Positions 1 to 62,486 are shown, numbered from the whole stretch's first letter. The stretch is 62,486 nt of DNA, filler included, from a bacterium (GCA_043817485.1; 8 parts of 8 records of this genome joined end to end with filler, not necessarily neighbours in it); one strand, 5' to 3'. A program made the numbers and translations. Notes: a model not told the origin generated them from the letters alone.

Positions 1-110
1 TATTCATTGATTTGCATCTCCTTTTTTTTTATTTTTTTTTATTTATAGTATAAAAAAGGGGGGAGAAGCAAATAAAATCTTAATAATTGCTAATAATAAG
101 CATTTTAAAG

Positions 111-139
111 CGTATTGTCAAAATACTTTTGACAATACG
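111..139. mobile_element. End of an IS-like insertion (TTTTGACAATAC terminus within a 13-bp perfect inverted repeat), followed by target duplication GATATTCCT
   Basis: CGTATTGTCAAAA-TAC-TTTTGACAATACG at 111-139. The same terminus TTTTGACAATAC occurs at 13964-13975 next to the reverse complement of GATATTCCT. Confidence 0.65.
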
Positions 140-252
140 ATATTCCTAATAGAGCATTGAAAATGATTAAAGAATGGGCTGAGCAATACCAATCAGAATT
201 GCTGAATATGTGGAAAAATCAGCAGTTCAAAAAACTTTCAGGATTGGAGTAG
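139..252 (+). pseudogene. 3' half of a DUF4160-family gene (partner of DUF2442), interrupted by an insertion
   Basis: Translates DIPNRALKMIKEWAEQYQSELLNMWKNQQFKKLSGLE*, a typical DUF4160 C-terminus. It has no start codon and sits directly upstream of DUF2442. Confidence 0.8.
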
Positions 253-258
253 ACTATT

Positions 259-519
259 ATGCAAATTTATCCCAAAGTTAAATCCGTTGCTCCATTAGAA
301 GACAGATGTTTGCTTGTAATTTTTGATAATGGGATACGTAAATTATATAACTGTAAACCATTATTGAAAACAGAAATATTTGCTTTTCTTGAAAATGAAT
401 GGCTTTTCAAATCAGTTCAAGTCGATATAGGTGGTTATGGAATAAGTTGGGGTGAAGAAATAGATTTGAGTGAATCGGAATTATGGAAAAATGGCCAAGG
501 GTTGAGTAAAGATAAATGA
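259..519 (+). CDS. DUF2442 domain protein (DUF4160/DUF2442 toxin-antitoxin-like pair)
   Basis: VKSVAPLEDRCLLVIFDNG...GGYGISWGEEIDLSESELW pattern; 86 aa. Confidence 0.85.
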   Translation: MQIYPKVKSVAPLEDRCLLVIFDNGIRKLYNCKPLLKTEIFAFLENEWLFKSVQVDIGGYGISWGEEIDLSESELWKNGQGLSKDK

Positions 520-702
520 TTTTTTTTTGAATTTTTAAGCACTTACCATTTTTTCATTAGATATAAATTAAAAAGGAAGTATTTGCTATGGTTAGGGAAG
601 AAAAGGTTTTGGATACCAAGGTTTTTTTAGAGGCTTTGGTGGGATTCACAAAGGAATATTTTAGATTGAGAAGAAATTCAAAATTTTATAAGGGGATATT
701 TT

Positions 703-1110
703 ATGGGTACAGATAATAATAAACTAATCGTTTTTGAAAATAAAAAAATCCGTCGTGTTTGGCAGAATGACGAATGGTATTTTTCAGTTGTTGATGTTGT
801 AGAAGTTTTAACGGATAGCCCTACTCCAAGACAATACTGGGGGAAGGTGAAGCAAAGGGAATTTATTGATATTGAGTTGTCCCCAATTTGGATACAACTG
901 AAATTAGAGTCATCAGATGGTAAAAGATATGAAACTGATTGTGCCAATACCGAGACTATGTTTCGTATTATTCAGTCAATCCCTTCACCAAAAGCCGAAC
1001 CATTCAAAAGATGGTTGGCGAAAGTCGGTTATGAAAGGGTCCAGGAAATAGAAAATCCCGAGATTGCACAGGAAATAATGAAGGGCTCTCTATGAACAAA
1101 AGGGATACCC
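703..1110 (+). pseudogene. BRO-N domain (phage antirepressor-like) protein, frameshifted and truncated
   Basis: IRRVWQNDEWYFSVVDVV...FRIIQSIPSPKAEPFKRWLAKVGYER. The expected continuation LYEQKGYP is in another frame at about 1089-1110, then the sequence switches to CheR. Confidence 0.75.
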
Positions 1111-1335
1111 GTCACAGATGCCTCATTTAACGAATTTAATGTGATTTTGTGCCGAAATGTGATGATATATTTTAACAAACAGCTTTCTGAATATGTGCAT
1201 AAATTATTATACGATAGTCTTGCTCTTTTTGGCATTCTTTGTCTTGGGACAAAAGAATCAATCAGATTCACGCCGTATGAAGATTGCTATGAGGCAATGG
1301 ATGATAGGCAGAAGGTGTGGAAAAAAATTAAATAG
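1111..1335 (+). pseudogene. C-terminal fragment of a CheR-type methyltransferase
   Basis: VTDASFNEFNVILCRNVMIYFNKQL...GILCLGTKES is the CheR C-terminal motif; the N-terminal part is absent. Confidence 0.75.
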
Positions 1336-1533
1336 AGAAGAGTAATCATCTCTTGAAAATAGAATAAAGGATAGAAAATTATTATTTAAAAAAACTTGAC
1401 AATAAAATAATAAAAAATTTAATTATTCACAACAAAGAATTTTTTTGTAATTACAACAATGAAAGGAGAAAGTTATAAAATAACTTACAAAAAATTCATT
1501 AATAAAAAAAATTAGCAAGGGAGGCTAAAAACA

Positions 1534-2280
1534 ATGAAAAAATGTACATTAGTAATAATTGGTATTTTTATTATAAGCTTTTTAAATATTAAAGCTGATG
1601 TGAAAATATTTGGAACAAATGTTTGTGAAGATACTTATTTAACAGAAGAATGGGCTGATTGTTCTGAAGGAGGATATCATACATTTTATATTCATCCAAC
1701 AGGAATGGGAATGGAAAAAAGAGCATTAATAAAATTTAAAAATATATTTAAATCTGATGGTGGGACAATAGCAAATGGTTCAACTATTGAATCTGCTTTT
1801 TTAAAACTTTCTCATTATGGTGAAAATTATGTTTTTAATCCAGGTAAATTTGAAATTTATAGAGTAAAAAAAGCATGGGGAGAAGGAACTCTTACAAAAA
1901 GCGATAGAGAACAAGGTGCTGCTTGTTGGCTTCAAGGTAAGTATGGATTACCTAGTTCAAAATGGGAAATAGCAGGATGTGATGGAGAAAATGATAGAAC
2001 TCAAGTACCAGGAGGAAAAGGAGAAGTACTTTCTGTAAACGATGGAATTGTAAGTTTTGATATTGATATAACTTCCATTGTTAAAGAATGGTCTAATGGA
2101 GAACCTAATTATGGATTTATTATTATTTCCAAAGGATTAGGAAGAGATGGTAACTGGCCTGGATTTAGTTTTATAAGTCGTAATGATAAAATTCCAAACT
2201 CATCTTTATTAACAATTGAATATTCTGCTTCTTCTATTGAAAATACAAATTGGGGAAAAGTAAAACAATTATTTAGATAA
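1534..2280 (+). CDS. Secreted DNRLRE-like domain protein with C-terminal WGxxK motif
   Basis: Signal peptide, RALIKF, IESAFLKL, DITSIVKEW..NYGFII motifs; ends SSIENTNWGKVKQLFR; GGAGG RBS. Confidence 0.65.
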   Translation: MKKCTLVIIGIFIISFLNIKADVKIFGTNVCEDTYLTEEWADCSEGGYHTFYIHPTGMGMEKRALIKFKNIFKSDGGTIANGSTIESAFLKLSHYGENYVFNPGKFEIYRVKKAWGEGTLTKSDREQGAACWLQGKYGLPSSKWEIAGCDGENDRTQVPGGKGEVLSVNDGIVSFDIDITSIVKEWSNGEPNYGFIIISKGLGRDGNWPGFSFISRNDKIPNSSLLTIEYSASSIENTNWGKVKQLFR

Positions 2281-2301
2281 AAATTAAAAAGCATTTGTAG
2301 T

Positions 2302-2336
2302 AAAAAAGGGATTGGGTTTTTCCAATCCCTTTTTTT
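2302..2336. terminator. Bidirectional rho-independent terminator
   Basis: AAAAAAGGGATTGG-loop-CCAATCCCTTTTTT between convergent genes. Confidence 0.85.
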
Positions 2337-2392
2337 GTTATTTACATAAATGGATTTTTTTGCTTGTATGATGAACCGAGATTGAATCCAAT

Positions 2393-2424
2393 ATTAAACC
2401 GACGATTTAAATCGTCGGTTTAAT
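2393..2424. repeat. REP-like perfect palindrome (family A, core GACGATTTAAATCGTC)
   Basis: 32-bp perfect palindrome ATTAAACCGACGATTTAAATCGTCGGTTTAAT; related copies at 6811-6844 and 28331-28352. Confidence 0.8.
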
Positions 2425-3100
2425 TATTTCTATCTCTTAAAATAAGCATTCTAACAAGTTGCATAACTGCCATTGCTGTAGCTGCAAAATAAGTTAATCC
2501 AGCAGCAGATAGCATTTGTTTTGCACCCAAAATTTCATTATTTACTAAAATTTCTTCTTGCTCAAGAATTTTTAAAGCTCTTTGACTTGCATTAACTTCT
2601 ACAGGTAAAGTAATAAAAGAAAAAACAACAGCACCAAAATAAATCAAAATTCCTAAATCCATTAAAAATTTATTATGTAAAAAAAAGAAGCCAATAAAAA
2701 ATAAAGGAAAAGCTAAATTAGAACCTAAATTAGCTACTGGAACAATAGCATTTCGTATTTGAAGAGGAAAATAAAGTTTGTGATGTTGAATAGCATGACC
2801 AGCTTCATGAGCTGCAATGCTTAAAGCAGCTATCGATGAATTATTGAAAACATTCGAAGAAAGTCTTATTGTTCTATCTCGTGAATCATAATGATCTGTC
2901 ATTTCTCCATGAATAGATTCCACAGATACATTATTTATTCCATATTTTTTTAAAATAATTTTTGCTATTTCTTGCCCTGTTAATCCTTTTTGAGTTTTTA
3001 TTTTAGCATATTTAGAATAATTTTTTTTTATTTTATGTTGTGACCACATTGCTAAAATCATTACTGGAATAAGTAAAAAAAAAGTAGAATCAAAAAACAT
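2420..3100 (-). CDS. Membrane zinc metallopeptidase (YugP/Zn_peptidase_2 family)
   Basis: TDHYD, AAHEAGHAIQH, TLPVEVNASQRA motifs. Confidence 0.9.
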   Translation of the reverse strand: MFFDSTFFLLIPVMILAMWSQHKIKKNYSKYAKIKTQKGLTGQEIAKIILKKYGINNVSVESIHGEMTDHYDSRDRTIRLSSNVFNNSSIAALSIAAHEAGHAIQHHKLYFPLQIRNAIVPVANLGSNLAFPLFFIGFFFLHNKFLMDLGILIYFGAVVFSFITLPVEVNASQRALKILEQEEILVNNEILGAKQMLSAAGLTYFAATAMAVMQLVRMLILRDRNN

Positions 3101-3145
3101 TTTATTCCCTCCTTATGTTATAATAATAAATATTAGTTATTTATT

Positions 3146-4855
3146 TTAAAATATTTTGATATTTTCTTTTTCTTGCATTGTTTTTTGATATATTTTTCTT
3201 AAAATTTCTTTTGCTTTAGGAATATTTTCTAATTCTAATGCTTTAATCATATAGGGAATTATAGGTTGTCCAATTTTTATTAAAGCTTGCGCAATTTCAT
3301 CTACATTCATATTATTATTTTCCTTACTTTGTTTTTGTAATAAAATTATTAAAAATGGAATTGCTTCTTCACTTTTTATTTCTCCTAATGTCCAAATAAT
3401 TTTTGATTGAATCAAAACATCTGGTTCTTTTTTAAAAAAATTTATTAAATCAGGTACTATAATTTTATTTCCTATTATTCCTAATGTTTCTATATTTACA
3501 ATTTTCATATTTAATTTTGTTTTTTTATTTTTTAAATCTTTAAGTAAATAAATAATAGCTTTTTCATATTTTAATTTTCCTAAAGATTTAGCAGCAGATT
3601 CTTTTACTTCTGAATCTTTTTCTTTTCTATATGCTTTTAATAAAGTAGAGCTTGTTTTTTTATCTTCAATTTTTCCTACTTTTCCTAAAGATAAAGCACA
3701 ATTGCTTCTTACTTCAGAATCAGAATCTTTTCTTAAACTATTAATTAAAGCCATTACAACTTCATCTTTTTGAAAATTACCTAAACTTATAGCACAAGCT
3801 TTTCTTACAGACACAATTTCATCCTTTTTTAGTAAATCAATTAAAAAAGAAATAGCTTTTTCATATTTTTCTTTTTCTATTATTTCAATAACTGCAAGTC
3901 GAACAAACCAAATATCATCTTTTAAATATTTAATTAAAATAGGAGAAAAAGTTTGGTTTTTAAATTTTCCAAGAGAAATAATAGATGCTTTTCTTATCCA
4001 TGGATTTGGATCATTTAATAATTGCTGAATTATTAAAATAGCTTCTTCTTTCCCAAATTCTCCTAAAGATATTATTGCTTTAATTTTTATTTTTTCATCA
4101 GGATTTTTTATATCATCTATTAGTTCATAAAATGTTTTTTTCTTTTTTTCAATATCTATTTTTTCTTTTTGTTTTATTTCTATGATATTATTTAATAACA
4201 AATCCATATTTTTTGTATTTCTAAGTGTTTCTATTTGTTCTGTTGCTAATAAACATTCAAACCACATTGGATCGTTTTCTAAAATTTTTTTTAAAGATGC
4301 ATTTATTGTAGGATTTTTAAATTTTGATAGAGATAAAATAATAGATCCTTTTAAATTTTGTTGAGTAGAATCTAAAGTAGATAGTTTTTCTAATAAAAGA
4401 CAAGAAGATTCATCACATTTAATTTCACCTAATACTTCAATAGTAGTTTTACAGATAGATTCATTTTCATCATATAATGTTTTTTTCAAATAAGGCATTA
4501 TTTTTTTTTGTTCAAATTGTTGTAAAGCATAAATTGCAGCTTTTTTTACAAACCATATTTTTTCTTGTTCTAATATAGAAATAAAAGTAGAAAATAATTC
4601 TTTGTTTTTCATTTTAGATAAAGATTCTACAGCAGCTTCTCTTACCCATTCATTTTCATCAGAAGTAGCAATTTTTATTAAATATGGCATTGTTTCTTTA
4701 TTTGTAGTTTCACTTACAATTGTTACTCTAATTTTCCAATCTGAATTTTCTACATTACTAATAAAATTAGAAAGAGAAAATTTTTGAGATATTTTTTCTG
4801 AATAACAAAAATTACATAATAATATAAATAAGAAAAAACATATTTTTTTATTCAT
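3146..4855 (-). CDS. HEAT-repeat (PBS lyase-like) protein with signal peptide
   Basis: Repeated D.d.wVR.aA..aLG units throughout. Confidence 0.85.
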   Translation of the reverse strand: MNKKICFFLFILLCNFCYSEKISQKFSLSNFISNVENSDWKIRVTIVSETTNKETMPYLIKIATSDENEWVREAAVESLSKMKNKELFSTFISILEQEKIWFVKKAAIYALQQFEQKKIMPYLKKTLYDENESICKTTIEVLGEIKCDESSCLLLEKLSTLDSTQQNLKGSIILSLSKFKNPTINASLKKILENDPMWFECLLATEQIETLRNTKNMDLLLNNIIEIKQKEKIDIEKKKKTFYELIDDIKNPDEKIKIKAIISLGEFGKEEAILIIQQLLNDPNPWIRKASIISLGKFKNQTFSPILIKYLKDDIWFVRLAVIEIIEKEKYEKAISFLIDLLKKDEIVSVRKACAISLGNFQKDEVVMALINSLRKDSDSEVRSNCALSLGKVGKIEDKKTSSTLLKAYRKEKDSEVKESAAKSLGKLKYEKAIIYLLKDLKNKKTKLNMKIVNIETLGIIGNKIIVPDLINFFKKEPDVLIQSKIIWTLGEIKSEEAIPFLIILLQKQSKENNNMNVDEIAQALIKIGQPIIPYMIKALELENIPKAKEILRKIYQKTMQEKENIKIF

Positions 4856-4884
4856 TATACTCCTCTGACATATAATGTCTTTTT

Positions 4885-5754
4885 TTAATAAATTACTTTA
4901 TTAAGTGGATATTCTACTATTCCTTGAGCACCAGCTCTTTTTAAATCTGGAATTAATTTTTTAACAGATTTTTCATTAATAATAGTATCTATTGCAATCC
5001 AATTTTCATTAGAAAGATGAGAAATAGTAGGTTTTTTTAAAGCAGGAAGTAATTCTAATATTTTAGGAAGATTATCTTTGTGAATATTCATTTTTAATCC
5101 TACCATTTGTTCAGCCAAAAGAGCCCCTTGAAGAAGGATAGAAAGACTTTCAATTTTTTTGTGCTTCCATAGATTTTTCCAACTTTTTTTATTAGCAATA
5201 AGTTTAGTAGTAGATTCTAAAAGAGTATCAATAATCCGAAGTTTATGAGCATTTAAAGAAGCACCTGTTTCTGTTAATTCTACAATAGCATCTACAAATT
5301 CTGGAGCTTTAATTTCTGTAGATCCCCAAGAATATTCTACTTTTGCTTTAATATTATTTTTCTTTAAATATTGTTTAGTTACATTAACCAATTCTGTAGC
5401 AATTTTTTTTCCATTTAAGTCTTTTATTGTTTGAATATGAGAATGTTCTGGAACAGCAAGTACCCATCTTACTGGTCTTAATCCTTGTTTAGCATAAATA
5501 AGATCTATGATTTCCTGTACTTTGGCATTATTTTCTTTTATCCAATCTTTTCCTGTTAATCCAGCATCAAGAATTCCTTCATCTACATATCTTGGAATTT
5601 CTTGAGCTCGAAGAAGACGCAAACTTATTTCATCATCATCAATAGAAGGAATTAAAGATCTTTCATTAATTACAATATTAAATCCAGCTTTTTTAAAAAG
5701 AAGAACTGTAGCATTTTGCAAACTACCCTTTGGTATTCCTAATATAAGTTTCAT
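4885..5754 (-). CDS. hisG: ATP phosphoribosyltransferase, long form
   Basis: LGIPKGSL, RAQEIPRYV, DAGLTGKDW, DAIVELTETGASL plus C-terminal regulatory domain. Confidence 0.95.
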   Translation of the reverse strand: MKLILGIPKGSLQNATVLLFKKAGFNIVINERSLIPSIDDDEISLRLLRAQEIPRYVDEGILDAGLTGKDWIKENNAKVQEIIDLIYAKQGLRPVRWVLAVPEHSHIQTIKDLNGKKIATELVNVTKQYLKKNNIKAKVEYSWGSTEIKAPEFVDAIVELTETGASLNAHKLRIIDTLLESTTKLIANKKSWKNLWKHKKIESLSILLQGALLAEQMVGLKMNIHKDNLPKILELLPALKKPTISHLSNENWIAIDTIINEKSVKKLIPDLKRAGAQGIVEYPLNKVIY

Positions 5755-5815
5755 TTATATCTCCTAAAATTAATTGTTTATTTTTATATTAAATTTAATT
5801 AATCTGTCAAGAATA

Positions 5816-6705
5816 TTATGCTCGTGGATGAGTTTTATCATAAACAGATTTTAAACGAGTTGTAGTAATATGTGTATAGATTTGTGTAGATGTTAAATTT
5901 GCATGACCTAATAATTCCTGAACAGCTCTTAAATCACAACCTGCATCTAATAAATGAGTAGCAAAACTATGACGAAAAGTATGTGGACTTACTTTTTTGT
6001 AAATACCTAATTGTTTTAAACATTTGTTTATTATATTTCTAATAGATCTAACTGTTAATCTTCCCCCATTTTTATTAAGAAATAATGCCTTTTCTTGCAT
6101 TTTTTTTTTTTAGCTAATTCATTTCTTTTTAAAAGATATTTTTTAATAGAATTAAGTGCTTTTTCTCCAATAGGAACAATTCTTTGTTTTTTTCCTTTTC
6201 CAAAAACCTTTATAAGTCCTCCAATAAAATCTATATTATCTAAATCAAGAAATACTAATTCAGAAACTCTGATACCAGTAGAATATAAAGTTTCTAAAAT
6301 AGCATTATTGCGAATTCCAAGAATTTTATCTTTTTCTATATGATCTAACAAGTTAAATATTTCATCTATATCTAAAAAATTTGGTAATTTTTTTTCTTGT
6401 TTTGGAGTAATTACATATTTAGCTGGATTTGTTTTGATATATCCTTCTCTTAATAAAAAATTAAAAAAACTTTTTAAAGTAGCTAATTTACGAGCAATAC
6501 TTGTTTTTTTATATTCTTTTTCTTTGAGATACGCCAAAAATTTTCTAATTAATTGATATGTAATAGAAAAAATATCTTCACAATTTTCTTTTTGAAAAAA
6601 TTCAATTGATTGTTTTAAATCATTTTTATAATTTATAATAGTATGTGAAGATGCATTCATTTCTACTTCTAAAAATTTAAAAAATTTACTAACATAAGTT
6701 TTCAT
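5816..6705 (-). pseudogene. xerC: Tyrosine recombinase XerC, frameshifted in a 12-A run at 6100-6111 (possibly a sequencing error)
   Basis: N-part has SIARKLATLKSFF, LYSTGIRVSEL, GKGKKQR; C-part has SPHTFRHSFATHLL, QELLGH, TQIYTH, HPRA. Confidence 0.85.
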
Positions 6706-6810
6706 TAAACAAATCTTTATTTTATTTTAAATATTTTTTTATGAATTATGACAATTTTAAAATAATCTGTCAATAAAAAAAATAAATTACAAAAAAAAAT
6801 TAATACTAAT

Positions 6811-6844
6811 CCTTGAACTGACGATTTAAATCGTCAGTTCAAGG
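6811..6844. repeat. REP-like perfect palindrome (family A)
   Basis: CCTTGAACTGACGATTTAAATCGTCAGTTCAAGG, 34-bp perfect palindrome. Confidence 0.8.
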
Positions 6845-7085
6845 TATTAGCAAAAGTAAAACAATATAAAATTTTGAATTGGAAAATTTCATATTCTCGA
6901 TCTAAAATCATTTTTATATTTTTAAATGCGACTTGATTTAAGTAATTGCAATTTTTACTTTTTTAAAAGCAAACTTTTTAAATAAGAAATTAAAAAATTT
7001 CAAAAAAATATTGACAAAAAACCATTTTTTTTAATTGTATGTTTAATGTTAATAATTTTATTTAACACTAAAGGAGTATTTTTTT

Positions 7086-7388
7086 ATGCAAAAGACTGCA
7101 CATGAAATAATGCAAGAAGTTGATTTTAAAAAATTAGTAAGCCAAAAAAATCGTATTTCTATACTTTTGACTATAATTCAATCAATACTTTATTTTGGAT
7201 TTATTGGATTAATTGCTTTTAATAAACCTTTTCTTATGTCAAAAATCTCAAAATCAATTACTATCGGAATTCCAATTGCTATAAGTGTTATTATTTTATC
7301 TTGGATACTTACTGGTATTTACATTTTTTGGGCAAATCAAAAATATGATATCTTAGTTAAAAATATTAAAGAAAAAATAGGAGAATAA
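7086..7388 (+). CDS. DUF485 (YjcH-like) membrane protein
   Basis: Two TM segments, [14 protein letters not shown] motif, directly upstream of actP. Confidence 0.9.
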
Positions 7389-7390
7389 TA

Positions 7391-9097
7391 GTGATACAAG
7401 AAATACAAACAACAATAGGTCAAGTTCATTTATCATCAATTTTTTTCTTTTTGGTATTTATAATAAGTACTTTAATTATTACTTATTGGGCAGCAAAAAA
7501 AACAAAAACTACAAGTGAATTTTATGCTGCTAATAGAAGTATAAGTGGATTTCAAAATGGTCTTGCTCTTGCAGGCGATTATATGAGCGCTGCTTCATTT
7601 CTTGGAATTGCTGGATTAGTTTCAACAAAAGGATATGATGGACTTATTTATTCAGTAGGATGGCTTGTAGGATGGCCTATTCTTACATTTCTTATTGCAG
7701 AACCATTAAGAAATCTTGGTAAATATACTTATGCAGATGTTGTTGCTTATAGATTAAAGCAACGACCTGTTAAAACAGCTGCAAGCATTGGATCGCTTGC
7801 TACTATTCTTGTTTATCTTATTGCTCAAATGGTAGGTGCTGGAACTTTAATTAAGCTTATGTTTGGATTACCATACGAAGTTGCTATTATTGTTGTAGGA
7901 GTTTTAATAATTGCTTATGTTCTTTTTGGTGGAATGATTGCAACAACTTGGGTTCAAATTATTAAAGCAGTTTTACTTCTTTTTGGTGCTACTGTTCTCG
8001 TACTTCTTACTCTTGCAAAATTTGGATTTAGTTATGAAAAACTTTTTGCAAAAGTAGAAACTTTATATACTACTTCTTTTCTTGTTCCTGGTGGTCTTAT
8101 TAGTAGTCCTATTGAAGCATTTTCATTAGGACTTGCTCTTATATTTGGAACAGCTGGACTTCCACATATTCTTATGAGATTCTATACAGTTCCAAATGCA
8201 AAAGAAGCACGAAAATCAGTTTTTTACGCAACAGGGTTTATTGGGTATTTTTACATTCTTACAGTTACTATTGGATTTGGTGCTGCAGCTCTTATTGGAC
8301 AAAAAATTATTACTAATATAGATAAAGGTGGCAATATGGCAGCTCCTCTTCTTGCTGAAGCTCTTGGAGGAACAATGTTTCTTGGATTTCTTGCAGCTGT
8401 TGCTTTTGCAACTATTTTGGCTGTTGTTGCTGGATTAACATTATCTGGTGCTTCTACTCTTTCTCATGATTTATATGTAGGAGTTATAAGACGTGGTCGT
8501 TCTTCTGAAAAAGAAGAAGTTAAAATTGCTAAACTTGCAACTGTATGTCTTGGAATTTTAGCTATTTTATTAGGACTTTTATTTAAAGGACAAAATGTAG
8601 CTTTCATGGTAGGACTTGCTTTTGCAATTGCTTCAAGTGCTAATTTTCCAGCACTTCTTTTATCTATTATATGGAAAAAATTTACTACAAAGGGAGCTGT
8701 TGCAAGTATACTTACAGGACTTATTTTAGCAGTAGGACTTATTATTTTAAGCCCAACTATTTGGGTTGATATTTTTCATGCAAAAGAAAAAGCTAGTATA
8801 GAAACACAAATTAAAGATTTAGAAACTAAAACACAAGAAAAAATTAAAGAATTGGAAATTAAAAAAGACACCCAAATTCTTATTGTTCAAGAAAAAGAAC
8901 AATTGGAAATTAAAAAAACAGAATTAAGCAATAATATGCCAAAAGCTATTTTCCCAATGAAAAATCCAGCTATATTTTCAATGACTTTAGCTTTTCTTAT
9001 AGGCATTATAGTTTCTCTTTTATCTAAAGAAAAATCAGCTGAAGAAAAATTTGAATCTGAAAAATTAAGAGCATATACTGGTTTTGGAGCAGAATAA
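7391..9097 (+). CDS. actP: Cation/acetate symporter (SSS family)
   Basis: [48 protein letters not shown]. Confidence 0.92.
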
Positions 9098-9102
9098 ATT
9101 TT

Positions 9103-12099
9103 ATGAAAAAAGTAATTTTATTTTTTTTAATTTTTTCAATGAATTTAATATTTGGAAATGAAGAAGAAGAAAAAATATATAGATTTGGATTAAGTGTTTT
9201 TAATGATGGTCTACATGAAATTGCAGAAGATCAATTTAATAAATACATTACTCAATATCCAAACGGTATTTATATTGAAAAAACTTTATATTTATATGCA
9301 GAATGTTTTTTTAAACAAAAACAATATAATAAAGCCATTACTGAATACAAAACATTTTTAAGCAAATTTCCTAAAAGTTCATATTGTAGTAGTATTGAAT
9401 TTCGACTTGGAGAAAGTTGGTTTAATTTAAAAAATTATATTCAAGCAATTTTAAATTATAATAAATTTCTTAAAGATTTTCCAAACCATGAATTAAAAGA
9501 TGCAGCATATTATTGGATTGGTGAATCGTATTTCCAAAAAAAAGAATATCAAAATTCTATTGATAATTTAAAAACTCTTATTAAAAATTTTCCTTCTTCC
9601 AAATATCTTTCTTATACTTATTATACTGTTGGACTTTCTTTTTTTAAATTACAAAAACATTCGGAATCCATTGATTTTTTTAATAAAGCACTTTCTTTAA
9701 ATCTTGAAAATTCAGTTGAATTACAAGTAAGGTATTATAAAGCACAAAGTTTATATAAACAAGGGCTTTATAACCAAGCATTAGCAGAATTTCAAAGAAT
9801 TGAGCAAAAATATAAAAAAATAAATTTTGGTGATGATATTCAATATTTCATTGCAGAATGTTTTTATAAATTAGATCAATTAGAAAATGCTATTCCTCAA
9901 TATCAAAAAGTAATTAATTTTTTCCCAAAAAGTAATTTATGTCTTTCTTCTCAATATTCAATAGCTTATGCTTATCTTTGTTTAAAAGATTATAAAAAAT
10001 CTGAACAAGAATTTAAAACTTTTCTTAAAAATTATCCAGAAGATTCTTTGATTCCTACTATACTTTGCCATATAGGAGAATGTTTGATTTATCAAAAAAG
10101 ATTTTCGGAATCTCGAGAAATTTATCAAAATGTTATAAACAAATTTCCTAAAAATAAAAAAATTCCAGTAGCTATATTTGGTTTAGGAAAAAGTTTTTTT
10201 GAAGAAAATAATTATGAAAAAACTACTTCTATATTAAATGAACTTATGCAAAAATATCCTCAAGCAGAATGGAAAGCATCATCTTTTCTTATGTTAGGAG
10301 ATATAGAATATAAAAAGAAAAATTATGAAAAAGCATTACAATTTTATAAAAAAATTACAGAAGAATATGTTTTAAGCGAAATAGCTGATGATGCTCTTTA
10401 TAAAATGGCAAATATATTTACTACTCAAGAAAAAAGACAAGAAGCGCAAAATACTTTTGAATTTTTAATTAAAAAATATCCAAATTCTTCTTTTATTCCA
10501 GAAGCACAATTTTATTTAGCAGAATCTTTATATACATCTAAAAAATATTCAGAAGCAATAATAGAATATAAAAAAGTAAAAGAAAAAAATAATTTAAAAG
10601 AAAAAGCTGATTATGGCATTGCTTGGTCATACTATAAAATGAAATCTTATGAAAATGCTATAAATTCTTTTAAAAATGTAATTCAAAATTATCCAAAAAA
10701 TTCTTTTATTCCAACATGTTATTATGTTATTGGAAATGGATATTTTTCTTTAAAAAATTATGATGATGCCATTAATTATTATAACAAACTTATTTCTTCT
10801 TTTTCTAAAAATAATCTTTGTAATAACGCTTTTTATTCTATTGGTGAATGTTTATATCAACAAGAGAAATTTCAAGAATGTATTACTGCAATGAAAAATT
10901 TTACACAAAAATATTCTAATAATGAATTAATCCCATCTGCTCAATTTTTAATTGGACAATGTTATTTTAGAATTAAATCTTTCACAGATGCAATTACTTC
11001 ATTTAATAATATAATTCAAAATTATCCAAAATCTTCTGTATCTATTCAATCTTATTTTAAAATAGGAGATTGTTTTTACAATCTTAAACAATATGAAGAA
11101 GCATTAGAAAAATATAAAGAAATTATTAAAATTGACCAAAAAGGAAATTTTGCTGACGATGCTGCATATAATATTGAGTGGTGTTATTATCAATTAGGTA
11201 AATATAATGAGGCTATTGATGCTTCCCAAACATTTGTTAAAAAATATCCAAATTCTGAGTTAGCAGATGATGTTCAATTTCGAATTGCTGAACATTTTTA
11301 TTCTCAAAGAAATTATGAACAAGCTATTAAAGAATATGAAAATTTAAAAAAAATGTATCCTCAAAGTAAATTTATTGCAGAATCTATATATTGGATAGGA
11401 CAAAGTTATGCAGAACTTTCAAAATTCGAAGAAGCTAGAAATACTTTTCAGCAAATTTTTACTTATTATAAAGAAAACAAAACTCTTTGTTCTGATACTG
11501 GATTAAAAATAGGAGATACTTTTTACAAAGAAAAAAAATATGATAATGCTATAAAAGAATATGAAAAAGTTGTAGAAAATTATTCTGATGAAGAAGCATC
11601 TTCCAATGCTCAATATAATATTGGTTTATGTTTTAAAGAATTAAAACAATATGATAAAGCTATTTCTTCTTTTAAATGTTTAACAACAAAACAATCTAAT
11701 CAAAAAATAGCAATAGATGCTTGGATGGCTATGGGGTCTACTTATAAAGATAAAAAAGACATTCCTAACACTATTAATTCTTATAAAAAAGCATGTGAAT
11801 TTTCATCTAAAAGCGAAAGTAGTGCTGAATCTCAATATTGGTTAGCAGATACTTATGAATTTGATGGACAATATAAACAAGCAATTACAGAGTATTTAAA
11901 AGTATCTTATTTATATCCACAATATAGAATGTGGGCTGTAACTGCAGAATATAGAGCAGCTGAATGTTATGAAAAACTTAAAATGTGGAATGAATCTTTG
12001 AAAATTTATAAAAAAATTGTAAATAATTCAGGAAATGAAGAAAGTTGGAAAGAAGCTTGTAGAAAAAAAATAGAAAAATTAGAAAAAGTAAAGGACTAA
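9103..12099 (+). CDS. Large periplasmic TPR protein (CpoB/BamD-like repeats)
   Basis: Many A.y.lGe.yf..k.Y..Ai..y..li..yP.S repeats; signal peptide. Confidence 0.9.
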   Translation: MKKVILFFLIFSMNLIFGNEEEEKIYRFGLSVFNDGLHEIAEDQFNKYITQYPNGIYIEKTLYLYAECFFKQKQYNKAITEYKTFLSKFPKSSYCSSIEFRLGESWFNLKNYIQAILNYNKFLKDFPNHELKDAAYYWIGESYFQKKEYQNSIDNLKTLIKNFPSSKYLSYTYYTVGLSFFKLQKHSESIDFFNKALSLNLENSVELQVRYYKAQSLYKQGLYNQALAEFQRIEQKYKKINFGDDIQYFIAECFYKLDQLENAIPQYQKVINFFPKSNLCLSSQYSIAYAYLCLKDYKKSEQEFKTFLKNYPEDSLIPTILCHIGECLIYQKRFSESREIYQNVINKFPKNKKIPVAIFGLGKSFFEENNYEKTTSILNELMQKYPQAEWKASSFLMLGDIEYKKKNYEKALQFYKKITEEYVLSEIADDALYKMANIFTTQEKRQEAQNTFEFLIKKYPNSSFIPEAQFYLAESLYTSKKYSEAIIEYKKVKEKNNLKEKADYGIAWSYYKMKSYENAINSFKNVIQNYPKNSFIPTCYYVIGNGYFSLKNYDDAINYYNKLISSFSKNNLCNNAFYSIGECLYQQEKFQECITAMKNFTQKYSNNELIPSAQFLIGQCYFRIKSFTDAITSFNNIIQNYPKSSVSIQSYFKIGDCFYNLKQYEEALEKYKEIIKIDQKGNFADDAAYNIEWCYYQLGKYNEAIDASQTFVKKYPNSELADDVQFRIAEHFYSQRNYEQAIKEYENLKKMYPQSKFIAESIYWIGQSYAELSKFEEARNTFQQIFTYYKENKTLCSDTGLKIGDTFYKEKKYDNAIKEYEKVVENYSDEEASSNAQYNIGLCFKELKQYDKAISSFKCLTTKQSNQKIAIDAWMAMGSTYKDKKDIPNTINSYKKACEFSSKSESSAESQYWLADTYEFDGQYKQAITEYLKVSYLYPQYRMWAVTAEYRAAECYEKLKMWNESLKIYKKIVNNSGNEESWKEACRKKIEKLEKVKD

Positions 12100-12100
12100 A

Positions 12101-13669
12101 TTGAATATTTTTATTTTTATATTATTTATTTTTTTAAATAGTTTTATTTATGCTGATAATAATATTATTGAAAGTGAACAAGAAAAGCCAAATTTTGAAT
12201 TACCAGAAATAGTTATTTCTGGAGAATATACCCCAAAACCTTTTAATATAAATAAAAAAATCTTTACACAAGACATTAATAAAGAACTTCCAATTGAATT
12301 TTCTATAAAAGATTATGAAATAGAATCTTTAGAAATGGAAAAACAAATGCCTTTATTAAATGATCTTCTTTTTCGACATAATTTTTTTATAAATAAAACT
12401 TCTTATGGAAGTTTTAATACATTTTCTACTTATTCAATGTATGGACAAGAAAGAAAAACATACAATGGGATTATTGATTTAGATTTCGAAAAAAGTAGTG
12501 GATATATGACTCAAGATGAATGTAAAAATCTTTTTAAAAATAGAGGATTTGAAAAAATACAAACTGAAATAAGTTTTTTTTCTAAATCTAATGTAACATT
12601 TTGTTTAAATTTAATGGGATTTAGTAAAAAATTAAAAGAACCTTCTATCATAGACTCTAAAATTAAAAAAATTCAAGCAAAAATTAATGGCTTTGTTTAT
12701 TTTGGAAAAGAAAAAAACTTTTGTTTATCTTTTACTAATATCAAAAGTAATTTTGATAAGTTAAATTATTCTACAGAAAATACGAATTTTAATTTTGGAT
12801 TAAATTGTAATTTTACCCAAAAAGATATTTTATATAAAATAGAAACAAATTTTTTAATTGATTCTACTGAAAAAGAAAAAGAAATTTATAATAAAAATTT
12901 TTCAAATGCTTTTTTGAAAATTATTTTTCCTCCTATTGCAGAAAAAATGGGCTTAAATTTAGGGCTAAAATTTTTCATAACAAAAAAATCCATTTTGTTT
13001 CCTTATATAAGAATATCTTATGTTCTTTTTAAAAATACTCTTTTAGAATTAGAAAAAGATGGAATTGTAAATGTACCATTTTTTAATAATTTGTATTTTA
13101 AAAATGATTATGTTGAACCAAATTTTAGAATTAACTCAGAAAATAATAATTGGTTAAAATTTCAAATAAAACAAGAAATTAAAAATAATATAATTGCTAT
13201 TTCTGGATTACAACTTTCTCATATAAATAATTTTATAATTTGGGAAGACGTAAATAAAAACTTTTTATTTGAACCATATAATAAAGATTATATCATCAAA
13301 ACCCAACTTTATTTTAAATTAAAAATTATAATTAAAGAAAATTTAGATCAATCTTTAGAATATATTTATGAAAAAGCAAATTCAATCTTACCTTTTTCTC
13401 CTAAACATAAATTAGAAGCCAAATTAAATTATGATGGAAGTAAAATTAATTGGAACATAGAAAGTAAATATGTAGGAGAACAAAAAAATTCATCTACAAC
13501 TCTTCCATTTTACTTTGTGATAAATAATAAAATTCAAAAAAAGATATTTTCTAAATTATCAATATTTTTAAATGGTGAAAATTTATTAAATAATAAAAAC
13601 TTTATAGATGAATTTGGTTTTTCAAAAAAAGGAATTAATTTTAAAATAGGTGCAGAATATAAATTTTAA
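12101..13669 (+). CDS. Putative outer-membrane beta-barrel (TonB-dependent receptor-like) protein
   Basis: Signal peptide, ELPEIVISG box, GENLLN motif and terminal GAEYKF; follows the TPR gene. Confidence 0.6.
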   Translation: MNIFIFILFIFLNSFIYADNNIIESEQEKPNFELPEIVISGEYTPKPFNINKKIFTQDINKELPIEFSIKDYEIESLEMEKQMPLLNDLLFRHNFFINKTSYGSFNTFSTYSMYGQERKTYNGIIDLDFEKSSGYMTQDECKNLFKNRGFEKIQTEISFFSKSNVTFCLNLMGFSKKLKEPSIIDSKIKKIQAKINGFVYFGKEKNFCLSFTNIKSNFDKLNYSTENTNFNFGLNCNFTQKDILYKIETNFLIDSTEKEKEIYNKNFSNAFLKIIFPPIAEKMGLNLGLKFFITKKSILFPYIRISYVLFKNTLLELEKDGIVNVPFFNNLYFKNDYVEPNFRINSENNNWLKFQIKQEIKNNIIAISGLQLSHINNFIIWEDVNKNFLFEPYNKDYIIKTQLYFKLKIIIKENLDQSLEYIYEKANSILPFSPKHKLEAKLNYDGSKINWNIESKYVGEQKNSSTTLPFYFVINNKIQKKIFSKLSIFLNGENLLNNKNFIDEFGFSKKGINFKIGAEYKF

Positions 13670-13736
13670 TGAAAAAAAAATAAAAAATTATGTTTTTAAA
13701 TTATTATCTTATCGTTCTTATACAATTTTTGAATTA

Positions 13737-13836
13737 NNNNNNNNNNNNNNNNNNNNNNNNNNNNNNNNNNNNNNNNNNNNTTAATTAATTAANNNNNNNN
13801 NNNNNNNNNNNNNNNNNNNNNNNNNNNNNNNNNNNN
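13737..13836. other. Artificial contig linker N44-TTAATTAATTAA-N44 (also at 21482-21581, 45355-45454, 48726-48825, 53879-53978, 57429-57528, 60188-60287)
   Basis: Identical six-frame stop spacer flanked by N runs. Confidence 0.99.
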
Positions 13837-13976
13837 AAATTTCTATTTTAAAATTGTTAATTTTACTAAATATGAAAATATTAAATTTTGTTTATTTTTT
13901 AAAAAAATCTCCTGAAAAATTAAATAAATTTCCTGTTTTTTTTATCATATTCTTTCATATTATTTTTGACAATACC
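13837..13976 (-). mobile_element. Other end of the IS-like insertion in the DUF4160 gene, running into the contig edge
   Basis: Minus strand reads ...GATATTCCT|GGTATTGTCAAAAATA, the inverted partner of 127-138. Confidence 0.65.
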
Positions 13977-14120
13977 AGGAATATCCCCTTCAATCATATT
14001 CAAGGTTTCAATTTCAAAAACTCCGTTGTATTCTCCATAAATGGCATGAAAGTGGGGAATTCCATGTTCTTTAAAGTACATTTTAATAAGAATACCGTAA
14101 AATTTTGCTATTATCGGCAT
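13977..14120 (-). pseudogene. 5' half of the DUF4160-family gene
   Basis: MPIIAKFYGILIKMYFKEHGIPHFHAIYGEYNGVFEIETLNMIEGDIP with the EH.PPHFH-like motif; homology stops at GATATTCCT. Confidence 0.85.
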
Positions 14121-14458
14121 TTGATTTCTCCTTGTTTATCATCTAAAATTGTTGTCATTTACTAAAAAATATGTGATAAAAACCAGAATTCAAGTGCTTA
14201 AAAATTCAAAAAAAAATCATTTATTTTCATTGTCCTCTTGAATTCTTTTTTCTAACTTCTTAATTGAATTTTAGATTTTGGTTTTCTTCTCAATCTAAAA
14301 TCTGCAATTTAAAATATTTCTTTATAGAATTTCTTTTTTTTTGCTTTATTTATAAAATCATTTTCTAAAATTAATTTTTTATTTCCACTTTTCTATTTCT
14401 TCTCGTGTTTGTTTTTTATTGTTTCCCATTTTCTTTGTCAAGTTTTTATTTTTATTTG

Positions 14459-14578
14459 TGTGGTTACTAAATCAAAATGTTAATTCCATATAAAAGAAAG
14501 TTATTATAAATGAAATACTATGAAAAATATAAAAAAATATGAAGTATTCAAGGAGGCGATAGAGAATGATGAACATTG
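14459..14578 (+). mobile_element. ISNCY/IS1202-like left end with degenerate transposase N-terminus
   Basis: TGTGGTTACTAAATCAAAATGTTAA end, then MKNIKKYEVFKEAIEN (from 14520), resembling ISNCY transposase starts. Confidence 0.55.
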
Positions 14579-14622
14579 AAAAAAAGGCGGTATTTTTTGA
14601 TTAAAATTTTAACTGGAAAAAA

Positions 14623-14711
14623 TGGCGGAGAGAGTGGGATTCGAACCCACGTGAAGTTTCCCCCAACTCGCTCTCCAGGCGAGCCCGTTACAGCCACTTC
14701 GGTATCTCTCC
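14623..14711 (-). tRNA. tRNA-Ser(GGA)
   Basis: Anticodon arm CTCGC-CTGGAGA-GCGAG, long variable arm, GGTTCGAATCC, encoded CCA. Confidence 0.95.
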
Positions 14712-14740
14712 ATTTAAAATTATTTTTTTTGAAAATTAAC

Positions 14741-14831
14741 TGGCGGAGAGAGAGGGATTTGAACCCCCGTTTCCAATAAAGGAAATCACGATTTCGAGTC
14801 GTGCGCTTTCAGCCAGCTCAGCCATCTCTCC
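14741..14831 (-). tRNA. tRNA-Ser(CGA)
   Basis: Anticodon arm CACGA-CTCGAAA-TCGTG, long variable arm, encoded CCA. Confidence 0.95.
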
Positions 14832-14833
14832 AA

Positions 14834-15784
14834 TTATTTTTCTTTTATTAATCCTTTTAAATCCATAATTGTAGATTGATCGCTTACGATAACAGAAATT
14901 TTATCACTTAATTTTTCTACATAAAGATATTTAATATAATTTGGATTGTTTCTTAATGCTTCATTAATAATATTAATTGATTTTTTTTTTCCTTCTGCTT
15001 CAATTACTTTTCTTTCAGCTTCTTTTCTCTCTTTTTCTATTAAAAAATCCATTTTTTTAGCTTCTTGTTGAGCTACTTGTTTTTCTTCAATTGATTTAGC
15101 AAAATCAGCTGTAAACAAAACATCTCTTAAAATAACATCATCAACAATAAAGCCATTTTTTTCTAATTTAATTTTTATTCTTTTATTTATTTCATCTTGA
15201 ACATTGCTTCTTTTTTCTGAATAAATATCCATTACTTCATATTCAGAAATTACTAATCTTACAATTGATCTAATAGTTGGTCTAATAATTTTTTCTTCAA
15301 AATCAGGACCAATTTCATTATGAATTTTTGTTATTTTTTTCGGATTTAATCTATACCAACAAGTTAAATCAATTCCTATTTGTAAGCCCTCTTTAGTTGG
15401 AGACCATAAACTATCATCCCAATTTGTTTTTTTTCCTTCTCCTATTTTTCCACTCATTGTATATTCTTGCATTCTCACATCATACATTTTTGTAACTATT
15501 ACTCCTGGCATTACAAAATTTATTCCTTGTCCTACACTAAAAATATTTTTAGTAATATTATTAAATACCACTAATCTATGACCTACGGGAATAATTCTAA
15601 TGCTCGAAAGAAAAAAAATAATTATAAAAACAATTATTGCAATAAAAACTATTTTCATTTTAGATAAATTTGAAGAAATATCAATAACTTTTCCAAATTT
15701 GTCTGATTTTTTTAATAAACTTATTTTTTGAATATAATAAATTATTAAACTTACAACAACTAAAAATAATATAAATTTTTCCAT
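14834..15784 (-). CDS. SPFH/prohibitin (band 7) family protein
   Basis: N-terminal TMs, IIRPTIRS, DDVILRDV, FAKSIEEKQVAQQEA. Confidence 0.9.
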   Translation of the reverse strand: MEKFILFLVVVSLIIYYIQKISLLKKSDKFGKVIDISSNLSKMKIVFIAIIVFIIIFFLSSIRIIPVGHRLVVFNNITKNIFSVGQGINFVMPGVIVTKMYDVRMQEYTMSGKIGEGKKTNWDDSLWSPTKEGLQIGIDLTCWYRLNPKKITKIHNEIGPDFEEKIIRPTIRSIVRLVISEYEVMDIYSEKRSNVQDEINKRIKIKLEKNGFIVDDVILRDVLFTADFAKSIEEKQVAQQEAKKMDFLIEKERKEAERKVIEAEGKKKSINIINEALRNNPNYIKYLYVEKLSDKISVIVSDQSTIMDLKGLIKEK

Positions 15785-15786
15785 AC

Positions 15787-16248
15787 TTATTTCTCCTTTT
15801 TCCTTTGTTTCAGAAAAAATTGCTTTAATAATTTTTGAGAATCTTCTTTTAAAATACCTTTAATGATTTTCAAAGAAGCACTTTTAATATGATAATCTAC
15901 TTCATAAGTACCTTTTTTTTCATTATTTGTTCCATAAACAAGAATTGGAATACGAGATAAAAATAATGCTCCTAAACACATAAGACAGGGCTCAACAGTT
16001 GTATAAAGAATAGTATTATTTAATCGCCAATTTTTTAAATAAGATGCAGCACTTGTAATAGCAATCATTTCTGCGTGGGCTGTTGAATCTTGCAAATTTT
16101 CTACTTGATTATATCCTCTTCCAATTATTTTATTTTCTTGAACTACTACAGCACCTATTGGAACTTCATTTTTTTCATAAGCTTTATAAGCTTCTTTTAA
16201 AGCTTCATACATAAATTTTTCATATTCATACACAAAATTATACCTCAT
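15787..16248 (-). CDS. tadA: tRNA adenosine(34) deaminase
   Basis: EVPIGAVVV, TAHAE, EPCLMC. Confidence 0.92.
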   Translation of the reverse strand: MRYNFVYEYEKFMYEALKEAYKAYEKNEVPIGAVVVQENKIIGRGYNQVENLQDSTAHAEMIAITSAASYLKNWRLNNTILYTTVEPCLMCLGALFLSRIPILVYGTNNEKKGTYEVDYHIKSASLKIIKGILKEDSQKLLKQFFLKQRKKEK

Positions 16249-16257
16249 TTTAATAAA

Positions 16258-16349
16258 TGGCGGAGAGACTGGGATTTGAACCCAGGGAGAGAAATTAATC
16301 CCTCAACTGCTTAGCAGGCAGCTGCCTTAAGCCACTCGGCCATCTCTCC
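16258..16349 (-). tRNA. tRNA-Ser(GCT)
   Basis: Anticodon arm GCTGC-CTGCTAA-GCAGT, long variable arm, encoded CCA. Confidence 0.95.
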
Positions 16350-16418
16350 ATTTAAAATCAATTTTTAATTGAAATTTTTATTTCTTGCTTATCCATATCT
16401 ATAAAAATTGAAAAAAAC

Positions 16419-16504
16419 TGGCGGAGAGCGAGGGACTTGAACCCCCAAGCCCTTTAGGGGCGCCTGATTTCAAGTCAGGTTCCTTACCATTAGGATAGCT
16501 CTCC
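16419..16504 (-). tRNA. tRNA-Ser(TGA)
   Basis: Anticodon arm CCTGA-CTTGAAA-TCAGG, long variable arm, discriminator G, encoded CCA. Confidence 0.95.
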
Positions 16505-16529
16505 CTTATGTCCTATAATAAAGAAAAAA

Positions 16530-16733
16530 CGAATATCGAAATTCGAAACAAATTCGAATGACAGAAATACATTGTAAATGGAAGTCAGAATAAAAAAAAC
16601 TACCTAAATACATAAAAAAAAATCGAAATCCAAATGATCAAAATTCTAAATTCAAAACAACATAATAAAAACATTTGATATTTGTATTTTAATTTTGGTA
16701 GTTTGCAATATTTTATTTTAATTGCAACTTGGA
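16530..16733. repeat. Degenerate heptamer-repeat element (CGAAAT-like units), ending in a MITE-like terminus
   Basis: CGAATATCGAAATTCGAAACAAATTCGAATGACA shared with 53395-53428 (1 mismatch); ends TTGCAACTTGGA. Confidence 0.6.
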
Positions 16734-16741
16734 ATCAACAC

Positions 16742-16817
16742 TGGTGGGCGATACTGGATTTGAACCAATGACTTCCACCTTGTGAAGATGGCACTCTAAC
16801 CACTGAGTTAATCGCCC
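16742..16817 (-). tRNA. tRNA-Val(CAC)
   Basis: GGGCGATTAACTCAG..., anticodon arm CCATC-TTCACAA-GGTGG, encoded CCA. Confidence 0.93.
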
Positions 16818-16828
16818 AATAAAAAAAT

Positions 16829-16904
16829 TGGTGGGCCCACCTGGATTCGAACCAGGGACCGACCGGTTATGAGCCGGTGGCTCTGCCAACTGAGCTATAG
16901 GCCC
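16829..16904 (-). tRNA. tRNA with CAT anticodon, most likely tRNA-Ile2 (lysidine)
   Basis: GGGCCTATAGCTCAG..., ACCGG-CTCATAA-CCGGT; G1-C72 pair excludes initiator; located right after rpoD. Confidence 0.9.
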
Positions 16905-16908
16905 TAAA

Positions 16909-18693
16909 TTATTCTAAAAAACATTTTAATCTTTCGTTTCTTGATGGATGCGAAAGTTTTGTAAAAGCTTTAGATTCAATTTGTCTAATTCTTTCTCTTG
17001 TTACATTAAACATATATCCAATTTCTTCAAGCGTTCGAGGTAATCCATCTTCAATTCCAAATCTTAATTTAATTATCTTCTCTTCTTTGTTACTTAAAGT
17101 ACTTATAACTTTCAACAACTCTTGCCTAAATAATTTAGAAGTAGTTTCTTTAACTGGTGAAAAAGCAGATTTATCTTCAATAAAATCACCTAAATGAGAT
17201 TCATTATCTTCTCCAATAGGAACTTCTAAAGAAATTGCTAATTGAGAAACTTCTAAAATAGAAATTACTTTTTCTACGGGAATAGACAATTCTTTAGATA
17301 TTTCTTCTACTTTTGGTTCATAACCAAATTTTTGCAAAAGTTTTCTTGAAGTTCTTATAATTTTATTTATTAATTCATTCATATGAACTGGAATTCTAAT
17401 TATTCTTGATTGCTCACCAATTGCTCTTGCAATTGATTGTCTAATCCACCATGTAGCATAAGTACTAAATTTATAACCCCTTTTATATTCAAATTTATCA
17501 GATGCTTTTATTAAACCAATATTCCCTTCTTGAATTAAATCCAAAAATTCTAAACCCCTATTCATATATTTTTTGGAAAGACTGATTACTAATCGCATAT
17601 TAGATTTTACTAATTTCATTTTTAATTCATGTATTTTTTCCTCTGCTTGCTTTATTTCTTTTACAATATCTACAATTTCTAAAGCACTAAGTTTCATTTT
17701 TTTTTCCATTTCTTTTATACTATGGATATTACTTTTTATAGATTTATTTATTTTTTTAAATTTCTCTGAATCAATATTAAAATTATTTTTAGATGATTTT
17801 TTTTTTTCTTCATAAAGTATTTTTATTATTTCATCAATATCTTTTTCTTCAATTTTTTCTTTTTGTAAAATTAATTTATTTTCTTCTTGAAGTTCTTCTA
17901 TTTTTTTTCCTGTTTCTTTAAATATATCAACTATTTTTTTAATTTCATAATTATTCAAATTTAATTTCAAAAAAATATTAATAATTTTTTCTTTTTTAAA
18001 ATTAATAGTTTCTAATAACTTTTCATTTTCTTTTTCATTTATTTGACTATAATTTACTTTTTTACACAATTTATCAAGTTTTTCTTGTTCTAAAATTATT
18101 TTGTGTAATGTATTTTTTACTTTCTTTTTTAAAAAATTTTTTTCTTCACCAGTCCATATTCCTTCATAATCTAAATGTATAATATTTTCCACTTTTGTAT
18201 TTTTTTGTTTTATTATATCAGTTAAAAATTCTATTTCTTTTAAGGATATAACTGTTCCAAAAATCATTTTTTTTATTTTATTTTTATAATCATCAATTTT
18301 TTTTGCTATTTCAGTTTCAATTTCTTTTTCTAATGGCTTTAAGTTACTCATTTCTTTAAAATACATTTTAGAAAAATTATCAAATTCAACTTTTTTTTCT
18401 AATCTATCTTTTAAATCTTTTTCAATTTCTTCATTTTCATTATTGTTTAAAACATTATTTTCTTTTTCAATTTCTTTATTTTTGTTTTCATTTTTATTTT
18501 CAAAATCACCAACTTTAATACCCAATTTATCAAAATAAATAAAAATTTTATCCATTTCTTCGGCAGAAAATACTTCTTTTCCAACAAATTTATATATTTT
18601 TTGATAATCAATAAAACCTTTTTCTTTTCCAAGATTAATTAAAGGTTTTAATTTTCTTAAATCAATTTTATTTTCTATTTTTTCTTTAGACAT
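16909..18693 (-). CDS. rpoD: RNA polymerase primary sigma factor
   Basis: [43 protein letters not shown]; includes region 1.1 and non-essential domain. Confidence 0.95.
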
Positions 18694-18776
18694 ATTTCTT
18701 TCAATTATTAATTTTTTACAAAAAACTTAATTTTATAAAAATAACAATTTATTTAACAAAAAAAATTTTTATAAAT

Positions 18777-20696
18777 TTATTCTTTTACTTCTTTATAATC
18801 TGCATCTATTACATCATCATTATTTTTTTTTGATTCATCCTTTTTATCTTCATTTTCATTAGAATTTTGAGATTCTGTTTGTTCAGAAGTTTGTTGTTGG
18901 GTTTTTGAATATATTGCTTCAGCCAATTTATGAGATACTTGTGTAAGTTTTTCCAATCCTTTTTGAATTTTTTCTATTTCATTAGTTTCCATATCTTTTT
19001 TTAAATCATTCATTGCTTCTTCAATATTTTTTCTTTCTACTTCATCTACCTTATCTCCATATTCTTTTAAGCCCTTTTCCATAGAATAAACTAAAGCATC
19101 TGCTTGATTTTTAATATCAATTAATTCTCTTTTCTTTTTATCTTCTTCAGAATGAGATTCTGCTTCTTTTACTAATTTTTCAACTTCTTCTTTATTTAAA
19201 CCACCAGAAGGTTGAATTCTAATTTTTTGTTCTTTTCCTGTACCTAAATCTTTAGCAGATACATGAACAATTCCATTTGCATCAATATCAAATGTTACTT
19301 CTATTTGAGGAATACCTCTTGGAGCTGGAAGAATGCCTATTAAATCAAATCTTCCTAATGTTCTATTATCCATAGCCATTTCTCTTTCTCCTTGAAGTAC
19401 ATGAATAGTAACTGCAGTTTGACTATCTGCTGCTGTAGAAAAAACTTGAGATTTTTTAGTAGGAATAGTAGTATTTCTTTCAATTAATTTAGTGAATACT
19501 GATCCCAATGTTTCAATTCCTAAAGAAAGAGGAGTTACATCTAACAAAAGTACATCTTTAACAGTACCAGATAAAACACCACCCTGAATAGCAGCACCAA
19601 TAGCAACTACTTCATCTGGATTAACTCCTTTATGAGGTTCTTTTTCAAACAAGTCTTTAACTATTTGTTGAACTTTTGGCATTCGAGTCATTCCACCAAC
19701 TAATACAACTTCATCTATTTCTTTTGCTGTTAATCCAGCATCTTTTAATGCTTTTTTACAAGGTTCTATAGTTCTTTCTACAAGATGATTAGTAATTTGT
19801 TCTAATTTAGCACGAGTTAAAGTAATATTAAGATGTTTTGGACCTTCTTGTGTTGCAGTAATAAAAGGTAAATTGATTTCAGTTTGTCCAGTTGTAGAAA
19901 GTTCACATTTAGATTTTTCTGCTGCTTCTATTAATCTTTGTAAAGACATTTTATCTTTTTTTAAATCTATTCCTTCTTGTTTTTTAAATTCATCTACTAT
20001 CCAATTCATAATTACTTGATCAAAATCATCTCCACCTAAATGAGTATCTCCATTAGTAGATTTTACTTCAAAAACTCCATCACCTATTTCTAAAATAGAA
20101 ATATCAAAAGTTCCTCCACCAAGATCATATACAGCAATTTTTTCATTTTTTTTCTTATCAAGTCCATAAGCCAATGCTGCTGCTGTTGGTTCATTTATTA
20201 TTCGAAGCACTTCTAATCCAGCAATAGTTCCAGCATCTTTAGTTGCTTGTCTTTGACTATCATTAAAATATGCAGGTGTTGTAATTACAGCTTGTGTAAC
20301 TTTTTCTCCCAAATAATCTTCAGCAGTTTGTTTTAATTTTTGTAATATCATTGCTGAAATTTCTGGAGGAGTATATTCTTTATCTTGTATTTTTACTTTA
20401 ATTTCACCAGCAGATCCTTTTATTATTTTATAAGGAATTATTTTCATTTCTTCTGTCACTTCATCATAATGTCTACCCATAAATCTTTTTATAGAAAATA
20501 TTGTATTTTCTGAATTAGTAATAGATTGTCTTTTTGCTATTTGTCCAACTAATCTTTCATTTTTTTTAGTATAAGCAACTATAGATGGAGTTAATCGAGA
20601 CCCTTCGGCATTAGCAATTACTACTGGTTCTCCACCCTCCATAATAGATACTACTGAATTAGTAGTTCCTAAATCAATACCAATTACTTTTGACAT
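18777..20696 (-). CDS. dnaK: Chaperone DnaK
   Basis: [30 protein letters not shown]. Confidence 0.98.
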
Positions 20697-21244
20697 TACA
20701 TATTCTCCTTTCTATTTTTAACTACTTTTACTAAAGATGGTTTTATTACAATTTCATTTAAAATATAACCTTTTTGAATTTCTTCTATAATTTCTTCATC
20801 TTCATATTCTGTAGTTTCTTCCATTAAAATAGCATGATGTAAATGAGGATCAAATTTTTTACCCATAGCTTCAATTTTTTTTACACCATTTTTTTCTAAA
20901 AATAAACAAAGATCATTTAAAATATTTTTTACACCAGAAGATAAAGATTCAAAATCATTTTTTTTTTCTATAGATTCATAAGCTCTTTCAAAATTATCAA
21001 TTATTGGAAAAATTTCTTTTAACAAAGATGTATTACTAAATTTAAACCACTCTGCTTTTTCTTTAATTGTTCTTTTTTTAAAATTATCAAATTCTGCTAA
21101 TAATCTTAAATATTTATCATTTACTTCTTCTAATTGATGTATATTTTCTTGTATTTTTTCATATTCTTTTAAGGATAAAGTAATTTCTTTTTCTTCTTCT
21201 TTCTCTTCTACATCTTCTTTTTCAATTACTTCTTTTTCTTCCAT
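20696..21244 (-). CDS. grpE: Nucleotide exchange factor GrpE
   Basis: [25 protein letters not shown]; coupled to dnaK. Confidence 0.95.
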
Positions 21245-21286
21245 TTTTAAAATCTCCTAATTAATTTCATACTTTTTAATTTTTTA

Positions 21287-21347
21287 TACCAAGTTGTATT
21301 CAAATGCTAATTATATTAGATTTGTTATCATTTTGAATATTACTTAA
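21287..21347 (+). mobile_element. Short MITE of the TACCAAGTTGCATTCAAA family
   Basis: TACCAAGTTGTATTCAAATGCTAA...TTATCATTTTGAATATTACTT; same ends as 48834-49004. Confidence 0.6.
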
Positions 21348-21425
21348 TTTTCATACTATCTAATTTTTTGATAAAGTGTAAAATAAAACAAAACAAATTT
21401 AAAAAGTCAAGTTTTTTTTATTTGT

Positions 21426-21481
21426 TGTGATTACTAAATCAAAATGTTAACGATAATTACTAAATAGAAATGTTAATTTTT
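21426..21481 (+). mobile_element. ISNCY/IS1202-like end at contig edge
   Basis: TGTGATTACTAAATCAAAATGTTAA followed by a second subterminal copy ATTACTAAATAGAAATGTTAA; the contig breaks right after. Confidence 0.6.
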
Positions 21482-21581
21482 NNNNNNNNNNNNNNNNNNN
21501 NNNNNNNNNNNNNNNNNNNNNNNNNTTAATTAATTAANNNNNNNNNNNNNNNNNNNNNNNNNNNNNNNNNNNNNNNNNNNN

Positions 21582-22144
21582 CAGCAAATAACAATTCAGT
21601 AACAAATATAAGTGTTGGATTAAATCCAAAAGCATTATGTGTATTAGGAAACAGGGTATATGTGGCTAATTATTATAGTAATAGTGTTTCAATAATAGAT
21701 ACAGCAAATAACAATTCAGTAACAAATATAAGTGTTGGAAGTAATCCAGAAGCATTATGTGTATTAGGAAATAAAGTCTATGTGGCTAATTATTATAGTG
21801 GAAGCATAAGTATTCTTGGAGATGATGGAAATAATATTAGCGAACTTTTGACAAATTCAAAGAAAAATAAAATTTCATTTTCATACCCAAATCCATTTAA
21901 TCCAGAATGTTATATTCCAATAGAAATTCCAAATAACAAATCTTCAATCTCAAATATCAAAATCAAAATATATAATATACTTGGCCAAGTAGTTAGAGAA
22001 GTAATTACAAACAATGCAAATAGTAGTGTATATTGGGATGGAAGAGATAATTTAGGAAAAGAAGTAAGTTCAGGAATGTATTTTTATGAAACAATTATAA
22101 ACAACAAAACACAAAATTGTAAAAAAATGCTAATGCTGAAATAA
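21582..22144 (+). CDS. YVTN beta-propeller repeat protein with C-terminal FlgD-Ig/T9SS-like domain (5' partial)
   Basis: 40-aa repeats (KVYVANYYS.SVSIIDTANN...VG.NP), then YPNPFNP...IYNILGQ...WDGRDNLG..VSSGMYFY; the frame is open to the contig start. Confidence 0.85.
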
Positions 22145-22184
22145 AAACAAACTTTTATAATATTTAAAAAAAGGAGAGCAATAA

Positions 22185-23609
22185 ATGCAAAAAAAAGCAG
22201 ATATAGGTTTAATTGGATTAGCAGTAATGGGCGAAAATTTAGTTCTTAATATGGAAAGTAATGGATATACTGTAGCAGTTTTTAATAGAACAGTAGAAAA
22301 AGTAGATCAATTTATGCAAAATAAAGCATCAGGAAAAAATATTATCGGTACTCATTCAATACAAGAATTTATAGATTCATTATCTGTTCCTAAAACAATT
22401 ATGTTAATGGTAAAAGCTGGTTCTCCAGTAGATGATTTTATGGATCAACTTATTCCTTTTTTAGAAAAAGGCGATATTTTAATTGATGGTGGAAATTCTT
22501 ATTATCCAGATACTATTAGAAGATGCAAAAAATGTGAAAATCATGGTTTGTATTTTATAGGAACTGGAGTTTCTGGTGGAGAAGAAGGTGCTTTAAAAGG
22601 ACCAAGTATTATGCCTGGTGGTCATAAAGAAGCATGGAAAAAACTTAAAAATATTTTTCAAAAAATATCTGCTAAAGCTCCAAATGGAGTTCCTTGTTGT
22701 AATTATGTAGGACCTGATGGTGCTGGTCATTTTGTAAAAATGACTCATAATGGAATTGAATATGCAGACATGCAACTTATTTGTGAAGCATATTCTTTAC
22801 TAAAAAATGTTCTTGGTTTAAATAGTAATGAACTTGCAGAAATTTTCAAAAAATGGAATGAAGGAGATTTGGATTCATATCTTATTGATATTACAGCAAA
22901 TATTTTAGCTCGAAAAGATGATAAAACTAAAAATCCATTAGTAGAAATGATTTTAGATACTGCTGGACAAAAAGGTACTGGAAAATGGACATCAGAATCT
23001 GCTTTAAATTTAGGAATATCAGTACCTACTATTGCAGAAGCTGTTTTTGCTCGTTGTATTTCTGCAATAAAGGACGAAAGAGTAAATGCTTCTTCAATAC
23101 TTTCCGGACCTTCTAATGTTAGTTTTAAAGGAGATAAAGAAAAATTTGTTGAATCTATTCGTATAGCTTTATATACTTCTAAAATATGTTGTTATGCTCA
23201 AGGATTTGCTTTAATGAAAGCTGCTACAAAAGAATATAATTGGGGACTTGATTTTGGAGATATTGCTTTAATGTGGAGAAATGGTTGTATTATTAGAGCA
23301 AGATTTTTAGAAAAAATTAAAAATGCTTTCAAGAAAAATCCAAATTTAGATAATTTATTATTAGATCCATATTTTAATAAAATAATTAAAAAAAGCCAAA
23401 AAAAATGGAGAGATGTTGTTATTACTGCAACAAAACTTGGTATTGCTATTCCAGCTTTTTCTTCAGCATTAGCTTATTATGATAGTTACCGATGTGATAG
23501 ATTACCTGCAAATTTACTTCAAGCTCAAAGAGATTATTTTGGTGCTCATACTTATGAAAGAACTGATTGTCCAAGAGGTCAATTTTTCCATACAAAATGG
23601 ATAGTATAA
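22185..23609 (+). CDS. gnd: 6-phosphogluconate dehydrogenase, decarboxylating
   Basis: GLAVMG, GVSGGEEGA, HNGIEYADMQ, QAQRDYFGAHTYER. Confidence 0.97.
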   Translation: MQKKADIGLIGLAVMGENLVLNMESNGYTVAVFNRTVEKVDQFMQNKASGKNIIGTHSIQEFIDSLSVPKTIMLMVKAGSPVDDFMDQLIPFLEKGDILIDGGNSYYPDTIRRCKKCENHGLYFIGTGVSGGEEGALKGPSIMPGGHKEAWKKLKNIFQKISAKAPNGVPCCNYVGPDGAGHFVKMTHNGIEYADMQLICEAYSLLKNVLGLNSNELAEIFKKWNEGDLDSYLIDITANILARKDDKTKNPLVEMILDTAGQKGTGKWTSESALNLGISVPTIAEAVFARCISAIKDERVNASSILSGPSNVSFKGDKEKFVESIRIALYTSKICCYAQGFALMKAATKEYNWGLDFGDIALMWRNGCIIRARFLEKIKNAFKKNPNLDNLLLDPYFNKIIKKSQKKWRDVVITATKLGIAIPAFSSALAYYDSYRCDRLPANLLQAQRDYFGAHTYERTDCPRGQFFHTKWIV

Positions 23610-23688
23610 AAAATTATATTATATATTAAAAATCCTTTTAAAATCATTTTAAATAAGTGATTATGGATTATAAAAAATAAGAATTTTA

Positions 23689-24588
23689 ATGTCAAATTTA
23701 ATAACTAAATTAGGTAAAATTATTTTACCTAATCCAATAATGAATGCTTCAGGTACTTATGATTTAGAAGAAACAAGTTGTAAAATTATTCCAAAACTTG
23801 GAGCATTTGTTACTAAAACTATTACTTTAAAACCATGTGAAGGTAATTTACCTCCTCGAATTATTGAACAAGAACAAGGACTTTTGAATTCTATTGGATT
23901 ACAAAATCCAGGGATAGAAGTATTCCTTGAAAAAAAATTACCTTCTTTGCAAAAATTAAATTCAAAAATAATTGTAAGTATTGCTGGAAAAAATTTAGAA
24001 GAATATGTTGATTTATCTAAAATATTAGATAAAATACCTGGAATAATTGGATTAGAAATAAACATTTCTTGCCCAAATGTAAAATCTGGAACTATTTGGG
24101 CAGAAAGTCCAAATAAAGTTTATGATTTAATTTCTAAAATCCGTAAATCAACATCTTTGTTTATTATTACCAAATTTTCTCCTAATGTTACAGATATTAA
24201 ATTAATAGCTAAAAAAGCTGAACAAGCAGGTACTGATGCAATTTCTTTAATCAACACAATAAAAGGAATGGCTATTAATTTAACTACAAAAAAAGCAGTT
24301 TTTGATAAAAAAATAGGAGGACTTTCAGGTCATTGTATTAAACCAATTGCATTAAGATTAGTTTGGGAAGTATTTTCTGTAGTAAAAGTTCCAATTATTG
24401 GAATGGGTGGAATAATGAATACTGAAGATGCTTTAGAATTTATATTAGCAGGTGCATCATCTCTTGCTATAGGTACAGCTAATTTTATTAATCCAAATAC
24501 AATGTTAGATATAATTAAAGGAATAGAAAAATATTTGAATAAAAATAAAATTAAAAATATTCAAGAATTAATTGGAACTTTAAAGTAA
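23689..24588 (+). CDS. pyrD: Dihydroorotate dehydrogenase family 1, catalytic subunit
   Basis: NASGT, NSIGLQNPG, EINISCPNV, GGLSG.CIKP. Confidence 0.93.
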   Translation: MSNLITKLGKIILPNPIMNASGTYDLEETSCKIIPKLGAFVTKTITLKPCEGNLPPRIIEQEQGLLNSIGLQNPGIEVFLEKKLPSLQKLNSKIIVSIAGKNLEEYVDLSKILDKIPGIIGLEINISCPNVKSGTIWAESPNKVYDLISKIRKSTSLFIITKFSPNVTDIKLIAKKAEQAGTDAISLINTIKGMAINLTTKKAVFDKKIGGLSGHCIKPIALRLVWEVFSVVKVPIIGMGGIMNTEDALEFILAGASSLAIGTANFINPNTMLDIIKGIEKYLNKNKIKNIQELIGTLK

Positions 24589-24600
24589 AGGAGAAAAATA

Positions 24601-24984
24601 ATGAAAAAATGTTTTGCAATATTGATTTTATTATCATTATTTTCAATAGGTTGTGTTAAACAATATCAACAACCTACAACATTAAAAAGTTTTGTTGGAA
24701 CAGCTTCTTGGTATGGCCCAGGATTTCATGGTAAAAAAACTGCAAGTGGAGAAAAATTTAATATGTATGATCTTACTGCAGCTCATAAAACACTTCCTTT
24801 AGGAACTATTGTAAAAATAACTAATTTAAATAATGAAAAAGCAGTAATTGTTAAAATAAATGATCGTGGGCCTTTTTCTGGAAATAGAATTATTGATGTA
24901 TCTAAAAAAGCAGCCCAAAAACTTCAAATGATACAAAAAGGAATTATAAAAGTAAGAATAGATGTTTTAAAATTAGGAAATTAA
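24601..24984 (+). CDS. rlpA: Septal ring lytic transglycosylase RlpA family lipoprotein
   Basis: Lipobox [24 protein letters not shown]. Confidence 0.92.
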
Positions 24985-25017
24985 AATATCTAAATTTTTA
25001 AAATAAAAGGGGTTTAA

Positions 25018-26319
25018 ATGATTTCTTTATTAGCAATTTTTTTCACATTTGGTATTTTAATTTTTGTTCATGAATTAGGACATTTTATAGCTTGTAGATT
25101 AACAAAGGTAAAAGTAGAAATTTTTTCTCTTGGCTTTGGACCAAAACTTATTTCTAAAAAATATAATGATACAATATACCAAATTGCTTTAATTCCTTTT
25201 GGCGGATATGTAAAACCAGCAGGCGACGATATGAAAAATTCAACAAATGCTTCTTATGAATTATCTTCTAAAACAAAAATTCAACAAATTTTTGTATATA
25301 TTGCTGGTGCTTTAATGAATATTATTTTGGGATATTTAATTTATTCTTTTCTTTTCATAAAAGGTGTTGAAATTCCAGCTTCTTTTAATACTACTAAAGT
25401 TGGTTATATAAAAACAAATTCTATTATTGAAAAATCTGGAATTCAAATAGAAGATACAATTATTTCAATTAATGAAAATAAAGTAGAAAAATGGACTGAT
25501 ATTAAAAAAACAATTTTATTAAGTGGAAAAAAAGGATTGCATTTTAAAATTTTAAGAGAAAATCAATATTTAGAAAAAATAATTCCTTTTGAAAAAAATA
25601 TTTCTTTAAGTACATTGTGTGAAGAAGAAATTGGTCCTTATGTTTCTGCTAAAATAGGAAGCATTAAACCAAATACACCTGCTGCAAAAGCTGGATTTAT
25701 GCCTCAAGATATAATAACAAAAATAGATAATCAAACAATTACACAATGGTATCAAATGGCAGATATTGTTCATAAAAATGCAAATAAAAAATTAACTTTT
25801 GTAATTCAACGACAAAATAATTTTTTAGAAAAACAAGTTATTCCTCAAGTATATGTTGTAAATAATCAAAAAATAGGTATTATAGGAATTCAGCCCGAAA
25901 CAATAATTAAAAAATATGGATTTGGAAAAGCAATAATAGAATCTGGAAATTCTATTATTCAATTAACTAAAATGACTTATATAGGTATTTGGAAATTAAT
26001 TAATAAAGAAGTTTCTTTTAAAGCTGTTTCTGGACCTCTTGGAATTAGTAAAATAATTGGCAAACAAGCAAAAGAAGGGTTCACAAATTTACTTAATATT
26101 TTAGCTTTTATTAGCATAAGTTTAGCCATATTTAATCTTTTACCTATTCCAATGGTAGATGGTGGACAAATTACTATTTTAATGATAGAAGGAATAAGAA
26201 AAAAAGATTTTTCTTTAAAAACAAAAAATGTAATTCAACAAATTGGATTTTATCTTCTTATTAGTTTAGCTTTAGTAGTTACTTGGAATGACATTTTAAA
26301 TCTTTTGTTTAAAAAATAA
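25018..26319 (+). CDS. rseP: RIP metalloprotease with two PDZ domains
   Basis: HELGH, PFGGYV, NLLPIPMVDGG. Confidence 0.93.
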   Translation: MISLLAIFFTFGILIFVHELGHFIACRLTKVKVEIFSLGFGPKLISKKYNDTIYQIALIPFGGYVKPAGDDMKNSTNASYELSSKTKIQQIFVYIAGALMNIILGYLIYSFLFIKGVEIPASFNTTKVGYIKTNSIIEKSGIQIEDTIISINENKVEKWTDIKKTILLSGKKGLHFKILRENQYLEKIIPFEKNISLSTLCEEEIGPYVSAKIGSIKPNTPAAKAGFMPQDIITKIDNQTITQWYQMADIVHKNANKKLTFVIQRQNNFLEKQVIPQVYVVNNQKIGIIGIQPETIIKKYGFGKAIIESGNSIIQLTKMTYIGIWKLINKEVSFKAVSGPLGISKIIGKQAKEGFTNLLNILAFISISLAIFNLLPIPMVDGGQITILMIEGIRKKDFSLKTKNVIQQIGFYLLISLALVVTWNDILNLLFKK

Positions 26320-26357
26320 GATGTAGTATCTTTAAAAAAAAGTGAAAAGGAGCAAAC

Positions 26358-26993
26358 ATGTTTAAAAAAATTTTTTTAAGTTTAGTAATTTTATTATGTG
26401 TAATAATAAATATAAGTTATGGAAAATGGAAAGTTGTTGATACTATAAATCTTATTCCTGAAGGAAATAAAGTAAATGGATTAAATCCAGGAGCATTATG
26501 TGTATTAGGAAATAAGGTATATATGGCTAATAGTGGTAGTAGTAGTGTTTCGATAATAGATACAGCAAAGCAAATAATAATGCAGTGACAAATATAACTG
26601 TTGGAAAGTATCCAAGCGTATGTGTATTAGAGAACAGGGTATATGTGGCTAATAATGGGTGGAAGCATAAGTATTCTTGGAGATGATGGAAATACTATTG
26701 ATAAAATAGCAAATAATTCAAAAATAAACACATTAAATTACCCAAATCCATTTAATCCAGAATGTTATATACCAATAGAAATAACAAACAACAAATCCCA
26801 AAATATAAAAATAAAAATATATAACATCCTTGGACAAGTAATAAGAGAAGTAATTACAAATAATGCAAATAATTCAGTATATTGGGATGGAAGAGATAAT
26901 TTGGGAAAAGAAGTTTCATCAGGAATGTATTTTTATGAAACAATTATTGACAACAAAACACAAAATTGTAAAAAAATGCTGATGTTGAAATAG
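26358..26993 (+). pseudogene. Second YVTN/FlgD-Ig paralog, broken by frameshifts
   Basis: Signal peptide plus YVTN repeat in the first ORF and YPNPFNPECYIP domain in the second; 3' part nearly identical to 21790-22144. Confidence 0.75.
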
Positions 26994-26994
26994 G

Positions 26995-27039
26995 GAATTC
27001 CACCCCCGTCCTGACGGACACCCCCGCCAGCGGGGGACA
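26995..27039 (-). repeat. GC-rich REP-like element (family B, CCCCCGCTGGCGGGGG...GGGGTGGAATT)
   Basis: Reverse-orientation copy of the elements at 27434-27483, 33622-33669, 39764-39805 and 48880-48917. Confidence 0.8.
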
Positions 27040-27082
27040 AATTAAAAAATAAAAAAAATATTGTAGTTGCAGGGATTTGTTT

Positions 27083-28226
27083 CTGCTGTGTCACAATTAA
27101 AAACAAAATAAGGCAAAAATTAAAACAAAATTCAAAATTATCTTGTGAATAATTTTAAAAGTGCTACAAAGTCATTACAAAATACATTTTTGATAACAAT
27201 TAGGTATAGAAACATTGGTTTTCTTGTTTCTACATACTTGTAAGTTTCTCAATGAGTCCTATAACACCAAATATTGTAATCATTCTGGCTATATTAAAGC
27301 AACTTGAAAACAACGACATTTCTGCTTTAACCCTATCAAGCCCTCGTAGCAAGAATGATTGAACTCCAAGATTTCGTTTAATCCCAAAGTCGCATTTAAA
27401 CGCTAACGATGTTGGCTTCGTTACGGCTTCTTATGTCCCCCCCCGCTGGCGGGGGTGTCCGTTATAGGACAGGGGTGGAATTCTTTAATACATTGCGTGT
27501 TCTCGCACAGAGGAATTTTCGTCGCCTCCTTCTTGTGCGCCTTTGTTATCATTTTAAATTCAACTTAGTATTGATTCTATTCGTTCATCTATCTTTACAA
27601 GATATTTTTCACATTTTTCTTTAGTCCAACTATTGTTTATTGAATCTTGGCTCTTATTTTACTGCCATTAATAAATAATGTATTGCCTTCTATTAAATCA
27701 AGTTTGATACATAATTTTGCACATTGTTTCAATATGTTTTTGAGTGCTTTTTTGTTATTTTTTCTAAATTCTGCTATGGTTTTATGGTCTGGCGATCATA
27801 AAAGCCAGATAAATGATAGATTATGGGAACAGATCTTTCTGCTTTTCGTGAACTTCTTATACCATACGAACATCCATATACTAATAGTTTGATCATAAAC
27901 TTGGGATTGTATGCTGAATTTCCAACCCGACCATTTTGTAATATTATTCCAAGTTTTCTTAAATTAAGTGATTCTACAAATGCATCATATACTCGCACTG
28001 GATCATTTTTTGTCACATATTCTTCAACGAGACCGTGTCTCAATGCTTGATGAAAATAAATTCGATTGAGAACGATTCCCGCACTTGTATGCCATGATAT
28101 TATCTTCTTTTGTTTTTATTTATTATTACAAAAAGATTATATCATTTTTATTTTTTTTTGTAACTTATTTTTTCTTTTTTTTCGATATTTTAACAAAGCA
28201 AATTTATATAATTGTGACACAATCTC
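27083..28226 (-). mobile_element. Degenerate IS1182-family element (transposase pseudogene) with nested MITE
   Basis: TIR TGTGTCACAATTA at 27087-27099 and its reverse complement at 28209-28221. N-term DPVRVYDAFV...AYNPKFMIKLLVYGCSYGIRSSRK; C-term IKRNLGVQSFLLRGLDRVKAEMSL ending at 27230. Confidence 0.85.
27383..27570 (+). mobile_element. MITE (CAAGTYGCATTYAAA family) carrying a family B REP, inserted in IS1182
   Basis: AAGTCGCATTTAAACGCTAA...TTATCATTTTAAATTCAACTTAGTA. Confidence 0.7.
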
Positions 28227-28413
28227 TTCGTTTCGAAATGACAGAAGCCATTTGAAATGACAAAAATGCTTAATAACAAAAGCTGTTTGGAATGAGAGAT
28301 TTCTCATTTTGAGTTTGTGTAGGTGAATCGACCGACGATTAAAATCATCGGTTCAAGATTGTCGGGTTCAAGCACGATCTGTTAATTTATAACTACATCA
28401 AATCCATAACACT

Positions 28414-29475
28414 TTATTTAATTTTTGCTAATTCGTTTTTTAAATAATTAATCGGCTCAATTGTTGTTGGATCTTGATTATTTAAAATAGCCAAATAAAA
28501 ACTAATAAAATCACCTAAATAAATAAAAGAAAATAATCGAGTTAAAACATTTTTTCCAGCAAATTTAATTTCAACTACTTCTTTTATTTTATTTTTAATT
28601 GCTTTTTCAGTTATATCCATTCTTAATTTTATTCGACTATGATCTTGAATATCTTTCAAATAAATGACAATTACATCTTTTAGCCAAGATGCAGGAGTTT
28701 CCCAACCTACAATTTCATTATGATTTAATTCTGGAAAAACATTAAAAAAAGCACACATTTTACTATTTTCATTAAATTGAGCTTTCCATCGCATTACTAT
28801 TGGTTCCATTTTTTGAACTCCTCCGTACACAAGCACTAATTTTTTATGAAATTTTAAAGCCATTTGTTTAGCCAAATTAGATTCTAATGGATTATCTATA
28901 GCATATTGCTCAAAAAGTTTTTTAAAACAAGACAAACATTCTTTAATTTGCATTTGTTTATTTTTTATTAATCCCATTTTTTGTAAAACTATAAGTTGAG
29001 GTAAAAATAAATATCCTAAAGCAGCTCTTGGAGACATTCCTTTGGGAATATTTACTAATATATTTTTATTTTTTAAAGCAAGTTTTTCTAATTTACCACC
29101 AGAAGTAATTACTACTATTTTTGCTTTTTTACGATGAGCTTCTTTATAACAAGATAAAGTTTCTTCAGTATTTCCAGAATAACTACAAGCAATTACCAAA
29201 GTATCTTTATCAACAAATTCTGGTAAAGAATAATTTCTTATTACCATTATTGGAATTTTAATTTCATTAGATAAATAAGTTTTTAACAAATCTCCACCAA
29301 TAGCTGAACCACCCATCCCAGCAACAATAATATTTTTAATAGAATTATCTTTTTCTACTTTTACTTTTTCTGTTATTTTTATTGCATCTTCAAATTGGTC
29401 TGAAAAATTAGCAATTAGTTCATACATATTAGAACAATCAAGTTTTTTTATTTGTTCAAAATTATTTAAAATCAT
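28414..29475 (-). CDS. Bifunctional phosphoglucose/phosphomannose isomerase
   Basis: GMGGSAIGG, SYSGNTEET, PRAALG, RWKAQFNENSK, PELNHNEI. Confidence 0.92.
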   Translation of the reverse strand: MILNNFEQIKKLDCSNMYELIANFSDQFEDAIKITEKVKVEKDNSIKNIIVAGMGGSAIGGDLLKTYLSNEIKIPIMVIRNYSLPEFVDKDTLVIACSYSGNTEETLSCYKEAHRKKAKIVVITSGGKLEKLALKNKNILVNIPKGMSPRAALGYLFLPQLIVLQKMGLIKNKQMQIKECLSCFKKLFEQYAIDNPLESNLAKQMALKFHKKLVLVYGGVQKMEPIVMRWKAQFNENSKMCAFFNVFPELNHNEIVGWETPASWLKDVIVIYLKDIQDHSRIKLRMDITEKAIKNKIKEVVEIKFAGKNVLTRLFSFIYLGDFISFYLAILNNQDPTTIEPINYLKNELAKIK

Positions 29476-29609
29476 TTTGTATTCCTTTCTTTAAAAAAAT
29501 TTTATTTGATAATAAGTTTCTATCAAAAATAGAAACAATATATATATTAGTTAAAATTCAAAATATAGAATAAATGCAAATATTTTGATTCCTGTATTTT
29601 AACTTGGAA

Positions 29610-32600
29610 TTATAAATATTTTCTCAACACCTCTTCTTTTTCAGAATTAATATTTATCAAAATATTTTTCATTTTTTCAATTTCTTTTTCGTTTTTCTCA
29701 ATAATTGCAACAAGTTTTTTCTGCTCGGCGATTTGAGGTAACGGGATTTCATAATTTGAATATTGTTGAGCATTAATATTAGGTTGTGCAACGCCTGCCA
29801 TATTTAATTTAATCCATTCTTTATAAATATCGCTTTTAGTAACAATATCCAAATATTTGGGTAAACAAACTGTTCTATCAGGTCTGAACCTAATAAGATA
29901 ACCTGCATAAATAGCTTTCTCAACCTGACCTGTAAAGAAAAATGTTTTTCCCACCGTATTGCCAGATCTTGCAAAAAGAAAATCACCAATTTCTAAAATG
30001 AATTTTTCTTCAATATTTTCAGCCGTCATAAATTCATTTAACAAATTTCCATCATCGTCAATATCGGTTATTCTAATATAACGATAATCAGTATCTGGGT
30101 TCCCTTTAATTGCTTTTTCAGCAGCCCCATATTGAGGTTCTAAACAAAATGACCCAAGTTTTTTCTTTAAATATTTTGAATATAAGCTATCAGATATTGA
30201 AACAATATCTCGTTTCAATTCATTTATTCTTGAATTGCAATCCGTTTCCCTCTTTTCAATTGATTCAATTTCTTTTACAATAGTTTCTTGAATGTCGATA
30301 GGTGGAAGTGGAATTTTAAAGTTACTAATTTCTGTTTTTGAAATTTCATCGTATGTAGCACCAGAAGATAACGACTGAATATTTTTTGTGCATTTCTTTA
30401 GTATATAATACAGATATTCAAAATGAATTTTCTTTGGATCGCAAATGAAATTTTTATAGCCTTGATTTGTAGCTGTTTCAACTTTTGAAATTGTTACTTC
30501 TCCAATTGTTGCTCTACTTGAAAATATGACTGTATTAACTGGCAGTAATTTAGCACTGCTACTTTTCAAGCCTTGTTCTGTTATTTTTCGTTGAGTTGAA
30601 TACAAATACTTTTCCTTGGTATCAACCAATGTTGCCCAGTAAATATTACCATCCCAATTCTTTTTATCGTTTGTATCTGGTGTGCCACCACTTTGAATAT
30701 CGGCAATATCACCGAGTTTGACTAAATTCCATTTACTTTCAATTTTAATTTTTTTTGAAGAATTTGTGTTTATTATCTTTTCGAAACTAATTCTTTCAAA
30801 ATCAATCAAATCAACTATATTAAAAACTGAAACATATTTTTCCTGTTCGGGCGAAATATTTTCAATTTCAACATTTTGAATTGCTTTTCGAATGTAACTG
30901 TTAGCTTTTTCAGGATTCTGATAATTAGTATCATCAAACATCTTACCGCCAACTAAGTTTATTTTTATGCCTTCGTATCCCTTTCTACCAATAAACTCGT
31001 AACCCAAATATTCCTTTTGTTCATCAATTTCTTTTCCAGTTTTTACGATTACTGTTTTTTGAAATTTATAATAATCTTCTATTGTCTCTATATTTTTATT
31101 TCCATCTCCTAAACAAAGCATAAAATACAGGAATTTTTCTTTTTCAATGTCTTTGCAATATTCGTAAAATCGCTTATTTATCTCTTTTTCTTTTTCCTCT
31201 TTTAAAAAATTTTTAAAGTAATTTTTTGTTTGTAATTGTTTTATTTCAGTGCTATTATCAAATGCATTACGATATTCTTTAAACATTTCCGTTTTTGATA
31301 ATCTATCGTTTATTTCTAATTTCAGAAATTGTTTATAATCATCCAAAACAAAACCACGATGCTCAACAAACATTTTTAAAAATTTTTTATCATCAATATA
31401 TCTAAAATTTATTTCATATTTAATATTATTAAACAAATCATCAACAATATATTTACGGTCTTTTAAAAAGTCATCATCTCTGCGTTTTAGAAATAATATA
31501 ACCGTTGTAGTTCCTGTGGCAATAAATGTTTTACTTCCTAATTCGGTAATTGCTTTTATTTCGAAATACTTTAATAAAATTTCTCTTGCTTTTGAATAAA
31601 GCCCTGTGTTGCTTAATATCGATGAAGGTAAAATAATTCCTGCTAAACCTCCATCGGCTAAAACTTGTTTGGTTCGTTCGATAAATAATACTTCAATTTC
31701 TTTGCTTCTTTCGGTTAACGATTCGAATAAATCAAAATGAGTTCTTCCAACATTCAAATAATTTCTGAATGCTTCAACAGAATATGGCGGATTTGCTATA
31801 ACAACATCAAATTTTTTATTTTCTAATTTCAATCTGTCGTGTTCTTCCAAACCATCACCAAAAAGTATATTTGCTTCACCATCACCATTAATGTAACAAG
31901 CAATTTGCGATGTTCTGGCAAGGCGATAATCCTTTTCTATTCCAAAAATAAAATTTTCTGCCCATTCAGTACCTGCTCGGTATTTCTTAACTTTTCTTTT
32001 TAATTCCAAAGATAATTCTGATGTATCAATGGTTTTTAAAATTTGTTGAAGTTCTTCAATACTTTCAGTTAAAAAATGTCCAGCACCACAGGCATAATCA
32101 AGTATTTTAGGTAAAAATTCAATATCATCCTCTTTGATTTTTTTACTGATAATATTTTCAAAACCAAGCGATAAAATAATGTATCTTACAATTGGAATAG
32201 GTGTGAAGAATTGTCCTTCGGATTGCTTAACCCCATGATTAAGCATTAATTCAAAAAAGTCGCCTAAAATCTGCTGTTTACTTGTAAAACGGAATTTATA
32301 ATTTTGAATGAGTTTCATCACTTCAACTAATACACGAGCATTTTGAATAAATAATTTTTTATTGTGAACTTCTTTAAATGCAAATTCATTGTTGGTATAA
32401 TATTTTAATTCCATAAAAATATCTTTAACTTTTTCAATCGGAATTTGCTTTGGATATAACTTAATAATTTTATGTATATCTTCTTCTGAGTAATAAATAA
32501 TTTCTTCATTCAGTTTTTTCATTCCTATTTGATATAGTGCTTGTAAACGGTCAATGATGTGTTCGTATTCTTCATCTTCTTTTACCTGAAAATGCAAAAC

Positions 32601-33495
32601 ATCTTCATCGTTTTTTTCTTCATCTACTATTTTACAAAGAAATAATGAAAGCACCCGATTAAATGCGTTAGCATTATCTGAGATATTATTATGTCTTAAA
32701 ATCTCTGCAAATTTGTTAAACAAACCTTTTGCATCATCAAGGTTTTTAAGATTCTTCTTTTTCAAAGATTTTAATTCAAGCGAATAAGCATTTGCGTCAG
32801 TATCAAAATTTCCATTGAAATGGAAATATTTATTAAACGATTCTTTCCAAACCTCAAATAACTCTTGTTTATTATTAGCCCATTTATACAGTTTAATATT
32901 TTCTTGTTTTAATTGCTCTGGTTTTTTGTCTATGTCTTCTTTTCTATCCTTTATTTGTACAATTAGATTGTTATAATTAAATTCATCATTTTCAAATTTC
33001 GAAGTATATAAAACAAGAAACTGGGTGTTTTTATCTTGATTAAGATAACTAAAAAGCTGTCCTCCGTGTTCCTCCATTTTAATTTTTTCTTTCTCAAATT
33101 CCTCACCCCATGTTTTGCATTCAATTATCAGAAGTGTTTTACCATCTTTGCCATAAACATTAATATCAGATTTTCCTCCACTTGCACCATGCCCGACTTT
33201 CCATTTTTTTTTCAAGATGCAAATCGTTTGGGGCATAACCCTTTTCAAGTAATCTGTCCACACATTCAAGAACTACAAGGCTTTCAGGTGCTGAAAAATT
33301 AGATGTAGTATAGTCACCTAATTGTATTTGCCCATCTTTCTGTCTTTCTACAGTTGTTTTTTCATCACTACGATAAGATATTTTTCCCTTTTCTAAATCA
33401 ATTTTTATGGTGTAATTATGGAGTTTGTATTCCTTAGTGTAAACGGAAAGATTACCTGTAAATCCCAATTTTTCTATAAAAGTTTGTATATTCAT
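29610..33495 (-). CDS. Fused restriction-modification enzyme (HsdR_N-like nuclease + N6-adenine MTase + two HsdS-type TRDs; type IIG/type I-like), frameshifted in an A9 run at 33204-33212
   Basis: KSDINV...IIECK nuclease motif, GQFFTP, DYACGAGHF, NPPY, SGGTP/SSRATIG/IPLPP TRDs. The upstream 109-aa ORF joins at HLEKK|WKVG. Confidence 0.88.
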
Positions 33496-33571
33496 AAAAT
33501 TATTTTCCTTAAAATAAGTAAACTTGTTGTCATAGTCACCTTTATTAAAAGTATATCGCTATATTGTTTTA

Positions 33572-33729
33572 TTCCAAGTCTCATTTAAACGCTAACTATG
33601 TTATTTGTCGTTGACTTCTTATGTCCTCCGCTGGCAGGGTGTGTCCGTCACAAGGACAGGGGTGGAATTTTTTAATACATTCTTTCGTCGCCTTTTATCC
33701 GTTTTATTATCCTTTATTCAACTTGAGTA
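33572..33729 (+). mobile_element. MITE (CCAAGT family) carrying a family B REP
   Basis: CCAAGTCTCATTTAAACGCTAA...CTTCTTATGTCCTCCGCTGGC...GGGGTGGAATT...TTCAACTTGAGTA. Confidence 0.65.
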
Positions 33730-33745
33730 TAATAATAATCATTTA

Positions 33746-34435
33746 TTATTCTCTAATAACATTTGGTTTATATATTTCTTTTCTTTTTCTTTTAACTTCT
33801 ATTTTTTCGATTACATCTCTTTGTACAATACTATCTACTACTTCTATTCCTTTTATAACTTTTCCAAAAATTGCATATTGTCCATCTAAATGAGGAGTAT
33901 TAGCAAGACAAATAAAAAATTGACTTCCAGCTGTATCTGGTTGAGGTTTTCTTGCCATAGAAAGATACCCCTTTAAATGTTTTTGTTTATTATTTACTTC
34001 AAGTTTAATGCAATAACCAGGACCACCAATACCTGTTCCTAAAGGACATCCTGCTTGAATTACAAAATTTGGGACTACACGATGAAAAATTAATCCATCA
34101 TAAAATTTCTTTTCAATTAAACTAATAAAATTAGATACTGTATTAGGAGCATCTGTTTCAAATAATTCTATAAATATTTCTCCTTTTTTGGTTTTAATTA
34201 AAACTAAAGGATTTTGTTTTGAATCAATTATACATTTAGTTTCTGTATCTGTCAAATTTTCAATTTCTTGTTTTTCTATTTTTGTTTCTTTATTGCTATT
34301 CATTACTTTTTCCTGAATTTTATTTATTTCTTCACATTTTTTTTCTTCAGATATTGCATTATAAGGAAAAAAACCACAAAAAAATAAAATTAAAAAATAA
34401 ATTGAAAAAAAATTTGTTTTTCGTTGAATAAACAT
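33746..34435 (-). CDS. Cyclophilin-type peptidyl-prolyl cis-trans isomerase, secreted
   Basis: FYDGLIFHRVVPNFVIQAG, SMAR, AGSQFFI, HLDGQYAIFG. Confidence 0.92.
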   Translation of the reverse strand: MFIQRKTNFFSIYFLILFFCGFFPYNAISEEKKCEEINKIQEKVMNSNKETKIEKQEIENLTDTETKCIIDSKQNPLVLIKTKKGEIFIELFETDAPNTVSNFISLIEKKFYDGLIFHRVVPNFVIQAGCPLGTGIGGPGYCIKLEVNNKQKHLKGYLSMARKPQPDTAGSQFFICLANTPHLDGQYAIFGKVIKGIEVVDSIVQRDVIEKIEVKRKRKEIYKPNVIRE

Positions 34436-34475
34436 ATTTTAAAAAAACCTCCTTATTTTTATAAAACTTTAATTT

Positions 34476-35725
34476 TTATGGATATATTCCTCTTATTAAA
34501 GTAGCTTCTGCTACTCTTCCAACAGCTAAAACATAAGCTGCTTTTCTCATATCAATTTTTTTTTCTTCTGCAATTGCAAATACTTCTTCAAAACTATGTA
34601 TCATAATATTTTTTAATTTATTATTTATTTCTAATTCTGTCCAAAAATAAGATTGAATATCTTGAATCCATTCAAAATAAGAAACTGTAACACCGCCAGC
34701 ATTTGCTAAAATATCTGGAACAACAAAAACACCTTTATTATGAAGAATTTTATCTGCTTCTGGAGTAGTTGGACCATTTGCTCCTTCAATAATTATTTTA
34801 GCTTTTATATTTGAAACATTTTTTTCCGTAATTTGATTTTCTATGGCTGCTGGACAAAGAATATCACAAGAAAGTCCTAAAAGATCTTCATTAGAAATTT
34901 TTTGAGAATTTTTATAATTCATAATAGATCCTGTTTGATTTCTATGTTTCAAAATATCATCTGGATCCAATCCATTTTCATTATAAATACCACCATGTAC
35001 ATCACTTACAGCAATAATTTTTGCCCCTATTTCATTCATTAAACTTGCATAATTATAACCAACATTTCCAAACCCTTGAACAACTACTTTTGCATCTTTT
35101 ATATTTAAACCCAAACGATTAACAGCTTCAATAGTTACAAATAAACAACCACGAGCAGTAGCTTTAACTCTTCCCAGGGAACCACCAATACTAATAGGTT
35201 TTCCAGTAACTATTTCAGGGATACAATAACCATTTTGCATACTATAGGTATCCATCATCCATGCCATTATTTGAGCATTTGTATTAACATCTGGTGCTGG
35301 AATATCTTTATCAGGACCAAGAATAATAGAAATTTCTGTAGTAAATCGTCTTGTTAATCTTTCTAATTCTCCCAAAGACATTTCTTCTGGATTACAAATA
35401 ACACCACCTTTTGCTCCACCATAAGGAATATTTACTACAGCACATTTCCAAGTCATCCACATAGCTAATGCCTTCATTTCATCTAAAGTAACATCTGGAT
35501 GATATCTAATACCACCCTTTCCAGGTCCTCTGTTTATATTATGTTGTACTCTATACCCCGTAAAATTTGTTAATTTTCCATTATCCATTTTTACTGGACA
35601 AGAAACAATAAGTTCTCTCTTTTAGGTTTTTTTAAAATTTCGTGAATACCTGGATCAAGATTCATTATTTTTGCAACTTCATCTAATTGTTGTAATGCTA
35701 TTTGATAAGAATTATTATTATCCAA
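34476..35725 (-). CDS. gdhA: Glu/Leu/Phe/Val dehydrogenase (glutamate dehydrogenase); 5' end offset by an extra AG near 35612-35622
   Basis: GPGKGGIRYHP, PYGGAKGG, PAPDVNT, QGFGNVG, ANAGGVTVSYFEW. TTG start at 35725 with GGAGGA RBS encodes ...QQLDEVAK..LDPGIHEILKKPK out of frame. Confidence 0.9.
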
Positions 35726-35930
35726 TTTATTCCTCCATTTTTTAGAATAACAATTTTTTTAAAAAAATCACTTTATTCTTAATCTGTCAAGTTTTTTTTA
35801 ATTGAAAGTATTGTATTTTTATATATTTTTGATTTTATAATACAAATATCTTGACAAAATGAGTATTATCAATAAATATTTTAAAAGATTTTTTAATATT
35901 TCTTTTAAAAGAATAAAGAAAGGAAATAAA

Positions 35931-36968
35931 ATGAAAGCAGCGATTTTAGAAAATATTGAATCTTTAAAAATAATTGATGTAAAAATTCCATATTGTGAAA
36001 AAAATGAAATTTTAATTAAAGTAAATGCTTGTGCTATTTGTGGAACTGATGTTAAAGTTTATCATCATGGACATAAACATATTGTTTTTCCTCGAATTAC
36101 TGGGCATGAAGTTTCTGGAGAAATTTTTGAAACAGGAATGTTGGTAAAAGATTTTAAAAAAGGTGATTCTGTAGCCATTGCTCCAGCATTGCCTTGTGGA
36201 GAATGTAGATATTGTCGTGAAGGAATGATGAGCATGTGTGATAATTTAACAGCCATAGGTTATCATTACGATGGTGGTTTTGCAGAATTTATGTTAGTTC
36301 CAGAAATAGCTATAAAAAGTGGTTGTGTAAATAAAATTCCAAAAAATATTTCTTTTGAAGAAGCTTGTTTAGCTGAACCTTTGGCTTGTGCAATAAATGG
36401 ACAAGAGCTTTCGGGAGTAAAATTAGGACATACTGTACTTATTATGGGAGCAGGTCCCTTAGGTTGTATTCATGCTCAATTAGCCCGAACAAAAGGAGCT
36501 ACTAAAATAATTATGGCTGATATTTCTAATGAAAGATTAGAAATGGCAAAAATTGCTCAAGCTGATTTTTACATAAATATAAGTCAGGAAAATTTAAAAC
36601 AAAAAATATATGAAATTACAAATGAAAGAGGTGCTGATGTAGTCATTGTTTCTTGTGCATCAAAAAAAGCTCAAGAACAATCATTAGAAGTAGTAGCTAA
36701 AAGAGGAAATATAAATTTTTTTGGAGGTCTTCCTAAAACTGATTCTATTATAAATTTTGATAGTAATTTACCTCATTATAAAGAATTTTATGTAGTAGGA
36801 ACACATGGATCTGCTCCACATCATAATAGATTAGCTTTAGATTTAATTAGTAGTAATTTAATAAAAGTAAAGGATTTAATTACTCATCAATTTCCAATAG
36901 AAAAATTAAAAGATGGTTTAGATATAGTAGAAAAAGGAAATGGATTAAAAGTAATTATTAAAAATTAA
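35931..36968 (+). CDS. Zinc-dependent (sugar-alcohol/L-iditol-type) dehydrogenase
   Basis: ICGTD, GHE, CGECRYC..C, GAGPLG; ATG 35931 after AGGA. Confidence 0.9.
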   Translation: MKAAILENIESLKIIDVKIPYCEKNEILIKVNACAICGTDVKVYHHGHKHIVFPRITGHEVSGEIFETGMLVKDFKKGDSVAIAPALPCGECRYCREGMMSMCDNLTAIGYHYDGGFAEFMLVPEIAIKSGCVNKIPKNISFEEACLAEPLACAINGQELSGVKLGHTVLIMGAGPLGCIHAQLARTKGATKIIMADISNERLEMAKIAQADFYINISQENLKQKIYEITNERGADVVIVSCASKKAQEQSLEVVAKRGNINFFGGLPKTDSIINFDSNLPHYKEFYVVGTHGSAPHHNRLALDLISSNLIKVKDLITHQFPIEKLKDGLDIVEKGNGLKVIIKN

Positions 36969-36983
36969 AATAAAGGAATTTTT

Positions 36984-37445
36984 TTGAAAATATTAGGATT
37001 GGATGTAGGAGATAAACGAATTGGAATTGCGATTACAGATGAATTAGGATTCATGGCACATAGTTTGAAAGTAATTGAAAGAAAAAATATGGCTGATGAT
37101 GTTTTACAAATTAAAGAATTGTTTAAAGATCATCAAATTGAAAAAATTGTTATTGGTCTACCTTTAAAACTTGATGGAAGTTCAAGTATTCAAACAGAAA
37201 AAGTAAAAGAGTTCATTAGTTATTTTGAAAAATCTTTTACTGTTCCTATTATTGCATGGGATGAAAGATTAACTACTAAACAAGCAGAAAGATATTTAAT
37301 ACAAATGGAAACAAAAAAAAAAAAACAAAAAGAAATAATTGATAAATTATCAGCTGCTTGTATTCTTCAATCTTATCTGGATACTTTGCCATCAAAAAAA
37401 AAATTTTATGAAGAAGAAGAAGGAGAACAAGATGCCAATTTTTGA
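36984..37445 (+). CDS. ruvX: YqgF/RuvX family nuclease
   Basis: LGLDVGDKRIGIA, VIGLP, WDERLTT, IDKLSA..ILQSYLD. Confidence 0.93.
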   Translation: MKILGLDVGDKRIGIAITDELGFMAHSLKVIERKNMADDVLQIKELFKDHQIEKIVIGLPLKLDGSSSIQTEKVKEFISYFEKSFTVPIIAWDERLTTKQAERYLIQMETKKKKQKEIIDKLSAACILQSYLDTLPSKKKFYEEEEGEQDANF

Positions 37446-37656
37446 ATATCAATGTAAAAAATGTCAATTTAAATTTGAAAAAATTCTTCTTTCCTCTAAT
37501 GAAAAAATAAATATATTTTGCCCTAAATGTAAAGATGAAAATATTACCAAATTATTTTCTATTTTTGGATTTAATTCTGCAAAAAATTTTACAAGTTCAT
37601 CCTCTTCTGGATGTAATACTTGTGCTACTAAAAAATGTAGTAGTTGTAAAACATAA
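37432..37656 (+). CDS. FmdB-family zinc ribbon protein
   Basis: MPIFEYQCKKC...CPKC plus C-terminal Cys cluster; AGGAG RBS. Confidence 0.9.
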   Translation: MPIFEYQCKKCQFKFEKILLSSNEKINIFCPKCKDENITKLFSIFGFNSAKNFTSSSSSGCNTCATKKCSSCKT

Positions 37657-37736
37657 TTGACAATTTTAACTTTTTATTTTCAAAATAATAATTCTGTTTT
37701 TGCATTATACATTTCTTAATAATAATGGAAATATCA

Positions 37737-38747
37737 ATGAAAATTTTAGGGATAGAAACTTCTTGCGATGAAACTGGTTGTAGTATTGTTGAAGATGGAA
37801 AACAAATTTTAGCTAATGTTTTATTTTCTCAAGTTTGTTTTCATGAAAAATTTGGAGGAGTAGTTCCAGAAATTGCTTCAAGAAAGCATTTAGAAGTTAT
37901 TAATACTTTGATAGATGATGTTTTTGAAAAGGCAAAAATAAAATTTAATGAAATTGATGCAATAGCAGTAACTCAAGGGCCAGGATTAGTAGGGGCTTTA
38001 TTAATTGGCATTACTACTGCAAAATGTTTTGCTTGGGTCTTAAAAAAACCTTTAATTGGCATAAATCATTTAGAAGCACATTTATTTTCTATTTTTTTAG
38101 AACAAGAAATATTTTTTCCTTTTATTGGATTAATAGTTTCAGGTGGACATACTTTATTAGTTTATGTAAAAGATTTTGATACCTATGAAATTTTAGCAAC
38201 TACAGTAGATGATGCTGCTGGAGAAGCTTATGATAAAGTAGCTAAATTATTAGAATTGGGCTATCCAGGTGGTCATATTGTAGAAAAATTTGCAAAAATT
38301 GGAAATTCTGATTTTGTAGTTTTTCCTCAATCAAAATTTAAAAATAAAAAATTAGCTTTTAGTTTTAGCGGACTTAAAACAGCAGTATCAACTTATATTT
38401 TAAAATGTAAAGAAAAAAAAATTAGTTTTAAAAAAGAAGATGTATGTGCAAGTTTTCAAAAATCTATAATAAATAGTTTGGTTAAAAATACAATTGAAAG
38501 TGCTTATAAATATGAAGTAAAAAATATAGTTCTTTCTGGAGGAGTTGCTTGCAATAAGGCTTTACAATTAGAAATGACAAAAGCAGCTTCTTTAGAAAAA
38601 ATAAAAGTATTTTATCCTTCAAATCATCTTTGTACTGATAATGGAGCAATGATTGCTTCTTTAGCTTATTATAAATTTAAAAAAAATAATTCTTTTTTAG
38701 ATTTTTTAGATATGAATGCTTTTCCAGATTGGGAATTAGGTGATTAA
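37737..38747 (+). CDS. tsaD: tRNA N6-threonylcarbamoyltransferase
   Basis: GIETSCDET, NHLEAH, VSGGHT, DDAAGEAYDK, CTDNGAMIA. Confidence 0.96.
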   Translation: MKILGIETSCDETGCSIVEDGKQILANVLFSQVCFHEKFGGVVPEIASRKHLEVINTLIDDVFEKAKIKFNEIDAIAVTQGPGLVGALLIGITTAKCFAWVLKKPLIGINHLEAHLFSIFLEQEIFFPFIGLIVSGGHTLLVYVKDFDTYEILATTVDDAAGEAYDKVAKLLELGYPGGHIVEKFAKIGNSDFVVFPQSKFKNKKLAFSFSGLKTAVSTYILKCKEKKISFKKEDVCASFQKSIINSLVKNTIESAYKYEVKNIVLSGGVACNKALQLEMTKAASLEKIKVFYPSNHLCTDNGAMIASLAYYKFKKNNSFLDFLDMNAFPDWELGD

Positions 38748-38782
38748 AAAATACTTTTTACTTTAACATAGGAGATGATACA

Positions 38783-39607
38783 ATGACTTATTTAGAAAAA
38801 TTATTTGATTTAAAAAACAAAGTAATAGTCATTACTGGTGGAGCTGGTATTCTTTGTAAAGAAATGGCTAAAGCATTGGCTAAATTAGGAGCAAAAATAG
38901 CTGTTTTAGACCTTGCGGAAAAAGCAGCTAATGATGTAGCTCAAGAAATTATTGCTGAAAATGGTTGTGCTAAAGCTTTTAAAACAAATGTATTAGAAAA
39001 AAATAGTGTTAAACAAACCGCTGAAATGATAATTGAAGAATTTGGACAAATAGATATTTTAATAAATGGTGCTGGAGGAAATAAAAAAGAAGCTACTACA
39101 AGTGATACCCTGTCTTTTTTTGATTTACCATTAGATGCTATTAAATTTGTTTTTGAACTTAATGTCATTGGAACTTTATTACCATCTCAAGTATTTGGTG
39201 AATATATGAGCAAACAAAAACAAGGAATAATTTTAAACATTTCTTCAATGGCTGCTTTTAGACCTTTAACAAATGTTATTGGTTATGCTGGAGCAAAAGC
39301 AGCTGTAAGTAATTTTACTCAATGGTTAGCAATTCATATGGCTCAAAATTATTCTTCAAATATTAGAGTAAATGCTATTGCTCCTGGTTTTTTTGAAACT
39401 GACCAAAATCGTTATTTATTAAAAAAAGAAAATGGAGAATTAAGTTTAAGAGGTCAAAAAATTATTGATCATACTCCAATGAATAAATTTGGAGAACCAA
39501 AAGATTTAATTGGAGCCACAATCTGGCTTTTAAGTCCATCAGCTAAATTTGTTACTGGAACAATAATTCCAATAGATGGTGGTTTTTCTGCTTTTAGTGG
39601 AGTATAA
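38783..39607 (+). CDS. SDR oxidoreductase (D-mannonate oxidoreductase-like)
   Basis: TGGAGILC, INGAGGN, YAGAK, VNAIAPGFF, DGGFSAFSGV. Confidence 0.85.
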   Translation: MTYLEKLFDLKNKVIVITGGAGILCKEMAKALAKLGAKIAVLDLAEKAANDVAQEIIAENGCAKAFKTNVLEKNSVKQTAEMIIEEFGQIDILINGAGGNKKEATTSDTLSFFDLPLDAIKFVFELNVIGTLLPSQVFGEYMSKQKQGIILNISSMAAFRPLTNVIGYAGAKAAVSNFTQWLAIHMAQNYSSNIRVNAIAPGFFETDQNRYLLKKENGELSLRGQKIIDHTPMNKFGEPKDLIGATIWLLSPSAKFVTGTIIPIDGGFSAFSGV

Positions 39608-39960
39608 GAATTTTAGATTTTAGATTTTGAATTGAGGAATAAATATAATTTTACATCCTTATCAATCCATAATTTCATAATGATTTTAGATTTTGGATTA
39701 AAGTATAGAATAGCAATTTTAGATTGAGAATTGAAAAAATTAAATTCTTCAATACTCCTAATATCCCCCGCTGGCGGGGGTGTCCGTTAGGACAGGGGTG
39801 GAATTTTTAAATTCAAAACTTCATTCTGAATTCTGTATAAGAATTTTAGATTTGGATTGAAAATAGAATAGCAATTTTAAATTGAAAAAATTAATAAAAT
39901 ATAGAATTCAGATAATTTTTCCTTTATTCATAATTTTTAATTGAATCTGATTTCTAATTT
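39608..39960. repeat. Degenerate heptamer repeats (TTTAGAT) with an embedded family B REP (39764-39805)
   Basis: TTTTAGATTTTAGATTTTGAATTG units; GTATAAGAATTTTAGATTT and ATAGAATAGCAATTTTA each occur twice. Confidence 0.6.
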
Positions 39961-40047
39961 TTTATTTTACTTTAAAATGCAATGTGGCATTAATTATATT
40001 TTTAAAAAAATTGTTATTTACAAAAACATAAATTTGGAGGAATAATT

Positions 40048-41598
40048 TTGGAAATAAAATCTAAAGAATGGGTAGGTATTTTAGATTTTGGCTCTCAATA
40101 TACACAACTTATTGCTCGAAGAATAAGAGAAAATAATGTTTATTCTCAAATACTTCCTTTTAATATTTCTTCTAAAAAACTTTTAAAAATGAAGCCAAAA
40201 GCTCTTATTCTTTCTGGAGGCCCAGCCACAGTTACTAATAACAAAAGTCCTTTTCCAAATGCAGATATTTTTAATTTAAATATTCCTATTTTAGGAATTT
40301 GTTATGGTCTTCAAGTAATGGCAAAATTTTTTAAAGGAAATGTAAAAGCTTCTTTTTTTAGAGAATATGGATATGGAGAATTATCTATTACAAAAAAAAG
40401 TCCTTTATGGACAGATATAAATAATGATAAAATAACAGTTTGGTTAAGTCATGGAGATAGTGTTGATAAATTACCACCAGATTTTGAAATAATTGGAAAA
40501 ACACAAAATTCTATTTCTGCTATAGAACATAAAAAAAAGAAAATATATGGAGTTCAATTTCATCCAGAAGTAGTCCACACTTCTGATGGAAATCAAATTA
40601 TAAAAAATTTTCTTTTTGAAATAGCAAAATGTTCTCCTTCTTGGACAATGCAATCTTTTATAAAAACAGAAACAGAAAAAATAAAAAATTTAGTAAAAAA
40701 TGAAAAAGTAATTTGTGCTTTAAGTGGAGGTGTAGATTCTTCTGTTTTAGCTGTTTTATTACATAAAGCAATTGGATCTCAACTTACCTGTATTTTTGTT
40801 GATAATGGTCTTTTAAGATTAAATGAAGCAAAGGAAGTTGTAGAAACTTTTAAAAATAATTATCATATCAATTTAAAACATATTAAAGCAGAAAAAAGTT
40901 TTTTAACTCGTCTTGAAAATATCATAGATCCAGAAAAAAAAAGAAAAATAATTGGAAAAGAATTTATTCGAATTTTTGAACAAGAATCTAAAAAAATTGG
41001 AAATGTTCAATTTCTTGCACAAGGAACTTTATATCCAGATGTTATTGAAAGTCAATCTGCTTTAGGCGGTCCATCAATTACAATTAAAACACATCATAAT
41101 GTAGGTGGACTACCAAAAAAAATGAAACTAAAATTAATAGAGCCATTTAGAGAGCTTTTTAAAGATGAAGTGCGAGAAATAGGTAAAGAATTATTTTTAC
41201 CAGATAAAATAATTAAAAGACATCCTTTTCCAGGCCCAGGTTTAGCAATAAGAATTATAGGAAAAATAACAAAAAAAAGATTAAATATTTTAAAAGAAGT
41301 TGATAAAAGATATATTGATGCAATTAAGGAAACAAATCTTTACGATGAAATTTGGCAAGCATTTGCAGTACTTTTACCAATAAAAACTGTTGGTGTTATG
41401 GGCGATGAAAGAACTTATGAAAATGTAATTGCTTTACGAGCTGTTACAAGTAAAGATGGAATGACAGCCAATTGGTTTTATTTCCCAAATTCTGTTTTAG
41501 CTAAAATTTCTAATTGTATTATCAATGAAGTAAAAGGCGTAAATCGGGTAGTTTATGATATAAGCTCTAAACCACCAAGTACTATAGAATGGGAATAA
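40048..41598 (+). CDS. guaA: GMP synthase (glutamine-hydrolysing)
   Basis: [43 protein letters not shown]. Confidence 0.98.
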
Positions 41599-41676
41599 TT
41601 TTGTAAATACAATTTTTCTTTGTCAATTTTTTTACACATTAAAATGCAAAATTGACAAAAAAAGGAGATAATTATA

Positions 41677-42693
41677 TTGCAAAAAGAAATTAAAAAAATA
41701 AACGAATCTTTTAAAATAGATTTTGAGAAAGTATTAAATTTAGAAAATTTAGAAAGACTTAAAATTTTTTATTTAGGCAAAAAAAGTCCAATTGTAGGGC
41801 TTTTGAAAAATATGGGAAATTTTACTTTATTAGAAAAACAATCGATGGGAAGGGCTTTAAATGATCTGAAATTACAAATTCAATCTTTAATAGATGAAAA
41901 AAAAGAAATTTTTTTAAAACAAAATCATTTAAAAAAAATAGAAAATGAATTTATTGATATTACTTTACCCGGAGAAATTCCAGATTATGGACAATTACAT
42001 CCTATTACTAAAACAATGAATGAAATTGAAAAAATATTTTTTAATATGGGATTTAATATTCGTAAAGGACCAGAAATAGAATTAGAATATTATAATTTTG
42101 AATCTCTTAATATTCCTAAAGAACATCCAGCAAGAGATATGCAAGATACTTTTTATATTTCTTCTGATGTAGTTTTAAGAACTCATACTTCTTCAGTTCA
42201 AATTAGAATAATGGAAAAAGAAACTCCTCCAATTAGAATTATTGTTCCAGGTAAAGTATATCGATGTGATGCAGATGCTACTCATACACCAATGTTTCAT
42301 CAAATAGAAGGTTTGGTAGTAGATGAAAATATAAGTATTGCTGATTTAAAAGGAATTCTTACAATTTTTTACGAACAAATTTTTTCTCCTTCAATTAAAT
42401 TAAGATTTAGACCGAGTTATTTTCCTTTTACAGAACCAAGTTTAGAAATTGATATTTCTTGTGTTATTTGTAATGGAAAAGGTTGTTGTACTTGCAAACA
42501 AAGTGGTTGGATGGAAATAGGTGGTGCTGGAATGGTGCATCCCAATGTATTTAAATCTGTAAATTATGATTCGGAAAAATATACTGGGTTTGCTTTTGGA
42601 ATGGGTGTAGATAGAATTACAATGTTAAAATATGGCATTAATGATATTAGACTTTTTTTTGAAAATGATATTAGATTTTTAAAACAATTCTAA
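41677..42693 (+). CDS. pheS: Phenylalanine-tRNA ligase alpha subunit
   Basis: HPARDMQDTF, LRTHTS, FHQIEG, YFPFTEPS, GFAFGMG. Confidence 0.97.
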   Translation: MQKEIKKINESFKIDFEKVLNLENLERLKIFYLGKKSPIVGLLKNMGNFTLLEKQSMGRALNDLKLQIQSLIDEKKEIFLKQNHLKKIENEFIDITLPGEIPDYGQLHPITKTMNEIEKIFFNMGFNIRKGPEIELEYYNFESLNIPKEHPARDMQDTFYISSDVVLRTHTSSVQIRIMEKETPPIRIIVPGKVYRCDADATHTPMFHQIEGLVVDENISIADLKGILTIFYEQIFSPSIKLRFRPSYFPFTEPSLEIDISCVICNGKGCCTCKQSGWMEIGGAGMVHPNVFKSVNYDSEKYTGFAFGMGVDRITMLKYGINDIRLFFENDIRFLKQF

Positions 42694-42777
42694 TTTTTTA
42701 AGGTTTGAAAACTAAAAATACATAATCAAAAATTTATGCAAAAATGTTTTTAAAGTTTGATTTTTTACAAAATTGAT

Positions 42778-43725
42778 TCATAGAATAATAATATTTTTAT
42801 TTAATTGTTCATAAGCTTTAATAATATTTTTTACTAACCTATGTCTTACTACATCATTTTTAGATAAAGGAATAAATTTTATTCCTTTAATTTTTTGTAA
42901 AATTTGTTGAACTTCTACTAATCCAGATTTTTTATTTACTGCTAAATCTATTTGAGTAACATCACCCGTAACAATAATTTTAGAAAAAAAACCTATTCTT
43001 GTTAAAAACATTTTCATTTGATCACAAGTAGTATTTTGAGCTTCATCTAAAATAATAAAAGCATTATTTAAAGTTCTTCCTCTCATATAAGCCAATGGAG
43101 CAATTTCAATTGTGCCTTTAGAAATAAAATTCGCAACTTCATTCATTCCCAACATATCATATAAAGCATCGTATAATGGCCTAAAATAAGGATCTACTTT
43201 TTCTAAAATATTACCTGGCAAATAACCCAAACTTTCTCCAACTTCAATAGCTGGTCGTACTAAAATTATTCGATCTACTTTTTTTTCTTTTAAAAAAGAA
43301 ACTGCTATAGCTACTGCTAAATATGTTTTTCCAGTTCCAGCAGGCCCAATACAAAAAATAAGATCATTATCTTTAATTGCTTTAACATATTTTTCTTGTC
43401 CAGAAGTTTTTGGCTTAATTTGACAATTTTGAAAAGTAGTAAAAATGGGAATTCTTTCATCATTGGGAATTGTTATATTTTTAGAAAAATAACAAATATC
43501 TTCAAAAGAAATAATTTCTTTTTTTTCTACTAAAAGAGAAAGCTTTTTTAGTAGAAAAAAAACATTTATTACTTTTTCTTTTTCTCCTTGAATAATTATT
43601 TTATTTCCTCTGGCAATAATTTTCACTTTAAATTGATCTTGAATAAATCTTAAATTACAATCATTTTTTCCATATAAATTTAAAAAATCAAAATCAGAGG
43701 GTAAAGTTAAATTTTCTATATACAT
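42778..43725 (-). CDS. phoH: PhoH family ATPase (YbeZ-like)
   Basis: GPAGTGKT, RPA, APLAYMRGRT, LDEAQN, GDVTQIDL, VVRH. Confidence 0.93.
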   Translation of the reverse strand: MYIENLTLPSDFDFLNLYGKNDCNLRFIQDQFKVKIIARGNKIIIQGEKEKVINVFFLLKKLSLLVEKKEIISFEDICYFSKNITIPNDERIPIFTTFQNCQIKPKTSGQEKYVKAIKDNDLIFCIGPAGTGKTYLAVAIAVSFLKEKKVDRIILVRPAIEVGESLGYLPGNILEKVDPYFRPLYDALYDMLGMNEVANFISKGTIEIAPLAYMRGRTLNNAFIILDEAQNTTCDQMKMFLTRIGFFSKIIVTGDVTQIDLAVNKKSGLVEVQQILQKIKGIKFIPLSKNDVVRHRLVKNIIKAYEQLNKNIIIL

Positions 43726-43743
43726 AAATCTTCACCTATACAA

Positions 43744-43777
43744 AAAAAAGGGAACAGCAAATACTGTTCCCTTTTTT
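43744..43777. terminator. Rho-independent terminator after the LysM lipoprotein gene
   Basis: AAAAAAGGGAACAG-CAAATA-CTGTTCCCTTTTTT. Confidence 0.85.
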
Positions 43778-43788
43778 AATTATATTTA

Positions 43789-44544
43789 TTATCTTGGAAT
43801 AGTGAAAAGTTGATTTGGATGAATTAAATGAGGATTATCTTTTTGTTTTAATATACTTTTATTTGCTTTATAAAGAGTAGGCCACATAAACGGATTATCA
43901 TAAATATCTTTATATTTTGCTATTTTCCAAAAACATTCCCCTTTTACTACAACATGTTGCGTTTTTATTGTTGGTTCTTCTACTACTGGTGTTTTTAATT
44001 CTTCTTCTTTTTTAGCTATTGCCATTCTTCTTGCTTCATTTGCTACATCAATAGCTTTATTAGCTAAATTAATAGATTCTAAATAATCTTCTACTCCAAA
44101 AGATGTTTCTGCTTGAGCCAATAAATTTTCTGCTTCTTGTAATTTGCTAAAAGCATATTTTTCTGCCTCTGAATCTTTTGCTAAATTAATTGCTATTTTA
44201 GCATCAGCAATTGCAGACATTGCATTTTTCTTTAATTCTTCTATTTTAGCAAGTGCTGTAAGAGATTTACTTTTTGCATCTACAGCTTTATCATAAGAAG
44301 AAATAGCTAAAACTTTTGCTTCTGCATTTTTCTTTTTAACAATTTTTCCTTCAGCACTACTATAATCAGTTTTTGCTCCAGTTAATTCTACTGGTGCATA
44401 TTTTGGTGCTTGAGATTCTTCTGCAGATTGAATAGCTGTTTTAGCATTTTCCATTTCTGCTGTAGGAATTGGTATTCCACCACAACCAACTAAAAACATC
44501 ATCAATGCTCCAACAAATAAACAAAAAATTCCTTTATATCCCAT
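43789..44544 (-). CDS. Lipoprotein with two DUF4398-like helical repeats and C-terminal LysM domain
   Basis: Lipobox LVGC, A.kYA..eL..A repeats, HVVVKGECFWKIA...WPTLYKAN...NPHLIHPNQ. Confidence 0.85.
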   Translation of the reverse strand: MGYKGIFCLFVGALMMFLVGCGGIPIPTAEMENAKTAIQSAEESQAPKYAPVELTGAKTDYSSAEGKIVKKKNAEAKVLAISSYDKAVDAKSKSLTALAKIEELKKNAMSAIADAKIAINLAKDSEAEKYAFSKLQEAENLLAQAETSFGVEDYLESINLANKAIDVANEARRMAIAKKEEELKTPVVEEPTIKTQHVVVKGECFWKIAKYKDIYDNPFMWPTLYKANKSILKQKDNPHLIHPNQLFTIPR

Positions 44545-44689
44545 TTTATTAATACCTCCTTTTTAAATATAAAATTATGTAGTATTTTTTATGTTATATT
44601 TATTTTTTGTCAATATTTTTTTACAAAAAAACAATTTAAAAATTTTTGTAGGTATTTTTAATTTGTTTTTTAGACACGCTAATTTTTCC

Positions 44690-44717
44690 TTGACAAATAG
44701 ACACTATTACATAAAAT
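44690..44717 (+). promoter_or_regulatory. Putative sigma70 promoter
   Basis: TTGACA-16 nt-TAAAAT upstream of 44807. Confidence 0.5.
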
Positions 44718-44806
44718 AATAACATAAAAATTTATAATAATTATTTTGTTTAAAAAAAATTATGGTTATATTAAAAAATAACTTTTGATTTTGAAAAGGA
44801 TTTGCT

Positions 44807-45354
44807 TTGAATATAAAAATTGGTTTTTGGTTAATAATCATTAGTTTTGTTTTTTTCAATTTTAATTTTGCTTTGAAAACAGAAATTTCTATTCCAAATC
44901 TTAAAATAGAATCTAATCATGTTTATATTTCAGCTTTTTTAAAAAATGGATTTACTCCAGAAATTAAAACAGCAATAAACAATGGAATTCAAAGTACTTT
45001 TAAATTTTCTATAGAATTAAGAGAAAAAAATGCTTTTTTATTTTTTATAGATAAAAAAATAAAAACAATAATAATAAATCATCAAGTTTTTTATAATGCT
45101 TTAGAAAAAAAATATATTGTAAAATTAGATGAAAAACAAAATAAATTTTATTTTATTTCTAATTTAGAAGAAACAGAAAATATTATAAAAAAAATAGAAA
45201 ATATTCCAATTATTCCAAAAAAACTTCTTTTGAAAAATAATCTTTATTATATTAGAATAAAAGTAGAAATAAACTCTATAGAATTATACCCACCATTGAA
45301 TTTGATATTTAACCAATTTACTCCTTACTGGAATTTTGCAACAAAATGGAAATG
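44807..45354 (+). CDS. DUF4390-like exported protein (3' partial at contig end)
   Basis: Signal peptide, EIKTAINNGI..TFKF.IEL, YNALEKKY, YYIRIK, WNF.TKW. Confidence 0.7.
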
Positions 45355-45454
45355 NNNNNNNNNNNNNNNNNNNNNNNNNNNNNNNNNNNNNNNNNNNNTT
45401 AATTAATTAANNNNNNNNNNNNNNNNNNNNNNNNNNNNNNNNNNNNNNNNNNNN

Positions 45455-45691
45455 ATGCAAAAATTAACAGGTTATAAACAACATGAAAAAGAGTTTGTTG
45501 CTTTGCTTCCTATTGGAGGAAGATTTACTATGACTGCTGAAGAAGCAGTTGAAGCAGCTAAAATAATAAAACCTACTTTAGCAATACCTATGCATTATGG
45601 TTCTATTGTTGGAAGTGCTAAAGATGCAGAAGAATTCAAAGAATTGTGCGAAGAAAATAATATTAAAGTTAAAATTTTAGAGAAAGGATAA
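45455..45691 (+). CDS. MBL-fold metal-dependent hydrolase, C-terminal part (5' partial)
   Basis: VALLPIGGRFTMTAEEAVEAAKIIKP.LAIPMHYG. Confidence 0.85.
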   Translation: MQKLTGYKQHEKEFVALLPIGGRFTMTAEEAVEAAKIIKPTLAIPMHYGSIVGSAKDAEEFKELCEENNIKVKILEKG

Positions 45692-45693
45692 TT

Positions 45694-46794
45694 TTAAGGA
45701 TAAGTAAATTTTTTCCCTTCATAATTTGTCATTTCTACTGTTCCATCTTCTTTTATTGTTGTATATTTTGGAAGAAGAGGTATTTTTCCTCCTCCACCTG
45801 GTGAATCTATTACAAAATGTGGAACAGCCATTCCGCTTGTATGTCCTCTAAGTCCTTTGATTATATTTAATCCATTTTCTACTGGACCTCTAAAATGTGA
45901 AGTTCCTTTTACCATATCTGGTTGATAAATATAATATGGTTTTACACCAATAGAAAGTAATTTTTGATTTAATTTTTTAAATATTTCAGGATTATCATTT
46001 ACTCCTTTTAAAACAATACTTTGATTTCCTAATTGTATTCCTGAATCAATTAATTTTTCACAAGCAATTTTTGATTGTTCTGTTACTTCATTTGGATGTT
46101 CAAAATGTGTATTAATGTAAAGTATTGGTTGTTTATTATATTTTTTTAGCATTTGACATAATTCATTAGTTATTCTTTCTGGCATTACACATGGAACTCT
46201 TGTTCCAATTCGAATCATTTCTAAATGAGGAATTTGACTTAATTCAAATAGAATTTTTTCTAATGTTTTATCTCCTAATAAAAGAGGATCTCCTCCTGAA
46301 ATTATAACATCTCTGATTTCTGTATGTTCTTTAATATATTTCATTGCTTTTCTTATATCTTCTATCGAGGGATTTTTTCTTACTTCTCCAACTTTTCTTT
46401 TTCTTGTACAAAATCTACAATACATTGCACAAGTATTTGAAACAAGAAGTAAACATCTGTCTGGATATCTATGAGTTATAAAAGGAGTGTTTCCTTCTTC
46501 TTTTAAAGGGTCTTCTTCTCCTTCTGTTTCTTCAATTTCTTGTATTTTTGGAATGCATTGATTCCAAATAGGATCTTTTTTTTCTTTAATTAAAGAAAGA
46601 TAATGTAAATTAATTCTCATTGGATATTTTTTTGTTACTTCTTCTATATTTTTTATTTCTTTTTCTGTTAAAAAAATACTTTTTTTTTCAAGAGCAATTT
46701 TTAAAAGATTTACATCAGAAATAGCTTTTGGAAGATGCAAATAATTAGAAACAGAAGGATGTACATCCTTGTTAGTGTTTTGGATATCTTTCAT
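45694..46794 (-). CDS. KamA-family radical SAM (lysine 2,3-aminomutase-like)
   Basis: HRYPDR, CAMYCRFCTRKR, SGGDPL, RIGTR, NQS..LKGVND, PGGGGK. Confidence 0.92.
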   Translation of the reverse strand: MKDIQNTNKDVHPSVSNYLHLPKAISDVNLLKIALEKKSIFLTEKEIKNIEEVTKKYPMRINLHYLSLIKEKKDPIWNQCIPKIQEIEETEGEEDPLKEEGNTPFITHRYPDRCLLLVSNTCAMYCRFCTRKRKVGEVRKNPSIEDIRKAMKYIKEHTEIRDVIISGGDPLLLGDKTLEKILFELSQIPHLEMIRIGTRVPCVMPERITNELCQMLKKYNKQPILYINTHFEHPNEVTEQSKIACEKLIDSGIQLGNQSIVLKGVNDNPEIFKKLNQKLLSIGVKPYYIYQPDMVKGTSHFRGPVENGLNIIKGLRGHTSGMAVPHFVIDSPGGGGKIPLLPKYTTIKEDGTVEMTNYEGKKFTYP

Positions 46795-46897
46795 TGTTGT
46801 TTTTATTTTTTATAATACTTTAGTATTTAAACATTTCCTTAGAAAATTATTTAATAGAATTTTTAGAATTAAAGAAATATTATTGAAAGAATTGTAA

Positions 46898-47482
46898 TTA
46901 TTCTATTTCATTAATTTTAGATATTCCCAATACTTTTGTTCCAAGCTCTTTAAATTTGTCAGTTATTTTTTCATCAGGTTTTCCTGTTAAATAGTATTTT
47001 GGTTTTCCATATTTTTTAATTAATTCATTTAATAATTCCTCTTTTGAAGGTTCTTTTTTAATTTTACTTGCAATTATTTTATTATAAATTCCTTCTAAAT
47101 TTGAAACTTTTAGAATTTCATTAATGTAATTTTGCGAATTTGTTGTAATTAAAATTAATTGATATTTTTCTTTTAAAGATTTTAATTTTTCTGCAATTTC
47201 TTTTTTTATCTTTTTAGGATTATTTTTTATGTATTGCATTACATCTTCTTGGTACCATTTTCTTGCTTGTCTTGTTTGTTGTTCTTTTGAAGCATTTGGC
47301 ATTATTTTTTTCATAGCTTCAATAACTCCTGGAAAATAATTTTCTTTTCCAATCCATTTTTCTAAAGAATTATCTCTTGTTTTTTCTATTGCTCTTTTAA
47401 ACCATGCTTTATGTGGTTCTATAAACACTTCATGTTCTAAAAGTAATCCATCAATATTTGTTGCTAATATTGGTTTTTCCAT
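46898..47482 (-). CDS. HAD-like family protein (degenerate motif I)
   Basis: ILATNIDGLL, LILITTN, KKEPSK. Confidence 0.6.
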   Translation of the reverse strand: MEKPILATNIDGLLLEHEVFIEPHKAWFKRAIEKTRDNSLEKWIGKENYFPGVIEAMKKIMPNASKEQQTRQARKWYQEDVMQYIKNNPKKIKKEIAEKLKSLKEKYQLILITTNSQNYINEILKVSNLEGIYNKIIASKIKKEPSKEELLNELIKKYGKPKYYLTGKPDEKITDKFKELGTKVLGISKINEIE

Positions 47483-47515
47483 AACTTTAATATACTAATT
47501 CATTATTTAAAAATT

Positions 47516-48079
47516 ATGGTAGATTCTTTTAATCAACGAAAAACAGCAGTTCTTTCAAAATTAGATAAGTCTTCAATTGGAAAATGGGATAAAAAAATTG
47601 TAAAACTTTGTGATAAATTAAATAAATCTAAAAATTATTATACAACTTCTTCGTGTTCTGGAAGAATTGTTTTAATGTTGGATCAAGATAAAAAAGAAAA
47701 TGGTTTATTTTTGGTTATGTCTCATGATTTAATTTCTTTTGAATGGTTAGAAAAAAATTTAGATTTTTTATCTAAAGAAAAAAAACTTATAAAATTTAAA
47801 TGTGAACCTCCAATTCTTCATGTTGTTTGTAAAGATTTGAAAATAGCTTCGGAACTATTAGAAAAAGCAAGAAAAATTGGTTGGAGAAGATCTGGAATTT
47901 ATTCTTTTGGAAAAAATATTGTTGTGGAATTAAATTCTACTGATAAATTAGAATTTCCAATAATAAACAATGGAAAATCTTTAGTTGATAAAAATTTTTT
48001 AAAAATAATTGTTAAAATATCTAATGAAAAATTGAAACGTGGTTGGGAAAAAATTGAGAATTTAAAGAAAAGTTTATAA
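47516..48079 (+). CDS. taw3: tRNA wybutosine-synthesis methyltransferase TYW3/Taw3 (archaeal type)
   Basis: DKSSIGKWD, YYTTSSCSGRI, EPPILHV, GWRRSGI. Confidence 0.9.
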   Translation: MVDSFNQRKTAVLSKLDKSSIGKWDKKIVKLCDKLNKSKNYYTTSSCSGRIVLMLDQDKKENGLFLVMSHDLISFEWLEKNLDFLSKEKKLIKFKCEPPILHVVCKDLKIASELLEKARKIGWRRSGIYSFGKNIVVELNSTDKLEFPIINNGKSLVDKNFLKIIVKISNEKLKRGWEKIENLKKSL

Positions 48080-48101
48080 AGAATATTTCTTTTAATTTTT
48101 T

Positions 48102-48311
48102 ATGGCTAAAGATAAAAAAGTTAATTGGACAACTACTTTAATTGTTTCTATTTTTTTAGGGGGATTAGGTATTGATAGATTTATTATGGGACATGTTGGT
48201 TTAGGAATTTTGAAATTATTAACTGCAGGAGGATGTGGTCTTTGGTGGTTAATTGATGTTATTTTAATTGCAACGAAACACGAGTTTCAAGGCGTTAAAT
48301 GGGAATATTAA
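48102..48311 (+). CDS. TM2 domain protein
   Basis: SIFLGGLGIDRF.MGH.GLGILKLLTAGGCGLWWLID. Confidence 0.92.
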   Translation: MAKDKKVNWTTTLIVSIFLGGLGIDRFIMGHVGLGILKLLTAGGCGLWWLIDVILIATKHEFQGVKWEY

Positions 48312-48628
48312 AGAAATTTTTATCTAAATTATTTACTTTATCTGATTCTTATTTTAGGTTTTTTATATTTGTTTTTGTTTTAATTTTTCTTTTAGTTTTA
48401 CCTTTTGAAATAATTGAAAAAACACATAATTTTTCTATTTGTTCTAAAATTTTTGGAAAGTATTGTTATTCTGTTGGAATTACTCGTGGTGTTTCTTTAT
48501 TATTAAAGGGAGATTTTTCAAAAGCAATTGAATATAATTTTCTTTGTATACCTGTTTTATTAATTTTGTTGGGTTTTATTTTTTATGATTTATTTAAAAT
48601 TTTAAAATCTAGAAAATTAAAAAAATAA
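48299..48628 (+). CDS. DUF2752-like membrane protein
   Basis: IC..IFG.YCYSVGITRG...LLKGDF..A..YN; adjacent to TM2. Confidence 0.75.
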   Translation: MGILKKFLSKLFTLSDSYFRFFIFVFVLIFLLVLPFEIIEKTHNFSICSKIFGKYCYSVGITRGVSLLLKGDFSKAIEYNFLCIPVLLILLGFIFYDLFKILKSRKLKK

Positions 48629-48833
48629 CCTTTTTATAGTCTAATCTCTTATTTTTTTTATCTTTAATAGAATATTGAAAGGAGGTAATAAAATATATGG
48701 CTAAAAAAAAGAGTAAGGGAGTATCNNNNNNNNNNNNNNNNNNNNNNNNNNNNNNNNNNNNNNNNNNNNTTAATTAATTAANNNNNNNNNNNNNNNNNNN
48801 NNNNNNNNNNNNNNNNNNNNNNNNNATGCAAAA

Positions 48834-49004
48834 TACCAAGTTGCATTCAAACGCTAATTGTGTTGACTACGGCTTCTTATGTCCCCCGCTGGCGGGGGTA
48901 TATAGGGGGTGGAATTCTTTAATACATTTTTCTGCTTGCGTTCGTACAGGCAGATCAGTCGTTTTCTTCTTGCCGCTTTATTATCATTTTGAATGCGACT
49001 TGTA
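48834..49004 (+). mobile_element. Complete MITE with TIR CAAGTTGCATTCAAA/TTTGAATGCGACTTG, TA-flanked, carrying a family B REP
   Basis: 15-bp inverted ends with 1 mismatch; no coding capacity. Confidence 0.75.
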
Positions 49005-49144
49005 GACTTGTTTTTATGAAAGTAAAGATACAAATAAAACTTGACACTTTTTTAAAAAAATATTATAAATTTTTTTTTATGTCAAGAAATTTTATAATTA
49101 ATTAAACAACATAAGCAAAATATTAATAATAAGGAAATTTTAAA

Positions 49145-50104
49145 ATGAAAATATTAATAACTGGTGGTGCTGGATTTATTGGTTCGCATTTATCTGATTA
49201 TTTAATAAAAAGAGGAGATGAAATTTGGGCAATAGATGACTTATCTACTGGAAAAAAAGAAAATATTTCTCATTTAGAAAATCATTCTAATTTTCATTTT
49301 GTTTTTGATAGTATTATGAATAGAGAAAAACTTGAAGAATTAGTTGATAAGTGTGAATATATTTATCATTTGGCAGCTGCTGTAGGGGTAAAATATATTA
49401 TAGAAAATCCTCTTTATTCTTTGCAAGTAAATATAAAAGGAACTGAAAATATATTAGAATTTGCTAATAAAAAAAAGAAAAAAGTTTTAATTGCTTCTAC
49501 ATCAGAAGTTTATGGGAAAAGCGAAAAACTTCCTTTTGAAGAAAATGGAGATATAGTTTTTGGTGCTACTTATAAAGCTCGATGGGGATATGGTTGTTCA
49601 AAAGCTGTTGATGAATTTTTAGGATTGGCTTATTTTAGAGAAAAAAAATTACCAATAGTTATTGCAAGACTTTTTAATACTTGTGGTCCTCGTCAAAGAG
49701 GTGAATATGGAATGGTTATTCCTCGTTTTATTAAACAAGCTCTTTTAAATTATCCTATTACAATTTATGGAACTGGAAAACAAACAAGGTGTTTTTGTGA
49801 TGTACAAGATGCAGTAAGTGGACTTGTTAAATTAATGGATGAAGATATAGCAATAGGAGAAATAGTAAATATTGGAAATAATGAAGAAATTTCTATTGAA
49901 GAATTAGCCAATAAAATTAAAAAATTAACTAAAAGTAATTCAATTATTGAATATATTTCTTATGAAAAAGCTTATGAATCTGGATTTGAAGATTTAAAAA
50001 AACGAATTCCCGATCTTTCTAAAATCAAAAAATTAATTAATTATCAACCAAAAATAAATATAGATAATCTTTTAAAAAGAACTATTGAATATTTTGAAGC
50101 ATAA
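49145..50104 (+). CDS. NAD-dependent nucleotide-sugar epimerase/dehydratase
   Basis: TGGAGFIGSH, HLAAAVGV, STSEVYG, YGCSK, RLFNTCGPRQ. Confidence 0.93.
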   Translation: MKILITGGAGFIGSHLSDYLIKRGDEIWAIDDLSTGKKENISHLENHSNFHFVFDSIMNREKLEELVDKCEYIYHLAAAVGVKYIIENPLYSLQVNIKGTENILEFANKKKKKVLIASTSEVYGKSEKLPFEENGDIVFGATYKARWGYGCSKAVDEFLGLAYFREKKLPIVIARLFNTCGPRQRGEYGMVIPRFIKQALLNYPITIYGTGKQTRCFCDVQDAVSGLVKLMDEDIAIGEIVNIGNNEEISIEELANKIKKLTKSNSIIEYISYEKAYESGFEDLKKRIPDLSKIKKLINYQPKINIDNLLKRTIEYFEA

Positions 50105-50222
50105 AATTAAAAAATCTCATATATGCTATAAAAGTAATTAAAAATAAAGAAATTTTATCCCCGAAAGAGTTACATTATTGTAACAAAACATATGTGTAAA
50201 TTTAGAATTGCAATAGTTTTTT

Positions 50223-50657
50223 TTATTCTTTCCAAATTCCTATTTTATTTTTTTTTGCTAAATCTTCATATTTTTGCCATTCAGATATATCAAAATGACA
50301 AGGTTGAATATTTGAAATTTTTGCATATCCATAACGAAGCATTTGAATATTTATATTTGTATCTTTTAAATAAACTATACATCTTGTTCGATTATAAGCA
50401 TCTCTTGGTCTTACTGGACAAATTTCTAAATCAATCTTTTTATTTAAAACTAAGTTTTTAAGAAAATCTGTAGCTTCTTGATAGTATTTTTGATTTTTTT
50501 CTGGAGCATCTATTCCTATAAACCTTATTATTATTTCTTCTGTTTCAATAGTATCTCCATCTATTACTTTAATACAAAGATGACCTGTTTCTTTTTTGCA
50601 AGCAATAATATTAAAAAGAAAAAAAATAAGCAAAAAATAAAATATTTGCCTTTTCAA
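50223..50657 (-). CDS. Thermonuclease (SNase) family lipoprotein
   Basis: IIAC lipobox, VIDGDT, IRFIGIDAPE, DAYNRT, AKKNKIGIW; TTG start after GGAG. Confidence 0.88.
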   Translation of the reverse strand: MKRQIFYFLLIFFLFNIIACKKETGHLCIKVIDGDTIETEEIIIRFIGIDAPEKNQKYYQEATDFLKNLVLNKKIDLEICPVRPRDAYNRTRCIVYLKDTNINIQMLRYGYAKISNIQPCHFDISEWQKYEDLAKKNKIGIWKE

Positions 50658-50665
50658 AAATACTC

Positions 50666-52168
50666 CTATTTTTTTCCTTTTATAAGTGCAACAAAAAAGC
50701 CGATAAAAGCAAAGATAGAAACAAATTCTAATCTTCCAGCCCACATTTCAAAAATATAAATTATTTTAAGTAGACAAGGCATAGAAGGAGTAGTAATTCC
50801 ACAAGAAAGACCAACATTAGCAGCAGCAGAGGTTGATTCAAACAAAGAATCAATAAAAGAATAGTTATAAAACATACCTACGATCGTGCCTAAAAAATAA
50901 ATTATAAAATAGCAAAAAGTAATTAATAAAGCATTTTTTGCCATAGCATCATCTAATATTAAATTTTTAATATGATGAATTTTGGAAATAAAAATACTCA
51001 TATCTGATGAAATGGTTGTTTTTATTTGTTGATAAAAAACTTTTAAAATTATACCAATTCTTAATGTTTTAATACCGCCTGTAGTAGAACAAGCACAACC
51101 ACCAATACCCATTGCTATAATTAAACCATAAGTAGCTAATTGTGTCCAGTTTTTTGAAAACTGCGTAGCATAAAGTGTTCCATATCCAGTTCCAGTATGA
51201 GCAGAAATAAGATGAAAAAATCCTTTTCTAAATAAAATTAAGGTATTATTATAATCAGCCATTTTAATTAAGCCGATTAAAGTAATAAAAAAAGTAAAAA
51301 ATATAGTCATAACAAATATTTTTATTTCTATATTTTTATAAATTTCTTTTTTTGTTCCATTCCAAACAACATAATGAAGTGCAAAATTTATAGCACCAGT
51401 AAGCATTGTAACAATAATTATTACCTCAGCCCAAAAATTGTGATAAAATAAAATATTTTGAGATTGAGGACCAAATCCACCAGTATCCCATCCAGCCATA
51501 GCAATCCAAATACTATGGAATAAAGATAAATCCCATTTTAATCCACCTTTACAAAAACTTATCCATAAAAAAATGCTTGATAACGCTACATAAAAAATAC
51601 TTACAATCCAAATAAATTTTGCTGTTCCGAGAATATTAGGAAGAATTTTTTCTTCTCTTGCTTCTCCGATATACATTCCAAGAGCACCCGTTGTTTTTCC
51701 TATGACCAAAAGAACACCAATTACTATTCCTTGTCCACCAATAAACATTATAAAATGACGCCACATATTATGTCCCATTGCTAAATGATCAAGGTCGCAA
51801 GCCAAACTAAGACCAGTTGTGGCAAATCCACTCATTGTTTCAAAACACGCATCTAAATAAGAATAAAAATGATTACTAAAAAATAAGGGAATTGCAGATA
51901 AAAACATAGCAACTAACCAAGATAATGAAGTAATTATTAAAGCATTTTTAAAAAGTAATTTTTTTTTTGTATAACACAAAAAGTTTACAATAAAAGCAAG
52001 AGATAAAGAAAAAAATATTCCGATAAGATAATCTAAACATGGATTCCATTCTTTATAAATAATAGAAACAAAAAAAGGAACTATCATAGCAATAGCAATG
52101 CCAATCATTATTTTGGAAAGATAAAAACCAATAATTTTAATATCATTTAATGTGGGTCTTAGTATCAT
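50666..52168 (-). CDS. trkH: Trk potassium uptake channel subunit
   Basis: FETMSGFATTG, DTGGF, HTGTG, STTGGIK, ANVGLS, WAGRLE. Confidence 0.92.
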   Translation of the reverse strand: MILRPTLNDIKIIGFYLSKIMIGIAIAMIVPFFVSIIYKEWNPCLDYLIGIFFSLSLAFIVNFLCYTKKKLLFKNALIITSLSWLVAMFLSAIPLFFSNHFYSYLDACFETMSGFATTGLSLACDLDHLAMGHNMWRHFIMFIGGQGIVIGVLLVIGKTTGALGMYIGEAREEKILPNILGTAKFIWIVSIFYVALSSIFLWISFCKGGLKWDLSLFHSIWIAMAGWDTGGFGPQSQNILFYHNFWAEVIIIVTMLTGAINFALHYVVWNGTKKEIYKNIEIKIFVMTIFFTFFITLIGLIKMADYNNTLILFRKGFFHLISAHTGTGYGTLYATQFSKNWTQLATYGLIIAMGIGGCACSTTGGIKTLRIGIILKVFYQQIKTTISSDMSIFISKIHHIKNLILDDAMAKNALLITFCYFIIYFLGTIVGMFYNYSFIDSLFESTSAAANVGLSCGITTPSMPCLLKIIYIFEMWAGRLEFVSIFAFIGFFVALIKGKK

Positions 52169-52293
52169 TTTGACAACTTTAAAACAATAAAAATAAGAAT
52201 TAAAGAACCAATAATTATAAAAGCATTAAAACTTAATTCGGTTAAAAATCCTAAAATAAAATTTTTAAATTGTTTTTGCTTTGAAATTTTCAT
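52165..52293 (-). CDS. Small 42-aa single-pass membrane protein, not in the ORF track
   Basis: MKISKQKQFKNFILGFLTELSFNAFIIIGSLILIFIVLKLSK*; TAATG overlap with trkA stop and ATGA overlap with trkH start. Confidence 0.7.
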   Translation of the reverse strand: MKISKQKQFKNFILGFLTELSFNAFIIIGSLILIFIVLKLSK

Positions 52294-52955
52294 TATATTT
52301 TTCCTATTAGAGCTTTTAATAATTCTTTTTCTGTTTCTATTTTAGTAAGAGCAATAATATCATCTCCAACTTCTAAAAAAGTATTTCCCTTAGGAATAAT
52401 AATATTGTTGTCTCTTAAAATAGAAACAATTACTGAATTTTCTGGAATTTCAATTTCTTTAATTTGTTTATTTATTACGGGAGAGGTATCACTTAAATCA
52501 ACTCTAACTATGGTTAAATTTCCTCGTTTAAAAGTCATTAAATTGACAATATCGTCAAAAGAAACTTCTTCTTCTATTATTTTTGAAATCAATAAAGTGC
52601 TATTGATGCAAACATCAACACCTAATTTATAAAAAATTTGTTCTTTTTGTGGATCATTTACTTTAGTTACAGTTCGAGCTATTTTAAAATTTTCTTTGGA
52701 TAATTGTGAAATAATTAAGTTATCTTCATCAGAACTGGTTACAGATGCAATAACATCTGCATTTTCAATACCAGCTTCTATTAAGCATTTTGGATTACAT
52801 CCATCTCCTTGAATTACTACCATATCTAATTCTTCAACTATTTGACGACAAATAAAAGCATTTTTTTCTATTAAAACAACTGTATGCTTGCTTTGTAAAA
52901 GTTTTTTTGCTAAATAAAAACCAACATTTCCACCACCTACAATGATGATATGCAT
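52293..52955 (-). CDS. trkA: TrkA family RCK protein (N+C domains)
   Basis: GGGNVG, GDG, DEDNL, C-terminal IIPKG..LEVGD. Confidence 0.92.
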   Translation of the reverse strand: MHIIIVGGGNVGFYLAKKLLQSKHTVVLIEKNAFICRQIVEELDMVVIQGDGCNPKCLIEAGIENADVIASVTSSDEDNLIISQLSKENFKIARTVTKVNDPQKEQIFYKLGVDVCINSTLLISKIIEEEVSFDDIVNLMTFKRGNLTIVRVDLSDTSPVINKQIKEIEIPENSVIVSILRDNNIIIPKGNTFLEVGDDIIALTKIETEKELLKALIGKI

Positions 52956-53359
52956 TATTCTCCTTTCTGCAAAATTTTATTTTTAAGTAAATTAGCAATC
53001 AAAGAAATTCCTATAGTTTCAATATTAGATTGTTTGCAAAAATCTTCTTTATTAGATTCAGAAATTTTAGCAATAACTCTTGGAACATGATAAATTTTTT
53101 TAGCTATTTGTGATGTAATTATGTTAATATTATCATTATTAGTTAAAGCAATGAAAATATTAGCATTATCAATGTTAGCTTCTTTTAAAACACTTTCATT
53201 AAATCCATCTCCAATAATAGTTATTCCATTAAATTCTTTATCAAGTTTATTAAAAGCATTTTTGTTTTTGTCTATAATGACTATATCATTTCCTTCATAA
53301 GCTAAAAAAGTAGCAACTTTAGCTCCTAATTGACTACATCCTATGATTATAATATACAT
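52955..53359 (-). CDS. trkA: TrkA-N only potassium uptake regulator
   Basis: GCSQLG, GDG, DNINI; coupled to the downstream trkA. Confidence 0.85.
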   Translation of the reverse strand: MYIIIIGCSQLGAKVATFLAYEGNDIVIIDKNKNAFNKLDKEFNGITIIGDGFNESVLKEANIDNANIFIALTNNDNINIITSQIAKKIYHVPRVIAKISESNKEDFCKQSNIETIGISLIANLLKNKILQKGE

Positions 53360-53382
53360 ATTTGCTCCTATTTAAGATAAGA

Positions 53383-53819
53383 AAATCCGAAATCCGAATA
53401 TCGAAATACGAAACAAATTCGAATGACAAAAATTTCAATGTTCAAAACAATGAAAAAAATTAAATTGAAAATTGAAAATGAAAAATGGAATTTACTCTGG
53501 TGTTTTTTCTTCCTGGTGTTCTGGTGACTGATGCTCTTTCTTTCTGGTGACTGGTGTTCTGGTGACTGGTGACTGGTTAATTGTCAAAGACTATAATTTT
53601 CCATTTCTCATTTCCCATTTCCAATTGTTATTTACGGTTCCATTGGTAAAGGCGAATGCTGTCACCCGTGTTGTAAAGGGCAATTCATGAATTGCCCCTA
53701 CGAATTTTCAAAATCCAATTCTCTTTTTTTTCCTTCTAAAGAAAATTCAAAATACAAATGACCAAAATACGAAATAATTTTTCAATTTAAAATATTTTAT
53801 TTCTGATTGTAACTTGGTA
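53383..53819. repeat. Mosaic of short tandem repeats and a REP palindrome
   Basis: AAATCCG/CGAAAT units, GAAAATT units, CTGGTGA units, GGGCAATTCATGAATTGCCC (53678-53697), terminal GTAACTTGGTA. Confidence 0.7.
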
Positions 53820-54045
53820 TTAAAATAAATTATTTTCATAATAATGCTTATTTTTTATTAAATTGTCAAGGTTTTTGTNNNNNNNNNNNNNNNNNNNNNN
53901 NNNNNNNNNNNNNNNNNNNNNNTTAATTAATTAANNNNNNNNNNNNNNNNNNNNNNNNNNNNNNNNNNNNNNNNNNNNTAAATAAAAAATAAATTAAAAA
54001 TTTTTTTTTCATTTATTTTTTTCCTTTATCTAAAAATATAATTAG

Positions 54046-54309
54046 TTATACAATTTTTTTTAATACAGTTTTCATTAATTTAGATTTTTTTCTATTAGCA
54101 GTATTTTTATGTAAAACCCCTTTTTTAACTGCTTTATCTATTTTAGAAATAGTGTTTTTAAGTAAATCTAATTTTTGTTCTTTATTTTCATCTTTCATAT
54201 TTAAAACTTTTTTGCTTAGTGTTTTAATTCCAGATTTTATTGATGTATTATACAAATAACTTTTTTCTTCAGTTCTTAATCTTCTAAAAGCAGATTTGCG
54301 AGTAGGCAT
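54046..54309 (-). CDS. rpsT: 30S ribosomal protein S20
   Basis: KSAFRRLR, IDKAVKKGVLHKNTANRKKSKL. Confidence 0.95.
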   Translation of the reverse strand: MPTRKSAFRRLRTEEKSYLYNTSIKSGIKTLSKKVLNMKDENKEQKLDLLKNTISKIDKAVKKGVLHKNTANRKKSKLMKTVLKKIV

Positions 54310-54364
54310 GTTTTTTTTGTTCTCCTTTTTTATTTAAGTTTTTAAAAACTTTTTTAGTTTTTTT

Positions 54365-54393
54365 AAAATAAATCTTTTTTATTCTTTTGTCAA
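54365..54393 (-). promoter_or_regulatory. Putative sigma70 promoter of rpsT
   Basis: Minus strand TTGACA-17 nt-TATTTT. Confidence 0.55.
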
Positions 54394-54408
54394 GTTTTAA
54401 GTGCGTAA

Positions 54409-54433
54409 TGTGATTACTATTTTAAAATGTTAA
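54409..54433 (+). mobile_element. Isolated ISNCY/IS1202-like end
   Basis: TGTGATTACTATTTTAAAATGTTAA, 22/25 identical to 21426-21450. Confidence 0.45.
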
Positions 54434-54474
54434 TTTTTTATTTAATAATAACTACTTTTAAAAAATAATTTTAC

Positions 54475-57104
54475 CTAAAATGCAAAAAGCATATTAAAAT
54501 AAGTTGTGGTTTGTTTTTCTTTATTTATTGCAATACCTATTTTGCCTAAATCTTGCACAAAACCTAATAAAGCACCTATTTCCTGTTGTAACTCTATTCC
54601 GAAAGAAGCATATTTTGCCAAACCATAAGTTTTTTTATCTTTTTGCCAAGATAAATCAGTAAAAAAAGTAAGTCCTGTATCTCCAAGAAAAATATTAGGA
54701 TTCCATAAACCTTTTCTTATTTTACATAAAGGTAATGAATATTCAATAGTTAACACACCACCGTCTTTAATTGAAAGCGATTTTTCATATCCACGAATGG
54801 TTAAATTTTCAGTATTAGAAAACCATCTGGTTGATAAATCCAATTCACTATTATAAATGTATTTCATTACTCCAAAATTTGTATCAAAATCAAAATGGTT
54901 TTTTGATTTATGTTCTAAAATACCACCAATATCAAAGAAAAAAAATAGTTCTGGATAAGCAAATTGATAACAAAATTTAGGAATAAAACATTTTTCTGTT
55001 TTACTATATTTTTCTGCTAAAGAAACAGATAAAGAAGAAGACATTTTTGAAATTAAAGGATATGCCCAAGAACCATTAATAGATTCTTCCAAAGAATCAT
55101 ATTGAAAAACTAAAAATGATGGGCTAAAAAAATCTGTCATAAAAACAATATTCCCACTTAATTTTTTCTTAAAACTATTGTATTTTAATTTTAACTCATA
55201 AGCATTTTCACTTACTGCATCTACTCCACCAAGTGAAATAGAAAATTCTTTATCATCAATTTCAAAAAAACGATTTTTGGGCGTAAGTGTCTTAAGATTT
55301 TCAAGATAACCACATTTTTTAATTTCTGTTTTAATAGTTAAATCTTTTAGTGGATTTGGAGAATATTCTTTTAAACTAAATTCTTCGTAAACATTAACAT
55401 CCATTTTTTTTTGAAAAAGATCAAAACCATTAGCAGTTAGTCCAACAAAATAAAGCATATTTTTTTCATTATCTATTGCTGGCCAAGTAGCATAACCATT
55501 TTGAGTAATTCGATAAATCTTTTTAGTTTTTAAATTATAACTATATATACTATGGATTTTATCATAATTAGCCGAGAAAAATAACCATTGTTCAGTTAAA
55601 TAAGGGTGAATTTCATTCCAAGGTGTATCAATTATTGGTTCAATTTTTTTTTCAGATAAATTAAGTGTATACAAACTTAAATTTTGCCAATCTTTACGAG
55701 CTGAAATAACAATTTCTTTTTCAAAAATTTCTTTTGCAAAAAAATTTTTTTCAGTAATAAAAAATTCGCTAATTAAATATTCTACTTCAAATAATTTTAT
55801 TTTATTTTTGTTAGAATATATCCATATTTCTGAACCAAAACCATTTTTTTATCTTTAGTATAGATAATTTTATTATCCTCTAAAGGTGCAAAAGAACGAA
55901 TTGGTTCCTTAAAAATAACTTTTTCTTTACCAGTTAATAAATCTTTTTCATAAATAATTGAAACAAAACCAAAATTAGCAAAAGGACTACTATTATATCC
56001 TTTTTGTAGTTCTTTAATTGCATAATAAAGTTTACCATTTTTTATTTTAAGAGCCATAGAAAAAGAAGAATTTGTAGAAACAATCACTTTTTCTTTTTGT
56101 GTTATAATATCTCTTACAACAATTTCAGCAAAATTAAAAAATCTAAAAGCACTGGTTTTTTTAGGATATTCACGAATATAATAAAGCTTTTGTTGATAAA
56201 CTAATGGTGAAGAAATATCCCAACCAGTATCAGTTATTTTTTCACCTTCCATCTGCCAATCTTTTGCTTTTTTTTCTGTTTCTTTTTGCCATTCTTTGAA
56301 AAGTTGAGGAAAAGATTTTCCATAAACTTTTTTCACAGATCTATCAATTCCTAAAAAAGGAAATAAAAGCCCAGGATAAGAAAAAACAGATGAACTTTGA
56401 GTATTAAAAACTTTAGCAAACTTATCTTCACCATATTTTAAAGAAAGATATTGAAATAATTCTCCACCATAAAGATATATACCACCACCACCTGGAAATT
56501 CAAATGGTGAATAAGTAGCAGTAAAAATAGAAGGAAACTTTTTTTCTTTTGCTTTAGCCATAATACAATCATCAAAAAAACCATCGTTTAATCTACCTTC
56601 ATAATGAGAATTTTGAGATTCTCCATAAACAGTAATACCTTCTACTATCCAGCCTGGAGAAAACAAATTGGGCGCAAAAACTGATCCAAATATTGTAGTC
56701 ATAATTTTAGAAATACCTTCTGTTTGAGTCAAATGCCCCATATGAATATATTCATGCACACTAACCATTCTATTCCAATTTTCACAAAAACCAAATGAAG
56801 GAGAATAAGTATAAATACCTATATTTTTATTTATCGGATTACAGAACCCATTACTTATAGTTCCAGCATCATAAATAGTTATTGGAATATGTCCAATATT
56901 TTTATTCCCAGTTAATTTAACTACTTTTTCTCTATAAGCTTCAAGAATAGCTAATGATTGTTTTGCTTTCCACTCATAACCTAATTTATAAAAAACTGTA
57001 AAATTTTTTGTTTTCAAAGCTTGCCAATCAGCAATAGCATAGAAATTTGTGGGAATAATTATAAATAATAATAACAAAATTAAAATAATTTTTTTCTTTG
57101 TCAT
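54475..57104 (-). CDS. Outer-membrane protein with N-terminal HEXXH peptidase-like domain, TolB-like propeller and C-terminal beta-barrel; frameshift in A7 at 55844-55850
   Basis: HEYIH...WIVEG; one added A makes KDKK-NGFGSEIWIY... read through without stops into the 399-aa ORF, which ends in Phe. Confidence 0.7.
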
Positions 57105-57152
57105 ATTTTTCTTTTTTGTAATAAAATAGCCCAACAAGTTTATTATTTTTTA

Positions 57153-57250
57153 TACTAAATTGCATTTAAAATGATAACAGAGAAAGTAACAAAAAAGTAT
57201 TAACTATGTTGAAAAAATCAACATAGTTAGCACTTGAATACAACTTGGTA
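57153..57250 (-). mobile_element. MITE of the TACCAAGTTG family (reverse orientation)
   Basis: TACTAAATTGCATTTAAAATGATAA...TTAGCACTTGAATACAACTTGGTA, with an internal hairpin TAACTATGTTGA/TCAACATAGTTA. Confidence 0.7.
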
Positions 57251-57294
57251 TTAATTTATTTGTGCAAAAAGTATTACATAATTTTTACCATATA

Positions 57295-57428
57295 TTAGGT
57301 TTTTTTGCTTTCTAAATATAAAGTATCAGGGCAAAAATCTTGTCCATTTATCCATTGGATACTACCCAAAAATGGTTTTATAGAATTAAATAAACCTATC
57401 TCTTTTAATTCTCTAAATATTCCTTTAT
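57295..57428 (-). CDS. DUF2442 domain protein, 3' part (5' partial)
   Basis: KGIFRELKEIGLFNSIKPFLGSIQWINGQDFCPDTLYLESKKT*. Confidence 0.8.
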
Positions 57429-58431
57429 NNNNNNNNNNNNNNNNNNNNNNNNNNNNNNNNNNNNNNNNNNNNTTAATTAATTAANNNNNNNNNNNNNNNN
57501 NNNNNNNNNNNNNNNNNNNNNNNNNNNNGTTTCCTATACTAGTGTGAGATTAGTCTATATATGCTTATTTGTTAATCAAAATATCTTATTAATCTTAGAT
57601 ATCTTATTATAGAAACTTTTATTGACAAAATGCTCAAAAAATGAACAAAGCTAAAAAGGGCTAGAAAGAAGAAATGTAAGGTTTTTAGTCAATATCTATC
57701 ATAATTTTCTTAATTTAAATATTATAGAAACTAAGGAAGCTGGTTTTTCTCAATTTTAATAATTTTTTGTTGTAGAAAATTTTAGATAATATTTAAAATA
57801 ATGAGCTAAAAAATACATAAAATACCTTAGATGTAATAAAAGAAAATAAAATAAACTAAAGGCAAGGGGGGAGGAGAGGGGGTATAAAATGGAAAATGGA
57901 TAAAATATTTGATTAATTTATTTAAAATGTGTTGAAATTGAATAAAATAAAAACAAATAAAATAAAATAATTTGAACATGTGTATTAGGTTTAGGAGAAT
58001 TTATCACTTTTTTTGGATTTTGTGGGGGTAATAAAAACAAAGATGAATGTGATTTTGCTCGAAATGGGGTTAGTTGTCTTTTTATGCTGTTAATAAGTCA
58101 GAATTTTGGTTAATAGAAACAATAAGTTAGAGAAAGTTTGTTCAATTTTTGCACGTGTTTTTCTATTTTTGTCTTTTTTCACCTATATAATATATTATTA
58201 CTTAAGTAATAATATAATATACAGGAGACAAAAAAAGCCAGAAAATAAAAAACGCTACGGTCGCCGCAAAATCGGGGATTTTGCTGGCGACAACTGATTT
58301 TTCAAAGAGTTAGCATGGTTAAGTTAAATTATATTTCTTATTTATTATAGTTTATAAGTTTAATTATCTTAGGTATTTTAGAAAATAATTGACTAGGAAA
58401 AATTAATCTCTCGCTGATTAATCCCAAACAA

Positions 58432-58832
58432 GCTAAGTAATTGATTTTTATAGACTACCTAATTTATCCTATTTCCTAAATTAATAAAATCAACTATTTA
58501 GCAAGCAAAAAACAGGCTTTCTAGTTAAATTTTTCTAAACCTGATTTTCTACTCAATTAAGTTCTCTAAATTAATAAAATCAATTACTTAACTAGCAAAA
58601 AACAGGCTTTCTAGTTAAATTTTCCTCAAATTTGGTTTTTCTAGTTTAATAAAATCAATTACTTAACTAGTTTAAATTTTTCCTATTAAATTTTTTCCTA
58701 GTCAAGTTTAATAAAATCAACTATTTAACTAATTTAAATATTCCTAACTTAATAAAATCAACTATTTAACTAATTTAAATTTTTTTCTATTAAATTTTTC
58801 TAGCTGAATTCAATAAAATCAACTAGTTAATT
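58432..58832. repeat. Cluster of 22-bp iteron-like repeats TTAATAAAATCAAYTAYTTAAC
   Basis: Direct copies at 58481, 58571, 58646, 58708, 58749, 58810; inverted copy at 58432-58450. Confidence 0.85.
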
Positions 58833-58888
58833 AGTTAAAATATTCTAAACCATTGATTCTAAAGGCTAAAATTTGTTATATAGTATGC

Positions 58889-58917
58889 TTGACAGTAGAA
58901 TCTGACTCATGTATACT
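58889..58917 (+). promoter_or_regulatory. Near-consensus sigma70 promoter
   Basis: TTGACA-17 nt-TATACT. Confidence 0.6.
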
Positions 58918-59543
58918 TGCAAATAAGAGTTAAGGCATTGTTTTTTATTAATAAAATCCCCAAATTCTGATTTTCCTCGTTTCGGCGGCGGGAGTTTTTG
59001 ACATCCTAGCCCATTTCAAAATAGCTTCAAAAACCCCTCTAGGATCTCCAAAATCGAGATCAAATTGTCTTTGGCATAGTTTCATACCTCCCCTTCATTT
59101 TCGTTGTCAAATTTTGCAAATTTGATAGGGTTTTTGTTAAATCTTTGAAAATAAAATGAATTTGACTAATGTTGTTGAAAAATAAGACTTTGAGCTGAAT
59201 TTAGATATTTTAATAGTTTTAGATTTTATAGTTAATCCCTCTTTTTTCTCTCTTTTTTCTTTATTTTGTCTGGGTTTTGGATATTTTTCTCTTTTTGTTT
59301 TTCCAGTCAAAATATCCTCTAAGATATTGTTTTTATTAATTAAATTTAGAAAGATAAATAATATTTTTTGTTAAGTAATTGAAAACAAAGAGAATGTGTC
59401 TAATCCTATTGAAAAATAAGGTTTTTAATGCTTTTTTTAAAAAAAGTTTTAAAAATTGCTTTAGAAGTTTTAATAATTTTAGAAATTATAGAAATTGAAA
59501 AAAAAAGAAAATTTATGCAGTCAAAACTAAGGTGTTTTTTGTA

Positions 59544-59699
59544 TGAAAAGTTTTGCATAGTTTATTTTATTTTATTTATTTGGTGTCATTTTAGGTCATT
59601 TTTTGTCATTTATTTTTTTATATGTGAAAAGTTTTGCATAATTTATTTTATTTTATTTCTTTTTTTGTGTCATTTTAGGTCATTTTTTGTCATTTATTT
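59544..59699. repeat. Imperfect tandem duplication, period 81 bp
   Basis: TGAAAAGTTTTGCATA...GTGTCATTTTAGGTCATTTTTTGTCATTTATTT occurs twice. Confidence 0.85.
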
Positions 59700-60355
59700 C
59701 CCTTATTATTTTATTTTATTATATTATATTTTTTTTTGGGGAGTGTAAAGTTTTTTGACGAAATTTGAGATATTTTATTTTATTTGATTTAATTTTATTG
59801 GATTTTATTTGATTTTCCTGTTTAAATTTTGCACAAATGTTAATAAAATATTGTTCATTTTTTGATCAACTTAAAAATGACTGATTTTAAAGTGTGAATA
59901 TTGTTTACAGAAAAAATGAAAATATTTTTAGGGATTTTTTGGAGTATTTTTTGAGATAATAAAAACAATGGGATAGAAATTTGTTGAACTTCTTTTTTTG
60001 AAAATTATAAAAAATTCTCCGAGATTTAGCAAAAAGTTTTTCCAGAATTTTCTAAAAAATTCTCTAGGGTTTTAATTTTTTTATAAAAAGGGGAAATAAA
60101 TGACAAAGAATAACTTGATAAATCTTTTTAAAATTTTGTTAAGTATTTGATTTTATTATAAAAATTTGTTAGACTTATTTTCTTAAANNNNNNNNNNNNN
60201 NNNNNNNNNNNNNNNNNNNNNNNNNNNNNNNTTAATTAATTAANNNNNNNNNNNNNNNNNNNNNNNNNNNNNNNNNNNNNNNNNNNNTGGATTGAAGAAA
60301 TGATAATATTGGGAAAGATATAATAGAAGTTTATATAGGAGATTTATTATAAAAA

Positions 60356-61369
60356 ATGACTAAACAAGAAATTCGTAAAAACAATTTATATCTTAATACG
60401 CCTGAATTAGAACATTTAAATATATGTCAAAATATAGAATTTTATCCTAAATTAGGAAAAACTAATAAATATGATCCTGTTATATATGGAGAAAATTTAT
60501 TTCCACTTCCAAAATTAATTATGTTGGAAACAACTTCTTGGTGTAATTTAAGTTGTAGATTTTGCCCATCAAAAGATTTAAAAAGAGAAAAAGAAATTAT
60601 GCCAATGGAACTTTTTATAAAAATTGTTGATGAACTAGATAGAATAAAATGGTTTGGTGAGTTACAATTATTTAATTCTAATGAACCTCTTTTGGATCCA
60701 TTATTAATTCAACGAATAAAATATATTAAAAAATTGCCTTTTTTAAAAAAATCTTTTATTGGCGTAATGACGAATATGAAAAAATTAACAAAAAAGATTT
60801 TAAATGAATTATATCTTTCTGGGCTTGATCAATTGGTTTGCGATAATTATTTTCCAGATAACATATCTTGTAAATATATAAAAATGTTTAAAGATTTTGA
60901 AAATAATTTTGTTGAAAGAAAAATAACTTTTATTGATAACTATAAATTTTATAATAAATTAAAAATTAATAGAAAAGATTTTAATATAATGTTTTTTCAA
61001 AAATTTGGTAAAAATACTTCAAAAGTATTTGGTAAGAATTTTACATCGCGCTTACAATTAATTACAACTGGTAAAAAGTTAGAAAATTTTAAAAAAAGAA
61101 TGTGTATTCGTCCGTTTAGACATATAACAATTACATATAATGGTAAAATACTTTCTTGTTGTGACGAATGGCTATATGATCCCAGAAGTATAATGGGCGA
61201 TCTTAATAAAAACACACTAATTGAAATATGGAATGGAAAACCTTTTTTTGTTTTAAGATATAGATTGCTACAATATGATCGATCTTTTTATCCTTGTAAT
61301 AAATGTGATAATCATGGTGAACCATTTTGGTTTAATTGTAGATCAGTTTCCAAAGAAGGATTATTTTAA
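60356..61369 (+). CDS. Radical SAM protein with SPASM/Twitch domain
   Basis: ETTSWCNLSCRFCP, NEPLLDP, CIRPF..ITI..NG....CC...GDL...L.EIWNG...CNKC. Confidence 0.9.
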   Translation: MTKQEIRKNNLYLNTPELEHLNICQNIEFYPKLGKTNKYDPVIYGENLFPLPKLIMLETTSWCNLSCRFCPSKDLKREKEIMPMELFIKIVDELDRIKWFGELQLFNSNEPLLDPLLIQRIKYIKKLPFLKKSFIGVMTNMKKLTKKILNELYLSGLDQLVCDNYFPDNISCKYIKMFKDFENNFVERKITFIDNYKFYNKLKINRKDFNIMFFQKFGKNTSKVFGKNFTSRLQLITTGKKLENFKKRMCIRPFRHITITYNGKILSCCDEWLYDPRSIMGDLNKNTLIEIWNGKPFFVLRYRLLQYDRSFYPCNKCDNHGEPFWFNCRSVSKEGLF

Positions 61370-61397
61370 TATAACAAAAGAAGTAAAGGTATAATTA

Positions 61398-62486
61398 ATG
61401 ACTAGAAAAGAATTGCTAAATAATGTTTCAGATAAAATTATTAATTGTAATAAGTGTTATAGATTAAGAGAAATTACTAAATACCCAATGCCACATATTT
61501 ATTATAATAATTTATCAAAAGTAAATATATTTATTGTTGGTCAAAATCCAGGAACAGAAAATAATTATTCAAAAGTAAAAATAGAAAATTTTATAAAAAA
61601 ATATCATGATTTATGGTGGGAATGTAGAGTTGGTAAATATATTAGAAAAGAATTTGGAGATGATTTTTTAAAAGAAAAAATATTTTTTACAAATATTTGC
61701 AAATGTTCTTCTCCCAAAAATTCAAAATTAGAAAAAGAAGAAGTAGAAAATTGCAAACAGTTTTTATTAGACCAGCTTAAAATTATAAGGCCAAAAATCA
61801 TCATTACGCTTGGAAATGAAGCAGAAGAAACAATAAATTCTTTGGATTTATTTGATAAAGTTAATATAATAAATTTATTTCATCCATCATATTTTAGATA
61901 TAATAATGACCCTGATTTAATAAAGATTCAATCAAATAAAATAAAAAAAATAAAAGAACAATTTATAAATGACGATGAAAAAGAAACAAATTTATATTTT
62001 GATGATGCAGAAAGATTTTTTAAAAAAGGAGCAAATTATTTTTCTTTTCATAGTGGATCAAATCTTTCTACTGCATTTAGGTACAATTTTGCATGTTATG
62101 CTGTTTCTAAACAATTAAAAAATATTGGATCCGTAAAAGAATATATAAAAGTTTTAGATCTTGGATGTGGTATTTGTAATTTTATTTCTTTTTGGGGCAA
62201 TCGTTTTTGTGCGCAATTTAAACCAAGACTCCATTATATAGGTTTAGAATATGATAAAAAACGTGTAGAATATGTAGCCAATAATTTTCCTTCTTGGTTT
62301 GAAAAAGAAAGAAGAACAAGAGTAGAAATGCACCAATTTGATTTAATAAATAAAAGCCTTTTTGATTTAAATGAAAATAAATTTGACAGTATTATTGCAA
62401 TGGAAGTACTTGAACATATTGGTAAAGAAGCTGCAGAGAGAGTTATTTGTGAAATTAATAAATTATTAAATAAAAATGGGATATTA
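61398..62486 (+). CDS. Fe-S uracil-DNA glycosylase-family domain fused to class I SAM-dependent methyltransferase (3' partial; absent from the ORF track)
   Basis: Open for 363 codons to the window end. CNKC, IVGQNPG, TNICKC, NCK.FL..QL....PK.IITLG, HPSY; then VLDLGCG, YIGLE, FDSIIAMEVLEHI, LLNKNGIL. Confidence 0.85.
   Translation, partial: MTRKELLNNVSDKIINCNKCYRLREITKYPMPHIYYNNLSKVNIFIVGQNPGTENNYSKVKIENFIKKYHDLWWECRVGKYIRKEFGDDFLKEKIFFTNICKCSSPKNSKLEKEEVENCKQFLLDQLKIIRPKIIITLGNEAEETINSLDLFDKVNIINLFHPSYFRYNNDPDLIKIQSNKIKKIKEQFINDDEKETNLYFDDAERFFKKGANYFSFHSGSNLSTAFRYNFACYAVSKQLKNIGSVKEYIKVLDLGCGICNFISFWGNRFCAQFKPRLHYIGLEYDKKRVEYVANNFPSWFEKERRTRVEMHQFDLINKSLFDLNENKFDSIIAMEVLEHIGKEAAERVICEINKLLNKNGIL

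What the first reader, a model, noticed from the sequence alone, without database searches (positions are those of the whole stretch)
60356..62486. Radical SAM/SPASM gene followed by an unannotated UDG-methyltransferase fusion: candidate DNA base-modification module
Seen: ATG 61398 opens a frame with no stop to the window end. The first ~185 aa have the family 4/5 UDG hallmarks (four Fe-S cysteines, GQNPG, HPSY). The remainder is a class I SAM methyltransferase (VLDLGCG, acidic YIGLE, MEVLEHI). A radical SAM/SPASM gene lies 28 bp upstream on the same strand. Known: UDG-fold proteins flip and excise bases, and phage hypermodification clusters combine base-flipping glycosylase folds, rSAM enzymes and methyltransferases. 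Inference: the UDG domain could target or prime a DNA base for chemistry by the rSAM and MTase, in a phage or mobile element. I do not recognise this fusion as a described architecture.
Basis: partly seen in the sequence, partly recalled or inferred. Interest (0 to 1): 0.78.

Follow-up and report, generated by a model that had tools for sequence, protein, structure and literature searches.

The report
Phage DNA-sugar tailoring genes, UDG–methyltransferase fusion
This short contig is a piece of an uncultured phage's gene cluster for decorating its DNA cytosines with modified sugars, and it carries an unusual single protein that joins a uracil-DNA-glycosylase-like domain to a methyltransferase.

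Summary
In detail: a radical-SAM gene (60356-61369) lies 28 bp upstream of a 3'-open ORF (61398-62486) with a UDG domain followed by a class I methyltransferase. The context changes. The window is a chain of contigs joined by N/TTAATTAATTAA spacers, and the finding sits alone on a 2199-bp contig.

A 99.9% identical 8.8-kb metagenome contig (L019) gives the whole 463-aa fusion and its operon:
- nucleotide-sugar dehydrogenase
- SDR epimerase/dehydratase
- BtrN-like radical SAM
- UDG-MTase fusion
- DUF1599
- GT-B glycosyltransferase candidate
- T4-type dCMP hydroxymethylase homologue
- DNA MTase
- dUTPase

The same module, with UDG and MTase as separate neighbouring genes, lies on 76-250 kb viral contigs. 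The MTase family and the rSAM family both sit beside DNA-base glycosyltransferases elsewhere.

No indel at the junction appears in two assemblies or in four runs. No collinear fusion other than the query's own record turned up among 1.84 billion representatives.

Best reading: a phage 5-hydroxymethylcytosine glycosylation cluster in which the rSAM and MTase tailor the sugar. The UDG domain is a divergent Fe-S family-4 glycosylase, most likely a dU-removing quality-control enzyme fused to its neighbour. A base-flipping or targeting role is not excluded. This is a new variant of a known kind.

The parts
60189..60287 (.). Contig-join spacer (N-run, TTAATTAATTAA, N-run). It marks the 5' end of the 2199-bp contig that holds the finding.
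   Evidence: Searches show an identical spacer at 57430-57528. Searches report longest contig 2199 for the identical proteins.
60356..61369 (+). BtrN-like twitch/SPASM radical SAM enzyme, 337 aa. It has C63-x3-C67-x2-C70 and auxiliary-cluster Cys 250, 268(269), 314 and 317.
   Evidence: Pfam. PDB by sequence: only BtrN, 6.3e-09. Family profile against BtrN: 1.9e-36, next best 3.8e-10. Foldseek of the model: BtrN 3.8e-16, TMt 0.79, next best 1.4e-08. Cys pattern.
61370..61397 (+). 28-bp intergenic spacer with an AAGG Shine-Dalgarno-like motif about 8 nt before the ATG.
   Evidence: Read.
61398..61955 (+). UDG domain (res 1-186) of the fusion. It is a divergent Fe-S family-4 UDG with motif A GQNPG and motif B HPSY.
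   Evidence: Subfamily profile against family-4 UDG structures: 4zbx 3.7e-29, plus 1l9g, 1vk2 and 1ui0, all full length. Stand-alone relatives end at query residue ~186-190.
61956..61988 (+). Inter-domain linker (res 187-197, EQFINDDEKET).
   Evidence: Identical in L019. No indels in four runs. The model shows a helix with pLDDT 55-66 around residues 190-220.
61989..62486 (+). Class I SAM methyltransferase domain (res 198-363 of 463), cut by the contig end. The full domain ends at L019 4769.
   Evidence: Family alignment A8. Stand-alone relative P0042 aligns query 197-362 to its residues 4-166.

Best explanation
The 2.2-kb piece is a fragment of an uncultured phage, co-binned with a bacterial genome. 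It carries part of an operon that replaces cytosine by 5-hydroxymethylcytosine and decorates it with a tailored sugar.

Inferred pathway (steps marked shown or inferred):
1. A ThyA-like enzyme with the T4 dCMP-hydroxymethylase signature makes 5hm-dCMP. The signature is shown; the activity is inferred.
2. A GT-B protein transfers a sugar onto the base in DNA. The fold is a lead; the activity is inferred.
3. A nucleotide-sugar dehydrogenase and an SDR remodel the sugar donor. Inferred.
4. The BtrN-like radical SAM enzyme oxidises a secondary alcohol of the sugar. Homology is shown; the substrate is inferred.
5. The class I MTase methylates the sugar or its side group, either on the donor or on DNA. 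Inferred from its recurrent position beside DNA glycosyltransferases.

The UDG domain is a divergent Fe-S family-4 uracil-DNA glycosylase that is a conserved member of this module. Its most likely job is the one shown for phage UDGs in hypermodified phages: removing dU (or deaminated bases) from phage DNA, which the modification pathway cannot handle.

In this lineage the adjacent, stop/start-overlapping UDG and MTase genes have fused into one 463-aa protein.
For: 1. The fusion is real.
- The window piece and L019 differ by 3 substitutions and 0 indels over 2199 columns.
- Contigs of 4 runs laid on L019 show no insertion or deletion.
- One 1536-bp contig of X1 covers L019 3579-5114 with 0 differences.

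2. Operon on L019, all on one strand and tightly packed: NDP-sugar dehydrogenase-like, SDR, rSAM, fusion, DUF1599-like (Atlas 0.96), 409-aa protein, ThyA-like, N6/N4 DNA MTase, dUTPase.

3. The ThyA-like protein.
- Its best PDB hits are MilA CMP hydroxymethylase (9e-37) and T4 dCMP hydroxymethylase (2e-13).
- It has Asp at the positions equivalent to E. coli L143 and N177 and keeps D169.
- That is the T4 type by the criteria in PMC13326640, sections 24 and 28.

4. The 409-aa protein: the Atlas places it with viral clusters and GT4/GT1 glycosyltransferases (TM 0.76-0.86).

5. Synteny. Eight loci with the UDG subfamily were examined: L019, L026-L031 and L033.
- 7 hold a ThyA-like gene and a GT-B/GT4 candidate within about 4 kb.
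- 6 hold the SDR upstream.
- L027 and L030 have a separate MTase of the same family directly after the UDG, with overlapping stop/start.
- The neighbouring polymerases differ (PolIII alpha, PolA, PolB).

6. MTase family. 5 of 5 Pfam-annotated viral loci have a T4 beta-GT-like or TAGT glycosyltransferase within 2 kb, directly adjacent in L038, L040 and L045.

7. rSAM. 6 of 6 loci examined (L019, L020, L033, L045, L001, L003) have a glycosyltransferase within two genes. In L020 this is a T4 alpha-GT homologue (phrog_2888, 5e-96). BtrN is the best sequence and structure match.

8. UDG.
- The profile matches family-4 UDG structures over their full length.
- The Fe-S cysteines, Asn99 and His162 are conserved.
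- Active UDGs, fused to DNAP or encoded in trans, remove dU in phages with hypermodified pyrimidines and spare the modified base (PMC13697223: abstract and passages).
Against: - No activity was measured for any protein.
- The UDG subfamily replaces the family-4 motif GE(A/G)PG by (G/A)(R/Q)NPG and has a ~12-residue insertion after it. It scores below NCBIfam's family-4 cut-offs (56.5 vs 125.3; 69.4 vs 250). Plain uracil specificity is therefore not assured.
- L029 carries a second, canonical UDG fused to its polymerase, which argues that this subfamily does something else.
- Independent fusions of related UDGs with an MTase in reverse order (P0147) and with a P-loop kinase (P0142) hint at a physical link with modification enzymes rather than chance.
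- L026 has the UDG without the module.
- The MTase substrate is unknown: structural neighbours are tied within about 2 Z.
- Synteny could partly reflect shared ancestry of related phages.
- X1 may be the source sample of one assembly, so the read evidence is not fully independent.
Confidence: 0.55

Rival explanations
1. The UDG domain is not a repair enzyme. It is a DNA-binding, base-flipping module, possibly tethered to the replisome. It presents glycosyl-5hmC, or nascent DNA, to the fused MTase so that the sugar is methylated on DNA. The stand-alone UDGs do the same job for neighbouring tailoring enzymes.
For: - The UDG sits inside the sugar/GT/hydroxymethylase block, not beside repair genes.
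- The family-4 catalytic-motif Glu is lost and the pocket region after motif A is remodelled.
- L029 has a second, canonical UDG on its polymerase.
- Related UDGs are independently fused to an MTase (P0147, reverse order, seen on 7 contigs) and to a P-loop kinase (P0142).
- UDG-superfamily proteins that flip alpha-glucosyl-5hmC and 5hmC exist: Brig1 and Brig3 (PMC13160076, passages).
- UDGs contact viral polymerases (PMC13697223, passages).
Against: - The subfamily keeps the residues expected of an active glycosylase (Asn50 as in the GxNPG motif of MUG/SMUG/TDG, which I recall rather than tested; Asn99; His162).
- UDG and MTase each occur without the other. L028, L029 and L031 have no MTase; L038, L040, L041 and L043 showed no UDG hit in the stretch held.
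- The model gives no defined domain interface (pTM 0.60, linker pLDDT 55-66).
Confidence: 0.25
2. The UDG-like protein is an offensive glycosylase. It excises a base from host DNA or from competing phages whose DNA is differently modified, while the phage's own tailored sugar protects it.
For: - Brig1/2/3 show that UDG-superfamily enzymes can excise modified pyrimidines and stop phage replication.
- The gene is linked to the cluster that makes the protective modification.
- Motif A is altered.
Against: - No similarity to Brig proteins was tested or seen; none is named among the 34 PDB hits.
- Asn99 is invariant, which fits a uracil/thymine-type pocket rather than a cytosine type (an inference from family-1 work that I recall).
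- No nuclease or AP-lyase partner is conserved next to it.
Confidence: 0.1
3. The fusion is an assembly or sequencing artefact. The true genome has two genes, as in L027 and L030.
For: - All close relatives are separate genes.
- The junction is A-rich, and an out-of-frame TAA-ATG exists at 61966-61971.
Against: - Two compensating frameshifts would be needed.
- Two assemblies that differ by 3 SNPs share the frame.
- No indel rows appear in contigs of four runs, with depth in the junction bin in all four (84, 19, 6.7, 7.2).
Confidence: 0.05
4. The genes are cellular and belong to the binned bacterium. They would be a surface-glycan or natural-product cluster with an unrelated repair UDG.
For: - The piece was binned with a bacterial contig of similar G+C (0.229 vs 0.257).
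- SDR, NDP-sugar dehydrogenase, rSAM and MTase are all common in glycan clusters.
Against: - L019 adds a dCMP-hydroxymethylase homologue, dUTPase, a DNA MTase and a DUF1599-like gene.
- The best relatives of the SDR (54-63% identity), the 409-aa protein (52-58%) and the UDG (40-46%) lie on viral-collection contigs of 57-250 kb, next to phage-type replication genes.
- The scan of 185,579 species genomes with the UDG subfamily found only 22-27% relatives.
- No DNA link to pieces A or B was found.
Confidence: 0.05

Closest known systems
T-even phage 5hmC glucosylation system (dCMP hydroxymethylase gp42, dNMP kinase, alpha/beta-glucosyltransferases)
   Same: - A ThyA-like enzyme with the T4 signature.
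- Weak dTMP-kinase-like small ORFs in sister loci.
- A dUTPase.
- A glycosyltransferase candidate.
- T4 alpha-GT and beta-GT homologues beside the same rSAM and MTase families in L020, L038, L040, L041 and L043.
   Different: - This cluster adds nucleotide-sugar remodelling genes, a BtrN-like rSAM, a class I MTase, a UDG and DUF1599.
- The GT candidate on L019 is a different GT-B with no Pfam or PDB sequence match and no hhalign match to the alpha-GT homologue.
Arabinosyl-5-hydroxycytosine clusters of RB69 / DLP3 and hexosylated cytosines of RL38J1 (Lee et al., NAR 2026, PMC13326640; abstract and sections 24 and 28 read)
   Same: A ThyA homologue resembling MilA, a nucleotide kinase, several GTs and phage-encoded sugar-donor synthesis sit together in one cluster.
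   Different: - Those ThyA homologues carry D169N and make 5-hydroxy-dCMP. All 12 ThyA-like proteins aligned here keep Asp at that position.
- A term search of that paper's main text found no radical SAM, methyltransferase, uracil or UDG. Its supplements were not seen.
SP15-like phage PolA with fused active UDG, and UDGs encoded in trans (Missoury et al., NAR 2026, PMC13697223; abstract and passages read)
   Same: A UDG in a phage with glycosylated, hypermodified pyrimidines. That UDG removes dU and spares the modified base, so the logic is quality control. The UDG is prone to fusion with neighbouring replication or metabolism proteins.
   Different: - Here the partner is a SAM methyltransferase, not a polymerase.
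- The phage is predicted to be C-modified, not T-modified.
- Motif A differs from canonical family 4.
Brig1 / Brig3 host-defence glycosylases (PMC13160076, passages read)
   Same: UDG-superfamily fold in direct dealings with (glucosyl-)5hmC DNA.
   Different: - Those are bacterial defence enzymes that destroy phage DNA, and they use a catalytic Asp (D127 in Brig3).
- This protein is phage-encoded, Fe-S family-4-like, and sits inside the modification operon.
- Sequence similarity was not tested.
BtrN, twitch-domain radical SAM dehydrogenase of butirosin biosynthesis (PDB 4m7t)
   Same: - Best match by sequence profile (1.9e-36), by single sequence (6.3e-09) and by fold (Foldseek 3.8e-16, TMt 0.79).
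- The CX3CX2C motif and the C-terminal Cys block align.
   Different: - 17-19% identity.
- About 50 extra N-terminal residues and an insertion, both modelled poorly (pLDDT <50 at 1-48 and 220-237).
- The context is phage DNA glycosylation, not aminoglycoside synthesis, and the substrate is unknown.
M6 gp53, SPL-like radical SAM isomerase in thymidine hypermodification (PMC8989533, passages read)
   Same: A radical SAM enzyme inside a phage DNA hypermodification cluster.
   Different: gp53 is spore-photoproduct-lyase-like and rearranges an amino-acid adduct on DNA. The present enzyme is BtrN/SPASM-like and is linked to glycosyltransferases.

Membership tests
Family 4 (Fe-S) uracil-DNA glycosylase | UDG-superfamily fold / Pfam PF03167 above cut-off | tested here: met
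   65.7 bits against a cut-off of 24.3. The profile matches 4zbx, 1l9g, 1vk2 and 1ui0 over their full length, 3.7e-29 to 2.6e-22.
Family 4 (Fe-S) uracil-DNA glycosylase | Four cysteines that bind the [4Fe-4S] cluster | tested here: met
   C17 and C20 are invariant, and C103 and C119 are at 90% or more across 22 subfamily members. They align with Cys of canonical family-4 proteins. Cluster binding itself was not tested.
Family 4 (Fe-S) uracil-DNA glycosylase | Motif A GE(A/G)PG with the Glu | tested here: not met
   The window has GQNPG and the subfamily has (G/A)(R/Q)NPG. The canonical relatives aligned have GEAPG.
Family 4 (Fe-S) uracil-DNA glycosylase | Motif B HPS with the catalytic His | tested here: met
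   H162-P163-S-Y165; H162 is invariant.
Family 4 (Fe-S) uracil-DNA glycosylase | Curated model cut-offs (NCBIfam TIGR00758, NF040953) | tested here: not met
   56.5 against 125.3 bits, and 69.4 against 250 bits.
Family 4 (Fe-S) uracil-DNA glycosylase | Excision of uracil from DNA | not testable with these tools
   Needs an enzyme assay.
Class I SAM-dependent methyltransferase | Rossmann-like fold with motif I (LDxGCG) and an acidic residue at the end of strand 2 | tested here: met
   Pfam Methyltransf_12/11/31/25 are above cut-off. VLDLGCG and YIGLE were read. The model's best folds are class I MTases, Z 17-19.
DNA base methyltransferases (N6/N4 or C5) | Match to N6_N4_Mtase, N6_Mtase or DNA_methylase models (DPPY or PCQ catalytic motifs) | tested here: not met
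   None of these families is listed for the fusion at E<=0.1 or 0.01. They are found for other genes of L019 and L020 in the same scan.
BtrN-like twitch radical SAM dehydrogenases | CX3CX2C radical SAM cluster motif | tested here: met
   C63-NLS-C67-RF-C70, aligned to BtrN.
BtrN-like twitch radical SAM dehydrogenases | C-terminal auxiliary-cluster cysteines in a shortened SPASM (twitch) domain | tested here: met
   C250, C268, C314 and C317 are invariant in 12 sequences. Residues 247-319 align to BtrN 186-257. Pfam SPASM 1.8e-11.
BtrN-like twitch radical SAM dehydrogenases | Oxidation of a secondary alcohol of a sugar or cyclitol | not testable with these tools
   Inferred from homology only.
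UDG-like / radical SAM 'putative DNA modification/repair' gene pair (NCBIfam TIGR03915 / TIGR03916; names recalled) | Match of the two proteins to those two models | tested here: not met
   Neither model is listed among the NCBIfam hits at E<=0.01 for either protein.
T4-type dCMP hydroxymethylase (for the ThyA-like neighbour on L019) | Catalytic Cys, acidic residue at the L143 position, Asp kept at the D169 position, Asp at the N177 position (criteria from PMC13326640) | tested here: met
   Alignment to T4 gp42 and the 12-sequence alignment, with positions read by me. Activity was not tested.
Brig-type modified-base DNA glycosylases | Sequence or structural similarity to Brig1/Brig3 and their catalytic Asp | not tested
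   No Brig sequence was at hand. No entry so named is among the PDB hits, which is inconclusive.

The most novel reading that the evidence does not exclude
A UDG-fold domain has been recruited as the DNA-scanning, base-flipping and perhaps replisome-docking arm of a hypermodification writer. The fused protein would find glycosylated 5-hydroxymethylcytosine in duplex or nascent DNA, flip it out and hand its sugar to the methyltransferase domain. The stand-alone members of this (G/A)(R/Q)NPG subfamily would serve the neighbouring kinase, rSAM and glycosyltransferase in the same way. This would be the first UDG-fold 'reader/presenter' in DNA modification, and the first methylated or rSAM-oxidised sugar on a DNA base.
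Probability: 0.2. Interest if true: 0.85.

Novelty: new variant of a known kind. Interest (0 to 1): 0.6.

Why it matters
Phage DNA hypermodifications decide the outcome of restriction, CRISPR and glycosylase defences, and they supply enzymes for DNA technology. The known cytosine glycosylations are glucose on 5hmC and arabinose or hexoses on 5-hydroxycytosine.

This cluster is found in runs labelled groundwater metagenome and on large viral contigs. It predicts a further layer: enzymatic tailoring of the DNA-bound sugar by a BtrN-like radical SAM enzyme and a dedicated methyltransferase family. My text searches for radical SAM with glycosyltransferases in this setting returned no paper, and a UDG-methyltransferase search listed none on the fusion by title.

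It also defines a phage-specific UDG subfamily with a hybrid active-site motif that is tightly linked to the modification genes. The single fused UDG-MTase gives a simple construct to test whether glycosylase-fold proteins act as quality control or as targeting modules in hypermodification.

Tried and rejected
- Whole-genome look-up: no genome is held for the window.
- Viral-collection scan with the fusion as a single query: no relative. Profile queries were needed.
- Species-genome scan with the UDG subfamily: only 4 distant hits at 22-27%. These were not followed.
- Cultured-phage collection:
  - The fusion matches only through its UDG part, at 28% or less, apart from two short 78-residue matches at 31%.
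  - The rSAM matches 7 records at 27% or less, including Campylobacter phages annotated 'BtrN protein'.
  - The 409-aa protein has no match.
- The 409-aa protein: no Pfam or NCBIfam family, no PDB sequence hit with its profile, and hhalign against the L020 alpha-GT homologue gave probability 0.2. Only the Atlas look-up suggests GT-B.
- orf104 against the DUF1599 protein of L038 by BLASTP: E 0.047, inconclusive.
- First combined alignment for folding (A10) misplaced the MTases and was discarded. A11 was used instead.
- The model of the fusion gives no usable inter-domain geometry (pTM 0.60).
- Fold searches of the whole model were filled by the MTase half, so the UDG half was not searched by fold.
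- The MTase fold neighbours (CmoM, BelI, CysG(N-16), METTL6, RebM and others) are tied within about 2 Z, so they cannot name a substrate.
- The SDR could not be assigned to an epimerase, dehydratase or decarboxylase subfamily; all NCBIfam hits are far below cut-off.
- P0147 (reverse fusion) has no locus in the viral collection, so its context is unknown.
- Cluster look-up of 10 relatives gave no informative names.
- Earlier findings were not open.
- Iyer et al. 2013 is not held. What I say of it is recalled.
- The viral fold library was busy and was not searched.
- In the runs laid, parts of L019 without cover in X2-X4 are not taken as absence.
- Loci L002, L004-L018, L022-L025, L034-L037, L039, L042, L044 and L046-L072 were fetched but not annotated by Pfam and do not enter the counts.
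Full report
**What is in the window**

Pfam results:
- ORF1: Radical_SAM and SPASM.
- ORF2: UDG (6e-18, res 39-171), then class I methyltransferase models (res 250-363).

Two identical spacers (N-run, TTAATTAATTAA, N-run) lie at 57430-57528 and 60189-60287. The last piece is 2199 bp, which is exactly the longest contig on record for both proteins.

The first 57.4 kb is an ordinary bacterial chromosome at about 26% G+C, with sigma-70, DnaK/GrpE, PheS, GuaA, six tRNAs and T9SS sorting domains. Nothing ties the finding to it except binning. No DNA similarity links the pieces to each other or to the loci fetched.

**The rest of the contig**

A scan of metagenome contigs with the rSAM family returned L019, an 8.8-kb contig. 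Over the 2199 shared columns it differs from the window piece by three substitutions, all in the rSAM, and by no indel.

On L019 the fusion is complete at 463 aa and sits in a one-strand, tightly packed operon:
- an acidic protein (5' open)
- a 278-aa nucleotide-sugar dehydrogenase-like protein that lacks the C-terminal UDP-binding domain
- an SDR epimerase/dehydratase
- the rSAM
- the UDG-MTase fusion
- a ~100-aa DUF1599-like protein (Atlas score 0.96, 220 of 256 features)
- a 409-aa protein without any family
- a ThyA-like protein
- an N6/N4 DNA methylase
- a dUTPase

**Is the fusion real?**

The two assemblies agree there.

Contigs of four runs were laid on L019. All four are labelled groundwater metagenome and come from four studies. 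They show no inserted or deleted letters anywhere, and all four have depth in the junction bin. One 1536-bp contig of X1 covers L019 3579-5114, which spans the junction and the stop codon, without a single difference. X1 may be the source of one of the assemblies, so this is not fully independent.

Splitting the ORF would need two compensating frameshifts. I take the fusion as encoded, with about 0.85-0.9 confidence.

**How unusual is it?**

An exhaustive HMMER pass over 1.84 billion representatives gave 1797 hits at E<=0.001. Of the 150 best listed, only the query's own record spans both domains collinearly.
- UDG relatives are stand-alone proteins of about 170-215 aa that end at query residue 186-190.
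- MTase relatives are stand-alone proteins that begin at about residue 197 (for example P0042).

I scanned six longer UDG-containing hits by Pfam, out of those listed:
- P0147 is a class I MTase followed by a UDG, so the order is reversed. Its motif is VAQNPC. It is seen on 7 contigs. Its MTase half is not alignable with ours.
- P0142 is a P-loop kinase-like domain followed by a UDG.
- P0131 is a PolIII alpha with a C-terminal UDG.

**The UDG half**

A 22-member alignment of the subfamily defines (G/A)(R/Q)NPG, FFTN(I/V)CKCSSPxNS and HPSY, with C17, C20, C103, C119, N99 and H162 conserved. Its profile matches the solved family-4 UDGs over their full length (4zbx 3.7e-29).

Against canonical family 4:
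- The motif-A Glu is replaced.
- About 12 residues are inserted after the motif.
- NCBIfam's family-4 cut-offs are not reached.

It is therefore a divergent branch, not a plain member.

**Where the subfamily lives**

The viral collection holds it on contigs of 57-250 kb (11 loci, 7 of them at 40-46% identity).

Local tblastn and Pfam show a recurring block in L027-L030:
- NDP-sugar dehydrogenase
- SDR (54-63% identical to L019's)
- UDG
- a variable slot
- the 409-aa protein (52-58% identical)
- ThyA-like
- dCMP deaminase in L027, L028 and L030, followed by PolIII alpha in L027 and PolA in L028; in L029 an unassigned 196-aa ORF and a second SDR follow the ThyA-like gene, and a UDG-PolIII fusion lies further downstream

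L031 has the same genes in another order, next to a PolB.

The variable slot holds:
- L027 and L030: a separate MTase that overlaps the UDG stop codon (8001-8564 / 8554-9231; 7992-8543 / 8540-9259). It shares the invariant core of our MTase family at 19-21% identity.
- Several loci: a weak dTMP-kinase-like small ORF.
- L033, a 26% relative: a SPASM rSAM directly after the UDG, then a GT4-like protein and a ThyA-like protein.

Of the eight loci examined (L019, L026-L031, L033), seven hold both a ThyA-like gene and a GT candidate within about 4 kb. L026 does not. L032 gave the same tblastn hits as L031 and was not annotated separately.

**What the cluster makes**

The L019 ThyA-like protein is closest to MilA CMP hydroxymethylase (9e-37) and to T4 dCMP hydroxymethylase (2e-13).

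Lee et al. 2026 (PMC13326640, sections 24 and 28) give the diagnostic positions:
- N177D means a cytosine substrate.
- L143D/E means a non-methyl product.
- D169N marks the newly found 5-hydroxy-dCMP synthases.

In my reading of the alignments:
- All 12 ThyA-like proteins keep Asp at the D169 position and have Asp or Glu at the L143 position.
- Nine, including every UDG-subfamily locus, have Asp at the N177 position (dCMP type).
- Three (L001, L003, L045) have Asn (dUMP type). L003 also carries a 5-hmdU DNA kinase.

The predicted base is therefore 5-hydroxymethylcytosine.

The 409-aa protein has no sequence family. The Atlas groups it with viral clusters and GT4/GT1 glycosyltransferases at TM 0.76-0.86. 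This is a lead, not a proof.

**The rSAM**

Alone it hits only BtrN in the PDB (6.3e-09), with both the CX3CX2C region and the C-terminal Cys block aligned. Its family profile hits BtrN at 1.9e-36 against 3.8e-10 for the next entry.

The model has mean pLDDT 69, and its core blocks reach 86-97. It finds BtrN at 3.8e-16 (TMt 0.79) against 1.4e-08 for the next entry. Other sugar-acting rSAMs (SpeY, BlsE, DesII) come further down.

Relatives at 23-27% identity with the same Cys spacing lie directly after TET-associated glycosyltransferases in L001, L003 and L045. The 40% relative in L020 lies directly before a T4 alpha-glucosyltransferase homologue (phrog_2888, 5e-96) and a C5 DNA methylase. Six of six rSAM loci examined have a GT within two genes.

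**The MTase half**

It belongs to a well-defined family (A8) with conserved LDxGC, EH, SSPNPKK..G, H..E..E and LAECY. The family was found on viral contigs. Eleven loci were checked by tblastn and five were annotated by Pfam.
- In L038 and L040 the MTase directly follows a T4 beta-glucosyltransferase-like gene.
- In L041 one small ORF separates them.
- In L043 the beta-GT-like gene is about 1.9 kb away.
- In L045 the MTase directly precedes TAGT and the rSAM.

By fold and by sequence it resembles small-molecule and RNA-side-chain methyltransferases: CmoM Z 19.3, BelI, METTL6, RebM and phosphoethanolamine N-MTase. All are within about 2 Z of each other. It matches no DNA-base methylase model.

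**Reading**

The rSAM and the MTase are best seen as tailoring enzymes for the sugar that a glycosyltransferase puts on 5hmC, or on 5hmU in other phages. Whether they act on the nucleotide-sugar or on DNA is open.

For the UDG, the conservative reading rests on Missoury et al. 2026 (PMC13697223). Phages with glycosylated, hypermodified thymidine carry active UDGs, either fused to the polymerase or encoded in trans. These remove dU ahead of the fork and do not touch the modified base. The fusion would then be the merger of two overlapping neighbour genes of one operon.

Several observations speak for a closer functional tie, that is, a base-flipping, targeting or replisome-docking role:
- the altered motif A
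- the second, canonical UDG on the L029 polymerase
- the independent UDG fusions with an MTase and with a kinase
- Brig1/Brig3, which show that this fold can handle (glucosyl-)5hmC

I give that reading about 0.25. The model does not help, because the domains are confident but their mutual position is not (pTM 0.60).

**Novelty**

Phage hmC glycosylation is textbook, and cluster diversity is an active field. Three things are new here:
- the BtrN-like rSAM and the MTase family as recurrent partners of DNA glycosylases' counterparts, the DNA glycosyltransferases
- the phage UDG subfamily with the NPG motif embedded in the module
- the fused UDG-MTase protein

Text searches:
- radical SAM + glycosyltransferase + hydroxymethylcytosine + bacteriophage + hypermodif: 0 papers
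- radical SAM + 'TET-associated glycosyltransferase': 0 papers
- the UDG/methyltransferase-domain/fused search: 10 of 20 papers listed, none on such a fusion by title

Only open-access text is searched. Iyer et al. 2013 is not held, and supplements were not seen.

No relative of the MTase half or of the 409-aa protein is in the cultured-phage collection.

Noticed in passing
window 57430-57528 and 60189-60287: Two identical spacers (N-run, TTAATTAATTAA, N-run) show that the window is a pseudomolecule of at least three contigs: 1-57429, 57529-60188 and 60288-62486. Adjacency across the spacers means nothing.
   Followed up: yes
window 57529-60188: The 2.66-kb middle piece (G+C 0.229) has no convincing ORF. 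It holds families of 40-77-nt direct repeats around a TTAATAAAATCAA(C/T)TA(T/C)TTAAC core (58476-58850) and a second set at 59535-59800. The pattern is iteron-like and could be an origin or regulatory region of a phage or plasmid.
   Followed up: partly
L038 6880-11697; L040 6887-11261; L041 6318-11601: A recurrent viral module: T4 beta-glucosyltransferase-like, the MTase family, a ~570-610-aa CofD-like protein, and a MobA/CofC-like nucleotidyltransferase. A CofC/CofD-type pair suggests transfer of a phospho-linked group onto the glycosylated base. I did not find such a DNA decoration described.
   Followed up: no
L001 7276-9033; L003 9172-10957; L045 8622-10479: A TET-associated glycosyltransferase (TAGT) is directly followed by a BtrN-like SPASM rSAM in phages whose ThyA-like enzyme has the dUMP (Asn) signature. 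L003 also has a 5-hmdU DNA kinase, and L001 and L003 have a T4 endoV-like Pyr_excise gene. The same sugar-tailoring logic seems to apply to 5hmU phages.
   Followed up: partly
P0147 (357 aa), P0142 (349 aa): Independent UDG fusions. P0147 is a class I MTase then a UDG (reverse order, motif VAQNPC, on 7 contigs up to 23 kb). P0142 is a P-loop kinase-like domain then a UDG. Their genomic contexts could not be fetched.
   Followed up: partly
L029 13323-15626: A UDG domain is fused to the N-terminus of a PHP/PolIII-alpha polymerase that also carries an intein. It sits in the same phage as a stand-alone NPG-type UDG.
   Followed up: no
window 45694-48079: On the bacterial piece, a TYW3 methyltransferase homologue (PF02676, 4e-47; 47516-48079) lies next to a HAD hydrolase and a KamA/lysine-2,3-aminomutase-like radical SAM protein. 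As far as I recall, TYW3 belongs to the wybutosine pathway of eukaryotes and archaea, so a bacterial copy is unusual.
   Followed up: no
window 29610-33269 (-): A 1219-aa single-chain protein combines N6_Mtase/Eco57I methylase domains with two Type I specificity (Methylase_S) domains. This looks like a fused restriction-modification or BREX-like methylase.
   Followed up: no
window 703-1095 and 6055-6705: A Bro-N domain protein and a short (216 aa) tyrosine recombinase lie on the bacterial piece. They may be remnants of mobile elements and are unrelated to the finding.
   Followed up: no
window 14623-16904 (-): A cluster of six tRNA genes includes four tRNA-Ser with different anticodons (GGA, CGA, GCT, TGA), interleaved with a deaminase (TadA-like) gene and an SPFH gene.
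   Followed up: no
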